Source: Patescibacteria group bacterium
GTDB lineage: Bacteria > Patescibacteriota > Patescibacteriia > JBDRGY01
DNA: 64,000 nt
Assembly (NCBI GenBank): GCA_043817315.1
Contig: JBDRGY010000002.1
Span: 1,046 to 65,045, forward strand
Reading direction: 5' to 3'
A model generated the notes under the pieces. The model was given only the letters and a program-made list of their open reading frames with translations. It was not told where the DNA came from and did no database searches. A program made the position numbers and the translations under genes. This document shows positions 1 to 64,000 of the stretch, in pieces. Numbering within the stretch: the first letter of the stretch is position 1; each line of letters opens with the position of its first letter.

Positions 1-3000
1 ACTGTTTCTGAGGCTGCTGAAGTAGCACCAGCGGTATCTTTGGCTTTTACCCGATAATAATAAGTTTTAGTGTTGTCTAGCCCGACATCCAGGTAACCAT
101 AGGTTTCTGTTTCAGCAATTTGAGTAAAGCTATCGTCATCATCTATTGATCTTTCGATAACATAAGCAATTTCCTCATCCGTGGCCTGAGCTCCGTATGA
201 GCTGGCTGAAGTCAAAGGGTCCCAGACAATAGTAATTGTATATGACTGTCTTTCTCGATTGGATGAATCAGTAATAATCATGCCCGTTGGCACAGGCGGG
301 GAAGCGGTATGTGCCTCAAAGTTGACCGAATCGTAATTGTCATAGTTAACATTACTGGCATCATCTACGGCTACTACGTAGAAAGTATTATCTCCTTGTT
401 GAGTGGCATAAGCCCCAGGACCTAAGGTGGTTTGAGTGGTGTAAGAAGTATTGGTTTCGGTGGGAGTCGAATTGACTGAGTAGAAATAACCCTCAATAGT
501 TACTCCTTCATCTACCGGAGCACCCCAGGTGAATTTGAATGAGTTGGTGGTGTTACTGGTTGGCGTAACCGCTAAGTTAGTAGGGGCTGATGGAGCATCT
601 TCTGTAGTAAAGGTGTAATCAGTGGAGTAGCCGGTATTGCTATCACTGTCTGTCCATTTGGTCCGGTAGTGGTAAACGGTATTGGGTTTTAAACCGACTA
701 GAGTTACTTCGTGAGAGGTGACTGAATCTGCTTGACCCTGTTCATTACCATAACTAGTGGTGGTCCCGTATTCCACGAAGGAGGATCCTTCTCTATCAGT
801 CAGCCATTCCACTACCGCTGATTGAATCCTAGTTGCTGCTCCAGGGTTTCCCACCAAATTAGGCGGTTCATAGTACCTGCCCCTGGCTTGTTCACACACT
901 TCTGTCGATAATGCTGAAGTGGCTTCGGCGTTGTCTACTGCGGTAATCCGATAACAATACCAAGCATTTTGGGTTAAACCGGTGTCTAGATAACCGGTTC
1001 CGGTTACTTGAGATATTTCGGCATAGGTATCACTGTCATCTTCTGACCGATTAACGTTGTAATGGTCTACCGTACCAAAAGAAGGAGTATTCCAGGTCAC
1101 AGTTAAAGAATAGGTCTCTAGTTCTTGACTAGAGGTGTCAGTCACAATCACTCCTTGAGGAATACCTGGGGCGGTAGTGGTGGCCGTAAAATCGACTGAG
1201 GAATAGGCTGTCCATTCAATATTATCCACTTCATCAATGGCTACTACGTAGAAAGTGTTTAACCCTTGTCTGGTGGCAAAAGCACCTGACACTTCTGTAC
1301 TGGTTGTGTAGGTGGAATTGTCAGCGGTTGGTTCCTGGTTGACTGAGTAGTAATAACCGGCAATATCATTTTCATGGGTGTCTGGTTCATTCCAGGAAAG
1401 GGTAAATGAGTTAGTGGTTGAAATTTCCGGATCAACGGCTAAATCAGTCGGTTCTGATGGAGCAGAAGCAGACCAGTAGTATTGGACAGAAGTGTAAGAT
1501 GAATTAACATTACCAGCTACGTCCTTTGATCTGACATAAAACTTATTAATACCTTCCTGGTAAGCTTCGATGGAAGATATTGTAGTCTCTGAAATACAAG
1601 TGTCAGTCGCTCCAGCTACTCCTGTTTTGTAGCAATACTGATCAATGCCGGAATGGGCGTCGGAGCCGGCTGACCAGAGAAAGGTAAAATTGTCTTGGTT
1701 ATTAGTATAGCCAGCCGGGTCAGCGGCTACCACTCCGGGGTTAGTGGGCTCTGTACCGTCGTATTTGTAAATAAAAGCAGCCCAAGCTGAATCAGTTACC
1801 TGGCCAGCCGCGTCTCTGGCTTTGATTCTTAAATAGTAAGTAGTGCCATCTACCAAGGAGGAAGCAGTATAGGTGGCTGTGGTTCTAAGAGTTCCTGAAG
1901 TCGGTTCACAATCTACTGCCCCAAAGCACACCCAATACCCGGCATAACCTCCTGACATACCAGAATCACTATCATCATCTCCTGACCAGGTGAAATACGG
2001 TCCGGTGTGGTTGTACCATGTGTCTGTGGTAATGGCATCACCCCCGTTTTCCGAATAGCCATTGACTGTATCTGGATTAGTGGGATCATCCATATCCTTC
2101 ATGTAGTCAAACTGGTAGTCAGCTACCGATGGATTGGAAACACCATCACTACTAGTCAAAGTAATTTTCACTTGAATATATCTATTGGTGATATCACCAA
2201 CTAGGGCCACCATTTCAGTCCTTGTTTTAGTTTTAGTTCCTGATGAAGTATAAGTATCAATAGTGGTCCAAGAAGACCAGCCCGTACTGCCATCTGCGCT
2301 ATGTCTCATTTCAAACTTAGCAGAAGTATTGACTGGAGTAGTCACATTGGTTGTAAAGGCAGTGGAACCTCCAGCACTACCGTCTCCCCAGGTGTAGATG
2401 TATTGGGCATCCAGATTTTGGGAAGTATAGGTGCCGGGGGATTGGAGGGAGGCCAACTCACTGCCCAAAGAAGTGGAAGGCTCTGTAGACATAATTTTAT
2501 GAGCTTGAAAATCATCGAATCTTGCTATACCGGGGTAATGAGAAAATCCAGGATAACCCGAGGCGAAATTAGAATTTGTATCAGTCACCGTAAGTTCCCA
2601 ACTGCCGGGTTCAGCCTGCCCCACTTCCCACACCTTCATTTTCAAATCGTAATTAATAAATTGAACCTTAAAATAGTATTGAGTTTCTACCACATTAACT
2701 GGTGCTGCTGTGCTAGTCATTAGTTGCCAGGCTGCACCTACTCTTCTGTATAAATACAAGTTACTACTCCATCTTCCAACCATATAAGAATTGTTGGCGT
2801 CTTGATATCTGCCGCTAGATGCTAAAAGTTTGTGGCTAGTATCAAACACTTCTCCGGTTACTTTAAATATCTGTTCGTAGTCTGCCAATGTACCGACAGA
2901 GGTGTTCCAGAACGCGTACCAGTTGCTATTAACATCAACCCTATACTCACCGCCAACAACTGTAGCTGATGCCAAGGTTCCTGCCATCGATGCACTTGTC

Positions 3001-3677
3001 CAACCATCTGCATTTCCATCTTCAAAATCATCCCAAAAAGCAAAAACTCCGGTTCTGTCCACTGGAGGACTGACTGCAGAATCATTACCATAATACATAT
3101 AATAATCCGTATCAGTAGACGAGGCCGGAATAGCCGCTTGGGTTTTTAACTGAATTGTTGTATCTGATTGATTCCATGATTCTCCGTCAGCTAATACTCG
3201 ATCAAGTTCGTTGTTGGCACCGCCATCCCAGTAGACAATTCTAATATCATCTCCGGAGACCAATGATTTACTGTTGGTAACTAAGTCATCATGATCTAAT
3301 TCCAGGGAAACAGTATAGTCTGTCGCCATTTCCGATCCAATATTATTGGTAACGGTGATTTGTTTGCGAAAACTATAGGAACCGTTCCACCAATTTGATC
3401 CTCCGTCACCATTGATTTCGATGGCATCACCGGTAACCGTAATATCATCCAATGTGCCTAAGTTCCAATCAGCATCTGATGTAATGGTGACTGAACCGGC
3501 TTGAGGAGCGGCCAGGATAATCGGCCATTGAACTATGGAAACTACAAGGGCTAATAACAAAAATACCGAAATCACCAGCTGAATTCGGTATCTTATTTGG
3601 TAAACTCGAAGTCTATGCAAGGCTTGCTGCAACCTTGTTTTTAACTCGCTAATTTGCGATGTCGGATTTCTCCGCAT
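1..3677 (-). CDS. Giant surface-anchored adhesin-like protein, paralog A (5' part of gene; C-terminus lies beyond window start)
   Basis: Minus-strand reading frame open from the ATG at 3677 to the window edge. N-terminus MRRNPTSQISELKTRLQQALHRLRVYQIRYRIQLVISVFLLLALVV has the same signal-anchor architecture as the 3825..8891 product. Long stretches are near-identical at the DNA level to gene B (e.g. ~520-600 vs ~5575-5650; ~1990-2090 vs ~7040-7140). An extended -10 (TGTGATATAATAT) on the minus strand upstream of the ATG. Confidence 0.75.
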   Translation of the reverse strand, partial: MRRNPTSQISELKTRLQQALHRLRVYQIRYRIQLVISVFLLLALVVSIVQWPIILAAPQAGSVTITSDADWNLGTLDDITVTGDAIEINGDGGSNWWNGSYSFRKQITVTNNIGSEMATDYTVSLELDHDDLVTNSKSLVSGDDIRIVYWDGGANNELDRVLADGESWNQSDTTIQLKTQAAIPASSTDTDYYMYYGNDSAVSPPVDRTGVFAFWDDFEDGNADGWTSASMAGTLASATVVGGEYRVDVNSNWYAFWNTSVGTLADYEQIFKVTGEVFDTSHKLLASSGRYQDANNSYMVGRWSSNLYLYRRVGAAWQLMTSTAAPVNVVETQYYFKVQFINYDLKMKVWEVGQAEPGSWELTVTDTNSNFASGYPGFSHYPGIARFDDFQAHKIMSTEPSTSLGSELASLQSPGTYTSQNLDAQYIYTWGDGSAGGSTAFTTNVTTPVNTSAKFEMRHSADGSTGWSSWTTIDTYTSSGTKTKTRTEMVALVGDITNRYIQVKITLTSSDGVSNPSVADYQFDYMKDMDDPTNPDTVNGYSENGGDAITTDTWYNHTGPYFTWSGDDDSDSGMSGGYAGYWVCFGAVDCEPTSGTLRTTATYTASSLVDGTTYYLRIKARDAAGQVTDSAWAAFIYKYDGTEPTNPGVVAADPAGYTNNQDNFTFLWSAGSDAHSGIDQYCYKTGVAGATDTCISETTISSIEAYQEGINKFYVRSKDVAGNVNSSYTSVQYYWSASAPSEPTDLAVDPEISTTNSFTLSWNEPDTHENDIAGYYYSVNQEPTADNSTYTTSTEVSGAFATRQGLNTFYVVAIDEVDNIEWTAYSSVDFTATTTAPGIPQGVIVTDTSSQELETYSLTVTWNTPSFGTVDHYNVNRSEDDSDTYAEISQVTGTGYLDTGLTQNAWYCYRITAVDNAEATSALSTEVCEQARGRYYEPPNLVGNPGAATRIQSAVVEWLTDREGSSFVEYGTTTSYGNEQGQADSVTSHEVTLVGLKPNTVYHYRTKWTDSDSNTGYSTDYTFTTEDAPSAPTNLAVTPTSNTTNSFKFTWGAPVDEGVTIEGYFYSVNSTPTETNTSYTTQTTLGPGAYATQQGDNTFYVVAVDDASNVNYDNYDSVNFEAHTASPPVPTGMIITDSSNRERQSYTITIVWDPLTSASSYGAQATDEEIAYVIERSIDDDDSFTQIAETETYGYLDVGLDNTKTYYYRVKAKDTAGATSAASET

Positions 3678-3775
3678 GGTTGAATCTATTTTTGTTTTCT
3701 TTGGATTAAATACCAAAATACAACGCTCTCGCTATTTAAAGCGAGTCGTCATTGGCGTTCTATATTATATCACAA

Positions 3776-3815
3776 AAAGGGGCTTAAGTCAAAGTCCCCT
3801 TTTTATCTTTTTCCC
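3776..3815 (-). terminator. Rho-independent terminator hairpin (AAAAGGGG...CCCCTTTT) between giant genes B and A
   Basis: Inverted repeat AAAAAGGGGCTTAAGTCAAAGTCCCCTTTTT followed by a T-run on the minus strand; reads the same on both strands (bidirectional). Confidence 0.4.
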
Positions 3816-3824
3816 TATACTTAG

Positions 3825-6800
3825 CTAAAACAAATTTCCCATATTACTCATCCAAGAGAAAGTATCAGACAGATTATCTATTACGATTTGTAAAAATGAT
3901 TCTCTCTTTCTGGAGGTTAGGACAGAGTAGCTATCAGATAGGGTTTCATTGTCTGCTTTATCAGTTGCCACAACGCGGAAATGGTAGGTTCTGGCTGGTT
4001 CCAGGTCTTTGATTACCATGATGTGGTCAATCACTAGTTCTGGATTTACATCGGTTGATCCGGTGTAAGTGGAAGAAGAAAGTCCTTCTCCGTATTCCAA
4101 TTGGGAAGAAGTTGGTTCATTGGTCATCCAGGAGACAATAATCTGGACTGAAGCGGTATCACCAGACCCCACAGTATTAGCCTCATATCTAACATCAGAA
4201 ATAATAGGCGGCGTAGTATCTTCTAAAGTGGTAAAGGATTCTTCGGGGGAAACTGCTTCGTAACCGAATTGATCCCTGCCCCTGACTGTAAACTGGTAGG
4301 TGGTGGCATCTTCCAGTCCAAAGACCAGGACACTGTGATCAGTTACCAGGGCGGTATTGCCTTGAGTTTTGGAAGGTGTGTCTTCATTACCGTATTCCAC
4401 CTCTGAAGTAGTGGGTACGTTGGTGGTCCATTTGACTTCGGTCTGGCCTTCAGCCTTGTTTTCTGATGACACACTTAAAACTCTGGGGAAAGTAAGGGTG
4501 GTAAAAGCATAATCCCCTGATTCCGGTGCATTGTCGGTAGCATCTAAACCAGTAGGCCGAAAATGATAAGTGGTTCCGTCACTTAAGCCTGACAATTTCA
4601 AGGTGTGAGATAGGGTTGAAGAACCGGTAGTGTCGTAAACTACGGAGCCATAATCTGTAGTGGTGCCATAATCAATCAGTGAAGTTGTTTCTTTATTGGT
4701 TTTCCAGGAGATAGTGGCTTCATATAGTTTAATATCACTAACCACAACTTCAGAAACCCGGGGCGCTTCCAGGGTGGTTAAGCTACTGATCGAGGACAGG
4801 GCAATGTTTCCGTCAATATCCCGAGAACGAATACGGTAATAATATTTGGTCTCAGCATTTAGACCCTCCAAAACTACAGTGTGGTCGTCACTCTCTTCAA
4901 TGGTTCCCTGCTCTTCGCCCAAATCTTCAGTCAAGCCATATTCAGCGTGAGAATCCGCCTCTCGGTCTGTTTCCCAAGTAATAGTGGCTGTAAAGGAATC
5001 AGGAGTGACTGTGGGGCCAGCTGAAATCGTAGGCGGCGTCCGGTATCTGCCCTCTGGAATCTCGGAAACTACAGTGGAGGCAGCAGATTGAGCTCCGGCA
5101 TTGTCTTTGGCCGTTACTTTATAGTAATAAGTGGTTTCATTAGATAAACTGGTATCGATGTAGGCAATCGATTGAGTTTCGCTGATATCTTCAAAGGTCT
5201 TATTGTCAGTCGAGCGTTTGATTATATAAGCTACCTCTTCACCTTCACCAGAACTTATAGTAGTCGGTGGGTCCCAAGTTAGGGTCAGCATATACTTTTC
5301 AGTGTATCTGTCAGACGAATCAATGATTAACATATTGGTGGGAGCACCCGGCGCCGCCGTATTAGCCTCGAACTCTATGCTGGCATGATTGTCGTAGTTG
5401 ATGTTACCGGCATCATCGATAGCTACTATGTAAAAAGTGTTAGTACCTTGTTGGGTGGCATAAGGTCCCGGGCCTAAAGTGGTCTGGGCAGTGTAGGAAG
5501 AGTTGGTTACACTTGGCTCCTGATTAATTGAATAGTAGTAGCCCTCTATGGTTACCCCTTCATCAACCGGTTCCCCCCAGGTGAATTTGAAAGAGTTGGT
5601 GGTGTTACTGGTAGGGGCAACTGCCAGGCTAGTTGGAGCTGATGGGGCATCCGCTGTTTCAAAGGTGTAATCACCAGAATAGCCGGTATTGTCGTCCTCA
5701 TCAGTAAACTTTACTCTGTAATGATATGTGGTATCCGGTTCCAAACCGATCAGGTTAACACTGTGAGAGGATAGATGATCATCCTGGCCGGCTTCGCTAC
5801 CATAGGCTGTGGTTTCCCCATATTCCACGAATGAAGAACATTCTCTGTCTGTTAACCATTCAATAGTGGCTGATTGGATCCTGGTTTCTGCCCCTGGGTT
5901 ACCGACCAGGCTGGGAGCTTCATAATATCTGCCTCTAGCTTGTTCACAGACTTCGCTGGAAGCTGCTGAGGCTGCCTCGGCGTTGTCGGTGGCTTTAATC
6001 TGGTAGCAATACCAGGCATTCTGGGTTAAACCGGTATCCAGATAACCGGTTCCTGTTACTTGGGATATTTCGGTGTAAGTATCCCCGCCATCATCTGATC
6101 TTTCTACTTTGTAGTGATCAATTCCTCCGCCTACTTGATCCGGTTCTTCCCAGGTAACGGTTAGTCTAAAGGTGCCTTGTTCTCTGTTAGAAGAATCAGT
6201 GACGATAATTCCGGTAGGAATACCGGGGGCTGAGGTTGAGGCTGTAAATTCTATGGAAGAATAGGAACTCCAGTTCTTATTGCCGGCAGTATCTACTGCC
6301 ACCACGTAGAAAACATTAGCCCCTTGCTGGGTGGCAAAAGCATCTGGGCCAATGGTGGTTTGGGTGGTGTAAGTAACATTGTTAGCGTTAGGAATAGCGT
6401 TAATAGCGTAGTAATAACCAGCTATAGTAGTATCATGGCTGGCTGGTTCCAGCCAGGAGAAAGTAAAGGAATTAGTGGTATTAGAGGCTGGATCTACTTG
6501 TAGATTCTGAGGTTCTGATGGAGCGTTGGCTGAATAATAATAGTTTACTGAAGTGTAGTAATCAAGCAGATTTCCAGCCACATCTTTGGACCTGACGTAA
6601 AAAACATTAGTGCCTTCCTGGTAAGAGGTGATTCCAGAGACAGTGGTTTCCGCAATACAGGTATCGGTGGCAGCCGGTGCCCCTGTTTTGTAGCAGTATT
6701 CACCAATGCCGGAATGGGCATCGGAGCCGGCATTCCAAGTAAAAGAATAACTATCTTCACTGGAAAAACCAGCTGGGTTGGGTAGGATCCCAGAGGGGTT

Positions 6801-8891
6801 GCCGGGGTCAGTGGCGTCGTATTTGAAAGTGAAGGCGGTCCAGGTTGCTACGGCTTTATTTCCGGCAACATCCTGAGTTTTAATCCTTAAATAGTAGGTG
6901 CCTGATGACGAAGGAGCAGCAGTATAATTGGCATCAGTAGAATAACTACCAGCAGTGGGATCACAACTAACTGCCCCAAAACACACCCAATAACCGTGGA
7001 CTCCAGATGGATTACCCTCTGGTCCGGCTGCATCAGCTGCTCCTGCCCATGTAAAATACGGTCCGGTGTGGTTGTACCAAGTGGCCGTAGTAATGGCATC
7101 GCCTCCGTTTTCGGAATAACCATTGATGGTGTCTGGATTGGTTGGCGGGGTAACATCAGAAGGGGTAAAAGCAATGGAATTATCTTCAAAGATTGGAGTG
7201 TTTCCTCCAGAGGGCGTTAAGGTCAACTGATACTGGACATACTGCTCTGTGTCAGTCACGCAGCTGTTGGCGCTCATATCTGAACCGCTTCCTATTGCCG
7301 TGCAAGTTGAAAAATCTGGAGCACCGAACATCACCGCGCTGTCAGAAGTGCGCACTTTGACTGCCACGGTACCTGAGCCCGAAGAATTATAAGCAAGATT
7401 GCCCCAGTCAGCTGAGAATTCAGTGTTAAAAATATTAGAGGTGAGTGTCCCTGTTGATTCATAATCTGATAGACTAAAATCATCGACGTAAACTGTTTTA
7501 CTAGCCTTCACCTGCACTCCATAAGTACGACTAGAAGCAGCCCCGGTTACAGTACCGGTTAGTTTGTACCAACCACCAGCATCGGCAGTGAAGGCTGTGG
7601 TCACAGTTGAGCCGTTGGCATAAAGCTCCACGTCAGCATCAGTTACTTCCGAGCCGTCAGTATAGGCGTAGGCTACTAAAGTATAAGAATTTGTATCTCC
7701 TACATTAACATTCTGTAAAAGTTCCACGGTATTTGTTCCAGAAACTACCTTGGCTGATCCTGCTCCATTTCTTTTGGTGTCGGTATCCAAAGTAAGGGTA
7801 CTGCCCAAGTTAAACTTGTTAGCCAAGAAGTTTTCCACCCCGTGGCGGTCTGCGGCTGAGATCACTTCGTCATAAATCATAAATTCAGCTATACGTCCGT
7901 TAAGATTCCAGGTACCATCGGCCCATTTGCCGATGGCTAGCCGCGGACTGGAAAAAGTGGCCTGGGAACCAATGGCGCTGACGGACTGCGATACACCATT
8001 AAACCAAAGAAAATGGCGGTTTCCAGTATTAGAAACTTGCTGGGAAAAAATCTGGAACCCCGAATCTATATTGGGACCATTGGCCACACCACCGTTGTAA
8101 TAGTTATAGTAGTCATCAGCGGTTCCTCCAGGAGCGTAGCGGGAGATAGACGATCCATTACTTGGACTGGCTGGATTGTAAATGAAGTATAGGTAATCGT
8201 AATTACTAGACGGCTGATTGGTGTAGTCAAACGAGGCCACTGAGATAACAGTGATATCAGTGATCGAAGCAATAGAAGTTAAGTCCACATAAAGCACTTC
8301 TCCGTTGCCAGCTGTATCAACGTCTGGCGAAAATTGGAGAACCGCTCGGCTATTCAACTCATCTGTTTCATAAGTCGGTCGGCGGCTGGCTGACGTTTGG
8401 GAAGCGTCGTTATTGCTGCTCGATTGGTCTCCCCAAACCTGGACGGTCTGTCCGTCTGTGGCCAGGGTTGAACCATTGTCATTATAGGCTTCAGCGTCTG
8501 CTCGCCCATAAAACTCTAAACCGCTGATAGTGGTCGGATCTATGCCCAGCCAGCTGTCTAGATCACTAGAATCATCAACGCCTGTATCAGAAAATTCCTC
8601 AGTGGCTGATACTGATACCTGCCCGGCCGTGGTAGTAGCATCAATATTTGATCCTGAAGCGTATTCGTCTACGGTCGAAGAGCCTACGCCACCACTCCAA
8701 TCAGTCTGCGTCCAGGGTGAATCGGCTGCTCGGGTAAACGGCCATTGGGTAACCAGTACAACTATAACCAATACTAAAAATACCGAGATTATCATTTGGA
8801 TTCGGTACTTAACCCGGTAAATTCTAAGCCTAGCTAAAGCCTCTTTTAGCTGCTTCCTTAAATCAGAGGTTTTACTCTGTCTGGATTTCAT
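3825..8891 (-). CDS. Giant surface protein B (1688 aa): N-terminal signal-anchor, LamG/concanavalin-like lectin domain, carbohydrate-binding-like module, repeated Fn3/PAP-N-like modules
   Basis: ORF track. N-terminal TM helix IISVFLVLVIVVLVTQW. Segment ISVASFDYTNQPSSNYDYLYFIY...HFLWFNGVSQ...RLAIGKWADGTWNLNGRIAEFMIYDEVIS has a LamG_3-like pattern. The C-terminal ~600 aa are highly similar to the C-terminus of gene C, including the terminal tail ...RESFLQIVIDNLSDTFSWMSNMGNLF. Confidence 0.85.
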   Translation of the reverse strand: MKSRQSKTSDLRKQLKEALARLRIYRVKYRIQMIISVFLVLVIVVLVTQWPFTRAADSPWTQTDWSGGVGSSTVDEYASGSNIDATTTAGQVSVSATEEFSDTGVDDSSDLDSWLGIDPTTISGLEFYGRADAEAYNDNGSTLATDGQTVQVWGDQSSSNNDASQTSASRRPTYETDELNSRAVLQFSPDVDTAGNGEVLYVDLTSIASITDITVISVASFDYTNQPSSNYDYLYFIYNPASPSNGSSISRYAPGGTADDYYNYYNGGVANGPNIDSGFQIFSQQVSNTGNRHFLWFNGVSQSVSAIGSQATFSSPRLAIGKWADGTWNLNGRIAEFMIYDEVISAADRHGVENFLANKFNLGSTLTLDTDTKRNGAGSAKVVSGTNTVELLQNVNVGDTNSYTLVAYAYTDGSEVTDADVELYANGSTVTTAFTADAGGWYKLTGTVTGAASSRTYGVQVKASKTVYVDDFSLSDYESTGTLTSNIFNTEFSADWGNLAYNSSGSGTVAVKVRTSDSAVMFGAPDFSTCTAIGSGSDMSANSCVTDTEQYVQYQLTLTPSGGNTPIFEDNSIAFTPSDVTPPTNPDTINGYSENGGDAITTATWYNHTGPYFTWAGAADAAGPEGNPSGVHGYWVCFGAVSCDPTAGSYSTDANYTAAPSSSGTYYLRIKTQDVAGNKAVATWTAFTFKYDATDPGNPSGILPNPAGFSSEDSYSFTWNAGSDAHSGIGEYCYKTGAPAATDTCIAETTVSGITSYQEGTNVFYVRSKDVAGNLLDYYTSVNYYYSANAPSEPQNLQVDPASNTTNSFTFSWLEPASHDTTIAGYYYAINAIPNANNVTYTTQTTIGPDAFATQQGANVFYVVAVDTAGNKNWSSYSSIEFTASTSAPGIPTGIIVTDSSNREQGTFRLTVTWEEPDQVGGGIDHYKVERSDDGGDTYTEISQVTGTGYLDTGLTQNAWYCYQIKATDNAEAASAASSEVCEQARGRYYEAPSLVGNPGAETRIQSATIEWLTDRECSSFVEYGETTAYGSEAGQDDHLSSHSVNLIGLEPDTTYHYRVKFTDEDDNTGYSGDYTFETADAPSAPTSLAVAPTSNTTNSFKFTWGEPVDEGVTIEGYYYSINQEPSVTNSSYTAQTTLGPGPYATQQGTNTFYIVAIDDAGNINYDNHASIEFEANTAAPGAPTNMLIIDSSDRYTEKYMLTLTWDPPTTISSGEGEEVAYIIKRSTDNKTFEDISETQSIAYIDTSLSNETTYYYKVTAKDNAGAQSAASTVVSEIPEGRYRTPPTISAGPTVTPDSFTATITWETDREADSHAEYGLTEDLGEEQGTIEESDDHTVVLEGLNAETKYYYRIRSRDIDGNIALSSISSLTTLEAPRVSEVVVSDIKLYEATISWKTNKETTSLIDYGTTTDYGSVVYDTTGSSTLSHTLKLSGLSDGTTYHFRPTGLDATDNAPESGDYAFTTLTFPRVLSVSSENKAEGQTEVKWTTNVPTTSEVEYGNEDTPSKTQGNTALVTDHSVLVFGLEDATTYQFTVRGRDQFGYEAVSPEESFTTLEDTTPPIISDVRYEANTVGSGDTASVQIIVSWMTNEPTSSQLEYGEGLSSSTYTGSTDVNPELVIDHIMVIKDLEPARTYHFRVVATDKADNETLSDSYSVLTSRKRESFLQIVIDNLSDTFSWMSNMGNLF

Positions 8892-8894
8892 TTA

Positions 8895-11800
8895 TTAAAA
8901 CAAATTGCCGATGTTTCCTAACCAGGAGAAAGTCTGTTCTAGGTTGGAGATAACTATCTGCAAGAAAGATTCTCTGGCCCTGGAAGTTAACACTGAATAA
9001 TCGTCCGATTTAGTTTCGTTTCCAGCTTTATCTACAGCTATTGTTCTAAAATGGTAAGTTCGGGCCGGCTCCAGGTCGGGTATAATCATCAAGTGATCCT
9101 GCACCAGTTCCGGATTAATATCGGTCGAAGCTGAATATGAAGTTGACCCCAGCCCCTCCCCAAAATCAGCCGCGGTAGTGGTTGGCTCATCAGTTCTAAA
9201 GGAGACAATAATCTGAATTCTGGCTGCATCACCCGATCCCACTGTATTGGACTCATACTTGACGTGAGAAATGGTAGGCGGCGTAGTATCCTCTAAGGTT
9301 CTAAAGTTGTTTTCTACTGAAACGGCCTCGTAGCCGAATTGGTCGCGGCCCCGAACCACAAAATTGTAAATAGTTGCATCATTTAAGCCAAAAAGCAAGA
9401 CGGAGTGATCGGTTACCAGGGCAGTATTACCTTGAGTTTTGGACGGTTCATTTTCATTGTAGTATTCCACTTCCGAAGTAGTGGGCACATTGGTGGTCCA
9501 CCTAATCTCTGTTTGACCTTCGGCTTTGTTTTCCGAGGTAACATCAGACACTCGCGGAAAGGTTAGGGTAGTAAAGACATAATTATCCGAATTAAATTTA
9601 TTGCCGGAAGCATCTTCTGCATAAACTCTCAAATTATAGGTGGTTCCGTCTGCTAATCCTGTCAGTTTAATAGTGTGAGTAAAGCTAGTAGAGCCAGAGG
9701 TGTCAGTGTAGGTTAAACCATAATCCGTAGTAGTCCCATATTGAATCTGGGTAGTCGTTTCTTTATTAGTTTTCCAGGAAATTGTCGCTTCATACAACCT
9801 AATATCAGTAATCTCCATTTCCGATACCCGCGGCGCTTCTAGAGTAATAAATGAGGTTACGTCGGAATAGGCTTCATTTTCATCTCGGTCAATGGATTTT
9901 ACCTGGTAGTAATAAGTAGTTTCTGGATCTAAACCGGTAATCGTCACCGAATGATCATCAATTAAGTCAGAAGTTCCCTGTTCTCGATCATAATCTGTAG
10001 CCGAAGTTCCAAACAGGACAAAGGAGGAGGCCGGTCTTTCTGTTTTCCAGGTGACGGTGGCCGCAAAGGAATCAGGTACTATGGCCGGTCCAGCTGTAAT
10101 TTCCGGCGGAGTGGTATAACGACCGTCAGCTATTTCTTCAACTGGATCAGTGGCCGCTGAAGCGGATCCGGCTTTGTCAGCTGCTTTTACCTTGTAAAAA
10201 TATAATGTCTCAAATTCTAAATCAGTATCGATATAGGCAGTAGATTTGGTGGTGGCAATAACCTCATAGTCATTGTCCTCTTCAACCGCTCTATATATTG
10301 TATAGGTAATTTCTTCTTCCAGATCTTCTTCGACTGCATCTTTTACGATTCCAGAGGCACTGGGAGGATCAACCGAATTCCAACTGACCATTATTCGATA
10401 TTCTTTATCGGCCCGGTTGGAGACATCAAAGACTTCAGGATTAAGAGGAGCATCCGGCGGGATGGTATGAGCTTCAAAATCCACTACCGCATAATTGGCA
10501 TAATTTACATTACCGGCATCATCAGTGGCCACTACGTAGAAATTATTTATTCCCTGTTGAGTGGCTGCCGCAATCGGGCCTACTTCCGTATGAGTAGTAT
10601 AATAGACATTATCTTCGTTGGGCGGGGCATTAATACTGTAGTAATAACCTCCGACCGTAATTCCCTCGTCTACCGGCTCGGCCCAAGAGAAAGTGAAGCG
10701 ATTAACCATGTTTGATTCCGGATCAACTGCCAGATTGACCGGAGCGGAAGGGGCACCCAAGGTGGTTACTTCGTATATGGCTGATTCCCCGGTATTTCCA
10801 TCTTGGTCCACCCAGACTAATTTATAGTAATAAAGGGTGTCCGGTGATAGTCCAGTGACTAAAACCTCATGCTCGTCAACCAACTCTGAGGTGCCGGTTT
10901 CTTCTCCCAAACCTTCAGTCGTTCCGTATTGGACAAAAGAGGTAGCCGGATGAGGAATAACATTACCCAAACGATCTTGATCTGGCAAAGTCAGCCACTC
11001 GACCAAAACGGACCTGATGTAAGGAGTTACCGTCGGCTGACCGGACATAGTTGGGGCAAATTTAAATTTACCTTCCGGCTTAATACTTTCTACTGCCGAA
11101 TTACCGGAAGCGGCATTCCCACTGCCAACCGCTCTGATGAAATAACTATAGGTAATGGTGTTGTCCAAACTGGTATCTAAATAACCCAAAGTGGTAGTTG
11201 TAGCAATGTTGGTGTAATTATCTGGGGGATCAGCTACTGTGGATGGATTCTCACAATCTTCCTCACAACGATAAACTTTAAAGTTCTCGGCATTGGCCGT
11301 TTCATCCCAAGTCAGAGTGACTGAATATTTTTGAGTGGAACGATCAGAGGAGTCAGTCGCCTGCAAACTGGCTGGCGGATCTGGAGCAGTAGAAGTGAAG
11401 TCATAAGTTGTAGAGGTATAATTATCGTAATCAATGTTATTAATCACATCAGCTGCCACCAGATATAAAGTATTAGTCCCTTGTTGGGTAGCCGCTGAAA
11501 AACCAGGTAATAATCTGTTGTCAGTCTGATAGGCCGAGGTCCAACCACCGTCCGGACTGGGGGTAGTATTGCCGGCCGTATTGGTACCACAATTTTCGGC
11601 GCTAGGTAATTCATTGATTGTGAAACAATAACGTAAAATTTCATTAACATCACAAGGAGTCTGACCCAAACAGGTAGCCGGTAAGCTCCAGGAAAAGGAA
11701 AAAGTGTTATTGTTTGTGGCTGAAGTAGGCGTCGCCACTAAATTTTGCGGGGCTGTTGGCGGACTACCGGCATAGTAATAAGTAGTAGTGGCATAAGAAG

Positions 11801-14800
11801 AATAGTTGCCCGCCTCATCCAGGGCTCTAACATAGAAAATATTACCTCTGGTTCGATAAGCGGTAATTTCGGTTATGTGATTGTCATCAATGCAGGTATC
11901 AACAGCGCCGGGGGCCCCGGTTTTATAACAATAATACTCAACCCCGGAACCACCGCCATCAGTTGACACGTCCCAAGAAAAATCAAAGTCATTAGTTGAG
12001 GTGTAACCCGAGGGTGTGGCCGATACGTCAGATGGGTTAGAGGGATCAATAATATCTAATTTATAGGTAAAAGTATTAGTCGGATTAGTAGTGATATTAC
12101 CGTTATTATCGACAGTTTTTATTATCAAATAATAAGTATCGGAGGTGAGGGCAGAGGCCGCCTGGGTAGCTGCATTCCAGGAACCGTCATTGCCGGAGGC
12201 TGAATATAAATTAGTGCCGGAAACATAAGCCAGGTTAGTGGGATCGCTGGCATCATCAACCGGATCTTTGCCGCTGTCATTCCCAAAATAGACATAAAAT
12301 CCTGACAATCCAATTCCGCCGGCATTATCTGCGCCGGTCCATTCAAAGTAAGGTGTAGCGTCATTAACCCAAGTATCAGTCGCAATCTCTGTTCCCCCAT
12401 CTTCGGTATAGCCGGTTGCTGAAGTCGGGTTGGTTGGGGCCGTTCCGTCAGTATAATAACTCCAAGTTAGATCATCGACCGTCGGTGAATAAAGTTGGTC
12501 AGTCACAAAATAAATTCTAACTTGTCCATACTGAGCCACGGTAGAATCAATGCTGTAATAATTAGTGCTACTAATTTCCCGATTATTGGAAACCGCTGTC
12601 CAGTCCCCCCAATTGACGTCATCTTCATCATCAGCGCAGCCGGCATTAGAACAAGTTCTAGTTTCTATACTAATAGAAGTATTAGCCGGTTCGGTTACAT
12701 TGACCGTTAGTCCTCCGTAGCCATAAACCCCAGCCTCAAAATCCAGAATTTCTGAAGTCCAATAACCGTTACCCTCAAAACCGGTGCTGGAAGTGGCCAC
12801 CACGTAACGTTCCATTGAAGTGGTATATTCTCCGCGGAAACCCAAGACCACATTATTGCCGGTCATTACCAGGTCACCGTATTCGAAGAAAGAAGTTGTG
12901 TCTCGTGTACTCCAACTATCTTCCGAGATGTCATAAACGTACATTTCATTGCCATTGGGCTCATCACCGCGCGGGATTAAAATATTTCCCTGACCGTCCG
13001 GCACGCAGGCATCGCCGTAGCGCATATTACCCGGAGCCAATGACAGAGTACCGGCCACGTCCCAAGTTTGTGAACCGATATTAAATCGATAGATATCGTC
13101 TTGATTGTTACCACGCACCATATAAATATAACCATCTCCGCCGTTAGCAGCACAACCACCAGTATAAACAGTTCCGGGGATAGCCGAGGCAACTGTCTCC
13201 CAGATATCTGTATCAATTGTGTACTTATAAAATTCTGTGGTGTTGGCGCCTCGGGCCGTATAGATAGTATTGGTTCCATCAAACACCAAATCCGATCCGT
13301 AATTAGTTTCGTTAGCCGCCGTATTGGTGTTATCCAATCTAGTCCACTTATCATCATTTATATCGTAGCGCCAAAAGGTTCCTTCATTTTCCGTTAAGCC
13401 GCTTTCTCCCGGTAATAGATAGACTCCATCATATTGGTCACTGCTATGATTTATATATTGGGCTGACGCTCCCGGTCTAACCCGCATAGGTGCATTGGCT
13501 CTGCGCTTCCAAACATCATTGGCGATATCATAAGACCACCACTCATTGGAATTACCGCCCCTGGCCACATACAGCATATCGTTATCATTATCATAAGCCA
13601 CGGCTCCGTAGTAAAAACCATAGTTGGTATATGTATGAGGCAAGGTCGGAGTTTTCCAGCGATTTTCAGAAACGTCATAGGCCAGCAGGGCATAATCAAC
13701 CTGATAGCCCCGAATGGTGTACATGGTGTCATTAGAAGGAACGTAAACCAGGTTGCCAGCCCCTCCCTGGTATTGAGTAGTCGGCAAATCATCCAACCAT
13801 TCCCAGTTTTCATTGGCAATGTCATAACGCAGAAAACCGTTAGCTGCATAACCCCGCACTAGGTAAAAATAACCATCCAAATAATAGGCGGAGGCACCAT
13901 AATGGGTCCAGATGGGCACGCTTTTTTCATAAGACCAGGTGTTGGCCGAGACCCTATAGGAATAAAAATCGGTATCGCCATAACCTCTGGTGGCATACAG
14001 ACAGCCACCTTCGTCACTGCAATAATCACCATTGGGCACATATACTAAAGTACCGCCATAATAAACCAATTGGTCAAAACCGGTCAGCTGAGTCCAATCA
14101 TCAGCCGTTTCTCCTTCTCCGACATCGGTAATAATGTTGTATTTCCAGAACTCATTGGTGGCATCTCCCCTGGTGGCATAAATAGCATTGGCGCCATCAT
14201 AGGCCAGTTGACTACCATAATAGATTTGGGACCCTTCGAAATCACTCAGGTCTGTCCAGGTGCCGGCATTAACGTTGTAGCGGCGGAAAGTGGCGGTGTT
14301 GTTACCGCCGGTGGCAAAAACACAACCTGCCGAATCGGCACAATAGGTACCGGTTGGCACATAGACCATACTGGCGCCACCGTAAACCCCCGATCCGTAA
14401 TTGGCCAGTTGAGAATAAGTTTTATCGGCTACCGAGTAAGCGTAAAATTCCTGGCGGTTGTAACCGCGGAACATAAAAATGGTGTCATCGCCGTCATAGG
14501 ACAATCCCGATCCGTAGTAACCGCCGACATTATTGGCCACCCAGGGAATGGGTGCTTCGTTGGTCCAGATGCCGTTGCTGACTGAATCCAAAGTCAGGCT
14601 GGTCCCGGATTCAGCCGCCGTATTGATATTGGTCTCCAAAGTTCCGGTCGCTTGGAAATCGGCCTGGACCGTCCAGGTATTGGTACCGGCCGGAGAAATA
14701 CCGTTATAGGTATAAGTAAAGATAGTCTCTACATCATCCGTATTGCCGGCATCATCCTTGGCCGCCACCCGCAAATAATAAGTACTGCTGTTGGTCAGAT

Positions 14801-17800
14801 CGGTATTGACTTCGTAAGTGGTTCCGGTTTGAAAATAATCTTCGGAACTGGTCGGATCGTGAGAGGCGTTGGTAGTCCAGGACAAGTAATACCCGGCCAA
14901 GCCTGATTCGGCGTCCACAGCCCCGGTTAGTTCGAAGTAAGGATTAATATAATAGTAGGAATTGCCGGTGGTTAAAGCAGTTCCCTTGGTTGAATCAGCG
15001 TAACCGACCACAGTCGGGTTAGTCGGATTGACTGAATCCTTTTCGTAGTTAATCGTAAATTCAGAAACAGTTGGAGTATTATCGTCATCCGAATTTAAAA
15101 CCACTTTGACCTGAATATAACGATTAGCCGAAGAACCAATGGTGGTGCCGGAAACTTGAGTCCAGTCCTCCCAGGAAACTTGGTCATCAGAAGTCCTGGT
15201 GTAGTAGTCAATTGTACTACCCCCCGGCTCTAAATCAGTGGCCGTAAAACTGTTAAACGAGGTAGCGTAAGTCAGATCGTAAGTCGGAGAAATCCAACTG
15301 GCTGTGGGAATGTAATCATCAGAATCGGTAGTAAATTTATAAATGGAATTGGTATCAAACCCTCGGCGAATGTACATGGTATCAGTGGCATCATCATGAG
15401 CCATGCCAATGCCACGGACAAAATTATCAGGAGTATCACTGGCCCGGCTCCAACTATCTCCCGAGATGCTGTAGCGCCACATAGAGGTGCCGAAATTGCC
15501 GGTAATGGCGTAGATACTGTCATCTCCGTCATAGGCCAACACTGCGTTGTAATAGGAACCTTCCGGTAAGTCGGCCAATTCGGTGAAGTCATCGCCAACC
15601 GGATCGTATTCGTAAAATTGAGCCCGATAATAACCGGCTAGCATATACACTTTGTTGCCATCGTTGGTTATTCCTGCACCATAATAAGCGGTCACCGGTA
15701 GATCTTCTGTAGTCCAACTGCCATCATAATGATAAATATCGTCAGTATTGTTGCCTGCCTGAATATAGACGTCACCATCACCAAAACAGGTGATTCCCCC
15801 TCCTTCTTCCACCGCTCCCGGCATACTGCCAATACTGGACCAGCCTCCGGCATCATTGCTGATGTCATAACTGTAAAAATTAGTTGTGTTAATACCCCTG
15901 GTCAAATACAGTTCTCCATTGCCGTCATAACACAGCGAGCCGCCCCGGCTGATATTGGCTAAGCCGGTCGAGGTCATGGTGTTCCAGGCTCCATCGGCAA
16001 TATCATAACGATAGAAAATGGTGGTATTTCTACCCTGGGCCATAAACAAACACCCGGTGGCATCAGAACAACCGTCTTCACTGTTGGGCACAAAGGTGAT
16101 CAGATCGCTGTCGTAATCATTGCTGGCAATAGCCGGGGTGGCAATAGAGTCCCAAGCCCCGGCAGTAATGTCATAACGCAAGAATTCCGGCCGGTTGATT
16201 CCGGGCAGAGCATATATATAGCCGTCAAAGTAGAGGAGAGTACCGCCTTCATCAACCGTTAACCCCCCCGGCATATCCGGCGGATTATCAAGATCTTCCT
16301 GCCATTCCTGGTCAGCAATATCGTACATCATAAACTCGTCATTGTTGTAACCGGTCATGGCGTAGATATTTCCGTTGACAGCGTCAACCGCCATGGAACT
16401 GCCGTAGCTAATCCGGCCGCTGTTGCCCAGGGTGGTCGGTACATTGGCAAAATTGTAAGACCATTGAGCCAGGCTGATATCATAACGGAAAAACTCGCGA
16501 TTGTTGCTGCCCCGAAAAGCGTAGATACAACCGGTCTCACAATAAACCGGACTAGTGCCATAAGAAACCGCTGAATAGACCAAGGGGTGGCCGTTGCCGG
16601 TATAAATCTGATAAGGATAGGGAATTGAAGAAATGGTGTCGTTCCAAGTATCAGTGGCAATGTTGTATGACCAAAACCCGTCCCGGCTGTTACCTTGCGT
16701 GGCGTACAGTTTACCGTTATTGCCACTGACCAGATCCGAACCCAAACCCCAGATGTCCGGCGCATCGCTTAATTGGGTCCAAATATTATTGGCAATATCA
16801 TAGCGAAACAGAAAGGGCACGCCGTTGGTGTCGTCCGAACCGTCCTGCCCGTTGATGGCATAAATATAACCGTCATAATAAGCTAGCGAGCCTCCGTAAT
16901 AGAAACCGGTTGGCGCATCAATCAGTAATTTCCAGATATTTAACTCCGGATTATAACGAAAGAAGCCCGGTTGGTTGCCACCCACGATCATGTAGATGTA
17001 AGTACCATCAGTGGTTAAATCTGCTCCATAATTGGCGCCTTCGTAAGTATAGATGCCATAGCCACGCTGATTGGTGGGATAACCCGGAGTATCTGCACTC
17101 CAAGAACCAACTCCGCCACTGGCAATTTGCAGATCACCAGAGGTTGTGGTCATGTCTAGTTGGTTAGGATAATATTGCCCGGCTTGCCACTCGGTTTGGG
17201 AAGAGACTGTGTAGGTAGCTGCCGTAGCGTGTACCAACAGTTGCTGAATTGATCCGGCCACTAGGGTGCCAATAATCAAAATTACAAAAATCGAAATAGG
17301 AGAAAAGTGCCACCACTTCTTTTTTCTAAGAACAATTAAAGGTTTTATTTTACTTTTTTCTTTTTTACGACGTTGCTGGGCCGATTTGCTAATTGCCTTT
17401 TGCCAACTGGCATGTTTTTGGGAAATTCTACCCGGGATAGCTATTATTGTTTTTATAAATCCAGTAGTTAATCCAATAACCCGCCGCCATCTGGCCTGAT
17501 TTACCTTTTTGGTAGTTTGAATGTCTTTTTTAAGATATCTCTTGGCTTTCAACTGACGGGCTCTAACGACACTTTTAACTTGCTCTCGTTTTTTAACCGG
17601 TTTAACAAAAATACTGGCTGTCTTCTCAAAGCCAGAACGCATAAGCTGGGGAATTTCTAATTTATCTTTTAGATTGAAAGAGTATTTAAAACCCTTGGGA
17701 CGACTAAAAACTTTACCGGAGTAACTGTTTCCTCCAGTTTTTTTGGACGTTTTCCCCAGAAATCTACGTGTCCCCATAGATTTCAACTTGTTTTTTTGGT

Positions 17801-17813
17801 TTGTATTTTTCAC
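8895..17813 (-). CDS. Giant surface protein C (2972 aa): ~165-aa basic cytoplasmic N-tail, single TM anchor, Kelch-like beta-propeller repeat region, Fn3/PAP-N-like modules, conserved C-terminal tail
   Basis: ORF track. K/R-rich N-terminus, then TM FSPISIFVILIIGTLVAGSI. Many repeats of the type G..Y.....G..F.RYD...N.W..L (Kelch-like). C-terminal modules ...RARESFLQIVISNLEQTFSWLGNIGNLF are paralogous to gene B. The stop is only 3 nt from the gene B start, consistent with an operon. Confidence 0.85.
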   Translation of the reverse strand: MKNTNQKNKLKSMGTRRFLGKTSKKTGGNSYSGKVFSRPKGFKYSFNLKDKLEIPQLMRSGFEKTASIFVKPVKKREQVKSVVRARQLKAKRYLKKDIQTTKKVNQARWRRVIGLTTGFIKTIIAIPGRISQKHASWQKAISKSAQQRRKKEKSKIKPLIVLRKKKWWHFSPISIFVILIIGTLVAGSIQQLLVHATAATYTVSSQTEWQAGQYYPNQLDMTTTSGDLQIASGGVGSWSADTPGYPTNQRGYGIYTYEGANYGADLTTDGTYIYMIVGGNQPGFFRYNPELNIWKLLIDAPTGFYYGGSLAYYDGYIYAINGQDGSDDTNGVPFLFRYDIANNIWTQLSDAPDIWGLGSDLVSGNNGKLYATQGNSRDGFWSYNIATDTWNDTISSIPYPYQIYTGNGHPLVYSAVSYGTSPVYCETGCIYAFRGSNNREFFRYDISLAQWSYNFANVPTTLGNSGRISYGSSMAVDAVNGNIYAMTGYNNDEFMMYDIADQEWQEDLDNPPDMPGGLTVDEGGTLLYFDGYIYALPGINRPEFLRYDITAGAWDSIATPAIASNDYDSDLITFVPNSEDGCSDATGCLFMAQGRNTTIFYRYDIADGAWNTMTSTGLANISRGGSLCYDGNGELYLTRGINTTNFYSYDISNDAGGWSSIGSMPGAVEEGGGITCFGDGDVYIQAGNNTDDIYHYDGSWTTEDLPVTAYYGAGITNDGNKVYMLAGYYRAQFYEYDPVGDDFTELADLPEGSYYNAVLAYDGDDSIYAITGNFGTSMWRYSISGDSWSRASDTPDNFVRGIGMAHDDATDTMYIRRGFDTNSIYKFTTDSDDYIPTASWISPTYDLTYATSFNSFTATDLEPGGSTIDYYTRTSDDQVSWEDWTQVSGTTIGSSANRYIQVKVVLNSDDDNTPTVSEFTINYEKDSVNPTNPTVVGYADSTKGTALTTGNSYYYINPYFELTGAVDAESGLAGYYLSWTTNASHDPTSSEDYFQTGTTYEVNTDLTNSSTYYLRVAAKDDAGNTDDVETIFTYTYNGISPAGTNTWTVQADFQATGTLETNINTAAESGTSLTLDSVSNGIWTNEAPIPWVANNVGGYYGSGLSYDGDDTIFMFRGYNRQEFYAYSVADKTYSQLANYGSGVYGGASMVYVPTGTYCADSAGCVFATGGNNTATFRRYNVNAGTWTDLSDFEGSQIYYGSQLAYDGANAIYATRGDATNEFWKYNIITDVGEGETADDWTQLTGFDQLVYYGGTLVYVPNGDYCSDEGGCLYATRGYGDTDFYSYRVSANTWSYEKSVPIWTHYGASAYYLDGYFYLVRGYAANGFLRYDIANENWEWLDDLPTTQYQGGAGNLVYVPSNDTMYTIRGYQVDYALLAYDVSENRWKTPTLPHTYTNYGFYYGAVAYDNDNDMLYVARGGNSNEWWSYDIANDVWKRRANAPMRVRPGASAQYINHSSDQYDGVYLLPGESGLTENEGTFWRYDINDDKWTRLDNTNTAANETNYGSDLVFDGTNTIYTARGANTTEFYKYTIDTDIWETVASAIPGTVYTGGCAANGGDGYIYMVRGNNQDDIYRFNIGSQTWDVAGTLSLAPGNMRYGDACVPDGQGNILIPRGDEPNGNEMYVYDISEDSWSTRDTTSFFEYGDLVMTGNNVVLGFRGEYTTSMERYVVATSSTGFEGNGYWTSEILDFEAGVYGYGGLTVNVTEPANTSISIETRTCSNAGCADDEDDVNWGDWTAVSNNREISSTNYYSIDSTVAQYGQVRIYFVTDQLYSPTVDDLTWSYYTDGTAPTNPTSATGYTEDGGTEIATDTWVNDATPYFEWTGADNAGGIGLSGFYVYFGNDSGKDPVDDASDPTNLAYVSGTNLYSASGNDGSWNAATQAASALTSDTYYLIIKTVDNNGNITTNPTNTFTYKLDIIDPSNPSDVSATPSGYTSTNDFDFSWDVSTDGGGSGVEYYCYKTGAPGAVDTCIDDNHITEITAYRTRGNIFYVRALDEAGNYSSYATTTYYYAGSPPTAPQNLVATPTSATNNNTFSFSWSLPATCLGQTPCDVNEILRYCFTINELPSAENCGTNTAGNTTPSPDGGWTSAYQTDNRLLPGFSAATQQGTNTLYLVAADVINNIDYDNYTSTTYDFTSTAPDPPASLQATDSSDRSTQKYSVTLTWDETANAENFKVYRCEEDCENPSTVADPPDNYTNIATTTTLGYLDTSLDNTITYSYFIRAVGSGNAASGNSAVESIKPEGKFKFAPTMSGQPTVTPYIRSVLVEWLTLPDQDRLGNVIPHPATSFVQYGTTEGLGEETGTSELVDEHEVLVTGLSPDTLYYYKLVWVDQDGNTGESAIYEVTTLGAPSAPVNLAVDPESNMVNRFTFSWAEPVDEGITVGGYYYSINAPPNEDNVYYTTHTEVGPIAAATQQGINNFYVVATDDAGNVNYANYAVVDFEAHTIPPDAPLNPEVFDVSNRADKEYRIMVSWNSVDPPSASGIVKDAVEEDLEEEITYTIYRAVEEDNDYEVIATTKSTAYIDTDLEFETLYFYKVKAADKAGSASAATDPVEEIADGRYTTPPEITAGPAIVPDSFAATVTWKTERPASSFVLFGTSATDYDREQGTSDLIDDHSVTITGLDPETTYYYQVKSIDRDENEAYSDVTSFITLEAPRVSEMEITDIRLYEATISWKTNKETTTQIQYGTTTDYGLTYTDTSGSTSFTHTIKLTGLADGTTYNLRVYAEDASGNKFNSDNYVFTTLTFPRVSDVTSENKAEGQTEIRWTTNVPTTSEVEYYNENEPSKTQGNTALVTDHSVLLFGLNDATIYNFVVRGRDQFGYEAVSVENNFRTLEDTTPPTISHVKYESNTVGSGDAARIQIIVSFRTDEPTTTAADFGEGLGSTSYSASTDINPELVQDHLMIIPDLEPARTYHFRTIAVDKAGNETKSDDYSVLTSRARESFLQIVISNLEQTFSWLGNIGNLF

Positions 17814-17995
17814 AAATACAACGTTAATTAACCAACTTCCACCTTTTTCAAAAAAGCTGGTTAATTCTTTATCATTATATCATTATTTCTGTATTTAGTC
17901 AACTAGGTAAAAATTGACCATTCCTGTTTAGACAGCCGATTTTTAGCAATCCCCCAGGTCTGCTATACTATAGGTATTAATCCTAAATATATCCT

Positions 17996-18148
17996 ATGAA
18001 TAACCAAAAAGAGAAAAAGAAAGTAAGCGTTAAAACCAGCAAAAAACTGGGCATTTCTACTAAAGTACTGCTCGGCTTAGGAGTTCTTTGTGCTTTTGCC
18101 ATCGTTACTGTCGGTATTATTAGCATGTTAGCGGAACGAGCCCGCTAG
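17996..18148 (+). CDS. Small hypothetical membrane protein (50 aa)
   Basis: ATG-initiated ORF MNNQKEKKKVSVKTSKKLGISTKVLLGLGVLCAFAIVTVGIISMLAERAR with one predicted TM helix; a TATACT -10-like box lies upstream. Below the ORF-track size cutoff. Confidence 0.3.
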   Translation: MNNQKEKKKVSVKTSKKLGISTKVLLGLGVLCAFAIVTVGIISMLAERAR

Positions 18149-18379
18149 GGTAAAAACATTGACTTTTGCCCGATTCTGTGCTAAAATAAAGGTAGGAATT
18201 AAGAAATAAAAATGAAAAACAAAAACGAAATCCAAAGCGAAAAGTTTGTTTTTGACAACTATTTGGTTGTTGAAAGGTATTCAGTAACCACACCGTGGTA
18301 TGAAAACGTTTGGCAATTAATGATTGAGACTCCCAAGCGTTTTTTTCTTAGTTTATTCTAGATCCCTTTTCCAAAAACC

Positions 18380-19420
18380 ATGCATATAGACGAATTATTT
18401 AAGATTGCCGTAAAAAAAGGAGCCTCTGACCTGCATTTAGTGGCCAATATGCCCCCTGTTTTAAGGATGGATGGAGAATTAACAGAAATCCCGGACAAGA
18501 GCCCTCTCTCTTCCGAGGAAACCAAGGCTTTGGTTTTTGATATTCTAACTGACAGGCAAAGGGAGAAATTCATCGCTGAAAGAGAACTGGATATGTCTTA
18601 TGAGATAAAAGGAGTATCTCGTTTCAGGGTCAATGTTCACTGGGAAAGAGATAATGTCGGGCTGGTAGCTCGCGTTATTTCCTCTAAAATCCCCAGCATG
18701 GAAGAGGTAATGATGCCCGAAATAGTTTACGAACTTTGCCGTTTGAAACAGGGTATGATCCTCTTAACCGGGCCTACTGGCTGCGGCAAGTCAACTTCTT
18801 TAGCAGCCATGGTCAACTTGATAAATAATGAGCGCCGTTGTCATATCGTTACTCTTGAAGATCCTATTGAATTTTTATTTACATCCAGTAAAAGTGTAGT
18901 GAAACAGCGTCAGATGGGCACTGACTTTCTCTCTTTTGCCCAAGCCTTAAAAAGAGTAGTCAGGCAGGACCCCAATGTTATTATGGTTGGCGAGATGCGA
19001 GACTTAGAGACAATTGCTGCCGCTATTACCTTGGCAGAAACCGGTCACCTGGTCTTGGCCACCCTACACACTTACAACGCTTCCCAAACTATTGACCGTA
19101 TCATTGACGTCTTCCCGCCCCATCAGCAAACCCAAGTCAGACTACAGTTATCTCTGTTTTTAAGAGGTATTATTTCCCAACAGCTCCTACCAAAATTGAG
19201 GGGCGGCAGAATCGCCTCTCGTGAAATTCTAATTAACTCCCCAGCTATTGCTAATCTAATTAGAGAAAACAAAATCGCTCAAATAAAAACGGTAATCCAG
19301 ACTTCGGTTGACAGGGGCATGTTTACCATGGACCAAGGCATCCGTGATTTGTTTGAAAAAGGCTTGATTAGAGAAGACGTGGCCACTGCTCACATGGTCA
19401 ATCCGGAAATGCTACGGTAA
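18380..19420 (+). CDS. pilT: Type IV pilus retraction ATPase PilT (twitching motility protein)
   Basis: 346 aa with Walker A LTGPTGCGKSTS, HIVTLEDPIEFLF and His-box ETGHLVLATLHT, all characteristic of the PilT/PilU family. Confidence 0.9.
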   Translation: MHIDELFKIAVKKGASDLHLVANMPPVLRMDGELTEIPDKSPLSSEETKALVFDILTDRQREKFIAERELDMSYEIKGVSRFRVNVHWERDNVGLVARVISSKIPSMEEVMMPEIVYELCRLKQGMILLTGPTGCGKSTSLAAMVNLINNERRCHIVTLEDPIEFLFTSSKSVVKQRQMGTDFLSFAQALKRVVRQDPNVIMVGEMRDLETIAAAITLAETGHLVLATLHTYNASQTIDRIIDVFPPHQQTQVRLQLSLFLRGIISQQLLPKLRGGRIASREILINSPAIANLIRENKIAQIKTVIQTSVDRGMFTMDQGIRDLFEKGLIREDVATAHMVNPEMLR

Positions 19421-19431
19421 ATTATTATTAA

Positions 19432-19462
19432 AAGGTCCGGCCAATTTTGGCTGGATTTTTGT
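19432..19462 (+). terminator. Rho-independent terminator after pilT
   Basis: CCGGCCAATTTTGGCTGG hairpin followed by a TTTTT run. Confidence 0.5.
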
Positions 19463-19509
19463 TTTGCCTTGATGCTAAAAAGATTATATGATATAGTCAT
19501 CTGACTTAA

Positions 19510-19586
19510 GCGCCCGTAGCTCAATTGGATAGAGCGCTTGGCTTCGGACCAAGAGGTTGGGGGTTCGACTCCCTCCGGGCGTACCA
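19510..19586 (+). tRNA. tRNA-Arg (anticodon TCG), CCA encoded
   Basis: Cloverleaf folded by eye: acceptor GCGCCCG/CGGGCGT, D-arm GCTC-AATTGGATA-GAGC, anticodon stem CTTGG/CCAAG with loop CTTCGGA, T-arm GGGGG-TTCGACT-CCCTC, then A and CCA. Confidence 0.9.
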
Positions 19587-19599
19587 GCCAGAAAATTAG

Positions 19600-19675
19600 G
19601 CGCCCATAGCTCAATTGGTAGAGCGCCTGCCTCTTAAGCAGGGTGTTGCAGGTTCGAGTCCTGCTGGGCGTACCA
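19600..19675 (+). tRNA. tRNA-Lys (anticodon CTT), CCA encoded
   Basis: Acceptor GCGCCCA/TGGGCGT, anticodon stem CCTGC/GCAGG with loop CTCTTAA, T-arm GCAGG-TTCGAGT-CCTGC, then A and CCA. Confidence 0.9.
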
Positions 19676-19694
19676 CAATATTTAACGAAGAATA

Positions 19695-20156
19695 ATGAAC
19701 AGGGAAAGATCCATTGAATCATCCCATGGAGTTGAGGATGAGAAGGAGCCCTGTTTTTATCATGGAACGACCGAGCCAAATATTGACGAATTTGAACCAA
19801 GAAAGCGCTTAACGCCTGGCGGCGTAGATCATTAAGAACAGCCAGCTGCCATCTACGCCGGTGATAATCCGGCCTTTGCAGCTGGGCATTCTATTCCCTG
19901 GTCTAGTGAAGAGGGATTTAAATTGGGTTTTGAAAATGATCAAGTTGTTTTTTGTGTACCAAAAGAGCATAAGCATCGCCTTGACCACAAAGTATTCATA
20001 TATCAACTACCAAGAGAGGGGTTTTCTCTAACTCGGGGAGAGGGCACGGGGCATTCTTTTCAGACAGAGAAAAAAGTAAAACCACTTATGGTTCAAGAAT
20101 TTGGTACAGTCACCGAAGCCATTGAGTATTTTGGGGGTACCGTAATTATTGAATAA
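19695..20156 (+). pseudogene. Hypothetical ORF interrupted by an in-frame TAA (two ORF pieces 19695..19835 and 19836..20156 in the same frame)
   Basis: ATG at 19695 reads MNREISIESSHGVEDEKEPCFYHGTTEPNIDEFEPRKRLTPGGVDH, then TAA at 19833-19835, and the same frame continues EQPAAIYAGDNPAFAAGHSIPW...GGTVIIE to 20156. The ORF track shows only the downstream part, with a TTG start at 19923. Confidence 0.25.
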
Positions 20157-20196
20157 GGTATTCTATTTTTAAAACACTTTGGCAGCAAAGAGTTTT

Positions 20197-21021
20197 TCAA
20201 TTTATTATTGAGTTTTTAGTGCCTCTACCAACATTTAATCTGGTAATCCAAAGCGATACTAAAAAAATCGGTACTAAGACAATCAAAAAAGGAAATGAGG
20301 TTGTCGAACCGGGAATATACTTCTGAATTAATAAAGCAATTGGCAGGGAAAGGCTAAGAATTAAAGCTGACCAAATTACAACTTTTTGGGAAAAACGTTT
20401 AGTCAGAATAAGAATGGCTAATAACAAAAAGACGACATCTCCAGCCCCCAGGCTGATATCCCCCACTTTAACCAGTAAGCTAAATATCAATGGTCGAACT
20501 TGAGCTTCTGCTTGAGGAACAACAGGGATAAGCCAAACGAAAATGGCGTCTAGGCCTGCCATAATTAGTAATAGGGAAATCCAAATCCAATCATTAATCT
20601 TCAATCTCTTATATACTAGGGCCGCAGCGGCCATCAAGGCCAGGATTAAAAGAAGATTGTTGAGATATTCTGATTGGGTCAAATATACAATTAGTAGAAT
20701 AACTTGGGATAGTAAGGTGGCCAGCAGAATCGCTCTGGAGGCGCCGTGATGTTTTATTAATACTAAGAAGAAGAAGATGATATTAAGCCACAGTAACAGA
20801 ACGGCTATCAATGATTCAACTGGCGAACTAGGGTTTAGCAAAAAAAGATTTATTACTGTTATAAGAAACGGGGCAAGTAAAAACCCATTAACTCGCCTGT
20901 CTTGCTCTGTCGCTTTTTGAACCTCTTTAATGTTCAATTTACTAAAATAAAAAGAGGCCACTATTAACATCGTTAGAATTAAAAGGGTAAAAACCAATAT
21001 AGCCATATACTCATTATCCAA
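20197..21021 (-). CDS. Polytopic membrane protein with a GxGD motif; prepilin peptidase (A24)-like intramembrane aspartyl protease candidate
   Basis: 274 aa with about 8 predicted TM helices. It carries LGAGDVVFLLL (resembling the PilD GGGDFKLL motif) and a second intramembrane Asp (MAGLDAIF). It lies next to pilT. Confidence 0.45.
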   Translation of the reverse strand: MDNEYMAILVFTLLILTMLIVASFYFSKLNIKEVQKATEQDRRVNGFLLAPFLITVINLFLLNPSSPVESLIAVLLLWLNIIFFFLVLIKHHGASRAILLATLLSQVILLIVYLTQSEYLNNLLLILALMAAAALVYKRLKINDWIWISLLLIMAGLDAIFVWLIPVVPQAEAQVRPLIFSLLVKVGDISLGAGDVVFLLLAILILTKRFSQKVVIWSALILSLSLPIALLIQKYIPGSTTSFPFLIVLVPIFLVSLWITRLNVGRGTKNSIIN

Positions 21022-21096
21022 TAGTTTTGCAGAGGATACAAGCCAAGAAAATTCAAAAATGTTATAATAAATAAACTTAATATTAACTAAAAAACC

Positions 21097-21855
21097 ATGG
21101 AATTCATATGGCCAATTATCGTCATCGTGGTCATCATCCTCTTTATCAGCATCCGGCAGATCAACCAGTACCAGCGAGGAGTGATGTTCACTTTCGGAAA
21201 ATACACCGGGACCAAGGAACCGGGGTGGAGACTGGTTATTCCCATTTTTCAGATGATGAAACGGGTGGATATTCGGGTTTCAGTTGTCGACGTACCGGAT
21301 CAGGACGCTATTACCAAAGACAACGTTACCATTAAGGTAAATGCCGTACTCTATTACAAAGTAAGTGACGTCAGGGCAGCTATTATTGAAGTGGAAAACT
21401 TTCACTATGCCGTTTCCCAGTTGGCTCAAACTACCATGAGAGATATCGTCGGTGAAACTGATTTGGATAGTTTACTGACCAATCGTGAGGAAATTTCCGG
21501 TAAGATTCAAAGTATTGTTGATAAGGCCACCGATCCCTGGGGCATTAAAGTGGTAGCAGTGGAACTAAAGCATATTGAGCTGCCCGAAGAAATGAGAAGA
21601 ACTATCGGTAAACAAGCTGAAGCCGAAAGAGAAAAAAGATCGGTCATTATTAAGGCCGAAGGTGAGGTAATCGCCGCCGACAACATGGCAAAGGCCGCAA
21701 AAATAATGGGGGAGGCACCAGGGTCCCTCCATTTGAGAACTCTGCAATCAATTAACGACCTGTCTTCTGATCAATCCAATACTGTAATTTTTGCCATTCC
21801 GCTAGAAGTGCTGCGCGCCTTGGAGGGTGTAGTCAAAAAATTCGGACCGAAATAA
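21097..21855 (+). CDS. SPFH/band-7 (stomatin/prohibitin-like) membrane protein
   Basis: N-terminal TM helix, then a band-7 core (RGVMFTFGKY...VDVPDQDAITKDNVTIKVNAVLYYKV) and a coiled-coil region with AEAEREKR. Confidence 0.85.
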   Translation: MEFIWPIIVIVVIILFISIRQINQYQRGVMFTFGKYTGTKEPGWRLVIPIFQMMKRVDIRVSVVDVPDQDAITKDNVTIKVNAVLYYKVSDVRAAIIEVENFHYAVSQLAQTTMRDIVGETDLDSLLTNREEISGKIQSIVDKATDPWGIKVVAVELKHIELPEEMRRTIGKQAEAEREKRSVIIKAEGEVIAADNMAKAAKIMGEAPGSLHLRTLQSINDLSSDQSNTVIFAIPLEVLRALEGVVKKFGPK

Positions 21856-21920
21856 AGTATAAAATTACAAAATCCCCAATCGTCCTCGGCTGGGGATTTT
21901 TTTATCTTGAAAAACCTAGA

Positions 21921-22196
21921 TTATTTTAAAGCTTCTTTTAAATTTTTACCTGCTTTGAATTTGGGTATGGTTACAGTGGGGATTTGGATTCTTTCAGATG
22001 GATTCTGGGGATTGACGCCCATCCTGGCCTCTCTTCTTTTCGCCATGAATGTGCCAAAACCGGTCAAGGTAACTTCACCTCCTGATTTTAGGGTGTCCAT
22101 GACAATTTGTTCAAAACTATCCAAGACATCCTCCACTTGCTTTTTAGATAATCCGGCCTTTTCGGCAATTCTATCGGCCAATTCCGCTTTATTCAT
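21921..22196 (-). CDS. hup: DNA-binding protein HU
   Basis: 91 aa MNKAELADRIAEKAGLSKKQVEDVLDSFE...GFGTFMAKRREARMGVNPQNP...IPKFKAGK; typical HU/IHF fold sequence. Confidence 0.9.
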   Translation of the reverse strand: MNKAELADRIAEKAGLSKKQVEDVLDSFEQIVMDTLKSGGEVTLTGFGTFMAKRREARMGVNPQNPSERIQIPTVTIPKFKAGKNLKEALK

Positions 22197-22227
22197 GAAC
22201 CCTCACCTCCTTTCAAAATTAGTTATA

Positions 22228-23034
22228 TTAAACTGTCGTTTCTTTATCGGCTCGCTCGATTTTTGTGGTCTTCTTGGTTTTGGGATCAACCTCTAGATAA
22301 ACTGCATTAATAACGGCTTTGCCTTCTTCGGGAATTTCAAAAGTGTAATTTACAGAGTCTAGAAACATCTTGATAACGTTTTCTTTGTCTACTCCAATCA
22401 CCGAATCCAGGGCTCCTATCATGCCGATATCGGAAACATATCCGGTGCCTTCTTTTAAAATCTTCTGGTCAGCAGTTCCAATGTGGGTATGAGTACCCAT
22501 GACCGCTGAAGCTCTACCGTCTAAGTAATGCCCTAGGGCGTTTTTCTCCGAGGTGGCTTCAGCGTGAAAATCAACTATCACAGCGGCAAACTTGGGCCAA
22601 TCTTTTTCCAGTTGTTCAAATATTTCATCAAACTTGCGAAAGGGGCAATCGAAGCTTTCTGTGAAAAAAACTCTACCTATTAAGTTTATCACAAGTACTT
22701 TTTTCGTGCCAACGTCTATCACCTTGTGACCAAATCCGGGTACATTTGGCGGATAATTGGCCGGACGCAGCACCTTACTGCCCTCTTCCATGACAATATC
22801 TCCCACCTCTTTTTTTCTCCAGATATGATTGCCTGAAGTAAACAAATCAAAACCAAGTTCTTCCATTTCTGCTAATGTTTTTTTAGTCACCCCTTTGCCG
22901 TGTGCCAGATTCTCCACATTTAGCAACATCAAATCAGGATCATATTGTTCCCGGTATTCTGGCACTACTTTAGTTAGTGCCGCTCTGCCTATCTTGCCGA
23001 CCACGTCGCCAAAAAACAATATTTTTAGTTTCAT
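22228..23034 (-). CDS. ymdB: YmdB-like 2',3'-cyclic nucleotide phosphodiesterase (TIGR00282 metallophosphoesterase)
   Basis: MKLKILFFGDVVGKIGR...GNHIW...DFHAEATSEK...GTHTHIGTAD. It sits downstream of rny, as in the Firmicutes rny-ymdB operon. Confidence 0.85.
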   Translation of the reverse strand: MKLKILFFGDVVGKIGRAALTKVVPEYREQYDPDLMLLNVENLAHGKGVTKKTLAEMEELGFDLFTSGNHIWRKKEVGDIVMEEGSKVLRPANYPPNVPGFGHKVIDVGTKKVLVINLIGRVFFTESFDCPFRKFDEIFEQLEKDWPKFAAVIVDFHAEATSEKNALGHYLDGRASAVMGTHTHIGTADQKILKEGTGYVSDIGMIGALDSVIGVDKENVIKMFLDSVNYTFEIPEEGKAVINAVYLEVDPKTKKTTKIERADKETTV

Positions 23035-23067
23035 ATGTACCTTTCTAGGGCGAGTTATTTCGCCAGA

Positions 23068-24600
23068 TTATCTTGCGTAATCAATTACTCTGGTTTCTCT
23101 AATGACATTTACTTTAATTTCGCCAGGATATCTCAATTCCTCTTCGATTTTCTTAGCCACTTCTTTGGCCAATTTTATAGCTCCCAGATCATCAATCTCA
23201 TTGGGCATCACAAACACTCTGACTTCTCGTCCTGCCTGGATAGCATAAGACTTCTCAACTCCTGGGAAGGAGGTGGCTACTTTCTCCAGTTCATCTAAGC
23301 GCTGCAAATACTGTTCGTAGGTGTCTTTTCTGGCCCCTGGCCTGGATCCGGAAATAGCATCAGCTACTTTTACAATAATACCTTCCAGGGTAGTGGGGTG
23401 ATCCTCGTGATGTTCCACGATCGGTTTTATAATCTCTTCGGGTAGTCCAAATTTCTTGGCAATGTCCCGACCAATTTCAGGATGAGTGCCCTGTACTTCA
23501 TGGTCTACTGCCTTTCCTATATCATGTAACAGTCCGGCCTTTTTAGCGACTGCCGCATTGGCTCCTAGCTCCTCGGCCAATAAGGCAGAGAGGTTGGCCA
23601 CTTCAACGGAGTGACGCAGTACGTTTTGGCCATAGGAAGTACGATATTTGAGCCGACCCAAGATTCTGACTAGCTTAGGATCGATGCCGGTTACTCCCAC
23701 TTCGTACGTGGCATCTTCACCGGCTTTTCGAATATCCTGAGCCAATTCTTTTTTGGATATCTCGATGGCCTCTTCAATCTTGGAAGGATGAATGCGTCCA
23801 TCAGCTATTAGTTTGTCCAAGGCTCTTTTAGCCAAGTGGCGACGGATGGGACTAAACCCAGAGATAACGATAGCTTCAGGAGTATCGTCTACCACAATCT
23901 CTACTCCGGTTAGCTGTTCAATAGCCTTGATGTTTCTTCCTTCACGGCCGATAATCCTTCCCTTCATGTCATCAGAGGGCAGAGAAACTATGGTTGTAGT
24001 AGTCTCGGCTGCATGTGAGGTGACACAGCGCTGAATAGCAGTGGTTAATAAATCTCGGGCCTTGATGTCGAATACTTCTTGGTTTTCTCTCTCTAACTTG
24101 CGAATGCGTTCCACTAAATCCTCTTTCATTTCTTTCTCGGTCATTTCCATCAATTCATTTTTAGCGTCCTCCTTGGACATCGAAGCTACCGTTTCTAATT
24201 TTTTGATCTGGTCTTGTTGAATTTCTAATACTTTCTTCTTTATTGACTCTACTTGTCGGGCTTTGTCATATACTTTCTGCTGGCGGTTCTCCAGGTCTAA
24301 CAACTTCTGATCAAATAAACTTTCTCTTTTTTCTAAACGATTTTGCAGAGATTTTAATTCTCGGCGCCTGGCCGCTTCTTCCTTTTTGGCCTCCTCAATC
24401 ATGGTGATGGCTTTGTCTTTGGCTCGTAATAAAATCTCTCTTTCTTTTGACCGGGCGTCATCAACTATTTTTTTGGCTTTAGCGTCTGCTGAATCAATTT
24501 GCCGTGCCGCCATCGATTTTCTCACCCAGTAACCGATAATCATACCACCTGGCACAGCCAGTGCCAGAAAGATGATGTACAACAGATTTAGTTCATTCAT
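23068..24600 (-). CDS. rny: Ribonuclease Y
   Basis: N-terminal TM helix, coiled coil, KH domain (GRIIGREGRNIKAIEQLTGVEIVVDD) and HD domain (HSVEVANLSALLAEELG...GLLHDIGKAVDHE). Confidence 0.9.
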   Translation of the reverse strand: MNELNLLYIIFLALAVPGGMIIGYWVRKSMAARQIDSADAKAKKIVDDARSKEREILLRAKDKAITMIEEAKKEEAARRRELKSLQNRLEKRESLFDQKLLDLENRQQKVYDKARQVESIKKKVLEIQQDQIKKLETVASMSKEDAKNELMEMTEKEMKEDLVERIRKLERENQEVFDIKARDLLTTAIQRCVTSHAAETTTTIVSLPSDDMKGRIIGREGRNIKAIEQLTGVEIVVDDTPEAIVISGFSPIRRHLAKRALDKLIADGRIHPSKIEEAIEISKKELAQDIRKAGEDATYEVGVTGIDPKLVRILGRLKYRTSYGQNVLRHSVEVANLSALLAEELGANAAVAKKAGLLHDIGKAVDHEVQGTHPEIGRDIAKKFGLPEEIIKPIVEHHEDHPTTLEGIIVKVADAISGSRPGARKDTYEQYLQRLDELEKVATSFPGVEKSYAIQAGREVRVFVMPNEIDDLGAIKLAKEVAKKIEEELRYPGEIKVNVIRETRVIDYAR

Positions 24601-24695
24601 AGTTTTATTTCCTTATTTTGACCTTTATTTTTATAGTAATTGGCAAATAAATAAGACCGAGGAACTCGGTCATTTATTAAGTTTTATTAGCAAAT

Positions 24696-25271
24696 CTAGG
24701 AGATGATCTTGTCTATCAGCCCGTATTTCTTAGCCTCTTCCGCTGTCATAAAAAAATCTCTGTCAGTGTCTTCTTCAATTTTCTTTAAGGGTTGTCCTGT
24801 GTGGTGAGCTAATATCTTGTTTAAACGATCACGGATTTTCAAAATATGCTCTGCTCTAATTTTAATGTCTTGGGCTTGTCCTTCTGCTCCGCCCATAACC
24901 TGATGCAGGAGTACTTCTGAATTGGGCAAGGTAAATCTTTTACCCTTCTGGCCGGCTGATAAGAGCACTGCTCCCATTGAACCGGCTAGACCGACACAGA
25001 TAGTCACCACGTTTGGTTTAACATACTGCATGGTGTCATAGATAGCCATCCCGGCAGTGACCGAACCGCCAGGAGTGTTGACATAGAGTTTTATATCTTT
25101 ATTTTTGTCTTCCGATTCTAAAAAAAGAAGTTGAGCAATTACCGTATTGGCTACATTGTCATCTATCAAATCACCTAAAAAGATTATTCTCTCTTTTAAA
25201 AGTCGAGAATAAATATCATAGGCGCGCTCCCCTCTTGTAGATTTTTCTATTACTGTGGGTATTAATCTCAT
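24696..25271 (-). CDS. clpP: ATP-dependent Clp protease proteolytic subunit
   Basis: 191 aa with [32 protein letters not shown] and [11 protein letters not shown], the ClpP Ser-His-Asp context. Confidence 0.9.
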
Positions 25272-25277
25272 AGGGAT

Positions 25278-26249
25278 TTAGACAATTTGCCAACCGTTTG
25301 CTGTTTCTTTCAGCTTTCCTTTTACGGTAAATCCAGCTGCTTTTTTATGCCCTCCACCACCAAACATTGTAGCAATCTTTGAAACATCTATCAAGTCATC
25401 GGTGGATCGCAGACTACCTTTGATCTTACCGCCGGGTACTTCCCGCAAAACCAGCACTGCTTTGGTGTCAGACAGATTATTTAGGAAATTAGCTACTCCT
25501 TCGGTGCCCTCGTCGTCTGTTTGGCATTCCTCCAGGTCCTTTTGGGTGATGATAGTGGTGATAAAACCAGTTTCTTGATTCTTCTTCAATCGAGAGAGGG
25601 CCCTGCCCCACAGTTTGAGAGTACTTATTTGTTTATTTTTCAGAACATGAGTTACTATTTTTTTGAGGTCAGCTCCCTGAATCAAAAGTTTGGAAGCGCT
25701 ACGTAGCGAAGCAATGTTGGTGGCCGGATTAGTAAAGGCGCCAGTGTCCAGCAAGATGCCCGTTAGTAGGCAAGTAGCCATTTCTTTATCAACACTAATT
25801 CTCAGGTCGTCGAAATAATTGAAAAGGATTTCCGAAGTGGAAGAGGCTCCCGGATCAACCAAGTTTAGATCGCCAAACATCTGATTAGTATGGTGGTGAT
25901 CGATATTTACCAGCAAGGGCCGACGATAGGTAAATTCTTTAAAATACTCTTGCACTCCGGCATACATCAAATCACCAGAATCTAAGACCAGAATTGTATC
26001 GTAAATATCTTGAGAGAAAATCTGTGGATTGGTTTCTACCGACTCCACGAAAGGCAGAAAATCAAACTGGCCCGAGGGACAATCCAGGGCAAATAAGGTG
26101 TGTTTTCTCTTTTCCCTCTTTAAGTAGTTGGCTAATGATAAACCAGCTCCGATAGCATCACCATCCGGATTCTGATGAATAACCAAAAGGATGTTTTTTG
26201 ATCTATCAATATTATAGTTTATCTCTTTGTGAATACGGGAAAAATCCAT
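25278..26249 (-). CDS. DHH-DHHA1 phosphoesterase (NrnA-like oligoribonuclease/pAp phosphatase)
   Basis: HQNPDGDAIGAGLSLANYL and DHHHTN motifs, with a C-terminal DHHA1-like GGGH. Confidence 0.8.
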   Translation of the reverse strand: MDFSRIHKEINYNIDRSKNILLVIHQNPDGDAIGAGLSLANYLKREKRKHTLFALDCPSGQFDFLPFVESVETNPQIFSQDIYDTILVLDSGDLMYAGVQEYFKEFTYRRPLLVNIDHHHTNQMFGDLNLVDPGASSTSEILFNYFDDLRISVDKEMATCLLTGILLDTGAFTNPATNIASLRSASKLLIQGADLKKIVTHVLKNKQISTLKLWGRALSRLKKNQETGFITTIITQKDLEECQTDDEGTEGVANFLNNLSDTKAVLVLREVPGGKIKGSLRSTDDLIDVSKIATMFGGGGHKKAAGFTVKGKLKETANGWQIV

Positions 26250-26280
26250 ATATTACCTGGTAAATTTTCAACAGACCAGT

Positions 26281-26622
26281 TTAACGGGATTTCTTTTGTT
26301 TGTCAAGGATGCGAAAAATGCGGTCGGCTTTTTCTTCTGAAGTATCGATTTTAAAAGCAATCTTAGGTACAAATTTTAAGTGCAGTTTTTTAAACAAGAG
26401 TGATTGAATATTGAAAATATCGGAGTTTACTAAATCGAGTGCCGCCTTGCGATAAGTTATGGGTAGGACCGAGAGCCAGATAGTACAGTTTTTTAGATCA
26501 GGAGCCGTGTCCACTTTTTCTACAGTTACCAAATACTCCCGGGGAAACTCAATCTCCTTTAGCACGATCACATTAAACTGTTGCCGGATCAGTTCGTTGA
26601 TCCGGTCGGTTCTTATGCTCAT
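26281..26622 (-). CDS. rbfA: Ribosome-binding factor A
   Basis: 113 aa, RbfA-like KH fold sequence, directly downstream of infB in the conserved infB-rbfA arrangement. Confidence 0.75.
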   Translation of the reverse strand: MSIRTDRINELIRQQFNVIVLKEIEFPREYLVTVEKVDTAPDLKNCTIWLSVLPITYRKAALDLVNSDIFNIQSLLFKKLHLKFVPKIAFKIDTSEEKADRIFRILDKQKKSR

Positions 26623-28607
26623 TAAAGTTCCAATTTTTTGGCTAACTTTTGTTCTTGGTAGACTGTTAGCTTATCTCCCTCGGTAATGTCAGTAAAGCCG
26701 GATAGCCGTAACCCAAACTCATTGCCCTCTTTGACTTCGTCAACATTCTTCTTTTGAATCTGCAGCTGAGTAATCTTACCTTCTCCCAGTGGTTCTTTTC
26801 TGCGGAAGGCCTCGAATTTGGTCTTAGATAAAATTTTACCCTTAATTACCCGGCCACCCACAATGGCACTGTTTTTGTCTTTACGAAATACCGCTAATAT
26901 TTCTAGCTTGCCTAAATCTTCGCGCACCACTTCGTGCTCTAATAGTTCTTCCAGCCTATCTTTGGCTTCATCAATTAATTTATAAATAACCGAGAAAGTT
27001 TTTAAGTTCTCGTATTTGCGGCCGCGAATGACCTCTTGAGCCTCATTGGTAAAGGCAACGTGAAAACCGTAGAGATGGGCATCAGTAGTATCTGCCTGAA
27101 TAATATCCTGGCCCGAGATATTGCCTAATCCTTTTTTAACCACGTTGACCGCTACCTGGTCTGTTTTCAATTTTCGCAAAGAATTTATTATTGCTTCTAG
27201 GGAACCCAAAGTATCTGCTTTGATAATCAGATTCAGGTATGTAATTTTCGATTTTTTATTGGTTGACTTCTGGGGCATTATCTTTACCTGTTCCTTGATC
27301 ACTCTTAGTTTCTCTTTCTGTTGCTCCTTCAGCCCTCTCTTTAGTAATTTCTGATCTTCGATCACATGAAGAATGTCTCCCACCTTGGGACATCCCTTCA
27401 GGCCTATTATCTTGACCGGTTGGGCCGGTTCTGCTTCTTTGATGGTTTTTCCATTATGGTCATTCAATGATTTTATTTTTCCGGCTATCTCTCCTACCGA
27501 GACCAGGTCACCCCGACGCAGGGTACCGGTGTTGATCACGACCGTGGCCACGGCCCCTTCGCCTTTATCGATATGTGACTCAATAACGATACCGACTGCT
27601 TCCCTTTTGGGATTGGCTAGCAACTTATCTTTTTCCATGTCGGCTACCAACAATATCATATCCAGGAGTTCGTCCAGACCTTTCTTTTCTTTGGCCGAAA
27701 CCTCCTGACAGACTATCTTGCCTCCCCACTCTTCGGGATTTAAATCCTTTTGAGTCAACTGTTGTTTAACTTTTTGACAGTCAGCCTCTGGTTTATCAAC
27801 TTTATTAATGGCAACTAGCAGGGGGATTTTTGCTTTATTGATGATATCGATTGCCTCATCGGTTTGGGGCTTAATCCCATCATCCGCCGCAATAACTAAA
27901 ACGGCAATATCGGCGACTTTGGCTCCTCGGGAACGCATTTTATTAAAAGCTTCATGCCCGGGTGTGTCTATAAATGTAATCTTTTTACCCTTATGTTCTA
28001 CCTGATAGGCACCAATATGCTGAGTAATTCCTCCACTCTCTTGGGCCACTACGTTAGTTTCCCTGATAGCATCCAGCAGAGCTGTTTTTCCGTGATCCAC
28101 GTGTCCCAGCACTACTACAGTTGGTGGTTTGGGCTTAAGTCTGGAGGAATCATCCTTTAAAAGCTTAGCCAGGCTATCGTCCTGCATTTCCTCGTCAATG
28201 GTAGATTCCTCTTTAGCCAAAACGGCATCATAGCCCAAGTCTTCGGTAATAATGGCTGCTGTCTCAAAATCAATTTCTTCATTTTGAGAAGAGGCAATTC
28301 CGTTTTTCATTAAAATTCCCAATAAATCAACTACAGTCATGTCCAGTTTTTCGGCAAAGTCTCGGATAATTATCCTGCTGGGTAGATTTATCTTTTCGCC
28401 CTGGCTCAATTCTACAGCTTCCTCTTCCTCTTCCTCGGCTTCTTTTTTTAGACTAACTTTACCCTCAAGAGCTTCGTAAATTTTTTGAGCTTGTCTGTCG
28501 TCAATTTTTATGGCTCGGCGGCCCACATCAAAACCTAGCTCTTCGATTTCGTCAAAAAGTTGTTTCTTGGTAATTTTTAATTTTCTGGCTAGTTCGGTTA
28601 CGTTCAT
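26622..28607 (-). CDS. infB: Translation initiation factor IF-2
   Basis: G-domain [19 protein letters not shown]...DTPGHEAF...NKVDK, plus the IF-2 C-terminal beta-barrel domains. Confidence 0.95.
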
Positions 28608-28712
28608 AGGTAAGTTATTTTACTTGCTTGCTGGCTGCCAGTCAAGGCCCAAACTTTTCAAAAAATCGCCAGACATGCGGCGACTCTTTCAAATAATGAA
28701 AATAGTCGAAGT

Positions 28713-29474
28713 CTAAAACATCCTTTTCTTTCCAACAATAATTTTTAATTTTTTAGGTGCTACTTCGATAGAAACCGGGGTCTTGGTTATTTTCTGGCCA
28801 TCGGCCAATACGGTGACTGAGTCAGCTCGGCTGACTATTTTCAACCGGCGGGCCGGGAATACGCTTTTCTTGGAATCTGATTTCAACCAGCGGCCCAACA
28901 GCCCCCTGGGTTCATCTTTAGAGGTAATCACTGTTTCTAAAATTCCGTCTTGGGGATTGGAGGCGGCTCCTTTTTCTGATAAATAGTCGAAATTGCAAAT
29001 TTGTACGTAACTATTTTGGGAGGTTGGGGTCACCCAGTAACGACCGTCGCATTCTATAGAAACTGCTCCCGAGGGAACTTCAACCGATGACAGAAAGAAA
29101 TGTTTGTTGATCTTGCCAATATCTATCTGCTCACACAAACGAGCCGAGAGAACATCACAAGCCTTTTCATCGTGAGGAATGTCCAGGATCTGGGCAATCT
29201 TACTTTTGGTATCAACCGGTATATAACCTATGGTAGCGGGTTTGCCAGCCACGATTTTAATAACATCGAATAAGGTCTGATCATTTCCGACAGCCACTAT
29301 TGTCTCCGCTCCTTTTCTAAGTCCATCATCGATGGTCTCTTTCATGTTTTTGAGGAGCGTCATCTTTGCTGTCCGTCCGTTTAAACTCAAATCTGCCAAA
29401 CGAGCCTCTATCCGGTTTAAAACGGGCTCGTATTTCTTGTCGTTTAAATAGGAATCGTAAATGTAGAGATACAT
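28713..29474 (-). CDS. Diacylglycerol-kinase catalytic domain (DAGK_cat/YegS-like) protein with a degenerate GGDGT motif
   Basis: 253 aa; TIVAVGNDQT replaces the canonical GGDGT. Overall layout resembles the YegS/BmrU lipid kinase family. Confidence 0.45.
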   Translation of the reverse strand: MYLYIYDSYLNDKKYEPVLNRIEARLADLSLNGRTAKMTLLKNMKETIDDGLRKGAETIVAVGNDQTLFDVIKIVAGKPATIGYIPVDTKSKIAQILDIPHDEKACDVLSARLCEQIDIGKINKHFFLSSVEVPSGAVSIECDGRYWVTPTSQNSYVQICNFDYLSEKGAASNPQDGILETVITSKDEPRGLLGRWLKSDSKKSVFPARRLKIVSRADSVTVLADGQKITKTPVSIEVAPKKLKIIVGKKRMF

Positions 29475-29492
29475 AAATCGCCAAAGCGCCCG

Positions 29493-29918
29493 CTATTTTT
29501 TATTGTTGTTACGTCCTTTTTGATTGTTGGTCCTGGGGTCAATCTCCATGTCCTCTTTAACATCTGCTTCAGAAACCATCATGCACTTACCGTTAAATTG
29601 AGCTCCAGCGGCAATAGAAATTACTTTTGTTTCCAGGTTACCGATCAGTTTGGCGGTCTCAGCCAATTCGATTTTTTCCCTGGCTTTCACATTGCCTCTA
29701 ATTTGACCCGACAGGTGGATATTTTCTGCTGCCACGTCGGCCTTTATCTTGGCACCGGATCCTACTCTTAAGTTCTTGGCAGTTCGTAGGGTGCCCTGGA
29801 CTTCGCCCTCCACTACCACATCACCCTTACCATAAAAATTTCCTTCTACCTTAACCGAGGGTCCGATTAAGGTTTCTGTTTCTTTTAATTCGCGGTCATC
29901 TTTGGGAAAAATTGCCAT
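29493..29918 (-). CDS. Bactofilin (polymer-forming cytoskeletal protein, DUF583)
   Basis: Repetitive beta-helix-like segments VKVEGNFYGKGDVVVEGEVQGTLRTAKNLRVGSGAKIKADVAAENIHLSGQIRGNV typical of bactofilin/CcmA. Confidence 0.7.
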   Translation of the reverse strand: MAIFPKDDRELKETETLIGPSVKVEGNFYGKGDVVVEGEVQGTLRTAKNLRVGSGAKIKADVAAENIHLSGQIRGNVKAREKIELAETAKLIGNLETKVISIAAGAQFNGKCMMVSEADVKEDMEIDPRTNNQKGRNNNKK

Positions 29919-30051
29919 AATTTTGGTCCTTTTTTGAAAAAAATGCTAATTGGTAATCTAATCTTAGGCAAAATATGGGAAAATGTAAAGGAAATCTTGT
30001 TGTATGAGGCTTATTATTATAAACTAAAGACAAGATTATTAGATTATTCTC

Positions 30052-30216
30052 ATGTCTGAAGAAGAAATTAACCCAACCTACCTAAAAAGGGATTTGATCT
30101 TTACTCTGATTTTGTCTCTGGTTGTGGTCATGATTTTCGCCGGCCTGGTATTGATGGAGAGCAGTACCGGCCAAATCAGCCAAGTTGCCCACAAATTGAT
30201 GAATTACTTGATATAG
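30052..30216 (+). CDS. Small hypothetical membrane protein (54 aa)
   Basis: ATG ORF MSEEEINPTYLKRDLIFTLILSLVVVMIFAGLVLMESSTGQISQVAHKLMNYLI with one TM helix. Below the ORF-track cutoff. Confidence 0.25.
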   Translation: MSEEEINPTYLKRDLIFTLILSLVVVMIFAGLVLMESSTGQISQVAHKLMNYLI

Positions 30217-30349
30217 CTCTATTTTACGAAGCTTATTTTTGGCTATTATTAGGTAAAAGTCTGCATATTTTTTCTAATATTGACGTTTTGCTGACAAGAT
30301 GTTCCACGTGGAACATCATCTGTATTTTTAGCTAAGGTTAGGCAAATTT

Positions 30350-30421
30350 GCCCTTGTAGCTCAATGGATAGAGCAGATCCGTCCTAAGGATAAGATGGGG
30401 GTTCGATTCCCTCCAAGGGCA
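30350..30421 (+). tRNA. tRNA-Arg (anticodon CCT), no encoded CCA
   Basis: Acceptor GCCCTTG/CAAGGGC, D-arm GCTC-AATGGATA-GAGC, anticodon loop GTCCTAA, T-arm GGGGG-TTCGATT-CCCTC. Confidence 0.8.
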
Positions 30422-30501
30422 TATTACAGCGAATTCTTAAGGTCTTGAGCCGTATGAAAGGCCGAAATCCCGCCGATTGGCGGGGCCTCTCGGGAGACCA
30501 T

Positions 30502-30556
30502 GGGCCGTTAGCTCAGTTGGCTAGAGCGTCACTTTCGCACCCGCCTATCGGAGTGC
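30502..30556 (+). pseudogene. 5' fragment of a tRNA-Ala (CGC)-like gene (acceptor, D-arm and anticodon-loop remnant) directly upstream of the complete tRNA-Ala(CGC)
   Basis: GGGCCGTTAGCTCAGTTGGCTAGAGCGTCACTTTCGCAC is near-identical to the 5' half of the tRNA-Ala at 31767. No matching anticodon 3' stem or T-arm follows. Continues as linker CCGCCTATCGGAGTGC. Confidence 0.5.
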
Positions 30557-30628
30557 GGGCCAGTAGCTCAGTGGTAGAGCACTGCATTCGCATTGCAGGG
30601 GTCAGGGGTTCGACTCCCCTCTGGTCCA
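30557..30628 (+). tRNA. tRNA-Ala (anticodon CGC), G3:U70, no encoded CCA
   Basis: Acceptor GGGCCAG/CTGGTCC (G3:T70), D-arm GCTC-AGTGGTA-GAGC, anticodon stem CTGCA/TGCAG with loop TTCGCAT, T-arm AGGGG-TTCGACT-CCCCT, discriminator A. Confidence 0.9.
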
Positions 30629-30702
30629 TTTCCGCACGGCGGGCAGGTGGCGAAAGTCGCCCCGCTTTTTGGCGGAGCACGGCACCAAATCAAAAAAATG
30701 CC

Positions 30703-30740
30703 TAAAATCAGCCAAATTTTGGCTTGATTGTTTTTACAAA
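30703..30740 (+). terminator. Rho-independent terminator (AGCCAAAATTTTGGCT palindrome plus T-run)
   Basis: Self-complementary CAGCCAAATTTTGGCTTG followed by ATTGTTTTT. Confidence 0.4.
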
Positions 30741-30802
30741 ATGTGTTAGAATTAAGTTGTCCTTAATTTAGAAAAAATCCAAATTGAAAGGGGGTGAACT
30801 AA

Positions 30803-31492
30803 ATGGATACTTTTACATCATGGGGAGACGCCCTAAATAACTCATTAGATAATATCTGGACAGGTTTCCTTGATTTTCTGCCCAAATTCGTAGGGGCAGT
30901 TTTAATCTTCGTAATTGGCTGGATCGTTTCAGTTCTGATCGGAAATTTGGTATCAAGAGTAGTCAAATACCTTTGGGTAGATCGCCTATTACAAAGAATT
31001 AAGGTTAAGGAGGCAGTAGAAAAAGCCGGTATAAAGGTTGATATTGCCAAAAGTATGGGGTTGATAGTTAAGTGGTTTTTGATCTTTGTTTTTCTAACTG
31101 CCGCTACTGATGTTGTGGGTTGGACTGAAGTTACTCTGTTTTTGCGTAAATTCGTCGGTTATCTGCCAAATGTGATTATTGCCGTCATCATCTTCACCTT
31201 GGGCTTAATGTTTGCTAATTGGGTCCAAAGTGTGGTCAAAAAGTCAATTTCCGCCTATAAATTGCTCTCTCCTGAATTAGTATCAGCCATAGCTAAGTGG
31301 TCCATCGTTGTTTTCAGTCTGCTGGCCGCCTTAATCCAGTTAAGGGTCGCTCCTTCACTATTACAAACCTTATTCACAGGTATTGTTGCCATGATCGCTA
31401 TTGCCGGAGGCCTGGCTTTTGGCTTGGGTGGCAAGGAATATGCCCGGAACCTTTTAGAAAAAGTCCAAAAAGACGTCCATCCTAAAGAATAA
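30803..31492 (+). CDS. Membrane protein with repeated conserved TM-helix motifs (MscS-like N-terminal TM_helix repeat family)
   Basis: 229 aa, 4-5 TM helices with repeated (I/V)x(I/V)xxxLxxAA-like segments; RBS GAAAGGGGGTG upstream. Confidence 0.5.
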   Translation: MDTFTSWGDALNNSLDNIWTGFLDFLPKFVGAVLIFVIGWIVSVLIGNLVSRVVKYLWVDRLLQRIKVKEAVEKAGIKVDIAKSMGLIVKWFLIFVFLTAATDVVGWTEVTLFLRKFVGYLPNVIIAVIIFTLGLMFANWVQSVVKKSISAYKLLSPELVSAIAKWSIVVFSLLAALIQLRVAPSLLQTLFTGIVAMIAIAGGLAFGLGGKEYARNLLEKVQKDVHPKE

Positions 31493-31707
31493 AGACTAAA
31501 AACGCTTGCTAGTATTTCTCTTTTTAAGCTATAATCTTTCTAGTAAGCGTTTTTGTTTATGGGCCGGTCCCTAGGTCCCGCACTGCGGGACCGGGATCCC
31601 GATCACCAAAAGTGACTTAGGGATAGTTCAGTTTCCGCCAAAGGCGGACCAGCCTCTGGCTGGGGCTATCATCTCTTTGCGATAAAAAGTATTATATTAA
31701 TCAATTT

Positions 31708-31891
31708 GGGCCGGTAGTTCAGTTAGCTAGAATGCCTCCATGGCATGCCTGCCCGCCAGGACCCATGGGCCGTTGGCTCAGTTGGTAGAGCGTCTCCATG
31801 GCATGGAGAAGGTCACCGGTTCGAATCCGGTCCGGTCCATAGGCTCTGGCAGGCGGGGAGGAGGTCAGGGGTTCGAGTCCCCTCCGGTCTA
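31708..31891 (+). tRNA. Outer tRNA-Ala (GGC) gene interrupted between positions 38 and 39 by a 110-nt insert (31747..31856) that contains a second complete tRNA-Ala(GGC)
   Basis: 5' exon 31708..31746: GGGCCGG TA GTTC-AGTTAGCTA-GAAT G CCTCC ATGGCAT. 3' exon 31857..31891: GGAGG AGGTC AGGGG-TTCGAGT-CCCCT CCGGTCT A, followed by TTTTTTATTT. All stems pair (G1:U72, G3:U70). Insert flanks GCCTGCCCGCC and GGCAGGCGGGG are mutually complementary. Confidence 0.5.
31767..31839 (+). tRNA. tRNA-Ala (anticodon GGC), nested inside the outer tRNA-Ala locus; no encoded CCA
   Basis: Acceptor GGGCCGT with G3:T70, D-arm GCTC-AGTTGGTA-GAGC, anticodon stem TCTCC/GGAGA with loop ATGGCAT, T-arm ACCGG-TTCGAAT-CCGGT, discriminator A. 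Confidence 0.85.
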
Positions 31892-31967
31892 TTTTTTATT
31901 TGACCAACCGTTAAGCATTTGTTAAGTTTATATACTTTAAGAGTTGCTCTTTCCCCAGGGAGGGCGT

Positions 31968-32462
31968 ATGCGCGAGATGATCGTGGAGACAGTTCCGGTT
32001 GTTCCGGACCTAGGCAATATGGGTTGCCCTGATTGGTTTCACCACCACGGCCGTAAGATGCGGTTAACTGTGGCCGATACGACCAAGCAAGTAGTGGTCA
32101 TATCTGCTTCAGCGGCCACCTTGACCATCTCTGTCAAGGAAGTAGGTAGGGGCGACGAGTGGTTTGTGGCCTGGGAAGTTGTCCAGTCGCAGCTGGCGAA
32201 GACCAACGGACGCGTTGTCATGTCCTGCGATGAATTGAGTGCTGCCTTCGGCATTGCCGATCATTCTTACCGATACGGTGGTTGGGTCATCGAAAGATTC
32301 GGCGGCGACTCTGCCAATCAAGGCCAGTACCTTCGCTACCAGGATTTTCTCAACATCCCTTGTCCCGGCACCGGGCATGATGGTGATCCCAACATCTCTG
32401 TGGAGCTGGATGACGAGATTAAGGATGCCATTCGTCAACTAGTCAGAGCCCGCATGGGCTAA
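31968..32462 (+). CDS. Hypothetical protein (164 aa) on a compositionally atypical GC-rich segment
   Basis: ATG at 31968 preceded by GGAGGG RBS (the ORF track begins at an upstream TTG, 31944). About 55% GC against about 42% locally. No recognisable motif. Followed by terminator hairpin AGAGCCGATTCC...GGATTGGCTCT TTTT. Confidence 0.55.
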   Translation: MREMIVETVPVVPDLGNMGCPDWFHHHGRKMRLTVADTTKQVVVISASAATLTISVKEVGRGDEWFVAWEVVQSQLAKTNGRVVMSCDELSAAFGIADHSYRYGGWVIERFGGDSANQGQYLRYQDFLNIPCPGTGHDGDPNISVELDDEIKDAIRQLVRARMG

Positions 32463-32534
32463 GAGAACAGAGCCGATTCCATTAATGGATTGGCTCTTTT
32501 AAATTGCCCGGCCCTGCACCGAATTTGGTGCGGG

Positions 32535-32562
32535 TTGACATTATTTCTAGCTGTGTTATTAT
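32535..32562 (+). promoter_or_regulatory. Sigma-70-like promoter (TTGACA, 16-nt spacer, TATTAT)
   Basis: TTGACA at 32535-32540 and TATTAT at 32557-32562; the palindromic operator starts 7 nt downstream. Confidence 0.5.
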
Positions 32563-32568
32563 ATCAAT

Positions 32569-32585
32569 ATACCCCCTGGGGGTAT
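32569..32585 (+). promoter_or_regulatory. CsoR-type operator palindrome ATACCCCCTGGGGGTAT (site 1)
   Basis: Perfect 8+1+8 inverted repeat overlapping the predicted transcription start. Same class as known CsoR operators (TACCC...GGGTA with G/C tracts). Confidence 0.6.
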
Positions 32586-32602
32586 GTGGATAACTATATT
32601 AT

Positions 32603-33145
32603 ATGGCTGTCTTAAGAAATTTCAGTATCAAATTTGTCGATATAATGATTGGTGTTGTTTTGGGTGTTGGTTTTCAGTGGTGGCCCGACCTCAAAGAGGT
32701 CTGGCAGTATCTAGCATTCCTGTTTGTTTACTTAAATTTAATCGATTATTGGATTGACTATTCCCCTACTATCAAGAAATTCCCCTTAAAGAGAGAGTTA
32801 GACGTCATCCTTCATACTTTTATAATTTTCTCCATGTTTTTCCTGATATTTAACACCAGTAATTCTTTGTCTGCCTTTTTATTAGCGTTCGTTCTTTACC
32901 GCATTCTAGATATTGTGTGGATCTGGAGAATGAAAACCGTTTACAGGGCAAGCGCTTATGATAAAAAATTTCTCAATTCCTGGGGTTTACAAGATATTTA
33001 CGAAGTAGCCTTCACCTTGCTCCTGCTATTGGCTTTCTGGATGTGGAAAGGACAGCCGTTGTATTATTTACTTATTTTTATCGCCTTGAGAGTGCTTACT
33101 AGAATTATGGCTAGCTTGCGTTATAAAAAAATATATTATTCTTAG
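32603..33145 (+). CDS. Polytopic membrane protein of unknown function (180 aa), flanked by CsoR-type operators
   Basis: ORF track; about 5 TM helices, aromatic-rich (W/Y/F). No recognisable family. Confidence 0.65.
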   Translation: MAVLRNFSIKFVDIMIGVVLGVGFQWWPDLKEVWQYLAFLFVYLNLIDYWIDYSPTIKKFPLKRELDVILHTFIIFSMFFLIFNTSNSLSAFLLAFVLYRILDIVWIWRMKTVYRASAYDKKFLNSWGLQDIYEVAFTLLLLLAFWMWKGQPLYYLLIFIALRVLTRIMASLRYKKIYYS

Positions 33146-33150
33146 TGTAA

Positions 33151-33167
33151 ATACCCCTCCGGGGTAT
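33151..33167 (+). promoter_or_regulatory. CsoR-type operator palindrome ATACCCCTCCGGGGTAT (site 2)
   Basis: 7+3+7 inverted repeat, 14 nt upstream of the CsoR-like gene start; near-identical half-sites to site 1. Confidence 0.6.
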
Positions 33168-33180
33168 ATCCATAGCTAAT

Positions 33181-33420
33181 ATGTCCAAACAATCTCCTCT
33201 GATTAGTCAAATCAATCGCACTTGTGGCCAGCTGGAAGGCCTGGCCCGGTTAACTAAGGACAAAAGAGCTTGTCCTGAAGTGATAAACCAGTTTTTGGCG
33301 ATCAAGGCTGGTCTTAACCGCATCGGCATGTTAATTTTAAGTGACGAATATAAAAACTGTTCACTGAAAGACCGTAAAAGAATGGAAGTATTAATAAAAA
33401 ACATATTCAAAATTAAATAG
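33181..33420 (+). CDS. CsoR/RcnR/FrmR-family metal-sensing transcriptional repressor (DUF156)
   Basis: 79 aa with INRTCGQLEGLARLTKDKRACPEVINQFLAIKAGLNRIGMLILSDEYKNC. This matches the family pattern R-x-xGQ-x-G-x-x-RM...C-x-x-(I/V)-x-Q...A-(I/V)...AL...(L/I)L and the candidate metal ligands Cys/His(Glu)/Cys. Confidence 0.7.
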   Translation: MSKQSPLISQINRTCGQLEGLARLTKDKRACPEVINQFLAIKAGLNRIGMLILSDEYKNCSLKDRKRMEVLIKNIFKIK

Positions 33421-33434
33421 AAAGGTGATAAAAA

Positions 33435-33764
33435 ATGGCAGAAATGCAATTTACCGATGACAACTTCGAACAAGAAGTATTAAAGGAGGAAACCATGCCG
33501 GTCTTGGTAGATTTCTTCGCTACTTGGTGCCCGCCTTGCAAAATACTGGGCCCCATCATTGAAGAATTGGCCAAAGACTTTGAAGGCAAAGTAAAGATTG
33601 GCAAGATAGACGTGGATCAAAATAAAAAGTACGCGGCCCAATACGGTGTCCAGAGTATTCCAACAACTATCCTTTTTCAGAACGGGGAGGTCCTGGAAAC
33701 ATTGATGGGCTTACAGCAAAAGGACAAATTAGAAGAACTATTGAACAAACAGCTAAAAGCTTAA
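33435..33764 (+). CDS. trxA: Thioredoxin
   Basis: 109 aa with the WCPPCK active site. Confidence 0.9.
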   Translation: MAEMQFTDDNFEQEVLKEETMPVLVDFFATWCPPCKILGPIIEELAKDFEGKVKIGKIDVDQNKKYAAQYGVQSIPTTILFQNGEVLETLMGLQQKDKLEELLNKQLKA

Positions 33765-33774
33765 TTCTAAAACA

Positions 33775-33969
33775 ATGCCAATATTCGAATACCAATGTCG
33801 TGACTGCGATCTTAGCTTTGAAAAATTAGTTAAGGATTCGGACACCAAGGTCATCTGTCCCAATTGTAAAAAGACCAACAACCAGAAGCTGGTCTCCTCT
33901 TTCAGTTCCAAGCAACCCGGCTGTTCCGGCTGTGGCCATGATTGTTCGGCCTGCTCTAAAGATTTATAA
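33775..33969 (+). CDS. FmdB-family zinc-ribbon protein (putative regulatory protein)
   Basis: 64 aa MPIFEYQCRDCDLSFE...VICPNCK...; CxxC...CxxC zinc ribbon with a Cys-rich C-terminal tail. Confidence 0.65.
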   Translation: MPIFEYQCRDCDLSFEKLVKDSDTKVICPNCKKTNNQKLVSSFSSKQPGCSGCGHDCSACSKDL

Positions 33970-33987
33970 GCAATAACAATAAATAAT

Positions 33988-34938
33988 ATGTATGATGTCA
34001 TAATAGTCGGTGCCGGGGCATCCGGTCTTACGGCTGCTATCTATGCCAGTCGCCGCAATTTAAAAACTTTAGTGATCTCCCAAGATATCGGTGGCCAGGC
34101 GGCCACTACTCCTGAAGTAGAAAATTATCCCGGGTTTGAGGAAATGACTGACGGTTTTGAATTGATGCAAAAATTTAAATCCCAAGCCGAGAAATTCGGT
34201 GCCGAAATAAAAACAGGCGAAGTAACCGGAATCGAGAGGCAAGAGCATAAGTTCATTGTAAAAACTCCGGTGGAAAATTTGGCGACGGAGTCAGTTGTTT
34301 TAGCTTTTGGTCTAACTCATCGTCATCTGGGCGTCCCAGGAGAAGAGAATTTAATTGGCAGAGGGGTAACTTACTGCGCCACTTGTGACGGTCCCCTTTT
34401 CCGAGACAAAACTATCGCAGTTGTCGGAGGTGGAGCTTCCGCCATGGAAACTGCCTTGTATATGTCAGAAATGGCTAAGCAGGTTTATCTGGTCCACCGA
34501 CGTGATCAATACCGTGGCGAAGAAGTGATGCTCAAACGATTAAATGAAGCCAAAAATATTGAGCAAGTATTAAATTCCCAAATTGAAGAAATTAAAGGCC
34601 AAGATAAAGTTGAGGCTATTACAGTCAAAAACAATGAAGGGATAGCTAGAGAAATAAAAGTTGACGGAGTTTTTGTGGAAATCGGCTTGGAAGTAAAATC
34701 AGAGTTTATCAAGGGGTTAGTGGACTTAGATGAGAAAAATCAGATCATAATTGACGCCATCAATCAAACCAATTGTCCTGGAATTTACGCTGCTGGGGAC
34801 GTCACCAATATAGTATATAAACAAATAGTCACTTCGGCCGGTGAGGGCGCTAAAGCTGCTTTGTCAGCCTATCAATACCTGCAAAAGAAGAAGGGGTTGC
34901 CCCCGCAAGTCGATTGGGGTAAAAAGAAAGAAAAATAA
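33988..34938 (+). CDS. trxB: Thioredoxin-disulfide reductase
   Basis: FAD motif GAGASGLTAA, redox-active CATCDG, NAD(P)H motif GGGASAME. Confidence 0.9.
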   Translation: MYDVIIVGAGASGLTAAIYASRRNLKTLVISQDIGGQAATTPEVENYPGFEEMTDGFELMQKFKSQAEKFGAEIKTGEVTGIERQEHKFIVKTPVENLATESVVLAFGLTHRHLGVPGEENLIGRGVTYCATCDGPLFRDKTIAVVGGGASAMETALYMSEMAKQVYLVHRRDQYRGEEVMLKRLNEAKNIEQVLNSQIEEIKGQDKVEAITVKNNEGIAREIKVDGVFVEIGLEVKSEFIKGLVDLDEKNQIIIDAINQTNCPGIYAAGDVTNIVYKQIVTSAGEGAKAALSAYQYLQKKKGLPPQVDWGKKKEK

Positions 34939-34940
34939 TA

Positions 34941-36218
34941 ATGAATTCTTTTAGTTCCACTAAAAATTCCATAAAAGAAGCAGCCCGAGTAATTGATTTG
35001 GATAACAATGTCCTGGAGCAGATCCTTTATCCTGACCGCATTATCCAGGTCAAAGTGCCTATTAAAAAAGACGATGGATCAATCAAGATTTATCAGGGCT
35101 ATCGAATTCAATACAATAACGCCCGTGGACCTTACAAGGGCGGTATTCGTTATCACCAGGATGTTAATTTGAACGAAGTGCAGGCCTTGGCCGCTTTAAT
35201 GAGTTTAAAAACTGCAGTAACCGGTATCCCCATGGGAGGTGGCAAGGGGGGCATCAAGGTTAATCCCAAAGAACTAAGTAAACCTGAATTGGAACAGCTG
35301 TCTCGTAATTTTATGCGGGCGCTCTTTGAACACGTTGGCCCCAAAAAGGATGTCTTAGCACCAGACGTTAATACCAACTCCACCATCATGAGTTGGATGA
35401 TGGATGAATATTCCCAAATGGTCGGACACAGTGAGCCAGCCGTCGTCACCGGAAAACCTTTATCGATTGGCGGTAGCGAGGGGAGAGAAGAGGCAACTGC
35501 CCTGGGCGGCTATTACATTATTAAACAACTGGTTAAGAAATATAAACTACAGCCTCAAAAAACCCGGGTGATTATCCAGGGGTTTGGCAATGTAGGTTAT
35601 AACTTGGCGGAAATTTTATTTAAGAAAAAATTCAGGCTGGTTGGTTTTTCTGATTCTCAAAGCGCTCTCTATTCCCAAGAAGGACTAAATCCCGACTCCA
35701 CCATGAGAAGTAAAAAGCATAAAGGCTATATTGATGACTGTTACCTGGCCGGTTCGGTCAAGGATTGCCGCCCCGAATCTGATCACCTAAAACATCATCT
35801 GCATATTACCAACAAGCAGTTACTAACTCAGCCTTGTGATCTTCTAATACCGGCGGCCTTGGGTGGGGTGATTGATTCCAGCAACGTGGGCCGGGTTAAA
35901 GCCAAATACATCGTGGAAATGGCCAACGGTCCCATCACCTTTGAGGCTGACCAAAGGTTGGCCAAGAAAAAAGTAGTGGTAATTCCTGACATCCTTTCCA
36001 ATGCCGGTGGCGTAACGGGATCATATTTCGAATGGCTGCAAAACATCCAGGGGCAATCTTGGACTAAAGCTCAGTTTAACAATAGACTAGAGCAAATTAT
36101 GAAAACTGCTTTTGATCAGGTTGATAAAATTGCTGCTCAATACCAAATCAGTATGCGAACCGCTGCTAACGTTCTGGCTCTGCAAAGAATCGGTCAAGCC
36201 ATCCAAGACAGGCAATAA
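34941..36218 (+). CDS. gdhA: Glutamate dehydrogenase (Glu/Leu/Phe/Val dehydrogenase family)
   Basis: GGGKGGI glycine-rich catalytic motif, KGGIRYH, and the NAD(P)-binding GFGNVG. Confidence 0.9.
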   Translation: MNSFSSTKNSIKEAARVIDLDNNVLEQILYPDRIIQVKVPIKKDDGSIKIYQGYRIQYNNARGPYKGGIRYHQDVNLNEVQALAALMSLKTAVTGIPMGGGKGGIKVNPKELSKPELEQLSRNFMRALFEHVGPKKDVLAPDVNTNSTIMSWMMDEYSQMVGHSEPAVVTGKPLSIGGSEGREEATALGGYYIIKQLVKKYKLQPQKTRVIIQGFGNVGYNLAEILFKKKFRLVGFSDSQSALYSQEGLNPDSTMRSKKHKGYIDDCYLAGSVKDCRPESDHLKHHLHITNKQLLTQPCDLLIPAALGGVIDSSNVGRVKAKYIVEMANGPITFEADQRLAKKKVVVIPDILSNAGGVTGSYFEWLQNIQGQSWTKAQFNNRLEQIMKTAFDQVDKIAAQYQISMRTAANVLALQRIGQAIQDRQ

Positions 36219-36235
36219 TATTAATAAAATGAGGT

Positions 36236-36282
36236 CCGTTGCTTGAGTAGTTCAGGCTCAACCGGGCCTATTTTTTATTTGA
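36236..36282 (+). terminator. Terminator hairpin with a tRNA-3'-end-like shape (GGTCCG...TTGAG-TAGTTCAGG-CTCAA-CCGGGCC TA TTTTTT)
   Basis: Stem-loops followed by a T-run. Its tail CCGGGCCTATTTTTTATTTGAC parallels the 3' end of the outer tRNA-Ala at 31884-31905 (CCGGTCTATTTTTTATTTGAC). Confidence 0.35.
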
Positions 36283-36356
36283 CTAAATCGCTCATATAAA
36301 ATAAGCTATCTTAAAGCTCATTAATAGTCACCCCACCCGCTCCAAGGAGGCAAACA

Positions 36357-36995
36357 GTGAATGTTGTGCTGTTGGGCAAACCGGGCTGTGGTAAGGGCAC
36401 CCAGGCTGAGATGATAATCGAGCCCCTGGGCCTCACCCATCTTTCTACGGGGAATATCTTCCGGGAACACCTGGCACAAGGAACGGAACTGGGCAACCGG
36501 ATAAGATCCATCATGGACGACGGGGAACTGGTAGACGATACTACTACCTGCCAAGTCGTTGCTGACTTCTTGGGACAGCATCAAGGTCAGTATATTCTCT
36601 TTGATGGTTTCCCCCGCACCGTGCCTCAGGCTGACTGGCTTGATAGTGAAGATGGAATTCCTCTTGACCTGATCATATTGATGGATCTACCTGATGAGGA
36701 AGTGATCAGGAGACTAACCTCCAGAAGACAGTGTCGCCAGTGCGGCAAGATCTACAACGTGCTGTTCTTTCCTCCCCAGAAAGAGGGAGTCTGTGACGTC
36801 TGCGGCGGAGAAGTCTATCAGCGTGATGATGACTCTGAGGAAGTGGCCCGCGAGCGGCTAGAGGAATTCTACGAGGAGACAGCCCCTCTAATCGACTACT
36901 ACCGTAATCAGGGCCGCTTGACTCCTGTTGATGCTTCTGGAAGCCGCGAGGAGACTAACGCCAAGATAGTCAGTTTACTGGAGGAAATCAAATAG
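36357..36995 (+). CDS. adk: Adenylate kinase (long form with Zn-binding lid)
   Basis: GTG start with AAGGAGG RBS. P-loop GKPGCGKGTQA. Lid with CRQCGKIYN...CDVCGG. GC-rich (about 53%) relative to surroundings. Confidence 0.9.
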   Translation: MNVVLLGKPGCGKGTQAEMIIEPLGLTHLSTGNIFREHLAQGTELGNRIRSIMDDGELVDDTTTCQVVADFLGQHQGQYILFDGFPRTVPQADWLDSEDGIPLDLIILMDLPDEEVIRRLTSRRQCRQCGKIYNVLFFPPQKEGVCDVCGGEVYQRDDDSEEVARERLEEFYEETAPLIDYYRNQGRLTPVDASGSREETNAKIVSLLEEIK

Positions 36996-37130
36996 CTCTC
37001 ATAGTCCCGATTCCATCGGGACTTTTTATTTGACGAATCGCCTCAAATCAAATAGCATAGAAGATAGTTTCGCACAAGTTCTTTCCCAGCAGAAGTCACC
37101 TAAAGAAACCTCCACCAAAGGAGGTGTCTG

Positions 37131-37211
37131 ATGAAGAATTGGAGGATTTTTATTATCTTACTTCTGCTGCTATCATCAGGTGGCATTGCCACCGCAGGCC
37201 TGTTCATCTAG
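37131..37211 (+). CDS. Small hydrophobic peptide (26 aa) with strong RBS
   Basis: AAAGGAGGTG then ATG; product MKNWRIFIILLLLLSSGGIATAGLFI. The RBS lies in the hairpin ACCTCC-ACCAAA-GGAGGT. The stop overlaps the terminator hairpin GGCCTGTTC...GAACAGGCC. Confidence 0.3.
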   Translation: MKNWRIFIILLLLLSSGGIATAGLFI

Positions 37212-37334
37212 AACAGGCCTTTTTGTTTCACGTGAAACGGTTTTTGGCCAAAAACATATATTCGTTATATAATCAAAAAACGCTCTTTTAAACAATTAGG
37301 GCAAAACAAGTTTCTTCAGCCACAAGGAGGAGAG

Positions 37335-38087
37335 ATGGATCTGGGCGACAGAGGCATTGATAGGGTCGAATTTCGGCTGCTGGAAGTAAGCAACGGTCAC
37401 AGCTCTGACTGGATGACTTTCTGTGACATCAGATCCTTGTCTGATTTCCTGGACCTGATGGAAGGCTGGCAGGAGTGGCTGGTTCCAGACATTCCCGATC
37501 TTGACCGCTTCCTGGTTTGGGTCTATTTCGAGGATGGAACCAAGCGCACTTTTGAAGTAACTGAGGCCTACGCCGCAGATTACACTAACGCTCCAGAAGA
37601 GGTCACCTACCCCATTTCCTCTGAGGCCTTCTACTTCTTGGCTCGGGCCGTTCAGACTCATAGTTTCAGCTCGCTGGCCAAGCTGTCTCTTGTTCGCTGT
37701 CTGAGCGCTACAACCAAGATAGAGGTCAATAACACTTGGACTTGCGATGACCCGCATGGCTGGAAACAACGCCGAGGCAGCATCGAAGGCGATCTCTTGG
37801 GCCCTATCATCGAAGCCCTTAGGCCAGGCGACCCGGTCGGCTTTTTTATGGCCAGCCCCCAAGTTCCACATTACTGGATCAGCCTGTATGATGCCGACAA
37901 CCATCTCCTGGTTGACTTTCTGGTGTTGGATCGCCTCATCCATCTCGGCGGTCAAGCATCCGACTGGTTCTTCTTCGGCGCTGCTAACCTGCACACCTTA
38001 CTCGATGAAGTCATGCAAGGCTTCCCGGTAACATCAACCGATCTCGACGAAGTTATTGAAGCGCTGGCCCAATCAAGAAGTTACTAG
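37335..38087 (+). CDS. Hypothetical protein (250 aa), GC-rich, no recognisable family
   Basis: AAGGAGGAG RBS then ATG; about 56% GC. The antisense ORF 37296..37994 is a shadow of the high-GC coding strand. Followed by a complex terminator (CTCCATCGAG...CTCGATGGAG TTTTTT). Confidence 0.55.
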   Translation: MDLGDRGIDRVEFRLLEVSNGHSSDWMTFCDIRSLSDFLDLMEGWQEWLVPDIPDLDRFLVWVYFEDGTKRTFEVTEAYAADYTNAPEEVTYPISSEAFYFLARAVQTHSFSSLAKLSLVRCLSATTKIEVNNTWTCDDPHGWKQRRGSIEGDLLGPIIEALRPGDPVGFFMASPQVPHYWISLYDADNHLLVDFLVLDRLIHLGGQASDWFFFGAANLHTLLDEVMQGFPVTSTDLDEVIEALAQSRSY

Positions 38088-38171
38088 ACTGTTCCTTTAG
38101 CTCCATCGAGCCTGCCTATCGGCAGACAGGCTGGTCTCGATGGAGTTTTTTAATTTGCTATAATAAAGATA

Positions 38172-38774
38172 ATGACTTATCCTAATCGTCAACTAGAAAA
38201 CAAATTGGCTAAAAAGTATCAGCGAATCGCCGGAGTGGATGAAGCCGGTCGAGGTGCTCTGGCCGGACCAATTGTAGCTGGAGCCGTGATTATGCCCCGG
38301 AAAAGAATTTTAGGTATCAAAGACTCAAAGCTGCTTTCGCCCCAAAAACGCCAGATCCTTTTTAAAGAAATTAAAAAAGAAGCGATTGCCTGGGCCATTG
38401 GTTCTGTCTCCAATAAACAAATCGATAAGATCGGTATCGGCCGGGCCAATAAGCTGGCTATTCAAAAAGCAATTGGTAAATTGAATCCTAGACCAGATTA
38501 TGTTTTAATCGACGGTAATTTAAAAATCGATTCTAAGCTTCCCTACCGCTCAATTATTGATGGTGACTATAAAATCTATGTAATTGCCGCTGCTTCTATA
38601 TTGGCCAAAGTCTATCGGGACAATCTTCTCGTCAGCTATCATCGGAAATATCCTAAATATCAACTGTCCAGTCACAAGGGGTATGGCACCAAAACCCATC
38701 TGGTCCAGCTTAAAAAGCTGGGACCGAGTCAGCTGCACCGCCTCAGTTTCCTGTCAGGCCTTTTAAAAAGGTAA
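38172..38774 (+). CDS. rnhB: Ribonuclease HII
   Basis: IAGVDEAGRGALAGPIVAGAVI catalytic DEDD N-terminal motif and DSK; length 200 aa. Confidence 0.9.
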   Translation: MTYPNRQLENKLAKKYQRIAGVDEAGRGALAGPIVAGAVIMPRKRILGIKDSKLLSPQKRQILFKEIKKEAIAWAIGSVSNKQIDKIGIGRANKLAIQKAIGKLNPRPDYVLIDGNLKIDSKLPYRSIIDGDYKIYVIAAASILAKVYRDNLLVSYHRKYPKYQLSSHKGYGTKTHLVQLKKLGPSQLHRLSFLSGLLKR

Positions 38775-38807
38775 AAAGTGTGCTATAATGTAAGTGAAAA
38801 TAAGCTT

Positions 38808-39362
38808 ATGACAGTCCAAGTATCCGGGGGAAACGAATTAATAAACCCCGAGAAAATTCTTAAGAAAATCAAAATAGGCTTCGGCGATAAAGTGGCTGAT
38901 TTCGGCTGTGGCGGAGCTGGTTTTTTTACTTTAGCTACAGCCAAAATGGTAGGACAAGACGGGATAGTCTATGCGGTTGATGTCCTTAAACCCGTCCTGG
39001 CCGCCATCGAAAGCAAGGCTTTCTTAAACGGTGTTAAAAATATCAAAACGATTTGGTCTAACTTGGAAGTTTACCAGGCCACTCACATTCCCGACCAAGC
39101 GGTTGACCTGGGGATGTTGATCAATGTTTTATTCCAAGGAACCAAGAAACTGGATATGCTCAAGGAGTGCGCTCGCATTGTTAAAAAGGGTGGACGGTTC
39201 GTAATCATCGATTGGAAGTCAATCGGAGCCCCCTTCGGACCCCCTGCCAAGATGCGGATACCCGAAGAGAAGATTAGGGAGATGACCAAGATGCTAAATC
39301 TCAAAGAAGAAGAATTCTTTGACGCGGGCACTTACCATTATTGCTTCATCTTCAGAAAATAA
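38808..39362 (+). CDS. Class I SAM-dependent methyltransferase
   Basis: SAM motif I VADFGCGGAGFF. ATG at 38808 follows a TATAAT box (the ORF-track start at 38778 is inside the promoter). Confidence 0.75.
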   Translation: MTVQVSGGNELINPEKILKKIKIGFGDKVADFGCGGAGFFTLATAKMVGQDGIVYAVDVLKPVLAAIESKAFLNGVKNIKTIWSNLEVYQATHIPDQAVDLGMLINVLFQGTKKLDMLKECARIVKKGGRFVIIDWKSIGAPFGPPAKMRIPEEKIREMTKMLNLKEEEFFDAGTYHYCFIFRK

Positions 39363-39410
39363 ATTTGTAATTTAGAAAGTTCAGCGACCAGCAATGGTCA
39401 TTTTTTTATT

Positions 39411-39788
39411 ATGAAGAACTATCGGCAAAATTTAGGCGACTGGGGTGAACAGCTAGCTGTAAAATATTTAGCGAAGCTCGGTTATCGGATATTGAATAGA
39501 AAGTGGCGCGTCCGGGAGGGCGAAATTGATTTGATCGCCCTGGAAGGGAATACTTTGGTTTTTATCGAAGTTAAAACCAGGCGTTCTCATCTTTTTGGCC
39601 TGGCTGTGGAATCTATCACCCCCGGGAAGCAGATGAAAATGATAAAAAGCATTCAGAAATACTTGGCTCAGCATATTAATGCCAAAAAGAGGCAAATTAG
39701 AATTGATGTTATCCTCATTGACCTTGATAAGAATTCAAAAATATATCTGACTCACATGAAAAATCCTGTCATTGACTGTCAGGAATGA
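39411..39788 (+). CDS. yraN: YraN-family (UPF0102) endonuclease
   Basis: GEQLAVKYLAKLGYRILNRKWRVREGEIDLIA...FIEVKTR, the PD-(D/E)xK-like YraN pattern; rnhB-yraN synteny is common. Confidence 0.8.
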   Translation: MKNYRQNLGDWGEQLAVKYLAKLGYRILNRKWRVREGEIDLIALEGNTLVFIEVKTRRSHLFGLAVESITPGKQMKMIKSIQKYLAQHINAKKRQIRIDVILIDLDKNSKIYLTHMKNPVIDCQE

Positions 39789-39876
39789 TACTTGCCAAAT
39801 ATTGACCTTTAATTTATACTAATAATGGACTAGTTTTTAAACTAGTCTTTTTTATTAAGTAATCAATTTAAATCTC

Positions 39877-41169
39877 ATGAAATCAGAAATATCAGCCGCC
39901 ATAAAACAAATATGTCAGGAAAAAAATATATCCTACGAATCGGTAATTGAGACTATCGAGGCAGCTTTGGCTGTGGCCTACCGCAAGGATTTTGGCGAAA
40001 AAGATCAGAATATTATTGTCAATTTTGACCCGGACACCAGTAAGTCTGATGTTTTTGACGTAAAAAAGGTGGTAGCTGACGAGGCTGAAGACTTAGAGAG
40101 CTTTGATCCCAAAGCAGAGATTATTTTAACCGAAGCTCAAAAAATCAAGAAAGGTGCCAAAATTGATGACGAGCTAAAAGAAAAGTTGGTACCACCGACT
40201 GATTACGGACGAATGGCCGCCCAGACCGCTAAGCAGGTTATCATCCAAAAGTTACGAGAGGCCGAAAGAGAAACACTTTACAATGAATATAAGTCCAAAG
40301 AGGGCGAGATCGTTACCGGAATAATCCAGGGCATTGAGGGCCGGGTGGTCTTGGTAGAGTTAGGGCATGCCACCGGTATTATGCCTCCTCAAGAACAGAT
40401 CCGCGATGAAAATTACCGATCAGGCCAAAGGATGAAAATATTTATCGTGTCGGTTAACGCTACTTCCAAGGGTCCGGAGATTATAGTCTCCCGCGCTCAT
40501 CCTGATATGGTAAAACGACTATTTACTCAGGAAGTGCCCGAAATCCAAAATGGGGCTATCGAAATCAAGGCCATTGGTCGAGAAGCTGGTTCTAGAACTA
40601 AAATAGCTGTGCGCTCCAACCAAGCCAACATAGATCCTATCGGATCCTGTGTTGGGCAAAGGGGTAGTCGTGTCCAAACTATTATTGGTGAACTGGGCGG
40701 AGAAAAGGTTGACATTGTCCAGTATGATGATGATCCGATTAAATTTATCGTTAATGCACTTTCTCCGGCAAAAATAATTTCGGTTAAGCTTGATCGCAAA
40801 GAAAAATCGGCAATAGCCGAAGTAAAAGAGGATCAACTCTCTTTAGCTATTGGCAAGGGGGGACAGAACGTTCGTTTATCCGCAAGAATATCCGGATGGA
40901 AAATTGATATTGTACCTGAAGGGGAGAAGAAACCGGCTAGAGCTGACAAAGATGATAAAAAAGATGAGGACAAAGAAGAAAAGGACAAAAAAGAAGATGA
41001 GTCGGAAAAGAAGACCGACAAGAAGGAAAAGAAAGAGACTAAGGAAGATGATGAACCGAAAAAAAAGAAGAAAGAGAAGGCGGAAAAGGAAGAAGAGGAA
41101 AAACCTAATCCCAAGAAAGAGGACAAAGAAGAAAAGGACAAAAAAGAAGAAGGCAAGAAAGGTAACTAA
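39877..41169 (+). CDS. nusA: Transcription termination/antitermination factor NusA with K/E-rich low-complexity C-terminal tail
   Basis: N-terminal domain, S1 domain (GEIVTGIIQGIEGRVVLVELG) and two KH domains (GSCVGQRGSRVQ...; LAIGKGGQNVRLSA); ~90-aa KEKD-rich tail. Confidence 0.9.
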   Translation: MKSEISAAIKQICQEKNISYESVIETIEAALAVAYRKDFGEKDQNIIVNFDPDTSKSDVFDVKKVVADEAEDLESFDPKAEIILTEAQKIKKGAKIDDELKEKLVPPTDYGRMAAQTAKQVIIQKLREAERETLYNEYKSKEGEIVTGIIQGIEGRVVLVELGHATGIMPPQEQIRDENYRSGQRMKIFIVSVNATSKGPEIIVSRAHPDMVKRLFTQEVPEIQNGAIEIKAIGREAGSRTKIAVRSNQANIDPIGSCVGQRGSRVQTIIGELGGEKVDIVQYDDDPIKFIVNALSPAKIISVKLDRKEKSAIAEVKEDQLSLAIGKGGQNVRLSARISGWKIDIVPEGEKKPARADKDDKKDEDKEEKDKKEDESEKKTDKKEKKETKEDDEPKKKKKEKAEKEEEEKPNPKKEDKEEKDKKEEGKKGN

Positions 41170-41209
41170 TAAGTCTGATAAAACATAAATTTAAAAAGGA
41201 GAAACTAAG

Positions 41210-43183
41210 ATGCACCTAGGAATTATCGCCATCATTTTCGGACTAGCTGGTTTATTGGTCGCCTTGATCCTATTCTTTTTGGTCAAGAGGCAGCCGGCTG
41301 GGAATGAAACAATGAAAGACATTTCAGATCAAATCCATCAAGGAGCTATGGTTTTTCTGAAAAAAGAGTATTCAATCCTTTCAATTTTTATTATTGCAAT
41401 ATTTGTTTTGCTTTTCTGGAAAATCGGTCAGTGGACAGCTGTGGCTTATCTAACTGGATCGGTCTGTTCCATGATTGCCGGTTATTTCGGCATGCAGGCA
41501 GCCACCAAGGCCAATGTCAGAACCGCCCAAGCTGCTTCAACTGGCGATCAGGGCAGGGCCTTAACCACTGCCTTTACTGGCGGAGCGGTAATGGGTCTAT
41601 CAGTAGCTGCTTTGGGCATGTTAGGTTTGGGAATATATTATTATTTTTTTCGAGACAGCAATCCAGCCGTTTTATCCGGCTTTTCCATGGGAGCCTCATC
41701 AATCGCCTTATTCGCCAGGGTAGGTGGAGGAATTTTCACCAAATCAGCTGATGTCGGAGCTGATCTGGTCGGTAAGATAGAGGCCGGCATTCCCGAAGAT
41801 GATCCCAGAAATCCAGCTGTTATTGCCGACAACGTCGGTGATAATGTCGGTGATGTTGCCGGAATGGGAGCTGATATTTTTGAATCTTACGTCGGTTCCA
41901 TTGTAGCCACCATCGCTATCGCCGCCACTGCAGCTACTTATGCTGCTTTGAAGCTGGAATATATGGCCCTGCCACTCTGGGTAGTAATTACAGGGCTAGT
42001 GGCCTCTGTTCTGGGGATTCTTTCAGTCCGAGTGTTTAGTAAAATGAATCCTCAGACTGTTTTGCGGCTAGTAACTTATGTGGCAGCTTTGATCCTATTA
42101 ATCGTTTCTTATTTTATTGTGGATAAACTGGGTTTACCGGTGGGTGTTTTTTGGGCCATTCTATCCGGCACCATTGCTGGCATTGTGATCGGCTTATTAA
42201 CTGAGTTTTACACTTCAGGTAGTCCGGTTCGGAAAATCGCTAAAGCTTCGGAAACAGGTGCGGCCACCAATATCATCACCGGCCTAGCTGTCGGCATGGA
42301 AAGCGTAGTGGCGCCGGTCATTATTATCAGCGCTGCGGTTTTTATCTCTTTTCAGATGGCCGGTTTATACGGAATCGGTATTGCTGCCGTAGGAATGCTG
42401 GCCACAATCGGTGTCACCATGTCAGTGGATGCTTACGGCCCGATAGCTGATAATGCTGGCGGCATTTCAGAAATGGCACATCTGCCTCCGGAAACCAGAA
42501 AGGTAACTGATAAACTTGATTCTCTCGGCAATACCACAGCAGCTATTGGTAAGGGCTTTGCCATCGGTTCGGCTGCCCTGACTGCCTTGGCCTTGTTTTC
42601 TGCTTACACAACGGCTGTTGGCTTAGATAGTATTAATCTGACTGAAGCCACAGTGGTAGTCGGTTTATTTATTGGCGGCCTACTTCCCTTCTTTATTGCC
42701 TCTAGTACCATGACGGCCGTGGGCCGAGCCGCCTTTAAAATGGTTAATGAAGTCCGAAGACAGTTTAAAGAAATCTCCGGCTTAATGGAGGGAACGGCCA
42801 AACCAGACTCGGCTCGTTGTGTCTCTATTGCTGCCACGGGGGCTCTTAAAGAAATGATTATACCGGGCTTAGTTGCCATTATTGCGCCTGTACTAGTCGG
42901 CCTATTCTTGGGTAAAGCGGCCTTGGGCGGACTTCTGGCTGGCGCCACCCTGACCGGTGTATTACTGGCTTTGATGATGGCCAACGGAGGCGGTGCCTGG
43001 GACAATGCCAAGAAGTATATCGAGGCTGGTCACCATGGAGGTAAGGGGTCTGCTCCCCATAAAGCTGCAGTGGTTGGTGACACGGTTGGTGATCCCTTTA
43101 AAGACACCTCTGGCCCCTCAATGAATATTCTAATAAAGTTGATGGCAGTAGTGGCACTGGTTCTGGCCCCCCTCTTTATCTAA
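41210..43183 (+). CDS. hppA: Membrane-bound proton/sodium-translocating pyrophosphatase
   Basis: 657 aa, about 15 TM helices, signature [21 protein letters not shown], plus [15 protein letters not shown]. Confidence 0.95.
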
Positions 43184-43195
43184 AATAGTTTTCAT

Positions 43196-43852
43196 ATGGA
43201 AAAAACTTATCCTATCTTTAGACGCACTCTTGGTGCTGCCTTTATGTGGCGACCCGATGAGGTTGTTGGTTATGACAATATTCCAGCTAAAGGCCCCTTC
43301 ATTGTGGCTGTTAACCACATCAGTCATCTAGAGCCGTTTATGGTAGGTGCTCAGGTGGTCAAAAAAACTGACCAAAAAGTTCACTACATAGCTAAGCCAG
43401 AATACTGGAAATGGCCCGGTGCCAAACTGGCTGCTCAATATTCCGGGGCGGTAGTCTACGACAAAAAAGACAAGAAGGGTTGTCTGGACCCAGCCCTCAA
43501 TGTATTGAAGACTGGAGGAATAATGGCAATTTTTCCAGAGGGCACCAGAAATTTTGACTACGCCCTGCTGCGCGGCCATACCGGTGTTGCCAGGATGGTT
43601 TTGGGAGCTAAAGTTCCGGTACTGCCTGTTGGTTTTTTCGGACCCCACACCTACGGCTGGGACACTTTTATTCATCTGTTTTTTAAAGGAACCAAAATAA
43701 AGATTATTTTCGGTCAACTGATGCATTTTGATCAGCATTACGAAAAAAAGGTTACTAAAAAACTGCTTCAGGAAATTACCGATGAAGTTATGAGAGCCAT
43801 TGGCAAGTTGTGCCAAAAATCTTATCCTTATAAAGTAGACGTTTATAAATAA
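43196..43852 (+). CDS. plsC: 1-acyl-sn-glycerol-3-phosphate acyltransferase (lysophospholipid acyltransferase family)
   Basis: Acyltransferase motifs NHISHLEP (block I) and FPEGTR (block III). Confidence 0.8.
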   Translation: MEKTYPIFRRTLGAAFMWRPDEVVGYDNIPAKGPFIVAVNHISHLEPFMVGAQVVKKTDQKVHYIAKPEYWKWPGAKLAAQYSGAVVYDKKDKKGCLDPALNVLKTGGIMAIFPEGTRNFDYALLRGHTGVARMVLGAKVPVLPVGFFGPHTYGWDTFIHLFFKGTKIKIIFGQLMHFDQHYEKKVTKKLLQEITDEVMRAIGKLCQKSYPYKVDVYK

Positions 43853-43863
43853 CCAATAAAATT

Positions 43864-45315
43864 ATGGAAAAGTGGGCCAACTTACAAAAAATGCCCCTGG
43901 AAAAAATCCAGGCATTGCAAAACAAAAAACTAAAACGGTTTGTCCGGCATTTTGTCCCATATTCCCCCTACTACCGAGAATTGTTTATAAAAAATAACTT
44001 ATCCTTTTCTGACATCCAAACCACCGATGATTTGGTCAAGCTGCCCTTTACCACTAAAGAGGATTTAGCTCCTTCTGATGATGACCCTGGCCGTCCACGC
44101 AAGTTTATGCTACAGCCTGACGAAGAGCTAATTAAGAAATACGCTTCTAAGGGTGCTTTGCTAAAAATCCTGTGGCAAAAAATCACTAAACAGGATTACA
44201 AAAAAGCGCTGGAGTGGCAGTTTAAACCAATCCATTTACACTTTACGACTGGTCGTACGGCTAAGCCGACTGCTTTCGGTTATTCCGCTTATGACCTGGA
44301 GAATATCAAACAAGCCGGTGAAAGAATGTTTAACGTAGCTGGAGCAACCAGGGATATGACAAGCATTAACGGTTTTCCCTACTCTCCTCATTTAGCTTTC
44401 TGGCAAGCCTTTTTTGGCTTTACTCAAATCGGTTTAACTTCCTTGCAAACCGGCGGCGGCAAAGTGATGGGCACTCAAAAAATTATTGACGCGATCGAAA
44501 GTCTGAAGGCCAAATTGGTTGTCTTTATTCCTGGCTATGCTTATCACCTGATGCGGGAAGCAGCTTCTCAGCAAAAAGACTATTCTAATATTGAACTAGT
44601 TATTACTGGTGGTGAGAAATTAAGTCCTGGCTTCCGCGACAAAATTAGAGAATTCCTTCAGTCAATGGGATCGGCTAATCCTAAAATCTTAGCCACCTAT
44701 GCCATGACTGAAGGGAAAGTGGGCTGGATTCAGTGCCACGAGAAATCCGGCTATCATCTATATCCGGATATTGAATATTTTGAACTGGTTAACGAAGAGG
44801 GGCAGCGCGTTAAAGAAGGAGAAAAGGGCCAGATCGTTTACACCGCCCTTGATTGGCAAAGTTCCATGGTCTTGCGCTACAAAACTGGCGACTTAACCGA
44901 CAATATTGAAACTAACCCCTGCCCGCACTGCCAAAGAACCGTCCCCCGCATTAATCCAAATATTCAAAGATCATCTGAGTTCAAAGAATTCAAATTGGCC
45001 AAGGTTAAGGGCGAGCTGGTTAATTTGAATTTATTCATGCCTTTGATTTCCGGCTTGGCCGAAGTGGAAGAGTGGCAGGTAGAAATTAAAAAGAAAAATA
45101 ATGACCCCTTGGAGTTAGACGAAATTTACCTTTATGTCTCTCCCCGGCCTGGTGTTAATTGGGAATCATTTAAAACCAAGCTGGAGAAATTGGTTTATGC
45201 TGATATTGGGGTGGGCGTTATTATTGAACAGATGGATACCCAGGAAATTCTGGGGCGTCTAGGCATGGAAACCGAACTCAAAGAAAAGAGATTGCTGGAT
45301 TCCAGGCCACAATAA
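43864..45315 (+). CDS. Phenylacetate-CoA ligase-like adenylate-forming enzyme (PaaK/F390 synthetase family)
   Basis: 483 aa. N-terminal LQNKKLKRFVRHF...YYRE and the central TTGRTAKPT... adenylation core resemble PaaK-family ANL enzymes. Confidence 0.6.
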   Translation: MEKWANLQKMPLEKIQALQNKKLKRFVRHFVPYSPYYRELFIKNNLSFSDIQTTDDLVKLPFTTKEDLAPSDDDPGRPRKFMLQPDEELIKKYASKGALLKILWQKITKQDYKKALEWQFKPIHLHFTTGRTAKPTAFGYSAYDLENIKQAGERMFNVAGATRDMTSINGFPYSPHLAFWQAFFGFTQIGLTSLQTGGGKVMGTQKIIDAIESLKAKLVVFIPGYAYHLMREAASQQKDYSNIELVITGGEKLSPGFRDKIREFLQSMGSANPKILATYAMTEGKVGWIQCHEKSGYHLYPDIEYFELVNEEGQRVKEGEKGQIVYTALDWQSSMVLRYKTGDLTDNIETNPCPHCQRTVPRINPNIQRSSEFKEFKLAKVKGELVNLNLFMPLISGLAEVEEWQVEIKKKNNDPLELDEIYLYVSPRPGVNWESFKTKLEKLVYADIGVGVIIEQMDTQEILGRLGMETELKEKRLLDSRPQ

Positions 45316-45336
45316 ATAATATCTAAGATAAAAAAA

Positions 45337-45372
45337 TAGGACATCGATTGAACTCGATGTCCTTTTGTACCT
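45337..45372. terminator. Bidirectional rho-independent terminator (GGACATCGA...TCGATGTCC flanked by A/T runs)
   Basis: AAAAAAATAGGACATCGATTGAACTCGATGTCCTTTTGT sits between the convergent genes 43864..45315(+) and 45383..45880(-). Confidence 0.55.
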
Positions 45373-45382
45373 CCTGGATTCG

Positions 45383-45880
45383 CTATCCAGCCATGGCCAG
45401 CTGGCCAGTAGATGCCTCTTTGAGGGCAAGCTCAGGACGGACTAGAACCTGACCCTCCGGGCAGATCTTGATATCCACCTTGCCTTCATTTGGCAAAGGG
45501 GTGATAGTACCGATCTGAGTACTGACATCTCCAGCCCCTTGGAAGACCCAAAGCAGATGGCCACCCGGGCCAACCTCCAGGCCCATGCCCAGGGACTCTA
45601 GTCTTTCCCGAAAGCTTTCAGGGATATCACCAATCAGCTGGAAAGAGTCTCCGGATATGACCAGCTCTCCCCTGGGATGGAAGTGCCACTCCACCTTGCC
45701 GTCATCCGATCGGGGGGTAACATTGCCGATCTGAGTGGTTATGTCCTGACCAACCGTCCGGATCGATATATGCTGACCTTTGTAGCCACGGGCGAACTCG
45801 ATTCCCCGTACCGTCAAGGAATCAGCCAGATCCGACATGCTGCCAACAAAGATGAAGTCCTGATCGCTGGACCAGCTCAT
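45383..45880 (-). CDS. Hypothetical protein with an internal tandem duplication (two ~45-aa repeats), GC-rich
   Basis: Repeats ITTQIGNVTPRSDDGKVEWHFHPRGELVISGDSFQLIGDIPESF and VSTQIGTITPLPNEGKVDIKICPEGQVLVRPELAL. ATG at 45880 preceded by AAGGAAAGGGGGG. Upstream TTGACA-16-TAAGAT promoter. Confidence 0.5.
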   Translation of the reverse strand: MSWSSDQDFIFVGSMSDLADSLTVRGIEFARGYKGQHISIRTVGQDITTQIGNVTPRSDDGKVEWHFHPRGELVISGDSFQLIGDIPESFRERLESLGMGLEVGPGGHLLWVFQGAGDVSTQIGTITPLPNEGKVDIKICPEGQVLVRPELALKEASTGQLAMAG

Positions 45881-45998
45881 TCTTTGCCCCCCTTTCCTTA
45901 GCCTGGACAATACTCCTTTTGGGACTTACCCATCTTAGCAGAAAATTTCAATTTGTCAAGTATACTTTGGTTCCAAAAAATGATAAAATTAAGCCAGC

Positions 45999-46538
45999 AT
46001 GACATTCATTTTCCAATGTATTTGGTATATGCTGCCGGCTGGTTTTGCCAACATGTCACCGGTACTGATGAAATTCGGGTTTAAGAAAATCGCCAAGCCA
46101 GTCGATGGCGGCCACACTTGGCACGGCAAGCCCATTTTGGGTAAAAGCAAAACTTGGCGCGGTTATCTTTTTGCTCCTATTTTCGGCCTGATCATGTTTG
46201 GTTTCCAGCAGTATCTGTATCAATTTGAAGCTATTCAAAGGCTTAGTTTTTTCAACTACCATGAGCAAACCATCTGGTTGGGTGCTTTGCTGGGCGCCGG
46301 AGCTATTTTGGGTGATTCTCTAAAAAGCTTCTTTAAAAGACGGGTCAATCTGCGCCCCGGGCAGAGCTGGATCCCCTTTGATCAGATAGATTACACCCTT
46401 GGGGGCCTGACTCTCGGAGCTATACTTTTCTGGCCTGGCTGGAATGTCTTTGGTACCGTTATCGGGGTTGGACTTTTTCTCCATATGATAGTAAATTTAA
46501 TTGGATATTCTATTAAACTACAAAAAACTAAACTATGA
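45999..46538 (+). CDS. CDP-archaeol synthase-like (CarS/DUF46 family) membrane protein
   Basis: 179 aa, about 5 TM helices; PVDGGHTWHGKPILGKSKTWRGYLFAPIFG resembles the CarS cytoplasmic-loop motif (D..G...GK...G..KTWRG). Confidence 0.5.
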   Translation: MTFIFQCIWYMLPAGFANMSPVLMKFGFKKIAKPVDGGHTWHGKPILGKSKTWRGYLFAPIFGLIMFGFQQYLYQFEAIQRLSFFNYHEQTIWLGALLGAGAILGDSLKSFFKRRVNLRPGQSWIPFDQIDYTLGGLTLGAILFWPGWNVFGTVIGVGLFLHMIVNLIGYSIKLQKTKL

Positions 46539-47821
46539 AGTACGAAATCAAGAAATTGCCCAAAAACCAAGTTCAGATCGTTGTCGAAATTCCGGTCGAT
46601 GCTCATAAGCCGCATTTGGAAAAGGCGGCTCAGCTTTTAGTTAAAGATTCGAAAATATCAGGCTTCAGACCGGGCAAGGTGCCTTATGATATACTCAAGG
46701 AAAAATTGGGAGAGTCGGCAATATATCAAGAAGCGGCTCACCTGATAGTGGAAAAAACCTATCCTGATATCTGCCAAAAGGAAAAATTACTGACCGTGGC
46801 TTCTCCTAAAGTCGAGGTCATAAAAGTGGCTCCGGGCAATCCATTTATTTACAAAGTAATTGTCCCCTTGTTGCCCAGAGTGACACTGGGTGACTATAAG
46901 AAGTTTAAGTCCCAGAAGAATAAAGTTGAGGTAAAGCCTGAACAAGTGGAAAAGGTGTTGCAGGATTTACGTCAGATGCGCGCCACTGAAGTGGCTGCCG
47001 ACAAAGCCATCGCCAAGGGTGATAAAGCTGAAATTGATTTTCAAATTTTTATGGACAAAGTGGCTATTGAGGGTGGCCAAGGCAATAAGTTTGCCATGAT
47101 TGTTGGCGAGGGGTATTTTATCCCTGGATTCGAAGACCAATTGATTGGCATGACTAAGGGCCAAGAAAAAAAATTCCAGCTAACTTTTCCCAAGAATTAC
47201 TTCCAGAAGAATCTGGCCAACCGAGAAGGTGATTTTCAGGTAAAAGTGGTGGCCGTTTATGAAAGAAAGTTACCCGAGTTAAATGATAATTTTGCCAAGA
47301 CTGTCGGCAACAAATTTTTGTCATTTAATCACCTTAAGCAGGAGCTGACCAAGAATCTGGAGCAAGAGGAACAAAGAAAAGAAGATCAGCGTTTTGAATT
47401 GGCACTTTTGGAAGAAATTATCGGGCGCTCTCAGTTCGAAGAAATTCCGGAGATCCTGATTGAAGCAGAGTTGGATAAAATGATCGCTGAGTTGCGGGCC
47501 GAAATCGAAAGTCGTCAGTTAAAATTCGATGACTACCTCAAAAGCATTAAGCAATCCGTGGAAAACTTAAGGGGAGAATTCAACGACAAAGCCATAAAAA
47601 GAGTAAAAACTGCCCTGGTCAGTCGGGAAATTGCCGAAACAGAGGATATCGATGCCAACGACGAAGAAGTGGCAGCCGAGATCAATAAAACCATGCAACT
47701 CTACGCCGGTGATGAAGATATCAAAAAGCGCCTGGCCACTCCTCAGTATTTTACATATCTCAAGAACGTCATGATCAGTAAAAAAGTCTTTCAGTTCCTC
47801 GATAAATTGGCTTCAAAATAA
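46535..47821 (+). CDS. tig: Trigger factor
   Basis: N-terminal ribosome-binding signature GFRPGKVP, PPIase-like middle domain, C-terminal arm; 428 aa. Confidence 0.9.
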   Translation: MKYEIKKLPKNQVQIVVEIPVDAHKPHLEKAAQLLVKDSKISGFRPGKVPYDILKEKLGESAIYQEAAHLIVEKTYPDICQKEKLLTVASPKVEVIKVAPGNPFIYKVIVPLLPRVTLGDYKKFKSQKNKVEVKPEQVEKVLQDLRQMRATEVAADKAIAKGDKAEIDFQIFMDKVAIEGGQGNKFAMIVGEGYFIPGFEDQLIGMTKGQEKKFQLTFPKNYFQKNLANREGDFQVKVVAVYERKLPELNDNFAKTVGNKFLSFNHLKQELTKNLEQEEQRKEDQRFELALLEEIIGRSQFEEIPEILIEAELDKMIAELRAEIESRQLKFDDYLKSIKQSVENLRGEFNDKAIKRVKTALVSREIAETEDIDANDEEVAAEINKTMQLYAGDEDIKKRLATPQYFTYLKNVMISKKVFQFLDKLASK

Positions 47822-47826
47822 TAATT

Positions 47827-48669
47827 ATGAAGTTCGGCGCTCACGTTTCCATTGCGCACGGTATCCAATACGCTCCGCTAAATGCCAACCAGCTAGGCTG
47901 TGAGGTTTTTCAGATGTTCACTCGCCCTCCTCAGGGGGGTCCTGCGTCTAACTTAAACGAACAAGCCATTGAAGATTTTCTTACTAATTGCAGTAAGTTC
48001 CAGTTTACCGACTATTACGTTCATGCCCCTTACTATATAAACCTGGCATCTATAAAAAAGAATATCTATTTTGGTTCGATAGCTGCCATTCGCAAAGAAC
48101 TTGAAGTCGGCGCTAAAATTAAAGCTGAATACGTGATGTTCCATCCGGGCAGCGCCAAGGACGTTACCGAAAAAAAGGGCATCAAGATGGTGATAGAGGG
48201 CCTCAAGAAGATATTAGACGGTTACGACGGAGCTACAGAACTGTTAATCGAAAACTCGGCCGGGGCTGGTTCTGTGGTCGGTGACAAATTTGAGGAAATT
48301 GCCGAGATTATCCAGGAAGTCAATCATCCTAAATTAACCGGTGTTTGCCTGGATACTGCTCATTCTTTTGAATCCGGTTATGATTGGCAAGACAAAAAGG
48401 CAGTTGATAATACCTTGAAGAAGTTCGATAAAACCCTAGGGCTCTCTAAGTTAAAAATGATGCACGGTAATGATTCCAAAACAGTTATCGGCTCTCATTC
48501 GGACAGACATGAACATATCGGCCAGGGAGAAATCGGACTTGGGGGGTTTAAGGCTATTATCAAGCACTCTAAACTACAAAAGATCAATTTAGTTTTAGAA
48601 ACCCCGGCTGATCAAGGTGGTTACAAAACCGATTTAAAAATATTGAAAGACTTAAGGGCGGGCCAATGA
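47827..48669 (+). CDS. nfo: Endonuclease IV (AP endonuclease family 2)
   Basis: MKFGAHVSIA...HAPYYINLAS...MFHPGS...ENSAGAGS...LDTAHSFESGYD...HGNDSK...SHSDRHEHIGQGEIG; the metal-ligand pattern of Nfo. Confidence 0.9.
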   Translation: MKFGAHVSIAHGIQYAPLNANQLGCEVFQMFTRPPQGGPASNLNEQAIEDFLTNCSKFQFTDYYVHAPYYINLASIKKNIYFGSIAAIRKELEVGAKIKAEYVMFHPGSAKDVTEKKGIKMVIEGLKKILDGYDGATELLIENSAGAGSVVGDKFEEIAEIIQEVNHPKLTGVCLDTAHSFESGYDWQDKKAVDNTLKKFDKTLGLSKLKMMHGNDSKTVIGSHSDRHEHIGQGEIGLGGFKAIIKHSKLQKINLVLETPADQGGYKTDLKILKDLRAGQ

Positions 48670-49196
48670 AAATACCCTTTTTCGTCACCTTGGGTTTTCC
48701 TGGCTCTGGAAAATCCACTTTAACCAAGGCGTTTATTAAGAAGCATCCTCAGTTTCAACCAATTTTTGTTTCCGATTTTTTCTTTAAAACTAATCTGATT
48801 AACAAAAAAGGGGTGGCTCAAGATAAAGATTATGTCAAAAAGGGCCACCGTTTTCTTTATCAGAGTATCCAGAAAATCACCCAACCAACTATTTTGGAAC
48901 TGGGAACCTCTTTGCCCTCATTTAACACCCAACAAATAAAGAAACTTAAAGATAAGCACCCCATAAAATTGAAAGTGCTTTTTTGTGTCTGCGATCCGGA
49001 AATTGCCCTCAAGCGACACCTTAAAAGACATCGCCCGGTCCCCTATAAACTAAAATATCTGAGAATTCGTTACCAGCGAGACTATCCTGGCGAATATCTG
49101 CGATATTGCAAGAAGCATAAACTTCCTTATCACATGATCGATACCACCAAGCCGGTGGCTGCTAACGTCAAAATCTGGGAAAGCTTGTTAAAATAA
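48666..49196 (+). CDS. P-loop NTPase/kinase (AAA_33-like)
   Basis: Walker A GFPGSGKSTL at the N-terminus; size and layout resemble small polynucleotide/nucleoside kinase-like ATPases; translationally coupled to nfo. Confidence 0.5.
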   Translation: MKIPFFVTLGFPGSGKSTLTKAFIKKHPQFQPIFVSDFFFKTNLINKKGVAQDKDYVKKGHRFLYQSIQKITQPTILELGTSLPSFNTQQIKKLKDKHPIKLKVLFCVCDPEIALKRHLKRHRPVPYKLKYLRIRYQRDYPGEYLRYCKKHKLPYHMIDTTKPVAANVKIWESLLK

Positions 49197-49867
49197 TGTC
49201 CAATCAAATCCTCTTCATCATAATGTCCTTAATATCCCTGGGCTTTGTCCTTTTGGCTTTTCGTTTGGGCAAGGTCTATCTGATTGGCATGATTGTGGCT
49301 TGTGCTGTTTTAATGAACATTTTCGTGACCAAGGGAATGTATCTGTTCGGCTTGGCTGCTACCGGTGGCAATGTGTTATACGCTTCTATTTTTTTGGGCA
49401 CAGACTTGCTTTCAGAGCACTACGGCAAAAGAGCCGCTTACCAGGCAGTACTAACCGGCTTTTTAGCCTCGCTTTTCTTTTTAGTGACTTCGCAACTGAT
49501 TCTTAAATTCTCTCCGGCTGATTTCGACATAGCCCATAGCGCCTTAAAAACCATATTTACCTTAACTCCCCGGATCGTGACCGGTTCTATGGCGGCTTAT
49601 TTAATCTCCCAGAATCTTGATGTCTGGTTATTCCTAAAAATCAAGAAGAAAACCGGAGACAGGCATCTTTGGCTGCGCAATAACGGGTCCACTTTCGGCT
49701 CTCAGCTGATTGATTCCATTATTTTTACAGTAATCGCTTTCGCCGGAGTCTATCCCGACCTCTTACAACTAATCCTATTTACCTATATAATAAAGGTGGC
49801 GGTGGCTGTTTTGGACACGCCGTTTATTTATCTTTCTAAAAAGCTAAAACCAAAAGAGTTAAGATGA
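49196..49867 (+). CDS. YhhQ-family (DUF165) queuosine-precursor transporter-like membrane protein
   Basis: FLGTDLLSEHYG, ISQNLDVWLFLKIKK and NGSTFGSQLIDSIIFTVIAF align with E. coli YhhQ segments FLATDL, LGQILDVHVFNRLRQ and TASTLFGNVSDTLAFFFIAF. Confidence 0.65.
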   Translation: MSNQILFIIMSLISLGFVLLAFRLGKVYLIGMIVACAVLMNIFVTKGMYLFGLAATGGNVLYASIFLGTDLLSEHYGKRAAYQAVLTGFLASLFFLVTSQLILKFSPADFDIAHSALKTIFTLTPRIVTGSMAAYLISQNLDVWLFLKIKKKTGDRHLWLRNNGSTFGSQLIDSIIFTVIAFAGVYPDLLQLILFTYIIKVAVAVLDTPFIYLSKKLKPKELR

Positions 49868-50337
49868 AACCAACCAGATCTCCCTACGCCGTGGCTAGGA
49901 AATCTAAAGTCCACGGCAAGGGCCTTTTTGCCAAAAAAGACATTTGGCCAGGTACCAAGATAATCGAATATGTCGGTAATAAAAATAAAAGCAGTCGCTG
50001 GGAAGATGATGACCATAGTGAAACTATTTATGTTTTCCAATTGAACCGGAAATACGATATCGACGGTGATGTCAACTGGAACACCGCCAAGTATATTAAC
50101 CATTCCTGTGATCCTAATAGTGAGGTCGATATAATAGATGATAGAATCTGGATTATTGCCATTAAAAAGATAAAAAAAGGCCAGGAAATTACCTACAACT
50201 ACGGATTTGACCTCAAAGACTGGCAGGAACATCCTTGTAGGTGTGGGGCTAAAAACTGCGTCGGTTACATCATCGATGATTACTACTGGCCCAAATTGCA
50301 CCGAAAAATTAAAAGGCATAATAAGAAGAAAAAATGA
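49864..50337 (+). CDS. SET-domain protein (putative lysine methyltransferase)
   Basis: GKGLFAKKDIWPGTKIIEYVG, NHSCDPNSEV, GQEITYNYGF and post-SET CRCGAKNC. Confidence 0.85.
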   Translation: MKPTRSPYAVARKSKVHGKGLFAKKDIWPGTKIIEYVGNKNKSSRWEDDDHSETIYVFQLNRKYDIDGDVNWNTAKYINHSCDPNSEVDIIDDRIWIIAIKKIKKGQEITYNYGFDLKDWQEHPCRCGAKNCVGYIIDDYYWPKLHRKIKRHNKKKK

Positions 50338-51104
50338 AGTTAACTATTTTAGGCACTGGTACCTCTACCCCAACTAAAAAACGCAATTCCTCCGGATATT
50401 TCCTAAAGATTAAAAAGAAGAGTGTTTTGCTTGATTGTGGTAGTGGAATAACTAAACAAATGATGTTGGCCGGAAAAAAATACTGGGATATTGATTATAT
50501 CTTCATCACTCATTTACATGCTGACCATATTGCTGATTTGGGCTATCTGCTTCATGGTATTTACATCCGAAGTGACCACAGGGGCCATAAGCGGAATAAA
50601 AAACTAGAAATATATGGACCGCCTGGTTTTGCCAAATCGTATCAATACCAAAGAAAAGCTATTAGCTTCCCGGCGGGTAAAGAATCTTACGAAGTAAAGA
50701 TCTATGAAATCAAAAATAAGAAACTCAATTTTTCTAGTTTCTGCATCGAATCAAGGGAGGTTAAGCATGCACCGAATTTAACTTGTTTGGGCTATCGTTT
50801 TAAAGAAAGAGGTGGTAAAACTCTTGTTTATGGCGGTGATACTGGTTTTTGTAAGGGAATCGTTAAATTAGCAAAAAATGCAGACGCCCTTATTCTGCCT
50901 GTTTCTCTTCCTGAACACATTAAAACCTCCTACCACTTGATTCCCTCTGAAGTAGGGCAAGTTACCCAAGGAGCTAAAGCCAAAAAACTATATTTGACCC
51001 ACTTTTACCCTATTACTGAAAAATATGACGTAAAGAAAATTATCAAGAAATATTATAAAGGTCCAACTACAATAGCTAAAGATCTAATGGAGATTAGAAT
51101 CTAA
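50334..51104 (+). CDS. MBL-fold metallo-hydrolase, RNase Z-like
   Basis: MKLTILGTGTSTPTKKRNSSGYFL...LLDCGSG...ITHLHADHIADL resembles the RNase Z N-terminus and HxHxDH motif; shorter (256 aa) than canonical RNase Z. Confidence 0.55.
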   Translation: MKLTILGTGTSTPTKKRNSSGYFLKIKKKSVLLDCGSGITKQMMLAGKKYWDIDYIFITHLHADHIADLGYLLHGIYIRSDHRGHKRNKKLEIYGPPGFAKSYQYQRKAISFPAGKESYEVKIYEIKNKKLNFSSFCIESREVKHAPNLTCLGYRFKERGGKTLVYGGDTGFCKGIVKLAKNADALILPVSLPEHIKTSYHLIPSEVGQVTQGAKAKKLYLTHFYPITEKYDVKKIIKKYYKGPTTIAKDLMEIRI

Positions 51105-51872
51105 ATGCTCAACTTCACCAAAAATTTAGCCAAGGAGGCGGGCAAAATCCCCCGGAAGCACTGGGGCAAACTTAAATCCTATAAATACAAAAGGTCTAGA
51201 GATCTATTGACTATAGCTGACGTCGAGACCAATAAATTTATCGTCAATAAAGTACGCAAGCAGTATCCCGGTCATTCCATTATGGCTGAGGAGTCGGGTA
51301 AAATAATTAATCCGGGCGGTCAATATCTGTGGGTAATTGATCCCATTGACGGCACGGCCGCTTATTCCCGGGGCCTGCCTTATTTTGGCACCTCCATTGC
51401 CTTATTTAAAGACGGTCAGCCGTTTATCGGTGTTATTTATGACCCGCTGCTGGATGAACTTTTCTGGGCTCAGGACAAAAAGGGTGCGTATTTTAATGGT
51501 AAGAAAATCAAGCCGAGCAAAATAAGCATATTAAGCAGAGCAGTAATTGATACTGGTTTTCCTCACCAAAGAAAAAGTATACAGGGTCAGAAGCAACTGA
51601 AAAATACCGGTATTCTCTACAATAAAATTGAAAATTTTATCGTTAACACCTGTGCTGTTTCCGGATTATGTTATGTGGCTTGCGGCAGGTTGGAAGTATA
51701 CTACGAATACATTTTGAATCCTTGGGATTTCGCGGCCGGCGCTATCATCGTAGAACAAGCTGGTGGTAAAGTAACCACTCCAGAGGGTCGACCTTGGACT
51801 TTAAAAGACAAAAGAATCGTAGCCAGTAACGGTTTGATTCATAATAAATTTTTAAAACAATTAACCAAATAA
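51105..51872 (+). CDS. Inositol monophosphatase family protein
   Basis: WVIDPIDGT metal-binding motif and IMPase/FIG-family layout. Confidence 0.85.
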   Translation: MLNFTKNLAKEAGKIPRKHWGKLKSYKYKRSRDLLTIADVETNKFIVNKVRKQYPGHSIMAEESGKIINPGGQYLWVIDPIDGTAAYSRGLPYFGTSIALFKDGQPFIGVIYDPLLDELFWAQDKKGAYFNGKKIKPSKISILSRAVIDTGFPHQRKSIQGQKQLKNTGILYNKIENFIVNTCAVSGLCYVACGRLEVYYEYILNPWDFAAGAIIVEQAGGKVTTPEGRPWTLKDKRIVASNGLIHNKFLKQLTK

Positions 51873-51873
51873 T

Positions 51874-52368
51874 ATGCAAGTAGCCATTTTATCCGATCTG
51901 CATGACAATTACACCGCCTGGCAGATTATCCTCAAACAAATACAACAACAAAAAATAGAAACTATACTTTATTGCGGCGATTTGGCCGCTCCCTCCATGC
52001 TTAAAAAAATGATTGAGGAATATGAGGGGCAAGTTCATCTGGTTTTTGGCAACGTGGCCGATCGGGAGACAGAAACTAAGATAGCCGGAACCTCGGATAA
52101 AGTCACTCATTACGGTGACCAAGCAGAGTTAGAAATCGATGGCAAAAAGATTGCTCTCAATCATTTTCCAGATAAAGGTAAAGAGTTGGCGGAGTCTGGT
52201 CAATATGATTATGTTTTTCACGGCCACAATCATCAACAGGCCCAAGCCGAGATTGGGAATACAACCCTTATTAATCCAGGAACTGCTGGCGGAATGTTTC
52301 AGTATCCCAGCTATGCTGTAGTTGATTTTTCTAACGATACGGTTGAGTTTAAGAATATTACTTTATAA
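51874..52368 (+). CDS. Metallophosphoesterase (YfcE/MJ0936-like)
   Basis: Motifs ILSDLHDN, GDL, GNVAD and GHNHQ. Confidence 0.8.
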   Translation: MQVAILSDLHDNYTAWQIILKQIQQQKIETILYCGDLAAPSMLKKMIEEYEGQVHLVFGNVADRETETKIAGTSDKVTHYGDQAELEIDGKKIALNHFPDKGKELAESGQYDYVFHGHNHQQAQAEIGNTTLINPGTAGGMFQYPSYAVVDFSNDTVEFKNITL

Positions 52369-52380
52369 ACCTTGCGTGAG

Positions 52381-53148
52381 ATGAAAAAAACAGCGATCCA
52401 GGCAGCCAAACTAGCCGGAGACTATCTGGCCCAGAACTTCGCTAAAATCAGGCGATCACAGATTTCTGTTAAATCAGCCAGTCAAGTGGTTAGTCGGGCC
52501 GACACCGATGCAGAAAAGATAATTCTTAAGACAATCAGACGGAAGTTTCCCGATCATTCAATATATTCTGAAGAAATCGGCCATATTAAGAAAAAATCGG
52601 ATTATCAGTGGGTTATCGATCCCCTAGACGGTTCCACCAACTTCCTGATGCAAAATCCTTTTTTTGCCACCTCTATCGCCCTGCTTCACAAAGGAAGGGT
52701 TATTTTGGGCGTTGCCAATGCTCCTCTAATGAATCATTTTTATCTGGCGGAAAAAAACAAAGGTGCGTACCGCAACGGAAAAAAGATTAGAGTCTCCAAC
52801 AAGAAAAAGTTGTCGGAATCATTTTTAACCTTCTGTCACGGTAACTCGGTTAAAGACATTAAGCGCTCCATAAAAGTCTACCAAACTTTTAAACTGCTTT
52901 GTGCTGATATGCGGCAACTGGGTTCTGGTATTCTGGAATGTGGCATGGTCGCTTTCGGCTCAACCGAAGATATAATGACTCCTGGCGCTAATTTATACGA
53001 CGTGGCTGCTGGTGCTTTGATGGTAGAAGAGGCTGGAGGCCGGGTTACCGACTTTCAGGGTGATAAATGGAGCGTCAAATCAAAAGACATAGTCTGTTCC
53101 AATAGCCATATTCACAACCAACTGATAAAACACCTGAAGAAAATATGA
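52381..53148 (+). CDS. Inositol monophosphatase family protein (second paralog)
   Basis: WVIDPLDGSTNF motif; the ATG at 52381 is used (the ORF track starts at an upstream TTG, 52372). Confidence 0.8.
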   Translation: MKKTAIQAAKLAGDYLAQNFAKIRRSQISVKSASQVVSRADTDAEKIILKTIRRKFPDHSIYSEEIGHIKKKSDYQWVIDPLDGSTNFLMQNPFFATSIALLHKGRVILGVANAPLMNHFYLAEKNKGAYRNGKKIRVSNKKKLSESFLTFCHGNSVKDIKRSIKVYQTFKLLCADMRQLGSGILECGMVAFGSTEDIMTPGANLYDVAAGALMVEEAGGRVTDFQGDKWSVKSKDIVCSNSHIHNQLIKHLKKI

Positions 53149-53507
53149 TAATCTCCGGCAAGGTAGTTAAAGGATCCGGTCTTTCTACAAAAAAAGGTTT
53201 TCCTACGGCCAATATAAATATTCGTAGAAAATTTCCTAAATGGGTTTCTGTGGCCCAGGCTAAAGTTGGCGAAAAGACTTATCCAGGAATATTAATTGTG
53301 GGAGCCCCGACCCGACATATCAGAAAATTTCCCAAAATCGAATTTTTCTGCTTTTCCCAGAAATGCAAATTTTATGGCCAGTCAATTGAAATTAAAATAT
53401 TAAAGAAAATAAGGGGTACTAAGAAATTCGGTACTCCCAAGGAACTTCTTAAACAAATCAACCAAGACATTCATTTAGCTAAGAAGTATTTCAAAACCCA
53501 TGGATAA
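53145..53507 (+). CDS. Riboflavin kinase (flavokinase domain, stand-alone)
   Basis: GKVVKGSGLSTKKGFPTANI matches the RibF C-terminal kinase domain motif G.V..G...G...GFPTAN. Confidence 0.6.
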   Translation: MIISGKVVKGSGLSTKKGFPTANINIRRKFPKWVSVAQAKVGEKTYPGILIVGAPTRHIRKFPKIEFFCFSQKCKFYGQSIEIKILKKIRGTKKFGTPKELLKQINQDIHLAKKYFKTHG

Positions 53508-54051
53508 TCTGACTAAAATCGCTGAAGAAGTAAATAAATGTCAAAAGTGTCCTCTGGCTAAAGACCGGACTAGGGCAGTGCCTGGTGACGGGTCTAAGAA
53601 ATCCGGCTTGATGTTTATTGGTGAGGGTCCAGGTCGCGAAGAGGACAAGCAGGGATTGCCTTTTGTGGGTACAGCTGGCAAATTTTTGGATGAGCTGCTT
53701 TCTGTGATAAAATTAGAAAGGAAAGAAGTTTTTATTGGTAATGTGGTAAAATGCCGTCCTCCGGGGAATAGAGACCCTTTGCCGGAAGAAATTGCCACCT
53801 GTTTACCTTATCTAGAAAGACAAGTTGAGGCCTTAAAGCCAAAATTGATCGTCCTGCTGGGTCGACATGCTATGTATCGTTTTTTGCCTGAGCAGCTAAA
53901 AATTTCTAAAGTTCACGGTAAGCCCTTCCGTCGCCACAATCAAGTCTATCTTCCCCTTTATCATCCTGCCGCCGCCTTGTATCACGGAAGTCTACGGGAA
54001 ACTATAATTAAAGATTTTAAAAAAATTCCTTTACTATTAAAAAAGATATAA
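53500..54051 (+). CDS. Uracil-DNA glycosylase, family 4
   Basis: CQKCPLAKDRTRAVPGDG...MFIGEGPGREED...GLPFVGTAGKFL; the family-4 UDG Fe-S Cys pattern and GEGPG motif. Confidence 0.85.
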   Translation: MDNLTKIAEEVNKCQKCPLAKDRTRAVPGDGSKKSGLMFIGEGPGREEDKQGLPFVGTAGKFLDELLSVIKLERKEVFIGNVVKCRPPGNRDPLPEEIATCLPYLERQVEALKPKLIVLLGRHAMYRFLPEQLKISKVHGKPFRRHNQVYLPLYHPAAALYHGSLRETIIKDFKKIPLLLKKI

Positions 54052-54052
54052 A

Positions 54053-54310
54053 ATGCCGCACAAAGCTCCGCCACCACATAAGCTGCCGGGCGAACCGCCC
54101 AAATTGCCTCATGAGCATCCCAAATTGCCTCCGCCTCATCACAAAAAAGGTAAGATTTTCTGGGCCTTTCTGACCGGTACCATTGCCACGGTCTTTGTAG
54201 GTTTTCTGCTCAGTCTGTTTGATATTTCTATAAATGTTATCCTGCCGGTCTTGGCTCCCATTTGGGTCGGTAGTATTACTCTGATATATACTATCACCAA
54301 AGAACACTAG
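54053..54310 (+). CDS. Small membrane protein with Pro/His-rich N-terminus (85 aa)
   Basis: ORF track; MPHKAPPPHKLPGEPPKLPHEHPKLPPPHHKKG followed by two TM helices. Confidence 0.4.
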   Translation: MPHKAPPPHKLPGEPPKLPHEHPKLPPPHHKKGKIFWAFLTGTIATVFVGFLLSLFDISINVILPVLAPIWVGSITLIYTITKEH

Positions 54311-54351
54311 GGCTTGATTTTTAAAAAATTTCTGCTAGAATAGCCTATACT

Positions 54352-54426
54352 GGCCACGTAGCCAAGTGGTAAGGCGGAGGTTTGCAAAACCTTTATTCGG
54401 CGGTTCGATCCCGCCCGTGGCCTCCA
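54352..54426 (+). tRNA. tRNA-Cys (anticodon GCA), CCA encoded
   Basis: Acceptor GGCCACG/CGTGGCC, anticodon stem GAGGT/ACCTT with loop TTGCAAA, T-arm GGCGG-TTCGATC-CCGCC, then T and CCA. Confidence 0.9.
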
Positions 54427-54486
54427 TCCTTCGACAAGCTCAGGATGAGCATTGGAGAAGGATGCCCTGAATTTATTGAAGGGCAA

Positions 54487-54744
54487 ATGAAATATTACGT
54501 CTATATTTTAAAATGTGACGAGGAAAATTTATATACGGGATCGACTTGTGATTTGAAAAATCGGATTGAAAAGCATAAAAAAGGAGAAGGTGCTATATTT
54601 ACCAGAAACAGAAAATCGATTAAACTTGTATATAAAGAACTTTATAAAATAAGGGAGTTGGCTGAAAAAAGAGAAAAGCAGATAAAAGGGTGGTGCAGAA
54701 AAAAGAAGATAAATTTAATCAAATTTGGCCATCCTCTAGGGTAA
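54487..54744 (+). CDS. Small GIY-YIG nuclease-domain protein (85 aa)
   Basis: MKYYVYILKCDEENLYTGSTCDLKNRIEKHKKGEG; GIY-YIG core (YVYIL...LYTGST...R...H). The upstream part of the ORF-track ORF overlaps tRNA-Cys and is excluded. Confidence 0.75.
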   Translation: MKYYVYILKCDEENLYTGSTCDLKNRIEKHKKGEGAIFTRNRKSIKLVYKELYKIRELAEKREKQIKGWCRKKKINLIKFGHPLG

Positions 54745-54753
54745 ATAGAATCT

Positions 54754-54828
54754 GCGGATGTCGTATAATGGTTATTATTCATCCTTGCCAAGGATGAGAT
54801 GGCGGTTCGATTCCGCTCATCCGCTCCA
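54754..54828 (+). tRNA. tRNA-Gly (anticodon GCC), CCA encoded
   Basis: Acceptor GCGGATG/CATCCGC, anticodon stem CATCC/GGATG with loop TTGCCAA, T-arm GGCGG-TTCGATT-CCGCT, then T and CCA. AT-rich D-stem with one mismatch. Confidence 0.8.
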
Positions 54829-54854
54829 TTTTTTAAAAGCCACTTAAGATAAAT

Positions 54855-54941
54855 GCCGCGGTGGCGGAATCGGTATACGCGCTGGACTTAAAATCCAGTG
54901 GTGGCAACACCTTGAGAGTTCGAGTCTCTCCCGCGGCACCA
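54855..54941 (+). tRNA. tRNA-Leu (anticodon TAA), long variable arm, CCA encoded
   Basis: Acceptor GCCGCGG/CCGCGGC, anticodon stem CTGGA/TCCAG with loop CTTAAAA, long variable arm TGGTGGCAACACCTTGAGAG, T-arm TTCGAGT. Confidence 0.9.
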
Positions 54942-54988
54942 AAATTAAAAACAACCCTGAAATTAGCGGGCTGTTTTTTTATCTATTG

Positions 54989-55516
54989 TTATTTTAGTAT
55001 TTCTACCTTTAAAATCTTAGCACCCCAGGCCTTGGCTTCGGCCTTGCTATGAACCCACATATCAAATAGATACTGGGAGGTATGTCTTTCATGCAATCTA
55101 TCTTGAATCACAAATATCTTATCGCCGAATTGGTCCGGGAATCGGACCTTAGTGCCAAATGGCAAATACTGATGCGCCATTATCCCGTTGGCCGTTCGTT
55201 CGCCAGAGGCAGTGACAAAGGGATCGCCTGAAGTTTCGTCCGGGGAAGATGAATAGGCAGTTACTGTGGTCCAAAAGGTTTTCTTGACCTCATATTCTTT
55301 GGCGGGGATGTCGGGCAAGGCTTCAATTGGAGACATGTTGATTTCTCTGCAGATCAGCTGGGCGTCGTCATAAACCAGGCTCAATTCGGGCTGAGTAGCA
55401 ATAGAATATTGGGGCAGCCAAACAGAAACAAAAGAAACCAACGAAATAATAACAACATAGGTTGCTAATCCGTTGGTTTTGCTTCCCCCTTGAGAAATAT
55501 GCCTCTGAAATCTCAT
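54989..55516 (-). CDS. 3D-domain protein (MltA/YuiC-like, probable cell-wall lytic transglycosylase-related), membrane anchored
   Basis: N-terminal TM helix. C-terminal TVTAYSSSPDETSGDPFVTASGERTANGIMAHQYLPFGTKVRFPDQFGDKIFVIQDR...DMWV matches the 3D (three-Asp) domain. Confidence 0.6.
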   Translation of the reverse strand: MRFQRHISQGGSKTNGLATYVVIISLVSFVSVWLPQYSIATQPELSLVYDDAQLICREINMSPIEALPDIPAKEYEVKKTFWTTVTAYSSSPDETSGDPFVTASGERTANGIMAHQYLPFGTKVRFPDQFGDKIFVIQDRLHERHTSQYLFDMWVHSKAEAKAWGAKILKVEILK

Positions 55517-55829
55517 AGGTTAACCAATTTAAAATCCCCTTTATTTTGGGGAGTAATTTACATAATAACACGGCTATTTTGCCCTGTCAAGGGATAAAAA
55601 AGGCCTGGAAATCCGCTTCTTCTTTGGTCGTTTTTAAGACTTGTTCTTGATTCCTTTTCCCACCAACCAGATAACTACTATTAAGACAATTGCTGCTGTT
55701 ACCCAAGCCCACCAGTAGTCGATAATTATTTCTTCCATCTTTTTTTGTCGATTACTTTTTTATTTATTAGAGCGAGTGACCCCGCTGTTGGCGGGGCGTC
55801 TTCGGCTCGCTTGTATAACCTGTTCAGTA

Positions 55830-55901
55830 AGCGGGTGAGCGGAATCGAACCGCCGTCTTCAGGTTGGAAACCTGACATAATAGCCACTATACTACACCCG
55901 C
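55830..55901 (-). tRNA. tRNA-Gly (anticodon TCC), no encoded CCA
   Basis: Minus-strand sequence GCGGGTG TA GTAT-AGTGGCTA-TTAT G TCAGG TTTCCAA CCTGA AGAC GGCGG-TTCGATT-CCGCT CACCCGC T. Confidence 0.85.
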
Positions 55902-55958
55902 CCGCCCAATTCCTGGAACCTACATCTTTCTAGATAAGTTACAAGAATTGGGCGGGCG
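55899..55958. repeat. Perfect 14-bp inverted repeat CGCCCGCCCAATTC ... GAATTGGGCGGGCG with 32-nt loop, overlapping the 5' end of tRNA-Gly(TCC)
   Basis: Arms at 55899-55912 and 55945-55958 are exact reverse complements. Lies immediately downstream of the minus-strand GIY-YIG gene stop (55963). Confidence 0.5.
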
Positions 55959-55962
55959 CGCC

Positions 55963-56220
55963 TTAACGAGACGCTAGATAATTTTTTAAGTTTTTCTTAA
56001 TAAATCTTCTCCCCCAGCCACTTTTATAGTATCTTTCTCTCTGGAGGGCATCTTGCTTGCTCAGGAAAGCTTCGCAATAAATTAACTTCAGTGGTAAGTG
56101 GGGCTGGGTTGAATAAGTTGACCCTTTATTGTGTTCTTTGACTCTCTTCTTTAGATTCTTGGTGAATCCTATATATAACCTGCCATTTTTCTCACTTTGT
56201 AGAATGTACACGTAATACAT
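55963..56220 (-). CDS. Small GIY-YIG nuclease-domain protein (85 aa), second copy
   Basis: MYYVYILQSEKNGRLYIGFTKNLKKRVKEHNKG; GIY-YIG motif. Confidence 0.75.
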   Translation of the reverse strand: MYYVYILQSEKNGRLYIGFTKNLKKRVKEHNKGSTYSTQPHLPLKLIYCEAFLSKQDALQRERYYKSGWGRRFIKKNLKNYLASR

Positions 56221-56247
56221 CTGGGTTTAACGAATAATTAAACCCCG

Positions 56248-56586
56248 TCATTTCTTCTTTTTAGGTTGCCAAAGATACTTATCTAAATCTACATAATAGT
56301 TACCTTCTTTTTCTTTTACCTTCACCCCTTCCTTGATTAGAAGATAGGCCTGTTCCTGGGCCGGGTGAGCTAAATTGACAATACTGATTCGACCCTCCCG
56401 ATTAATCACTCTTTGCCAAGGAACAACCTTGGACTTGGCACCCACCACTTCGTGTAAAGCCCAGCCCACCATCCGGGCGGATCGTGGTGAACCGATAAGG
56501 GCGGCAATTTGTCCGTAGGTGGCTACTTTGCCCTTGGGTACTTTTTTGACCATCTGATAAACATGTTGGTAGAAATTCTGGGCCAT
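56248..56586 (-). CDS. Alkyltransferase-like (ATL) protein: MGMT/Ogt DNA-binding domain with active-site Cys replaced by Trp
   Basis: VATYGQIAALIGSPRSARMVGWAL...VPWQRVIN; the canonical PCHRV is PWQRV here, as in ATL proteins (PWHRV). Confidence 0.7.
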   Translation of the reverse strand: MAQNFYQHVYQMVKKVPKGKVATYGQIAALIGSPRSARMVGWALHEVVGAKSKVVPWQRVINREGRISIVNLAHPAQEQAYLLIKEGVKVKEKEGNYYVDLDKYLWQPKKKK

Positions 56587-56630
56587 CTTTGTTTAATAAT
56601 ACTACCCGAAAAAAATATATTTTTCAACCC

Positions 56631-58307
56631 CTACTCAATCAAGCGATAGAGATTAACCGCTTGATTGTCTTCCTCAATACCTAAAAGTGGCCAGGACTGG
56701 ATCAGTTCGAAGTTGTCAAAAATTGGATCACCATTTTTTTCCGATTCAGCAATCTCGGCCAGATGCTTACCCCAGATAGCCGGGCCCTGGTCTCCAGTTT
56801 TGGTAATCAGGTAATCAGCTTCAGTGATTACCTCTTGCCAGTCAGTACTTCTTATTCGACTGCTCAAGGCATAATCAACTTGATAATCATGATTAAAAGA
56901 TTCTAACTCCAACAAACGTCCCCAGTATTGAACGGGCTGACCCGACAAAAAGATACTGTTGGGCACTACAGCTATTTTAATCAGATTATGTTCAGATTTA
57001 TTTTGCTGCAAATCAGTTTTTAGGGCTGATGCTACCACCTCAAGGTTGTTGTGATATTGAGTGGGATAAGTAAAACCGTAGCGGACGTCAGAATAGGTTA
57101 CATTTTTATAACCATATTCTTCAGATAACGCCAATTTCTCATAAATGTTGTCTGAAAAGGATTTCACCCCCCAAGAAGTTTCTGTCCAGACAAATACACC
57201 CATTGTCAAGATCAAACCAATGCCTACATGGCGCCAGATTCGATTAACTTTCCAGAAAGAAGTAGCGGCTAAAATAGCTAAAGCCGGAAAAACCGGCAAA
57301 AAGTATCGAGACTCTTTAGAATAAAACAAAAAAGTCATAATTAGATAAGGTACAACGATCCAAGCTAACAAGAACCAGCCGTTTTTGACTCGGTTCTTGA
57401 TAAAGAAAAACAAACCGACCAGAGACCAAGCCGCCAAGGGCCAAGTCAGACTGTTTACAGTCTTGCGAACGTAATAACCGATATTATCTAAGCTAAATAA
57501 ATCTTCGGTGGGCACTGAAAAAATATTCTGCCTTGTTGCTTGGGCTGATTTCCAGATATCCTTAGCGTGAGTCAAATACCAAGGAGCAATCAGGGTTAAG
57601 ATTATAGCAATAAGAATAACTAAATTAATTTTTTTTGTTTTTCTACTTTCTTTATCTTTAAACGATTTTATTAAAATATATATCAAGGGGCCCAAAATGA
57701 AAACGACAGCTGTCCATTTAGTTAATATGGCCAAGGCAGTGGCCAGTCCGAATAAAATTGACCATTTTCTACTTTTAAAACCGTTTGATTTTATCAAGGC
57801 GGCCAACGAAGCCATTGTCATAGCTGTTAAAGGAAAATCCAAATCGTAAATCCGACTGAAATGGGCCAGCAACGGATAAAACAAAGAAATGGCTAGGGCC
57901 AAAATAGCTAGCCAGCGGTTTTTTAATAAGTAATGGGCGATGCCATAAACTGAAAGAATGTAGATTAATAACCAAAATAATAGAGAAATCTGGGGAATAT
58001 CAAAATGTCTACCGCCTATCAAGAAAAAAGTGCCGGTTACTATATAGCTAAATGGGGGATAAATAGTATCCAAATTTAATATAGTTCTGGGCTTGAAATT
58101 GGCCATCAATTCTGAAATCTGTAGGCTGCGTTGGGAGTGGCCCGCAATATCCCACAGGGGTGGACTTTGATCTTGAACCACCCAGACTATATTGACCAGC
58201 ACCGCTGCCAAAGCCACCAGCCCTAAAATTAAAAAAGAAAACCATTTTTCGCGGTACCAAATACTGATGGTTTCCTTTTTGGGTTCAGCTCTATTGTCGA
58301 TATCCAT
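56631..58307 (-). CDS. GT-C superfamily membrane glycosyltransferase (GT39/ArnT/PMT-like)
   Basis: 558 aa; about 11 N-terminal TM helices then a soluble C-terminal domain; overall PMT_2/ArnT-like topology. Confidence 0.55.
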   Translation of the reverse strand: MDIDNRAEPKKETISIWYREKWFSFLILGLVALAAVLVNIVWVVQDQSPPLWDIAGHSQRSLQISELMANFKPRTILNLDTIYPPFSYIVTGTFFLIGGRHFDIPQISLLFWLLIYILSVYGIAHYLLKNRWLAILALAISLFYPLLAHFSRIYDLDFPLTAMTMASLAALIKSNGFKSRKWSILFGLATALAILTKWTAVVFILGPLIYILIKSFKDKESRKTKKINLVILIAIILTLIAPWYLTHAKDIWKSAQATRQNIFSVPTEDLFSLDNIGYYVRKTVNSLTWPLAAWSLVGLFFFIKNRVKNGWFLLAWIVVPYLIMTFLFYSKESRYFLPVFPALAILAATSFWKVNRIWRHVGIGLILTMGVFVWTETSWGVKSFSDNIYEKLALSEEYGYKNVTYSDVRYGFTYPTQYHNNLEVVASALKTDLQQNKSEHNLIKIAVVPNSIFLSGQPVQYWGRLLELESFNHDYQVDYALSSRIRSTDWQEVITEADYLITKTGDQGPAIWGKHLAEIAESEKNGDPIFDNFELIQSWPLLGIEEDNQAVNLYRLIE

Positions 58308-58327
58308 TCTTGATTTATCAATCCAAC

Positions 58328-58404
58328 TGGTCGGGGATGCCGGACTTGAACCGGCGGCCTCCTGCTCCCAAAGCAGGCGCGCTAGCCAACTGCGCCAATC
58401 CCCG
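58328..58404 (-). tRNA. tRNA-Pro (anticodon TGG), CCA encoded
   Basis: Minus strand: CGGGGAT TG GCGC-AGTTGGCTA-GCGC G CCTGC TTTGGGA GCAGG AGGCC GCCGG-TTCAAGT-CCGGC ATCCCCG A CCA. Confidence 0.9.
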
Positions 58405-58770
58405 CTATTTTTTATACCGTTTCTCGTTGGTCCTATATCCTGTATCGGAAGTCCAGTTTAGAAATATTCTTTTTTTAAAACCGCCTTTCTTGGTCATATT
58501 TTTCCGGCGGGCAGTCTTAATCTGTTTGTCGGTGATCTTCTTAACCTTTTTAATCTCCTCGATAACTTCTATTACATCAGCTAATTCGTCAGTTAATTCT
58601 TGTTTGGATTTTGCGGCAGTTAGCCCACTGGCCTCTTCTTCCACTTTCTGGATCAATTTTGCTTCATACTCTTTTTTCTTCAATATCCGATAGAAACCAG
58701 TGCCTCCGGATTTTTCAATCTTTTCCGGAATTTTATCGCGAATCAACTTGTTATAGTAAATTTTTTTCAT
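58405..58770 (-). CDS. MazG/HisE-like all-alpha nucleotide pyrophosphohydrolase (predicted)
   Basis: KLIRDKIPEKI...LIQKVEEEASGL...ELTDELADVIEVIEEI resembles the MazG-like EExxE/D acidic metal-binding helices. Confidence 0.45.
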   Translation of the reverse strand: MKKIYYNKLIRDKIPEKIEKSGGTGFYRILKKKEYEAKLIQKVEEEASGLTAAKSKQELTDELADVIEVIEEIKKVKKITDKQIKTARRKNMTKKGGFKKRIFLNWTSDTGYRTNEKRYKK

Positions 58771-58781
58771 TCACTTGTCTG

Positions 58782-60008
58782 CTATTTCATAGTATCAGCC
58801 TCGGCTCTTTCAGTCACTGGAATCTCCATTAAAACAACGGCTCTATGTCTACCATTTTCTTCTTGAGTTCCTACTTGTGTAACACTTGCAGAAGAAATGT
58901 TGGTATCATAAAGCAAGTTGCCGTCTGGGGTCTTTACTCCCCCTTGATATTTAGCAATTTCTCCTCTAGCCTGCATCGTTGCTCTATCAACAGCAATCTG
59001 AAAATCACCTGAAGTCATACTTTTTACCACTAATAATTTTCCATCTTTTTCAAAAACCTTATCAATATTATCCCATAGCCAGTCCTCATCAATATCTACA
59101 CCACTCTCTAGTCTCTCAACGTCAATAGTGATCGGTTCATAAACTCTTTCTGCTTCTTTTGCTGCCGCTTCTGATTCAAGCACTGGTGGTTTTAATCCTT
59201 CTTCTCCTATTTCAGTTTGAGCTGCTGATCTGAAGGTGACTTCATTAACCATTTGTTCAAGACCATACTGTAAACTCTTAACTCTAAGGTCTGGGTTGTC
59301 CTCATTTTCCATCATGTACTTAGCGTATTCTATCATCTGGTCACAACTTGCTCTAAATCTGGTTTCTTGGCCGTGCGTTTCAGCTGAAGCAATACCTGCC
59401 TTTATCATGTTGTCCAATAACACTTTTCCTTCTTCCTGAGTTAATCCGTCAATCTCTCCCATTTGAGGTATATATTCTCCGATTACTGACTTCACCGCCT
59501 CGACATCTAAATCAGTTGGCTCTGCCTCTGCTTGTTCTCCTGGAGCGATCTCTTCACCTGCCTCTGAGATTTCTTCTTCGCCTTCACCCTCTTCTGGTTG
59601 ATCTTCATCTCCTGCCTCATATCCACTTCCTGTTTCAGCAGCTGTGGCTACACCAGCAGCTACTCCCAACACCATTGCCGCTAAAACAACAGTTTTAACA
59701 GTCTTACCAAATTTACCCTTCGCTGCTCCACGCAGTTTGCTCAATGCTGATGAAACCTTTTCTTCCACTTCATCTCCAACTTCTTCAGGCGTTCTGCCTT
59801 CAGCATCGATGTCTAATTCATCTAATAACCCTTTAACTGCTTCTTGTTGGGGGCCTAATTGCTCGGCCATCCTTGCTTTGGCATATTGTTCCATGACCAC
59901 CTGTCCTTCAACTGCTTCAGCTAAGGCAGCTGGGTCTATCTCAGGAGTTCCTTCTGTTTCATTGGCTATTTGTTCTTTAACCTCCGATGGGACTTCTCCT
60001 CTTCTCAT
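58782..60008 (-). CDS. Acidic (Glu/Asp-rich) protein with one internal TM helix; function unknown
   Basis: 408 aa; TM segment KTVKTVVLAAMVLGVAAGVATAAE flanked by E/D-rich low-complexity regions; no recognisable family. Confidence 0.5.
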   Translation of the reverse strand: MRRGEVPSEVKEQIANETEGTPEIDPAALAEAVEGQVVMEQYAKARMAEQLGPQQEAVKGLLDELDIDAEGRTPEEVGDEVEEKVSSALSKLRGAAKGKFGKTVKTVVLAAMVLGVAAGVATAAETGSGYEAGDEDQPEEGEGEEEISEAGEEIAPGEQAEAEPTDLDVEAVKSVIGEYIPQMGEIDGLTQEEGKVLLDNMIKAGIASAETHGQETRFRASCDQMIEYAKYMMENEDNPDLRVKSLQYGLEQMVNEVTFRSAAQTEIGEEGLKPPVLESEAAAKEAERVYEPITIDVERLESGVDIDEDWLWDNIDKVFEKDGKLLVVKSMTSGDFQIAVDRATMQARGEIAKYQGGVKTPDGNLLYDTNISSASVTQVGTQEENGRHRAVVLMEIPVTERAEADTMK

Positions 60009-60030
60009 AATATTTTAGGTTAATAATAGA

Positions 60031-60284
60031 TGGTGCCGAGGGGCAGAATCGAACTGCCGACGCAAGGATTTTCAGTCCTTCGCCCCGCCCGCCGAACAAC
60101 GGCGAACTTGGAAGTAATCTACCTTTGGTGCCTGGGGCCAGAATCGGACTGGCGACGCAAGGATTTTCAGTCCTTCGCTCTACCACTGAGCTACCCAGGC
60201 TTCAAAGACAGACTACAAATTTCTTTTTCAATCAACTATATTCGCTCGGCGTTGCGGACAGGTCTACCACTGAGCTACCTCGGC
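60031..60284 (-). other. Nested tRNA-Phe locus: split outer tRNA-Phe-like copy flanking the complete tRNA-Phe
   Basis: 5' fragment 60263-60284 is GCCGAGG TA GCTCAGTGGTAGA. 3' fragment 60031-60082 is CGAAGGA CTGAAAA TCCTT GCGTC GGCAG-TTCGATT-CTGCC CCTCGGC A CCA. Acceptor strands GCCGAGG/CCTCGGC pair across the intervening complete gene. Linkers contain CCTGTCCGC and GGCGGGCGGGG. Confidence 0.5.
60126..60200 (-). tRNA. tRNA-Phe (anticodon GAA), CCA encoded
   Basis: Minus strand: GCCTGGG TA GCTC-AGTGGTA-GAGC G AAGGA CTGAAAA TCCTT GCGTC GCCAG-TCCGATT-CTGGC CCCAGGC A CCA. Confidence 0.9.
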
Positions 60285-60356
60285 TAATTTTAAAAAAAAA
60301 CCTATTTGCTATATCAGTTTAGCCGACCAAGGGCAAAAAGTCAACTAGAAAAACTC

Positions 60357-62003
60357 CTATTTTGGGGAATATTTATAGATTCTAACGTAATCACCCTTAA
60401 GCAAATCTACCCGGCAAGTTCTTAAAACCGAAAAGTCGTTACTGTATAAAAGCTGTTCGGGAGTGTATTCCGGGTTAGGTTCTACGGCGTAGATTAATTC
60501 GTTTTGGGAGGTTAGTTGCTGGTACTGTTCCGCCGCCCAGACAAAGTTGGGTTCGGGATCGGGGAAACCAGCCTCCTGAAGAATGCGACCGTGTACCCCT
60601 CCGGAAATGATGAAGTGGGTCGCTCCTTGCTTTTCATATTCTTCTCGGTCTCGCACAGTTAAATTGGGAACCTTTTCGGTAATATATTTATCAGCAGGCA
60701 AATCCGGGGTATACGGTTCTACTACAAATTCAGTACCTTCCGGCATTTCCCGTAATATATATTGGCGTGCTTTCTCAATAGTGTAGTCATCCGCCCAACC
60801 GTACATGGTCCGAGCTAAGCGCCAGGCAGGGGCAGCAAATATGATTATACAGATTAAAACCGCTAACCAGCGGCGGCGACTACAATACTTAAAAATATAA
60901 TCAAGACCGGCTGCTCCCATGATAAATAAGATAGTAACCGCCGGGATCAACCATCTGGCCCAGTGCAGATTAAGAACGGACAGCAATAAAATGTAGCTGA
61001 TGACGCTGATTAACAGAAAGAAAAACTTAAATTCACGCTGGCTATATTTCTTTTTGATTATCTTGTAGCAAATAAAAAATATAATTGCTAGGGTTATCAA
61101 AAATAGAAAGGTGCCCAGTTGCCAGTGTAGAGTATCTATGGTATACCATTTTAAATTGCCCCAAAAACCAAGATCATCATGACCTCCGTGCTCCGTCCGG
61201 TTTTCAATTACCAGATGATAAAGCACACGGTGGAAATTCAAAAATAAAAACGGCCCGGTGACAAAGCTAGCCACAATAGCTGCAAAACCACTGGCCAGCC
61301 AGTTCTTGATAAACAGTTTCTTCTGACGCCACAACCAAACAAATATCATGATTAGTGGCACTACAAAAAATAGAGAAGGATATTTAGTAGCCGCGGCCAC
61401 TCCCAGGCTGGCTCCGACCCCCAGATACCAACCAATTTTGGCCGGCTGATCGATCAAGCGGAAGACAAAAAACAACATCAGCATCAAGAAAAAAGTTTGG
61501 ATAATGTCTGGTCGGATTATATGTGAGTGGTCCACCAGAAAAAATGAGGTGGCCACCAGAATTGCAGCTATAATTCCTGTTCTTTTATTCCAGTGCTTAC
61601 CGACAAAGTAGGCCAACAAAACAGTAGCCGCTCCCAAGAGAGCAGGTAACATCCGGCCGGCTGTCTGAAAAATGGTGGTAAATAACTGGTAGTTTTGGGA
61701 AGCGGCTAAGGCAGTCTCGTGAGCTTGGTTAACAAAAAAGTTAATAATTCTAAAAATAAAACCCATGCCATAGATCAGGGACTGGGCAGGAGCACCAAAC
61801 CAGCCGGGGTTTAAAGCACCGTTGGCAATATTGAGGGCCGGTTCTACGAAAAATTCTTCATCCACCAAATAAAGCCGGGGTAATCCAAAACTGATAAAGA
61901 CCAAACGCAAAATCAGGCCAATTAAAAAAATCGCCATTAGTATGATGAATATCTTGCTGGGCTTGCGAATATGTTTCATTCCTTTGGCGATTATGGTGGG
62001 CAC
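60357..62003 (-). CDS. GT-C superfamily membrane glycosyltransferase (GT39/ArnT/PMT-like), second copy
   Basis: 548 aa, about 12 TM helices plus a C-terminal soluble domain. The ORF-track start is a GTG at 62003 that overlaps the outer tRNA-Ile 3' fragment; the ATG at 61979 is an alternative start. Confidence 0.55.
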   Translation of the reverse strand: MPTIIAKGMKHIRKPSKIFIILMAIFLIGLILRLVFISFGLPRLYLVDEEFFVEPALNIANGALNPGWFGAPAQSLIYGMGFIFRIINFFVNQAHETALAASQNYQLFTTIFQTAGRMLPALLGAATVLLAYFVGKHWNKRTGIIAAILVATSFFLVDHSHIIRPDIIQTFFLMLMLFFVFRLIDQPAKIGWYLGVGASLGVAAATKYPSLFFVVPLIMIFVWLWRQKKLFIKNWLASGFAAIVASFVTGPFLFLNFHRVLYHLVIENRTEHGGHDDLGFWGNLKWYTIDTLHWQLGTFLFLITLAIIFFICYKIIKKKYSQREFKFFFLLISVISYILLLSVLNLHWARWLIPAVTILFIMGAAGLDYIFKYCSRRRWLAVLICIIIFAAPAWRLARTMYGWADDYTIEKARQYILREMPEGTEFVVEPYTPDLPADKYITEKVPNLTVRDREEYEKQGATHFIISGGVHGRILQEAGFPDPEPNFVWAAEQYQQLTSQNELIYAVEPNPEYTPEQLLYSNDFSVLRTCRVDLLKGDYVRIYKYSPK

Positions 62004-62379
62004 GGATGGATTCGAACCATCGACCTCGTCATTACCTGCCCGCCGTACGGATACACGTATTAATCATCTACTGCTGGTGGGCACGGATGGAGTTGAACCA
62101 TCGACCTCGTCATTATCAGTGACGCGCTCTAACCAACTGAGCTACGTGCCCCCCAGCAGTAGACAAAAATAAACTTCCTATTGGTTGGGTTAATGTAAAA
62201 GTTCTTTGAGGCACCGTACTCCGGCAGGCGGGTCAGTGACCCCGCAACTAGGTTCGTTACACTCGCCAGTGCGGGGCAGGCGCGCTTTCCTATTTGGTGC
62301 TTACAGTAAGTTGGTGCGCTCCCCGTCCGACTGTCTGGCGTCAGTCAAGCTGACGGGTAGCTAACTGAGCTACGTGCCC
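61994..62379 (-). other. Nested tRNA-Ile locus: split outer tRNA-Ile-like copy flanking the complete tRNA-Ile(GAT)
   Basis: 5' fragment 62358-62379 is GGGCACG TA GCTCAGTTAGCTA. 3' fragment 61994-62034 is TAA TGACG AGGTC GATGG-TTCGAAT-CCATC CGTGCCC A CCA, preceded by GGCGGGCAGG (62035-62048). The upstream linker contains CCCGCCTGCC and GCCTGCCCCGC. Confidence 0.5.
62075..62151 (-). tRNA. tRNA-Ile (anticodon GAT), CCA encoded
   Basis: Minus strand: GGGCACG TA GCTC-AGTTGGTTA-GAGC G CGTCA CTGATAA TGACG AGGTC GATGG-TTCAACT-CCATC CGTGCCC A CCA. Confidence 0.9.
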
Positions 62380-62448
62380 AAACTAAAAAGGATTTTCAAT
62401 ATCCAAGTATATACCAATTTATCAGAAAAACTTAGTTTTGACAAGTGT

Positions 62449-63096
62449 TTATAGTCCGGACTTTTCTTCCGGTCTTTCCTGTAAACTGGCGTCAAAAATA
62501 AAGCGATTGAGAATTATGTGCCACTTATCCTTTACTTGCGGCCACTCTGTTTTTATGCCGGAAAAGCGCTTAACTACCACCACCAGTAACAAGCCGATAA
62601 AGACCCAGCCCTGCCAATAAGGAAGCCTAAAGATAACCACAGCTACTGGTAGGCAGGAGAAAAACAAAATCATGGGAATGGGTGTATGTTTGGTTATTAT
62701 CCAAAAAATGATAAAAATTATGAAGCAGTAGAGAAAGGCTTTGGGCGCTAACACGGCAGCCAGGCCAAGGCCAGCTCCACCTCCTCGTCCTTCTCCCCGT
62801 TTTAAGAAAATTGACCAGTTGTGCCCGACCACCCCCAGTACACCACCAATTGCTCCTATCATCGGCCAGCCCAGATAATTGCCGATGAGCACCGGCAAGA
62901 CTCCTTTGGAAATATCCAGAGCCCCGGAAATGATCGCCGGCCCTACTCCGGCTGTCCGGGCTACATTGGACCCGCCCATTTTTCGCCAACCATGTTCGGT
63001 GACATCGATACCTTTGAATATTTTGCCGGCGAAAAAACCAAAAGACATAGCTCCCCAAAGGTAACAAGTGATCAAAAATATTATCTGCCAAATCAT
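62449..63096 (-). CDS. plsY: Glycerol-3-phosphate acyltransferase PlsY
   Basis: About 6 TM helices; IDVTEHGWRKMGGSNVARTAG corresponds to the PlsY motif (REHGSGNxGATN) and overall PlsY length and topology. Confidence 0.7.
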   Translation of the reverse strand: MIWQIIFLITCYLWGAMSFGFFAGKIFKGIDVTEHGWRKMGGSNVARTAGVGPAIISGALDISKGVLPVLIGNYLGWPMIGAIGGVLGVVGHNWSIFLKRGEGRGGGAGLGLAAVLAPKAFLYCFIIFIIFWIITKHTPIPMILFFSCLPVAVVIFRLPYWQGWVFIGLLLVVVVKRFSGIKTEWPQVKDKWHIILNRFIFDASLQERPEEKSGL

Positions 63097-63448
63097 GCAT
63101 TAACTATATCACAAGATAAGAAACTATCCAGGCTCCTGGCCCAATATGGACACCCCTAGCAGGGGTCATGCCACTTTCGCCGATTTCTCCAACCGGTAAG
63201 TCTTTCTTGAGAGAGAAACAGTTGGCTCTAAGGTCAATCAGATTTTAGTCTCTGTGTAGCCATTGGCCATGGGGAAATTGTATCAAAAAAAGCCGATTTA
63301 AATAAATCGACTAATTTTCTGCCTTTAGCAGCTAAATGGTAACAGAAAGGAAACGTTTTCCCTCCGCCTAAGGCGGGGGGCCGACCTATCTCTAGGTAAA
63401 GAGATTGGATAAAGTGCCGAATTCGGGCACTCTATCAATTATTCTCCC

Positions 63449-64000
63449 TAGAAAGGAGGTGATCCATCCACAGCTTCCGCTACGGATGCCTTGTTACGAC
63501 TTCGTCCCTATTATCGATCCTACCTTCGGCCCAGTAAACTGGGACTTCGGGTATTACCGACTCTCTTGACGTGACGGGCGGTGTGTACAAAACCCGAGAA
63601 CGTATTCAACGCGCCGTGGCTGATGCGCGTTTACTAGTGATTCCAGCTTCATGAGGTCGAGTTTCAGACCTCAATCCGAACTGAGACTAGGTTTGATGGG
63701 ATTAGCTCCACGTTACCGTTTCGCAAGACCCATTGTTACTAGCCATTGTAGCACGTGTGTCGCCCAGGGCGTCAGAGGACCATGCTGATCTGACGTCATC
63801 CCTTCCTTCCTCCCCCTTAAAGGGGGCAGTCTGACATGAACAATTTAACATATCACAGGGGTTGCGCTCGTTTCCGGACTTAACCGTACATCTCACGACA
63901 CGAGCTGACGACGACCATGCAGCACCTGTCACTAGGCTCCTTTGCAGGCACATTCTCCTTTCGGTGAATTTCCTAGGATGTCAAGCCCTGGTAAGGTTTC
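63449..64000 (-). rRNA. rrs: 16S ribosomal RNA, 3' portion (continues beyond window end)
   Basis: Plus strand carries reverse complements of the universal 16S 3' motifs: AGAAAGGAGGTGATCC (anti-SD end), TACGGCTACCTTGTTACGACTT-like ACGGATGCCTTGTTACGACTT, TGACGGGCGGTGTGTACAA and GCATGGTCGTCGTCAGCTCGTG. The covered region corresponds to roughly E. coli positions 970-1542. Confidence 0.9.

Follow-up and report, generated by a model that had tools for sequence, protein, structure and literature searches.

A complete tRNA-Phe gene nested inside an interrupted one: a probable mobile cassette that disrupts and replaces bacterial tRNA genes

The nested tRNA-Phe locus

How does a complete tRNA-Phe gene come to lie between the two halves of a second tRNA-Phe gene? 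This arrangement occurs on the minus strand of the window, the whole 64-kb stretch of Patescibacteria DNA analyzed here. The features of the locus are given below in the order in which they are read on that strand.

60284-60031, minus strand: whole locus, nested as outer exon 1, insert, and outer exon 2
60316..60344, minus strand: promoter-like site preceding outer exon 1 (TTGACT, 17 nt, TAAACT), predicted by consensus match only
60263..60284, minus strand: 5′ exon of the outer tRNA-Phe, 22 nt (GCCGAGGTAGCTCAGTGGTAGA), comprising the acceptor 5′ strand and the D stem/loop to standard position 23
60084..60262, minus strand: insert, or cassette, 179 nt, comprising left arm, linker, inner tRNA, linker, and right arm
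60254..60262, minus strand: left arm of the cassette, CCTGTCCGC, a variant of the flipped arm type CCTGCCCGCC whose changes preserve pairing
60201..60253, minus strand: 5′ linker of the cassette, 53 nt, complementary to the 3′ linker in the predicted fold
60126..60200, minus strand: inner, complete tRNA-Phe(GAA) with an encoded CCA and the T loop TCCGATT (ARAGORN and Rfam)
60094..60125, minus strand: 3′ linker of the cassette, 32 nt, from the predicted fold
60084..60093, minus strand: right arm of the cassette, GGCGGGCGGG
60031..60083, minus strand: 3′ exon of the outer tRNA-Phe, 53 nt (GCGAAGG...CCTCGGCACCA), comprising the D-stem end, anticodon arm, T arm, acceptor 3′ strand, and ACCA

The initial annotation of this locus assigned the two flanking fragments to a single outer tRNA-Phe gene that is divided near position 23/24. 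The joined exons bear this out, as ARAGORN calls them a flawless tRNA-Phe(GAA). The initial counts were 52 nt for the 3′ fragment and 61 nt for the stretch that separates the 5′ fragment from the inner tRNA. That stretch measures 62 nt, and 53 nt (60083-60031) is the better length for the 3′ exon, since 22 + 53 nt yields 75 nt, the length of the inner tRNA-Phe, which sets the insert at 179 nt. Deleting exactly 60084..60262 leaves a perfect tRNA-Phe(GAA) with no duplicated bases. No direct repeat is shared by the two junctions of the insert, and no open reading frame (ORF) lies inside its 179 nt. The outer halves are collinear and 179 nt apart, unlike those of split or permuted tRNA genes, which are encoded apart or in reversed order.

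The complete tRNA-Phe described between these halves was recovered at 60200-60126 by both ARAGORN and Rfam, the latter with a score of 68.1 bits. Both programs also returned a weak extra call at 60034-60103 (29 bits, exactly at the threshold), which is the outer 3′ exon plus linker mis-read and is not a gene. The inner and outer tRNA-Phe are identical at 68/75 positions, and in a self-BLAST the 3′ fragment matched with E = 5.9e-14 and the 5′ fragment with E = 2e-4. The outer acceptor strands, GCCGAGG and CCTCGGC, had been reported to be complementary to each other and distinct from those of the inner tRNA (GCCTGGG and CCCAGGC); their pairing is indeed perfect, and two compensated pairs separate the two acceptors. 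The T arms differ by one compensated T-stem pair and one T-loop base (TCCGATT in the inner tRNA, TTCGATT in the outer one).

The two ends of the insert, CCTGTCCGC and GCGGGCGGG, are mutually complementary. Folding of the whole locus (260 nt), also recommended in the initial annotation, predicted nested cloverleaves with the linkers paired as a long helix, at −101.8 kcal/mol (z = −4.5); none of 200 shuffled sequences folded as well. The sole promoter-like site ahead of either tRNA-Phe is a consensus match that precedes outer exon 1, and a consensus search found none between outer exon 1 and the inner tRNA-Phe.

Sister loci and a family of cassettes

The Ala and Ile tRNA loci of the window had been described as being built in the same way, with the downstream linker of the Phe locus ending in a G-rich motif like theirs. 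The motif is correct on sequence, and the nested plan was seen at one Ile and two Ala loci, as follows.

61994..62379, minus strand: tRNA-Ile(GAT) locus, with outer pieces at 62379-62358, 62286-62281, 62239-62233, and 62034-61994
62232-62035, minus strand: Ile cassette with arms CCCGCCTGCC and GGCGGGCAGG and the inner tRNA at 62151-62075
62280-62240, minus strand: extra hairpin of the Ile locus; other inserted sequence lies further upstream
30502..30687, plus strand: tRNA-Ala(CGC) locus, Ala-1, with the outer 5′ part at 30502-30539
30540-30647, plus strand: Ala-1 cassette with the inner tRNA at 30557-30628
30648-30687, plus strand: outer 3′ part of Ala-1, degenerate
31708..31891, plus strand: tRNA-Ala(GGC) locus, Ala-2, with outer exons at 31708-31747 and 31858-31891
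31748-31857, plus strand: Ala-2 cassette with flipped arms CCTGCCCGCC and GGCAGGCGGG and the inner tRNA at 31767-31839

At all three loci the anticodon of the inner tRNA is that of the outer gene. The left arm of Ala-1, CCCGCCTATC, diverges slightly from CCCGCCTGCC, and the outer 3′ part of this locus is no longer tRNA-like; it is complementary to the outer anticodon arm. The remaining eight tRNAs of the window are plain and have no nested flanks, and arm motifs in the 64 kb are essentially confined to tRNA loci. A hairpin-deletion scan of the whole window for other hairpin-interrupted tRNA genes returned only artefacts around the known tRNAs.

Comparison with relatives had been proposed in the initial annotation, and the collections contained none that is closely related. 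The nearest available loci (L002 and L003; nested and related loci are designated here by such numbers) have the tRNA order Ile-Val-Phe and a 16S 3′ part that is 84% identical. They are uninformative on the timing of insertion because they are distant and carry simple tRNAs. A bacterial 16S fragment is present in the window, and the nearest homologue in the collections of a protein encoded next to the locus is 45% identical.

Scans of genome and metagenome collections yielded at least about 80 further nested loci from Patescibacteria, some Bacteroidota, and other metagenome-assembled genomes (MAGs). In the genome scan, which covered one genome per species, an inner T arm had to be followed by ACGGCGGGCAGG within 12 to 42 nt, and at least 118 loci matched. 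High-GC matches lacked a tRNA and resembled chance hits. The left arm CCCGCCTGCC, absent from the search pattern, was nevertheless found at the expected place in approximately 42 of the 118 loci listed. These approximately 42 low-GC loci have outer tRNA halves around the cassette and are spread over many classes of Patescibacteria, with four in Bacteroidota and some in MAGs labeled otherwise, although the organism labels of some MAGs may be wrong. Exact removal of the arm-bounded insert gave a valid tRNA in 16 of the listed loci, and its anticodon equaled that of the inner tRNA in 16/16.

The metagenome scan used the two arms alone, 85 to 115 nt apart, and returned at least 121 matches, 39 with a tRNA and 82 without. 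All of the listed tRNA-bearing matches (39/39) stand in a tRNA context; their arms are oriented one way in 11 cases and flipped in 28, the flipped orientation being the commoner. Exact arm removal re-formed an outer gene in 26/39, of which 22 had the same anticodon as the inner tRNA and 4 had damaged loops. By comparison, flanks that join into a tRNA were found around none (0/82) of the listed tRNA-free matches. Both scans demanded exact arms; the counts are lower bounds, and the diversity and frequency of the arms are therefore underestimated.

Across the loci listed, the outer and inner anticodons agree wherever the outer gene is readable, and the cargo spans at least 20 different anticodons. 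Insertion sites cluster near loops, at three hot spots: tRNA positions 21-23, 34-37, and 54-55. The 23/24 site at which the Phe gene is interrupted is used again in L033 (Val) and L176 (Arg) and, following GGTAGA, in L042 (Leu) and in L130 and L144 (Thr).

The cassettes are non-coding and 105 to 180 nt long, with arms of 10 to 16 nt that are conserved between loci. A C.A and a U.G position persist in the arms and give two alternative perfect 6-bp registers, CCCGCC/GGCGGG and CCTGCC/GGCAGG, both conserved. Even divergent arm pairs are always complementary, as in L041 (TCCTGTACTAAAAA and TTTTTAGTACAGGA) and L081 (CCCTCCCACC and GGTGGGAGGG). Extended arms, CCCGCCTGCCATCGCC...GGCATTGGCGGGCAGG, also flank AT-rich elements of about 105 nt that lack a tRNA; these occur in intergenic DNA and in tandem arrays and have 16-nt ends in common with the cassettes. 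Tandem arms-only hairpins are found in L172; adjoining them are a junction unit of 70 nt in 4.4 copies, an intact tRNA-Arg, and two copies of a 69-nt unit. With terminal inverted repeats and a short non-coding body, the cassettes resemble miniature inverted-repeat transposable elements (MITEs), but exact excision of the arms reveals no target-site duplication. A doublet architecture and arrays like those of REP elements, which are extragenic, are also present; the tRNA-bearing members are intragenic. Neither the scanned ORFs of the window nor the surroundings of arm arrays at six loci contained a transposase, RtcB, or splicing-endonuclease domain, and no autonomous partner with matching ends was seen in either place. 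Since no transposase or other candidate enzyme was found, we infer mobility from the distribution of the elements.

Proposed inactivation and replacement, and the competing explanations

Taken together, the loci are probably the work of a small, non-autonomous mobile cassette that puts a tRNA gene out of action and brings a substitute for it. At the Phe locus, the resident outer gene has most likely been inactivated by a mobile cassette, the insert, rather than being a split gene whose parts are re-joined. In the proposed mechanism, a cassette with a complete tRNA-Phe would land in the D-arm region of the resident tRNA-Phe gene, at position 23/24, and the interrupted outer gene would be dead on arrival. 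The promoter of the outer gene would then drive read-through of the cassette, and the usual enzymes of tRNA end processing would release the inner tRNA from the resulting transcript, possibly once a double-strand RNase has opened the helix of arms and linkers. From then on, the cell would depend on the tRNA copy of the cassette. A tRNA-free insertion into a single-copy tRNA gene would be lethal, and a promoterless tRNA cassette elsewhere would not be maintained; the survivors would be cassettes that land in the cognate gene. The anticodon match of cargo and host would follow from the survival of cognate landings only. The enzyme moving the arms would act in trans, and repeated rounds of insertion would yield a nested series.

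Several observations count in favor of a mobile cassette. The exact architecture is repeated at four loci of the window; the arms act as element ends, in both orientations and with tRNA-free siblings; decay is asymmetric and succession nested; and the promoter-like site stands solely upstream of the outer exon. The asymmetry is apparent in the 39 listed arm-only metagenome cases, where the inner tRNA folds in 39/39 with a mean of 0.31 unpaired stem positions, whereas an outer gene was predicted in 26/39 with a mean of 1.69. The other outer genes of this set have extra mini-hairpins or have lost an exon; mini-hairpins in outer genes are of the types TCCGCC-NNN-GGCGGA, CCCGCC-TGG-GGCGGG, and TCAGCC-NNN-GGCTGA. 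Overall, outer genes were found perfect, hairpin-riddled, truncated, or half-deleted. Extra hairpins in the D and T loops occur in L006, L027, L030, L108, L120, and the Ile locus of the window. The outer 3′ exon is truncated in L053 and L032; the left arm and the outer 5′ exon are lost in L024, L051, L076, L094, and L119; and what remains in L024, L053, and L032 is the right arm and a stub. The outer 3′ end is missing in L009 and present in its close relative L006, and among four Bacteroidota loci (L034, L065, L074, and L077) the inner tRNA is intact in all and the outer gene damaged in two; L065 and L074, both from Ekhidna sp., have a nested tRNA-Arg(CCT). No decayed inner tRNA between intact outer exons was seen among the listed loci. 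One-sided decay of this kind would be expected with an essential inner gene and a dispensable outer one.

Nested succession is suggested by two loci, L115 and L041, that share with the window the tRNA order Ile-Phe-Pro-Gly(TCC). The tRNA-Phe of L115 is uninterrupted and has the acceptor GCCGAGG / CCTCGGC, the outer type of the window. In L041, the outer tRNA-Phe has GCCTGGG / CCCAGGC, the inner type of the window, and is itself interrupted by a cassette that carries GCTCGGG / CCCGAGC. Nesting reaches three or more levels in L081, L095, and L172, with three levels of tRNA-Arg(TCT) in L081 and L095. Inner and outer genes are frequently just 70 to 78% identical while both fold, which means that the cargo of such loci was not copied from the host gene recently. 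The two differ by compensated acceptor pairs alone in L192, L079, L041, and the Phe locus of the window. When the evolution of linkers, inner genes, and outer genes was compared, the linkers proved to be constrained by pairing.

Other observations count against the cassette. Many outer genes are still perfect, some of them, as in L030 and L006, despite three or four separate insertions, and the compensated acceptor differences between inner and outer genes could reflect selection on the outer helix. At the Phe locus it is the inner tRNA that has C55 in its T loop, while the outer loop is canonical. The TCCGATT loop is probably tolerated, since the inner tRNA of L140 has the same loop and its outer gene lacks the 5′ exon. 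Nor does the cassette account for the origin of matching cargo for at least 20 anticodons.

The main rival is that the insert is a true RNA intron, in which case a protein or RNA activity would recognize the arm helix, excise the insert, and ligate the exons, yielding two tRNA-Phe species per locus; in other outer genes, the additional hairpins would likewise be introns. We consider this unlikely, and equally so its more specific form, protein-dependent tRNA splicing at the GC-rich arm helix with outer genes that are multi-intron genes whose introns encode a second tRNA. It would account for the perfect tRNA restored by exact arm removal in many loci, the perfect re-joining of the multi-piece outer gene of L030, the compensated acceptor pairs that distinguish inner from outer, the conservation of two 6-bp arm registers, and the more canonical T loop of the outer Phe gene in the window. 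However, no re-joinable tRNA gene surrounds any of the 82 listed tRNA-free arm-bounded matches, and cargo-free inserts within outer genes were seen solely where the gene already holds or adjoins an intact copy. Outer genes are lost and inner ones never are; the same arms bound intergenic elements and arrays; and cargo and host agree in anticodon wherever it can be read, an agreement that splicing does not need. The inserts have neither a bulge-helix-bulge motif nor a group I core, ligase and endonuclease candidates are absent from the window ORFs scanned, and we know of no bacterial mechanism for such splicing of the outer genes.

Two established intron classes were considered and rejected separately. 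For a group I intron or other ribozyme, no Rfam match was obtained at the gathering score, nor, in 59900-62500, any with E ≤ 1, and what the insert has left besides its 75-nt tRNA is too little for such an intron. Group I introns follow a 5′ exon with a final U and themselves end in G. At the Phe, Ile, and Ala-1 loci, by contrast, the last base of the 5′ exon is A; at Ala-2, with its ambiguous boundary, it is G or U. The last base of the cassette is G but belongs to the arm. In archaeal introns of the bulge-helix-bulge type, two 3-nt bulges surround a 4-bp helix. No such structure was present at the exon-insert junctions in the predicted folds, where the first and last bases of the insert pair and a continuous helix starts right at the junctions.

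Still less likely is an exapted scaffold, in which the outer halves and arms would make no tRNA any more and the outer acceptor and arm helices would clamp the transcript while the inner tRNA folds and is processed or stabilized. The nested cloverleaf fold with its long closing helix (z = −4.5) agrees with such a role, as do the compensated acceptor differences, which keep the helices distinct, and the outer 3′ part of Ala-1, which is not tRNA-like yet complements the outer anticodon arm. A scaffold is nonetheless dispensable, since many loci have lost one or both outer halves and keep an intact inner tRNA. Most tRNAs of the window do without such flanks.

A local nested duplication through a replication or repair accident, with no mobile element and the arms as by-products, is very improbable. 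It would suit L091, L172, and the Ile locus of the window, where inner and outer genes show few differences or none, but it is at odds with the frequent identities of just 70 to 78%, the occurrence of the same arms without a tRNA, and the conservation of the arm sequence across phyla and at least 20 anticodons. The simple partial tandem duplication that the initial annotation held out as an alternative fails because the genes are nested, the arms are inverted and conserved, and the same architecture recurs in many unrelated genomes.

Scars of integrase-mediated island or phage integration, or an assembly artefact, can be virtually dismissed: tRNA genes are classic integration sites with displaced 3′ fragments being common, and the congeners with L065 and L074 differ in what follows the right arm downstream, yet here both 5′ and 3′ relics flank an ORF-free insert of 179 nt, no direct repeat marks the two junctions, and the same structure occurs in more than 80 independent assemblies. 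The viral contigs scanned contained no low-GC nested matches, only high-GC chance matches and one unrelated hairpin type, and a phage origin was rejected; an assembly artefact was ruled out by the recurrence of the structure in many independent assemblies.

Relation to known systems and implications

Literature searches by phrase and by arm sequence, with most subscription journals outside their scope, found no description of the nested-tRNA arrangement. Partial parallels exist. Like the cassette, tRNA-integrating elements (phages and islands, including the tycheposon type) target a tRNA gene, the damage is compensated by the element itself, and displaced tRNA relics are left that build up into series of fragments over successive events. 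In contrast to those elements, which carry a 3′ fragment, the cassette carries a whole tRNA gene, has relic halves on both sides and inverted-repeat ends with no att-type direct repeat, and measures 0.1 to 0.2 kb without an integrase gene.

MITEs, REPINs, Rickettsia palindromic elements, and the GC clusters of yeast mitochondria are, like the cassettes, short non-coding hairpins with inverted-repeat ends. They are GC-rich in AT-rich genomes, multi-copy, and found in tandem arrays, and they may sit inside genes, including RNA genes. The cassette differs in having a working tRNA as cargo and a cognate tRNA gene as target, with no target-site duplication, and no partner transposase or RAYT gene was identified in the window or beside the arm arrays of six loci. 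SegB, a free-standing homing endonuclease in the tRNA gene cluster of phage T4, is likewise a selfish element that is inherited in association with tRNA genes, but in the cassette an endonuclease is not part of the element.

In archaea (Thermoproteales, Nanoarchaeum), which also have split and permuted tRNA genes, tRNA introns at non-canonical positions likewise interrupt the D arm, anticodon loop, and T loop, sometimes several in one gene, as helix-closed inserts, and mobility among tRNA genes has been proposed for the archaeal introns. The cassette differs from them in its bacterial host, the missing bulge-helix-bulge, the complete tRNA inside, and the decay of the interrupted genes. Group I introns occur in the anticodon loops of bacterial tRNAs, including position 35/36 in Patescibacteria (PMC13011429), and a 2026 survey of Patescibacteria tRNA introns reported group I introns only. 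These introns (PMC13011429) share the host phylum with the cassettes, many of which also use position 35/36. The cassettes, however, have no group I core, are 105 to 180 nt long with a tRNA in the interior, use D-arm and T-loop sites as well, and follow 5′ exons that do not end in U.

If the mobile cassette is correctly identified, selfish DNA would enter an essential single-copy gene by bringing its own replacement, and the host's dependence on the tRNA of the element would make this a clear natural case of a neutral ratchet. The cassettes would then also provide a route for the horizontal turnover of tRNA genes in reduced genomes and define a compact, exact, loop-targeted insertion activity. 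They would explain tRNA fragments and odd "pseudo-tRNA" calls in Patescibacteria, such as that at 60034-60103, and would affect tRNA counts in work on genome quality and codon usage. Were the outer genes instead spliced, a third kind of intron would exist in Bacteria, with two tRNAs per promoter.

Among the other genes of the window, a GIY-YIG ORF lies between two tRNA genes, and RNase Y and a metallo-beta-lactamase-fold protein are also encoded.

Nested tRNA loci of the window

At the minus-strand tRNA-Phe locus, where a complete inner tRNA lies in a cassette between the exons of an interrupted outer gene, a weak additional tRNA-Phe gene was called by ARAGORN and Rfam, with a score of 29 bits that equals the gathering score exactly.

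60034-60103, minus strand: weak tRNA-Phe call

This call is the outer tRNA-Phe 3′ exon plus linker. Calls of this type will falsely raise tRNA counts in cassette-bearing genomes.

At the tRNA-Ala(CGC) locus, no tRNA 3′ half lies 3′ of the right arm (one of the conserved inverted repeats that bound the cassette). The stretch found there is the complement of the outer anticodon arm, and the pairing lengthens the arm helix.

30531-30538 and 30650-30657, plus strand: complementary segments ACTTTCGC / GCGAAAGT

tRNA-like debris was observed upstream of the tRNA-Ala(GGC) locus (31560-31700, plus strand). Parts of it are GGGCCGG...GATCACCA and a segment that bears the mini-hairpins TCCGCCAAAGGCGGA and CCAGCCTCTGGCTGG; both hairpins recur in outer tRNA genes that have decayed in other genomes.

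Arms and hairpins in other assemblies

Scans of other assemblies for arms or nested tRNAs also recovered arms outside cassettes. One such locus, L172 (2290-2980), carries tandem 37-nt hairpins consisting of arms only, past which lie 4.4 copies of a 70-nt unit made up of an arm and the tRNA-Arg 5′ exon, then an intact tRNA-Arg(CCT), and two copies of a 69-nt unit made up of the 3′ exon and an arm. In metagenome loci L159, L166, L175, L210, and L244, tRNA-free elements of ∼105 nt with arms as in cassettes lie repeatedly 3′ of TCCCGTTAGA(A/G)(A/G), and TAGGA follows most of them. This context may be a favored insertion target, or it may belong to a conserved end that extends further. At loci L037, L061, L070, L093, L107, and L126/L127, a hairpin without cargo, CCCGCCTTCGCC...CTACGGCGGGCAGG, lies directly 3′ of a tRNA 3′ end or overlaps it; these loci derive from genomes of higher GC content, of which several carry the label Verrucomicrobiota, and from one viral contig.

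Gene neighborhood and other tRNA genes of the window

On the minus strand, a plsY-like gene lies downstream of the 16S rRNA 3′ end, and the tRNA-Ile locus comes next.

62449-63096 and 63452-64000, minus strand: plsY-like gene and 16S rRNA 3′ end

Because no 23S gene was found in the 63 kb downstream of the 16S rRNA 3′ end, the rRNA genes are unlinked in the window.

A small open reading frame lies between tRNA-Cys (54352-54426) and tRNA-Gly (54754-54828).

54382-54744, plus strand: GIY-YIG nuclease-domain ORF

By its placement it recalls the free-standing homing endonucleases of phage tRNA clusters; a tie to the cassettes would be conjecture.

A 14-bp inverted repeat, CGCCCGCCCAATTC ... GAATTGGGCGGGCG, is located directly 5′ of tRNA-Gly(TCC) (55897-55960, minus strand); its right half differs from the arm motif at a single position and runs into the tRNA 5′ end. 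Elsewhere (19510-19675, plus strand), tRNA-Arg(TCG) adjoins tRNA-Lys(CTT), and the two share ∼93% identity over the acceptor and D arm (first 27-28 nt) and the 3′ end GGGCGTACCA.

Follow-up and report, generated by a model that had tools for sequence, protein, structure and literature searches.

A complete tRNA-Ile gene nested in an interrupted tRNA-Ile gene, and a family of palindrome-armed, tRNA-carrying elements in Patescibacteria

We analyzed a 64,000-nt stretch of Patescibacteria DNA (hereafter the window), in which a tRNA-Ile(GAU) gene lies inside a second tRNA-Ile(GAU) gene; all features of this locus are on the minus strand. The inner gene (62075..62151) is uninterrupted, encodes its CCA end and was identified by ARAGORN and by the Rfam tRNA model (75.8 bits). 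The outer gene, termed the shell, is also complete, and spliced alignment resolved it into four pieces separated by three insertions of 36, 75 and 198 nt. Exon 1 (GGGCACGTAGCTCAGTTAGCTA, 62379-62358) covers nucleotides 1-21, with the acceptor 5′ strand, the D stem 5′ strand and the D loop AGTTAGCTA, from which G18G19 are absent. It is followed at 21/22 by intervening sequence 1, a 36-nt hairpin CCCGTC...GACGGG (62322..62357), and then by exon 2 (GAGCGC, nucleotides 22-27, 62316..62321). Intervening sequence 2, which is 75 nt long and located at 27/28 (62241..62315), forms a hairpin CCCCGCA...TGCGGGG in its 3′ part and precedes exon 3 (GTCACTGA, nucleotides 28-35, 62233..62240), which ends within the anticodon (G34 A35). 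The third insertion, a 198-nt element at 35/36 (62035..62232), holds the inner gene. Exon 4 (nucleotides 36-76, 61994..62034), which reads TAATGACG...CGTGCCCACCA, supplies TAA, the anticodon stem 3′ strand, the variable loop, the T arm, the acceptor 3′ strand and ACCA, and gives a partial match to the Rfam tRNA model (27.1 bits with this region searched alone). Removal of the three insertions restores the outer tRNA-Ile exactly.

The original prediction described a complete tRNA-Ile(GAT) nested between the halves of a second tRNA-Ile-like gene, with the 5′ fragment 207 nt and the 3′ fragment 40 nt away. All sequence elements that it listed are present on the minus strand, both spacings are right, and the outer fragments do align to tRNA-Ile, as seen in the spliced alignment and the partial Rfam match. 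The two halves are real, but no middle is missing between them: they belong to a whole tRNA with three insertions, of which two mini-exons had been overlooked. When the linker was shuffled, the observed score of the spliced alignment was reached in 2/300 shuffles. Independent support for the mini-exons comes from two relatives (loci L198 and L146), in which intervening sequences 1 and 2 are absent, the 36-nt 5′ exon is uninterrupted and the ...GTCACTGA|CCCGCCTGCC junction is identical.

The 198-nt element contains no ORF, and its termini, 5′ CCCGCCTGCC and 3′ GGCGGGCAGG, lie between anticodon nucleotides 35 and 36. The 5′ arm (62214..62232) consists of CCCGCCTGCC (arm A), GGA and GTACGG, and the 3′ arm (62035..62050) of CCGTAC followed by GGCGGGCAGG (arm B), as a whole CCGTACGGCGGGCAGG. 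The complementarity proposed earlier for the two linkers, CCCGCCTGCC-GGA-GTACGG at 62232-62214 against CCGTACGGCGGGCAGG at 62050-62035, was borne out. Next to the inner gene, CTACTGC (62156..62162) pairs with GCAGTAG (62068-62074) and lengthens the inner acceptor stem. The 386-nt locus folds into two nested cloverleaves (−152.3 kcal/mol, z = −4.5). The neighbouring genes encode PlsY and a PMT-family glycosyltransferase; the next-best homologue of the PlsY neighbour is only 33% identical, too distant for a synteny comparison of the Ile locus. The host is bacterial, as judged by its sigma-70-like promoters, RNase Y, IF-2, ClpP and bacterial 16S rRNA.

The nested layout is found in 4 of the 12 tRNA genes of the window, Ile, Phe, Ala(GGC) and Ala(CGC), in agreement with the prediction that the Ile locus is the fourth of its kind. 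The Phe(GAA) locus (60031..60284, minus strand) has shell exons at 60284-60263 and 60083-60031 and a 179-nt element at 23/24 (CCTGTCCGC...GGCGGGCGGG, 60262-60084), within which the inner tRNA occupies positions 60200-60126. At the Ala(GGC) locus (31708..31891, plus strand), a 110-nt element at 38/39 (CCTGCCCGCC...GGCAGGCGGG, 31748-31857) separates shell exons 31708-31747 and 31858-31891 and encloses the inner tRNA (31766-31840). The Ala(CGC) locus (30502..30687, plus strand) comprises a 5′ shell (30502-30539), an element (CCCGCCTATC...GGCGGGCAGG, 30540-30647) with its inner tRNA at 30557-30628, and a degenerate, non-tRNA-like 3′ shell (30648-30687). Bases specific to the shells include the Phe acceptor GCCGAGG/CCTCGGC and T loop TTCGATT, the Ile D loop AGTTAGCTA and T loop TTCGAAT, and the Ala(GGC) anticodon stem CCTCC/GGAGG, and the Phe shell differs from its inner copy by compensated changes in the acceptor and T stems. 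The Ala(GGC) shell, like the Ile shell, lacks G18G19, and the D arms of both are reshaped into a local TAGCT/AGCTA hairpin. The 13-mer ACGGCGGGCAGGT, correctly predicted to be common to the Ile and Ala(CGC) loci, has exactly two copies in the window, 62046-62034 on the minus strand and 30636-30648 on the plus strand, one base away from the coordinates first assigned to the latter copy, and is present in 0/100 shuffles. Exact GGCGGGCAGG has three copies in the window, every one of them at a nested tRNA locus, which rejects a ubiquitous GC-rich repeat; with at most one mismatch there are 12 matches in the window, against 2.7 expected.

A genome scan for pairs of T loops spaced too closely revealed the nested layout in Kazan, Kerfeld-, Lipton-, Wolfe-, Portnoy- and Saccharibacteria, among others, and a metagenome scan yielded at least 120 loci with at least 27 anticodons. 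Both collection scans demanded a canonical T loop in both copies, so that the sample is biased, and were blind to A-tRNA-B units without shells and to antisense cargoes. Arms of the form CCYGCCYGCC/GGCRGGCRGG are present at more than 120 loci. The motif noticed earlier as common to the Ala locus is indeed shared, but its scope had been drawn too narrowly, as it lies at the ends of palindrome-armed elements that form a family across the phylum. The arms mark a large family of elements of the Candidate Phyla Radiation (CPR, Patescibacteria), and the cargo is almost always a cognate isoacceptor. We excised the elements in silico, beginning with the first C of CCYGCCYGCC (arm A position 1) and ending with the last G of GGCRGGCRGG (arm B position 10). 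Among the metagenome matches listed, a single excision yields a junction-spanning tRNA in 74/105 loci, and the restored tRNA has the anticodon of the inner gene in 61 of these 74.

That these loci reflect an assembly artefact or chance resemblance is hardly conceivable. Assemblers can be misled by repeated tRNA sequence, and the shuffle control of the mini-exons, taken alone, gives p ∼0.01. However, more than 130 contigs, the output of many studies and assemblers, share this architecture and its non-repetitive arms, shuffled sequences lack the 13-mer and 10-mer motifs, and the fold has a z-score of −4.5.

Insertion sites in the family concentrate at the D loop/stem junction and in the anticodon loop, with up to three insertions in one tRNA gene. 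The termini are conserved whatever the flanking exon sequence, and no flank is conserved. The non-tRNA part of the elements measures 32-120 nt, and in compact members the arm and the inner gene are only 4-10 nt apart. Three-level nests were found at L158 (with identical units), L129, L193 and L232, and L164 contains four successive 3′ pieces. The two terminus orientations are nearly equal in number (47 vs 55 among the metagenome matches listed). Although the type 1 and type 2 termini are exact reverse complements, we rejected type 2 as a DNA-flipped type 1, since cargo orientation and subterminal sequences are the same in both. Empty copies of the palindrome, 20-42 nt in length, are located outside tRNA genes, in a coding-sequence tail, in an rRNA spacer and in one unknown context. 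The copy at L203 lies in the 3′ tail of a UPF0182 coding sequence and is read through in frame, which is weak evidence because the UPF0182 tail is not conserved there; another empty palindrome lies ∼30 nt downstream of the 16S rRNA 3′ end.

No target-site duplication was found at the family loci, because exact excision restores the tRNA, and none of them is accompanied by a gene for a transposase, integrase or homing endonuclease. Clustering of 2,693 ORFs from the at least 120 metagenome loci gave no enriched neighbour enzyme; the clusters are housekeeping only (CCA-adding enzyme, aminoacyl-tRNA synthetases, ribosomal proteins). A collection of viral contigs contains no match for either arm pair, and a phage or viral origin was rejected on this ground.

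By comparing the shells with the inner copies, we found that the two are preserved to different degrees. Among the metagenome matches listed, fully sequenced inner copies are all intact tRNAs (6/121 were not called, mostly through cuts at contig ends), and in 41/115 shells a single excision leaves no recognised tRNA; 10 of the 41 have no recognisable 5′ arm. The unrecognised shells have extra hairpins or have lost the 5′ half. Even the 74 recognised shells include at least six with an aberrant anticodon loop; G18G19 are missing from 5/74 shells and 0/74 inner copies, and Watson-Crick stem pairs number 19.1 in shells vs 20.1 in inner copies. The shell of L169 has the anticodon TCA, vs TCG in its inner copy, and as a tRNA-Arg would read UGA. 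In the Ile(UAU) family, a compensated stem change is seen in the inner copy, and the uncompensated C70A and C65A are seen in the shells. Neither in the window nor in a 1.7-Mb hairpin-removal scan did we find an interrupted tRNA gene without an intact inner copy.

At the same time, most shells are perfect cloverleaves after removal of the element, and the shell of L198 differs from its inner copy by two swapped acceptor base pairs and nothing else. The frequent compensated differences between shell and inner stems would fit selection on the shell as an RNA. In four orthologous pairs, differences amount to 23/301 in shells, 11/294 in inner copies, 67/320 in upstream flanks and 75/190 in downstream flanks; flanks evolve 3-5 times faster than shells, whose evolution is not neutral.

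The most likely reading, to which we give about an even chance, is a DNA-level cassette that brings a replacement for the gene that it interrupts. It builds on what the loci display: their architecture, exact boundaries, conservation across the family, cognate cargo and recursive nesting. At the Ile locus, a small element with an imperfect GC-rich palindrome at its ends and a complete tRNA-Ile(GAU) at its centre would have come to sit at 35/36 of the resident tRNA-Ile(GAU). From the gene layout, the whole unit is probably transcribed from a promoter upstream of the outer gene, and the spacing between arm and inner gene in compact members leaves no room for a separate inner promoter. Folding predicts that the arms and the outer halves zip together and isolate the inner cloverleaf. 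The inner tRNA could then be freed by RNase P and 3′-end maturation enzymes, as in general bacterial tRNA maturation, to become the working tRNA-Ile. The outer halves would be the disrupted former gene, now serving as leader and trailer only and decaying slowly; the two added hairpin insertions and the loss of G18G19 in the window Ile shell may represent such decay. The cassette would spread and re-insert at the DNA level through a trans-acting activity and/or gene conversion between shell and cargo. Since it would be tolerated only with a replacement for the broken gene, its cargo would be cognate, and re-insertion into its own cargo would generate multi-level nests. Forms without a 5′ shell are the product expected of recombination between repeated halves.

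Slow-evolving shells, compensated stem changes, the lack of an associated mobility gene and the intron-like clustering of sites speak against the cassette, which also does not account for the entry of a cognate tRNA into the centre of the palindrome. We rejected an origin of the cargo from mature tRNA by way of an RNA intermediate, as the inner Ala copies have no encoded CCA, the same as their shells.

Alternatively, the insertions may be protein-dependent bacterial tRNA introns of a new kind, a reading that we consider possible but doubtful. An endonuclease would cut at the base of the terminal helix and an RNA ligase would join the exons, so that one transcript would yield a spliced outer tRNA and, through RNase P and 3′ processing, the inner tRNA as well; what remains after release of the inner tRNA would be akin to a split tRNA held by the arms. 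Splicing would account for the exon-precise boundaries that restore 7-nt anticodon loops and D stems (74/105 loci among the matches listed), for termini conserved independently of the flanking exons and for the concentration of sites in loops. It is also favoured by the presence of up to three insertions per gene, comparable to multi-intron archaeal tRNAs, by shells that change 3-5 times more slowly than flanks, by the compensated stem changes between shell and inner copy, and by the canonical shell T loops. However, bulge-helix-bulge geometry is absent, and no tRNA-splicing enzyme is known from bacteria; among 20 ORFs of the 64-kb window scanned against Pfam, we found no domain of an EndA-type endonuclease or RNA ligase. 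A spliced intron needs no cognate cargo, yet all interrupted genes found have one. The damage is also one-sided, with shells decaying and inner copies not: G18G19 are absent from the window Ile and Ala(GGC) shells, and the L169 shell would read UGA as a tRNA-Arg. In addition, the palindrome is retained where a copy lies in a coding sequence. A more specific form of the splicing reading, likewise possible but doubtful, is a CPR system with a sequence-specific endonuclease and mobile introns at many positions, in which mutually exclusive slipped helices, supported by covariation, would form a bistable switch presenting each splice site in turn.

The helix at whose base the element boundaries lie is internal to the intron, and the exon flanks are unpaired with the intron (A-1:B+11 is Watson-Crick in 27/98). 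Several bulge-helix-bulge registers were tried, including 4-nt bulge variants from slipped helices, and none places both boundaries in bulges. Other known RNA classes were also rejected. No small self-cleaving ribozyme in Rfam matched even at E ≤ 10, and the 20-nt empty copies are too small for one. The arms have no unpaired GA on the non-bulged strand, as a kink-turn would, and an H-type pseudoknot of the arms would need zero-length loops. As a minihelix mimic for RNase P or RNase Z, the arms would have the elbow of the inner tRNA ∼30 bp away and the RNase Z cut one base off.

The shell could also be a selected RNA scaffold, a tRNA-like clamp that aids folding, processing, stability or enzyme recruitment of the inner tRNA, which we regard as improbable. 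Purifying selection on the shells, weaker than on inner copies, and the preserved complementarity of the shell halves agree with such a role, and the TAGCT/AGCTA D-arm hairpin would stop the 5′ shell from pairing with the 3′ half of the inner gene. Nevertheless, ordinary tRNA genes of the same genome do without a scaffold, degenerate and 5′-shell-less forms persist, and the conserved arm sequence and the copies outside tRNA genes are left unaccounted for.

Some genomic islands and prophages integrate into tRNA genes and supply a replacement 3′ end, and integration of this type commonly leaves a duplicated 3′ tRNA segment. The partial tRNA copies might accordingly be read as att-site scars of an integrase-driven island or prophage, and many of the two-T-loop matches outside CPR are probably of the att-scar or tandem kind. 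For the nested loci this origin is very improbable: the "island" would be 198 nt without an integrase gene, with PlsY and a PMT-family glycosyltransferase as its neighbours, a complete gene is flanked by duplicates of 5′ as well as 3′ tRNA parts, and a conserved palindrome, not a shared core, forms the boundaries. As with tRNA-integrating islands, the insert supplies what keeps the interrupted tRNA working and leaves partial tRNA duplicates. It differs from them in size (100-200 nt), in the absence of an integrase or island cargo, in carrying a whole gene rather than a 3′ segment, with both tRNA ends duplicated, in being nested rather than flanking, and in being palindrome-bounded with neither a shared core nor a target duplication.

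The elements resemble REP/MITE sequences as short imperfect palindromes with terminal inverted repeats, many dispersed copies in both orientations and empty copies outside tRNA genes. In contrast to REP/MITE, they have no target-site duplication and no GTAG-type signature of the kind seen in REPs with a RAYT partner, carry tRNA cargo and are located overwhelmingly at tRNA loop sites.

The multi-intron tRNAs of Thermoproteales and the split tRNAs of Nanoarchaeum equitans rely on a bulge-helix-bulge motif, the EndA endonuclease and the RtcB ligase. An archaeal tRNA-Trp intron encodes a C/D box guide RNA and so, like the elements described here, places a small RNA gene within a tRNA insert, co-transcribed with it; here, unlike there, the cargo is a copy of the host tRNA, and most tRNA families are involved, not one gene. 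Disrupted archaeal tRNA genes (reviewed in PMC4090602 and PMC3978253) share with the present loci several non-canonical sites (D arm, anticodon loop), short helix-forming inserts, and related inserts in different tRNAs, which imply mobility. The outer pieces, once the inner tRNA is cut out, would be joined by complementary arms in the manner of the leader-paired Nanoarchaeum half-tRNAs. On the other hand, the host here is bacterial, the interruption is exon-precise without a bulge-helix-bulge motif, with exons lying outside the motif, and splicing is only putative; the termini are conserved in sequence besides structure, and the insert holds a complete cognate tRNA.

Group I introns, which in Patescibacteria interrupt tRNA genes and also use the unusual 35/36 site (PMC13011429), share with the Ile element the phylum, the kind of host gene and the site. 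We rejected a group I intron, as there is no RF00028 match at the gathering threshold or at E ≤ 10 and the required U at −1 is lacking: the −1 base is A at the window Ile element and A, C, G or T across the family. The last base of the element is always G, as in group I introns, and the non-tRNA part is too small for a group I core. The intervening sequences of bacterial 23S rRNA, which are excised by RNase III (cited in PMC11270868) and left unligated, so that the rRNA works in fragments, are likewise helix-closed insertions that take the place of a loop in a structural RNA of reduced genomes. Unlike the rRNA, a tRNA cut inside its anticodon could presumably not work fragmented.

The literature that we searched contains no description of nested tRNAs or of the arm motifs, only of group I introns in Patescibacteria tRNA genes and of insertions in their rRNA genes, and the cassette apparently has not been described previously. 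If our reading of the loci is right, about one third of the tRNA genes of the window, and well over 100 CPR loci, are genes inside a broken or intron-bearing copy of themselves, delimited by a 10+10-nt motif with phylum-wide conservation. On the cassette reading, a selfish element would hit an essential single-copy gene and survive by providing its replacement, being both addictive and recursively nesting. Splicing, if true, would give Bacteria their first protein-spliced tRNA intron system and would bear directly on the origin of disrupted tRNA genes (intron-containing, split or permuted) and on whether these are confined to Archaea and eukaryotes. In either case the conserved arms offer a handle for experiments and for enzyme discovery by phylogenetic profiling. 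ARAGORN, the sole standard tRNA finder that we ran, calls the inner gene only or miscalls a shell fragment, which affects tRNA counts, pseudogene calls and predicted integration sites in CPR genomes; in the window, it called the Phe shell a second tRNA-Phe.

The complete tRNA-Ile(GAT) gene named in the original prediction lies at 62151-62075 on the minus strand (detected by ARAGORN, with an Rfam tRNA score of 75.8 bits). It is enclosed by two claimed pieces of a second tRNA gene, both recovered on the same strand: a 5' piece, GGGCACGTAGCTCAGTTAGCTA, at 62379-62358 and a 3' piece at 62034-61994; searching the region of the 3' piece by itself, Rfam matches it to part of the tRNA model (27.1 bits). 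The motif claimed to precede the 3' piece, CCGTACGGCGGGCAGG, immediately adjoins it, and the complementary sequence claimed for the upstream linker is found there as CCCGCCTGCC-GGA-GTACGG. We reconstructed the outer, interrupted gene (the shell) by aligning the inner tRNA against its flanking sequence, free long gaps being permitted; the outer fragments, expected to align to tRNA-Ile, form a whole tRNA-Ile split into four pieces. Exon 1, GGGCACGTAGCTCAGTTAGCTA, is followed by a 36-nt hairpin (CCCGTC...GACGGG), exon 2, GAGCGC, by a 75-nt insertion, and exon 3, GTCACTGA, by a 198-nt insertion, after which exon 4 (TAATGACG...CCACCA) completes the gene. The joined exons make a 77-nt tRNA-Ile(GAU) that is identical to the inner gene in all stems and differs from it in the D loop and T loop only. 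Taken alone, the two mini-exons are modestly significant, their score being reached by 2 of 300 linker shuffles; their assignment gains independent support because two metagenome relatives, L198 and L146, carry the 36-nt 5' exon unbroken, with the same ...GTCACTGA|CCCGCCTGCC junction.

The 198-nt element cuts the anticodon at 35/36, starting with CCCGCCTGCC and ending with GGCGGGCAGG. The 13-mer ACGGCGGGCAGGT, noted as common to the Ile and Ala(CGC) loci (the latter copy at 30636-30648), is found nowhere else in the window and has 0 occurrences in shuffled windows. The motif is not a ubiquitous repeat, as exact GGCGGGCAGG has three copies in the window, each at a nested tRNA locus. The mutually pairing CTACTGC and GCAGTAG directly flank the inner tRNA, and thus the predicted fold of the locus (z = -4.5) is an outer cloverleaf, a long stem and the inner cloverleaf on top. 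The locus follows the 16S rRNA 3' end (63452-64000, minus strand) and the PlsY gene (62449-63096, minus strand). The window stems from a Patescibacteria (CPR) metagenome-assembled genome: its PlsY protein matches one in NCBI/ENA from a 'Patescibacteria group bacterium' MAG with full identity, and the next-best PlsY is just 33% identical. Neither a spacer tRNA nor 23S rRNA follows the 16S rRNA 3' end in the window, and the rRNA genes of this genome appear unlinked. The window also encodes a bacterial 16S rRNA, RNase Y, IF-2 and ClpP, and its promoters resemble the sigma-70 type by eye.

Four loci of this layout, as originally counted, are present in the window (Ile, Phe(GAA), Ala(GGC) and Ala(CGC)), accounting for 4 of its 12 distinct tRNA genes. 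The Phe(GAA) gene is interrupted by a single 179-nt element at 23/24, within the 3' strand of the D stem, and the differences between its shell and inner gene in the acceptor and T stems are compensated. Stem differences are compensated too at Ala(GGC), where a single 110-nt element (CCTGCCCGCC...GGCAGGCGGG) sits at 38/39. The Ala(CGC) locus has the same arms as the Ile locus, and its 3' shell has lost its resemblance to a tRNA. Close to the nested Ala(GGC) locus, on its upstream side, an additional 5' tRNA-Ala-like piece without a 3' partner (31562-31680, plus strand; GGGCCGG / TAGTTCAGTT / GGCTA) is interrupted by four small hairpins (TCCC..GGGA twice, TCCGCCAAAGGCGGA and CCAGCCTCTGGCTGG) and looks like a remnant of an outermost shell. 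These hairpin types recur in the shells of six loci outside the window (L128, L235, L153, L184, L200 and L023).

Both ARAGORN and Rfam report a second tRNA-Phe at 60031-60103 (minus strand; 29.0 bits, exactly the gathering score), which is a forced cloverleaf made of arm B, the 3' terminus of the element, and the 3' shell exon. Shell pieces are thus mistaken for tRNAs, and annotation pipelines will therefore miscount tRNAs at nested loci. In the inner tRNA-Phe (60126-60200, minus strand) the T loop reads TCCGATT, C replacing the normally invariant U55; this seems to be a lineage trait because a stand-alone tRNA-Phe of the related contig L146 shares the loop. The window Phe shell keeps the canonical TTCGATT.

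Outside the window, the nested layout recurs across many lineages of the Candidate Phyla Radiation (CPR), among them Kazan, Kerfeld-, Lipton-, Wolfe-, Portnoy- and Saccharibacteria. Our genome scan used one genome per species and sought two T loops too close for tandem genes; it returned complete cognate tRNAs enclosed by outer acceptor halves complementary at 7/7 positions, in shells often carrying one to three insertions. A metagenome scan for a T loop, then GGCRGGCRGG, then a T loop yielded at least 120 loci, and the inner genes of those listed cover at least 27 anticodons and at least 16 amino-acid families. The element termini form one family, 5' CCYGCCYGCC ... GGCRGGCRGG 3', comprising among the loci listed 47 of type 1 (CCCGCCTGCC ... 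GGCGGGCAGG), 55 of type 2 (CCTGCCCGCC ... GGCAGGCGGG), 13 of type 3 (3' arm GGCGGGCGGG) and 6 of type 4 (3' arm GGCAGGCAGG). Elements have a median length of 109 nt, made up of a tRNA and a scaffold of about 32 nt. Nests of three levels occur in L158, L129, L193 and L232; in L158, a tRNA-Pro(GGG) nest, the repeated units (5' exon + arm; arm + 3' exon) are identical, the outermost arm of L129 is degenerate, and L164 has four successive 3' pieces. The Saccharibacteria locus L058 (tRNA-Val GAC) is nested without GC-rich arms, therefore nesting is not bound to one arm family; there, about 40 nt 5' of the inner gene, with a TTGACA-type promoter, duplicate the upstream sequence of the outer gene, and the 13-nt stretches on either side of the inner gene are reverse complements of each other.

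Only four arm positions are variable, and these covary. A3 (in arm A, the 5' terminus) forms a Watson-Crick pair with B4 in 87 of 98 unique scaffolds, and A7 with B8 likewise in 87 of 98; the two pairs fall in separate 6-bp helices, A1-6:B1-6 and A5-10:B5-10, which cannot form together. When the arms pair in the blunt 10-bp register, U·G or C·A (one each) mostly results at these positions, and this register, which runs on into the interior stem, is thermodynamically favoured over the slipped helices. Perfect-palindrome types are under-represented among tRNA-carrying elements and are the rule in empty 20-nt copies.

Several known systems resemble the nested locus functionally. Archaeal disrupted tRNA genes do so, but their bulge-helix-bulge motif is missing here, where both boundaries lie at the base of one element-internal helix and the adjoining exon bases are neither conserved nor paired with the element. 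Introns carrying functional RNAs are likewise similar in function. [quoted passage not shown] Islands that integrate into tRNA genes and restore their target are comparable, yet they bring an integrase, and no integrase or transposase gene lies near the locus; an integrase scar or artefact is ruled out by the anatomy and by recurrence of the same architecture in more than 130 independent contigs. Small palindromic repeats are also comparable, but neither their target-site duplication nor a REP signature is present. Neither arm pair was found in a viral contig collection, and open-access papers and bioRxiv yielded no description of nested tRNA genes or these motifs. Because it fails a defining feature of each tested family, we rated the locus as outside known kinds; the mechanism given below is a proposal.

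We excised each element in silico, taking the initial C of the 5' arm and the last G of the 3' arm as its exact ends, and applied ARAGORN, which found a junction-spanning tRNA in 74 of 105 loci, with the anticodon of the inner gene in 61 of these 74. Most loci that were not restored either contain further hairpin insertions or no longer have a 5' shell. The junctions cluster at 21-24 and 33-37, within a range visible to the scan of roughly 22-44. The main rival to our proposal, that a putative endonuclease and ligase truly splice the shell RNA, best accounts for this exon precision, for the loop bias of the insertion sites and for the constraint on shells. We nevertheless consider it less likely; it leaves the obligatory cognate cargo and the one-sided decay of shells unaccounted for.

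The evidence on which copy works favours the inner tRNA one-sidedly. Inner copies are intact in all cases, and shells show extra hairpins, degenerate halves or, in at least six loci, loss of the 5' half. Anticodon loops of 6 or 8 nt are found in about 6 of 74 shells, one shell reads TCA against TCG in the inner gene, G18G19 is absent in 5/74 shells versus 0 inner copies, and shells average about one Watson-Crick stem pair fewer. Within the Ile(UAU) family, the change seen in the inner gene is compensated (C6U/G67A), and those seen in the shells, C70A and C65A, are uncompensated. The D loop of the window Ile and Ala(GGC) shells, AGTTAGCTA, lacks GG and forms a local TAGCT/AGCTA hairpin instead. 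No interrupted tRNA gene without an intact inner copy occurs in the window, nor was a cargo-less one found in a hairpin-removal scan of 1.7 Mb, whose sensitivity was limited because it required one hairpin only, closed by a perfect 6-bp stem.

Shells are not neutral, which counts against a simple 'dead shell': in four orthologous pairs, 23/301 positions (7.6%) differ in shell exons, 11/294 (3.7%) in inner tRNAs, 67/320 (21%) in the upstream flank and 75/190 (39%) in the downstream flank. Compensated pairs are often the sole shell-inner differences (L198; window Phe). The shell could be a scaffold whose halves are selected to pair together and away from the inner gene, an explanation that we regard as improbable.

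With middling confidence, we favour a cassette with palindromic arms that moves or homes as DNA and brings a replacement for the tRNA gene it interrupts. Its architecture, exact boundaries, conserved arms, cognate cargo, recursion, asymmetric decay and non-tRNA copies are directly observed. Insertion would be viable because the cargo stands in for the gene it disrupts. The unit would be transcribed from the outer promoter, and the arms and shell may fold into a clamp. Bacterial tRNAs generally mature through RNase P plus 3' processing, which would also free the inner tRNA. Residual selection on shells would then reflect a need for the halves to pair with each other and not with the inner gene. 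Multi-level nests may arise by re-insertion or gene conversion into the cargo, and shells would be lost by recombination between repeated halves; 5'-shell-less forms are what recombination between repeated 5' halves would leave. In six loci (L181, L190, L204, L209, L160 and L156) arm B and a 3' shell exon come after a complete tRNA, and the region upstream of this tRNA is AT-rich and promoter-like, with no arm A or 5' shell.

The palindrome is also present as empty copies outside tRNA genes. In L203 an exact 20-nt copy, CCTGCCTGCCGGCAGGCAGG (9849-9868), is read through in frame in the 3' tail of a 936-aa UPF0182 ORF (7195-10005), and its removal would truncate the ORF after 14 more codons. A 42-nt copy in L211 (4818-4859) caps a CTGAA/TTCAG hairpin and starts about 30 nt past a 16S rRNA 3' end, and L196 has a 34-nt copy (4913-4946).

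Other hairpins were seen beside or within tRNA genes. A long GC-rich one in the window, CCCGCCCAATTC-N33-GAATTGGGCGGG (55905-55965, minus strand), abuts the 5' end of tRNA-Gly(TCC), and a small ORF directly upstream of it (about 56000-56250, minus strand) is GIY-YIG-like by eye. In two Bacteroidota genomes of Chitinophagaceae type (L043 and L100), the tRNA-Leu(TAA) anticodon loop contains a 17-nt hairpin, CCTTTCTTTCTGAAAGG, which may belong to a group I intron. Finally, two adjoining giant ORFs of 1688 and 2972 aa occupy 3825-17813 on the minus strand of the window.
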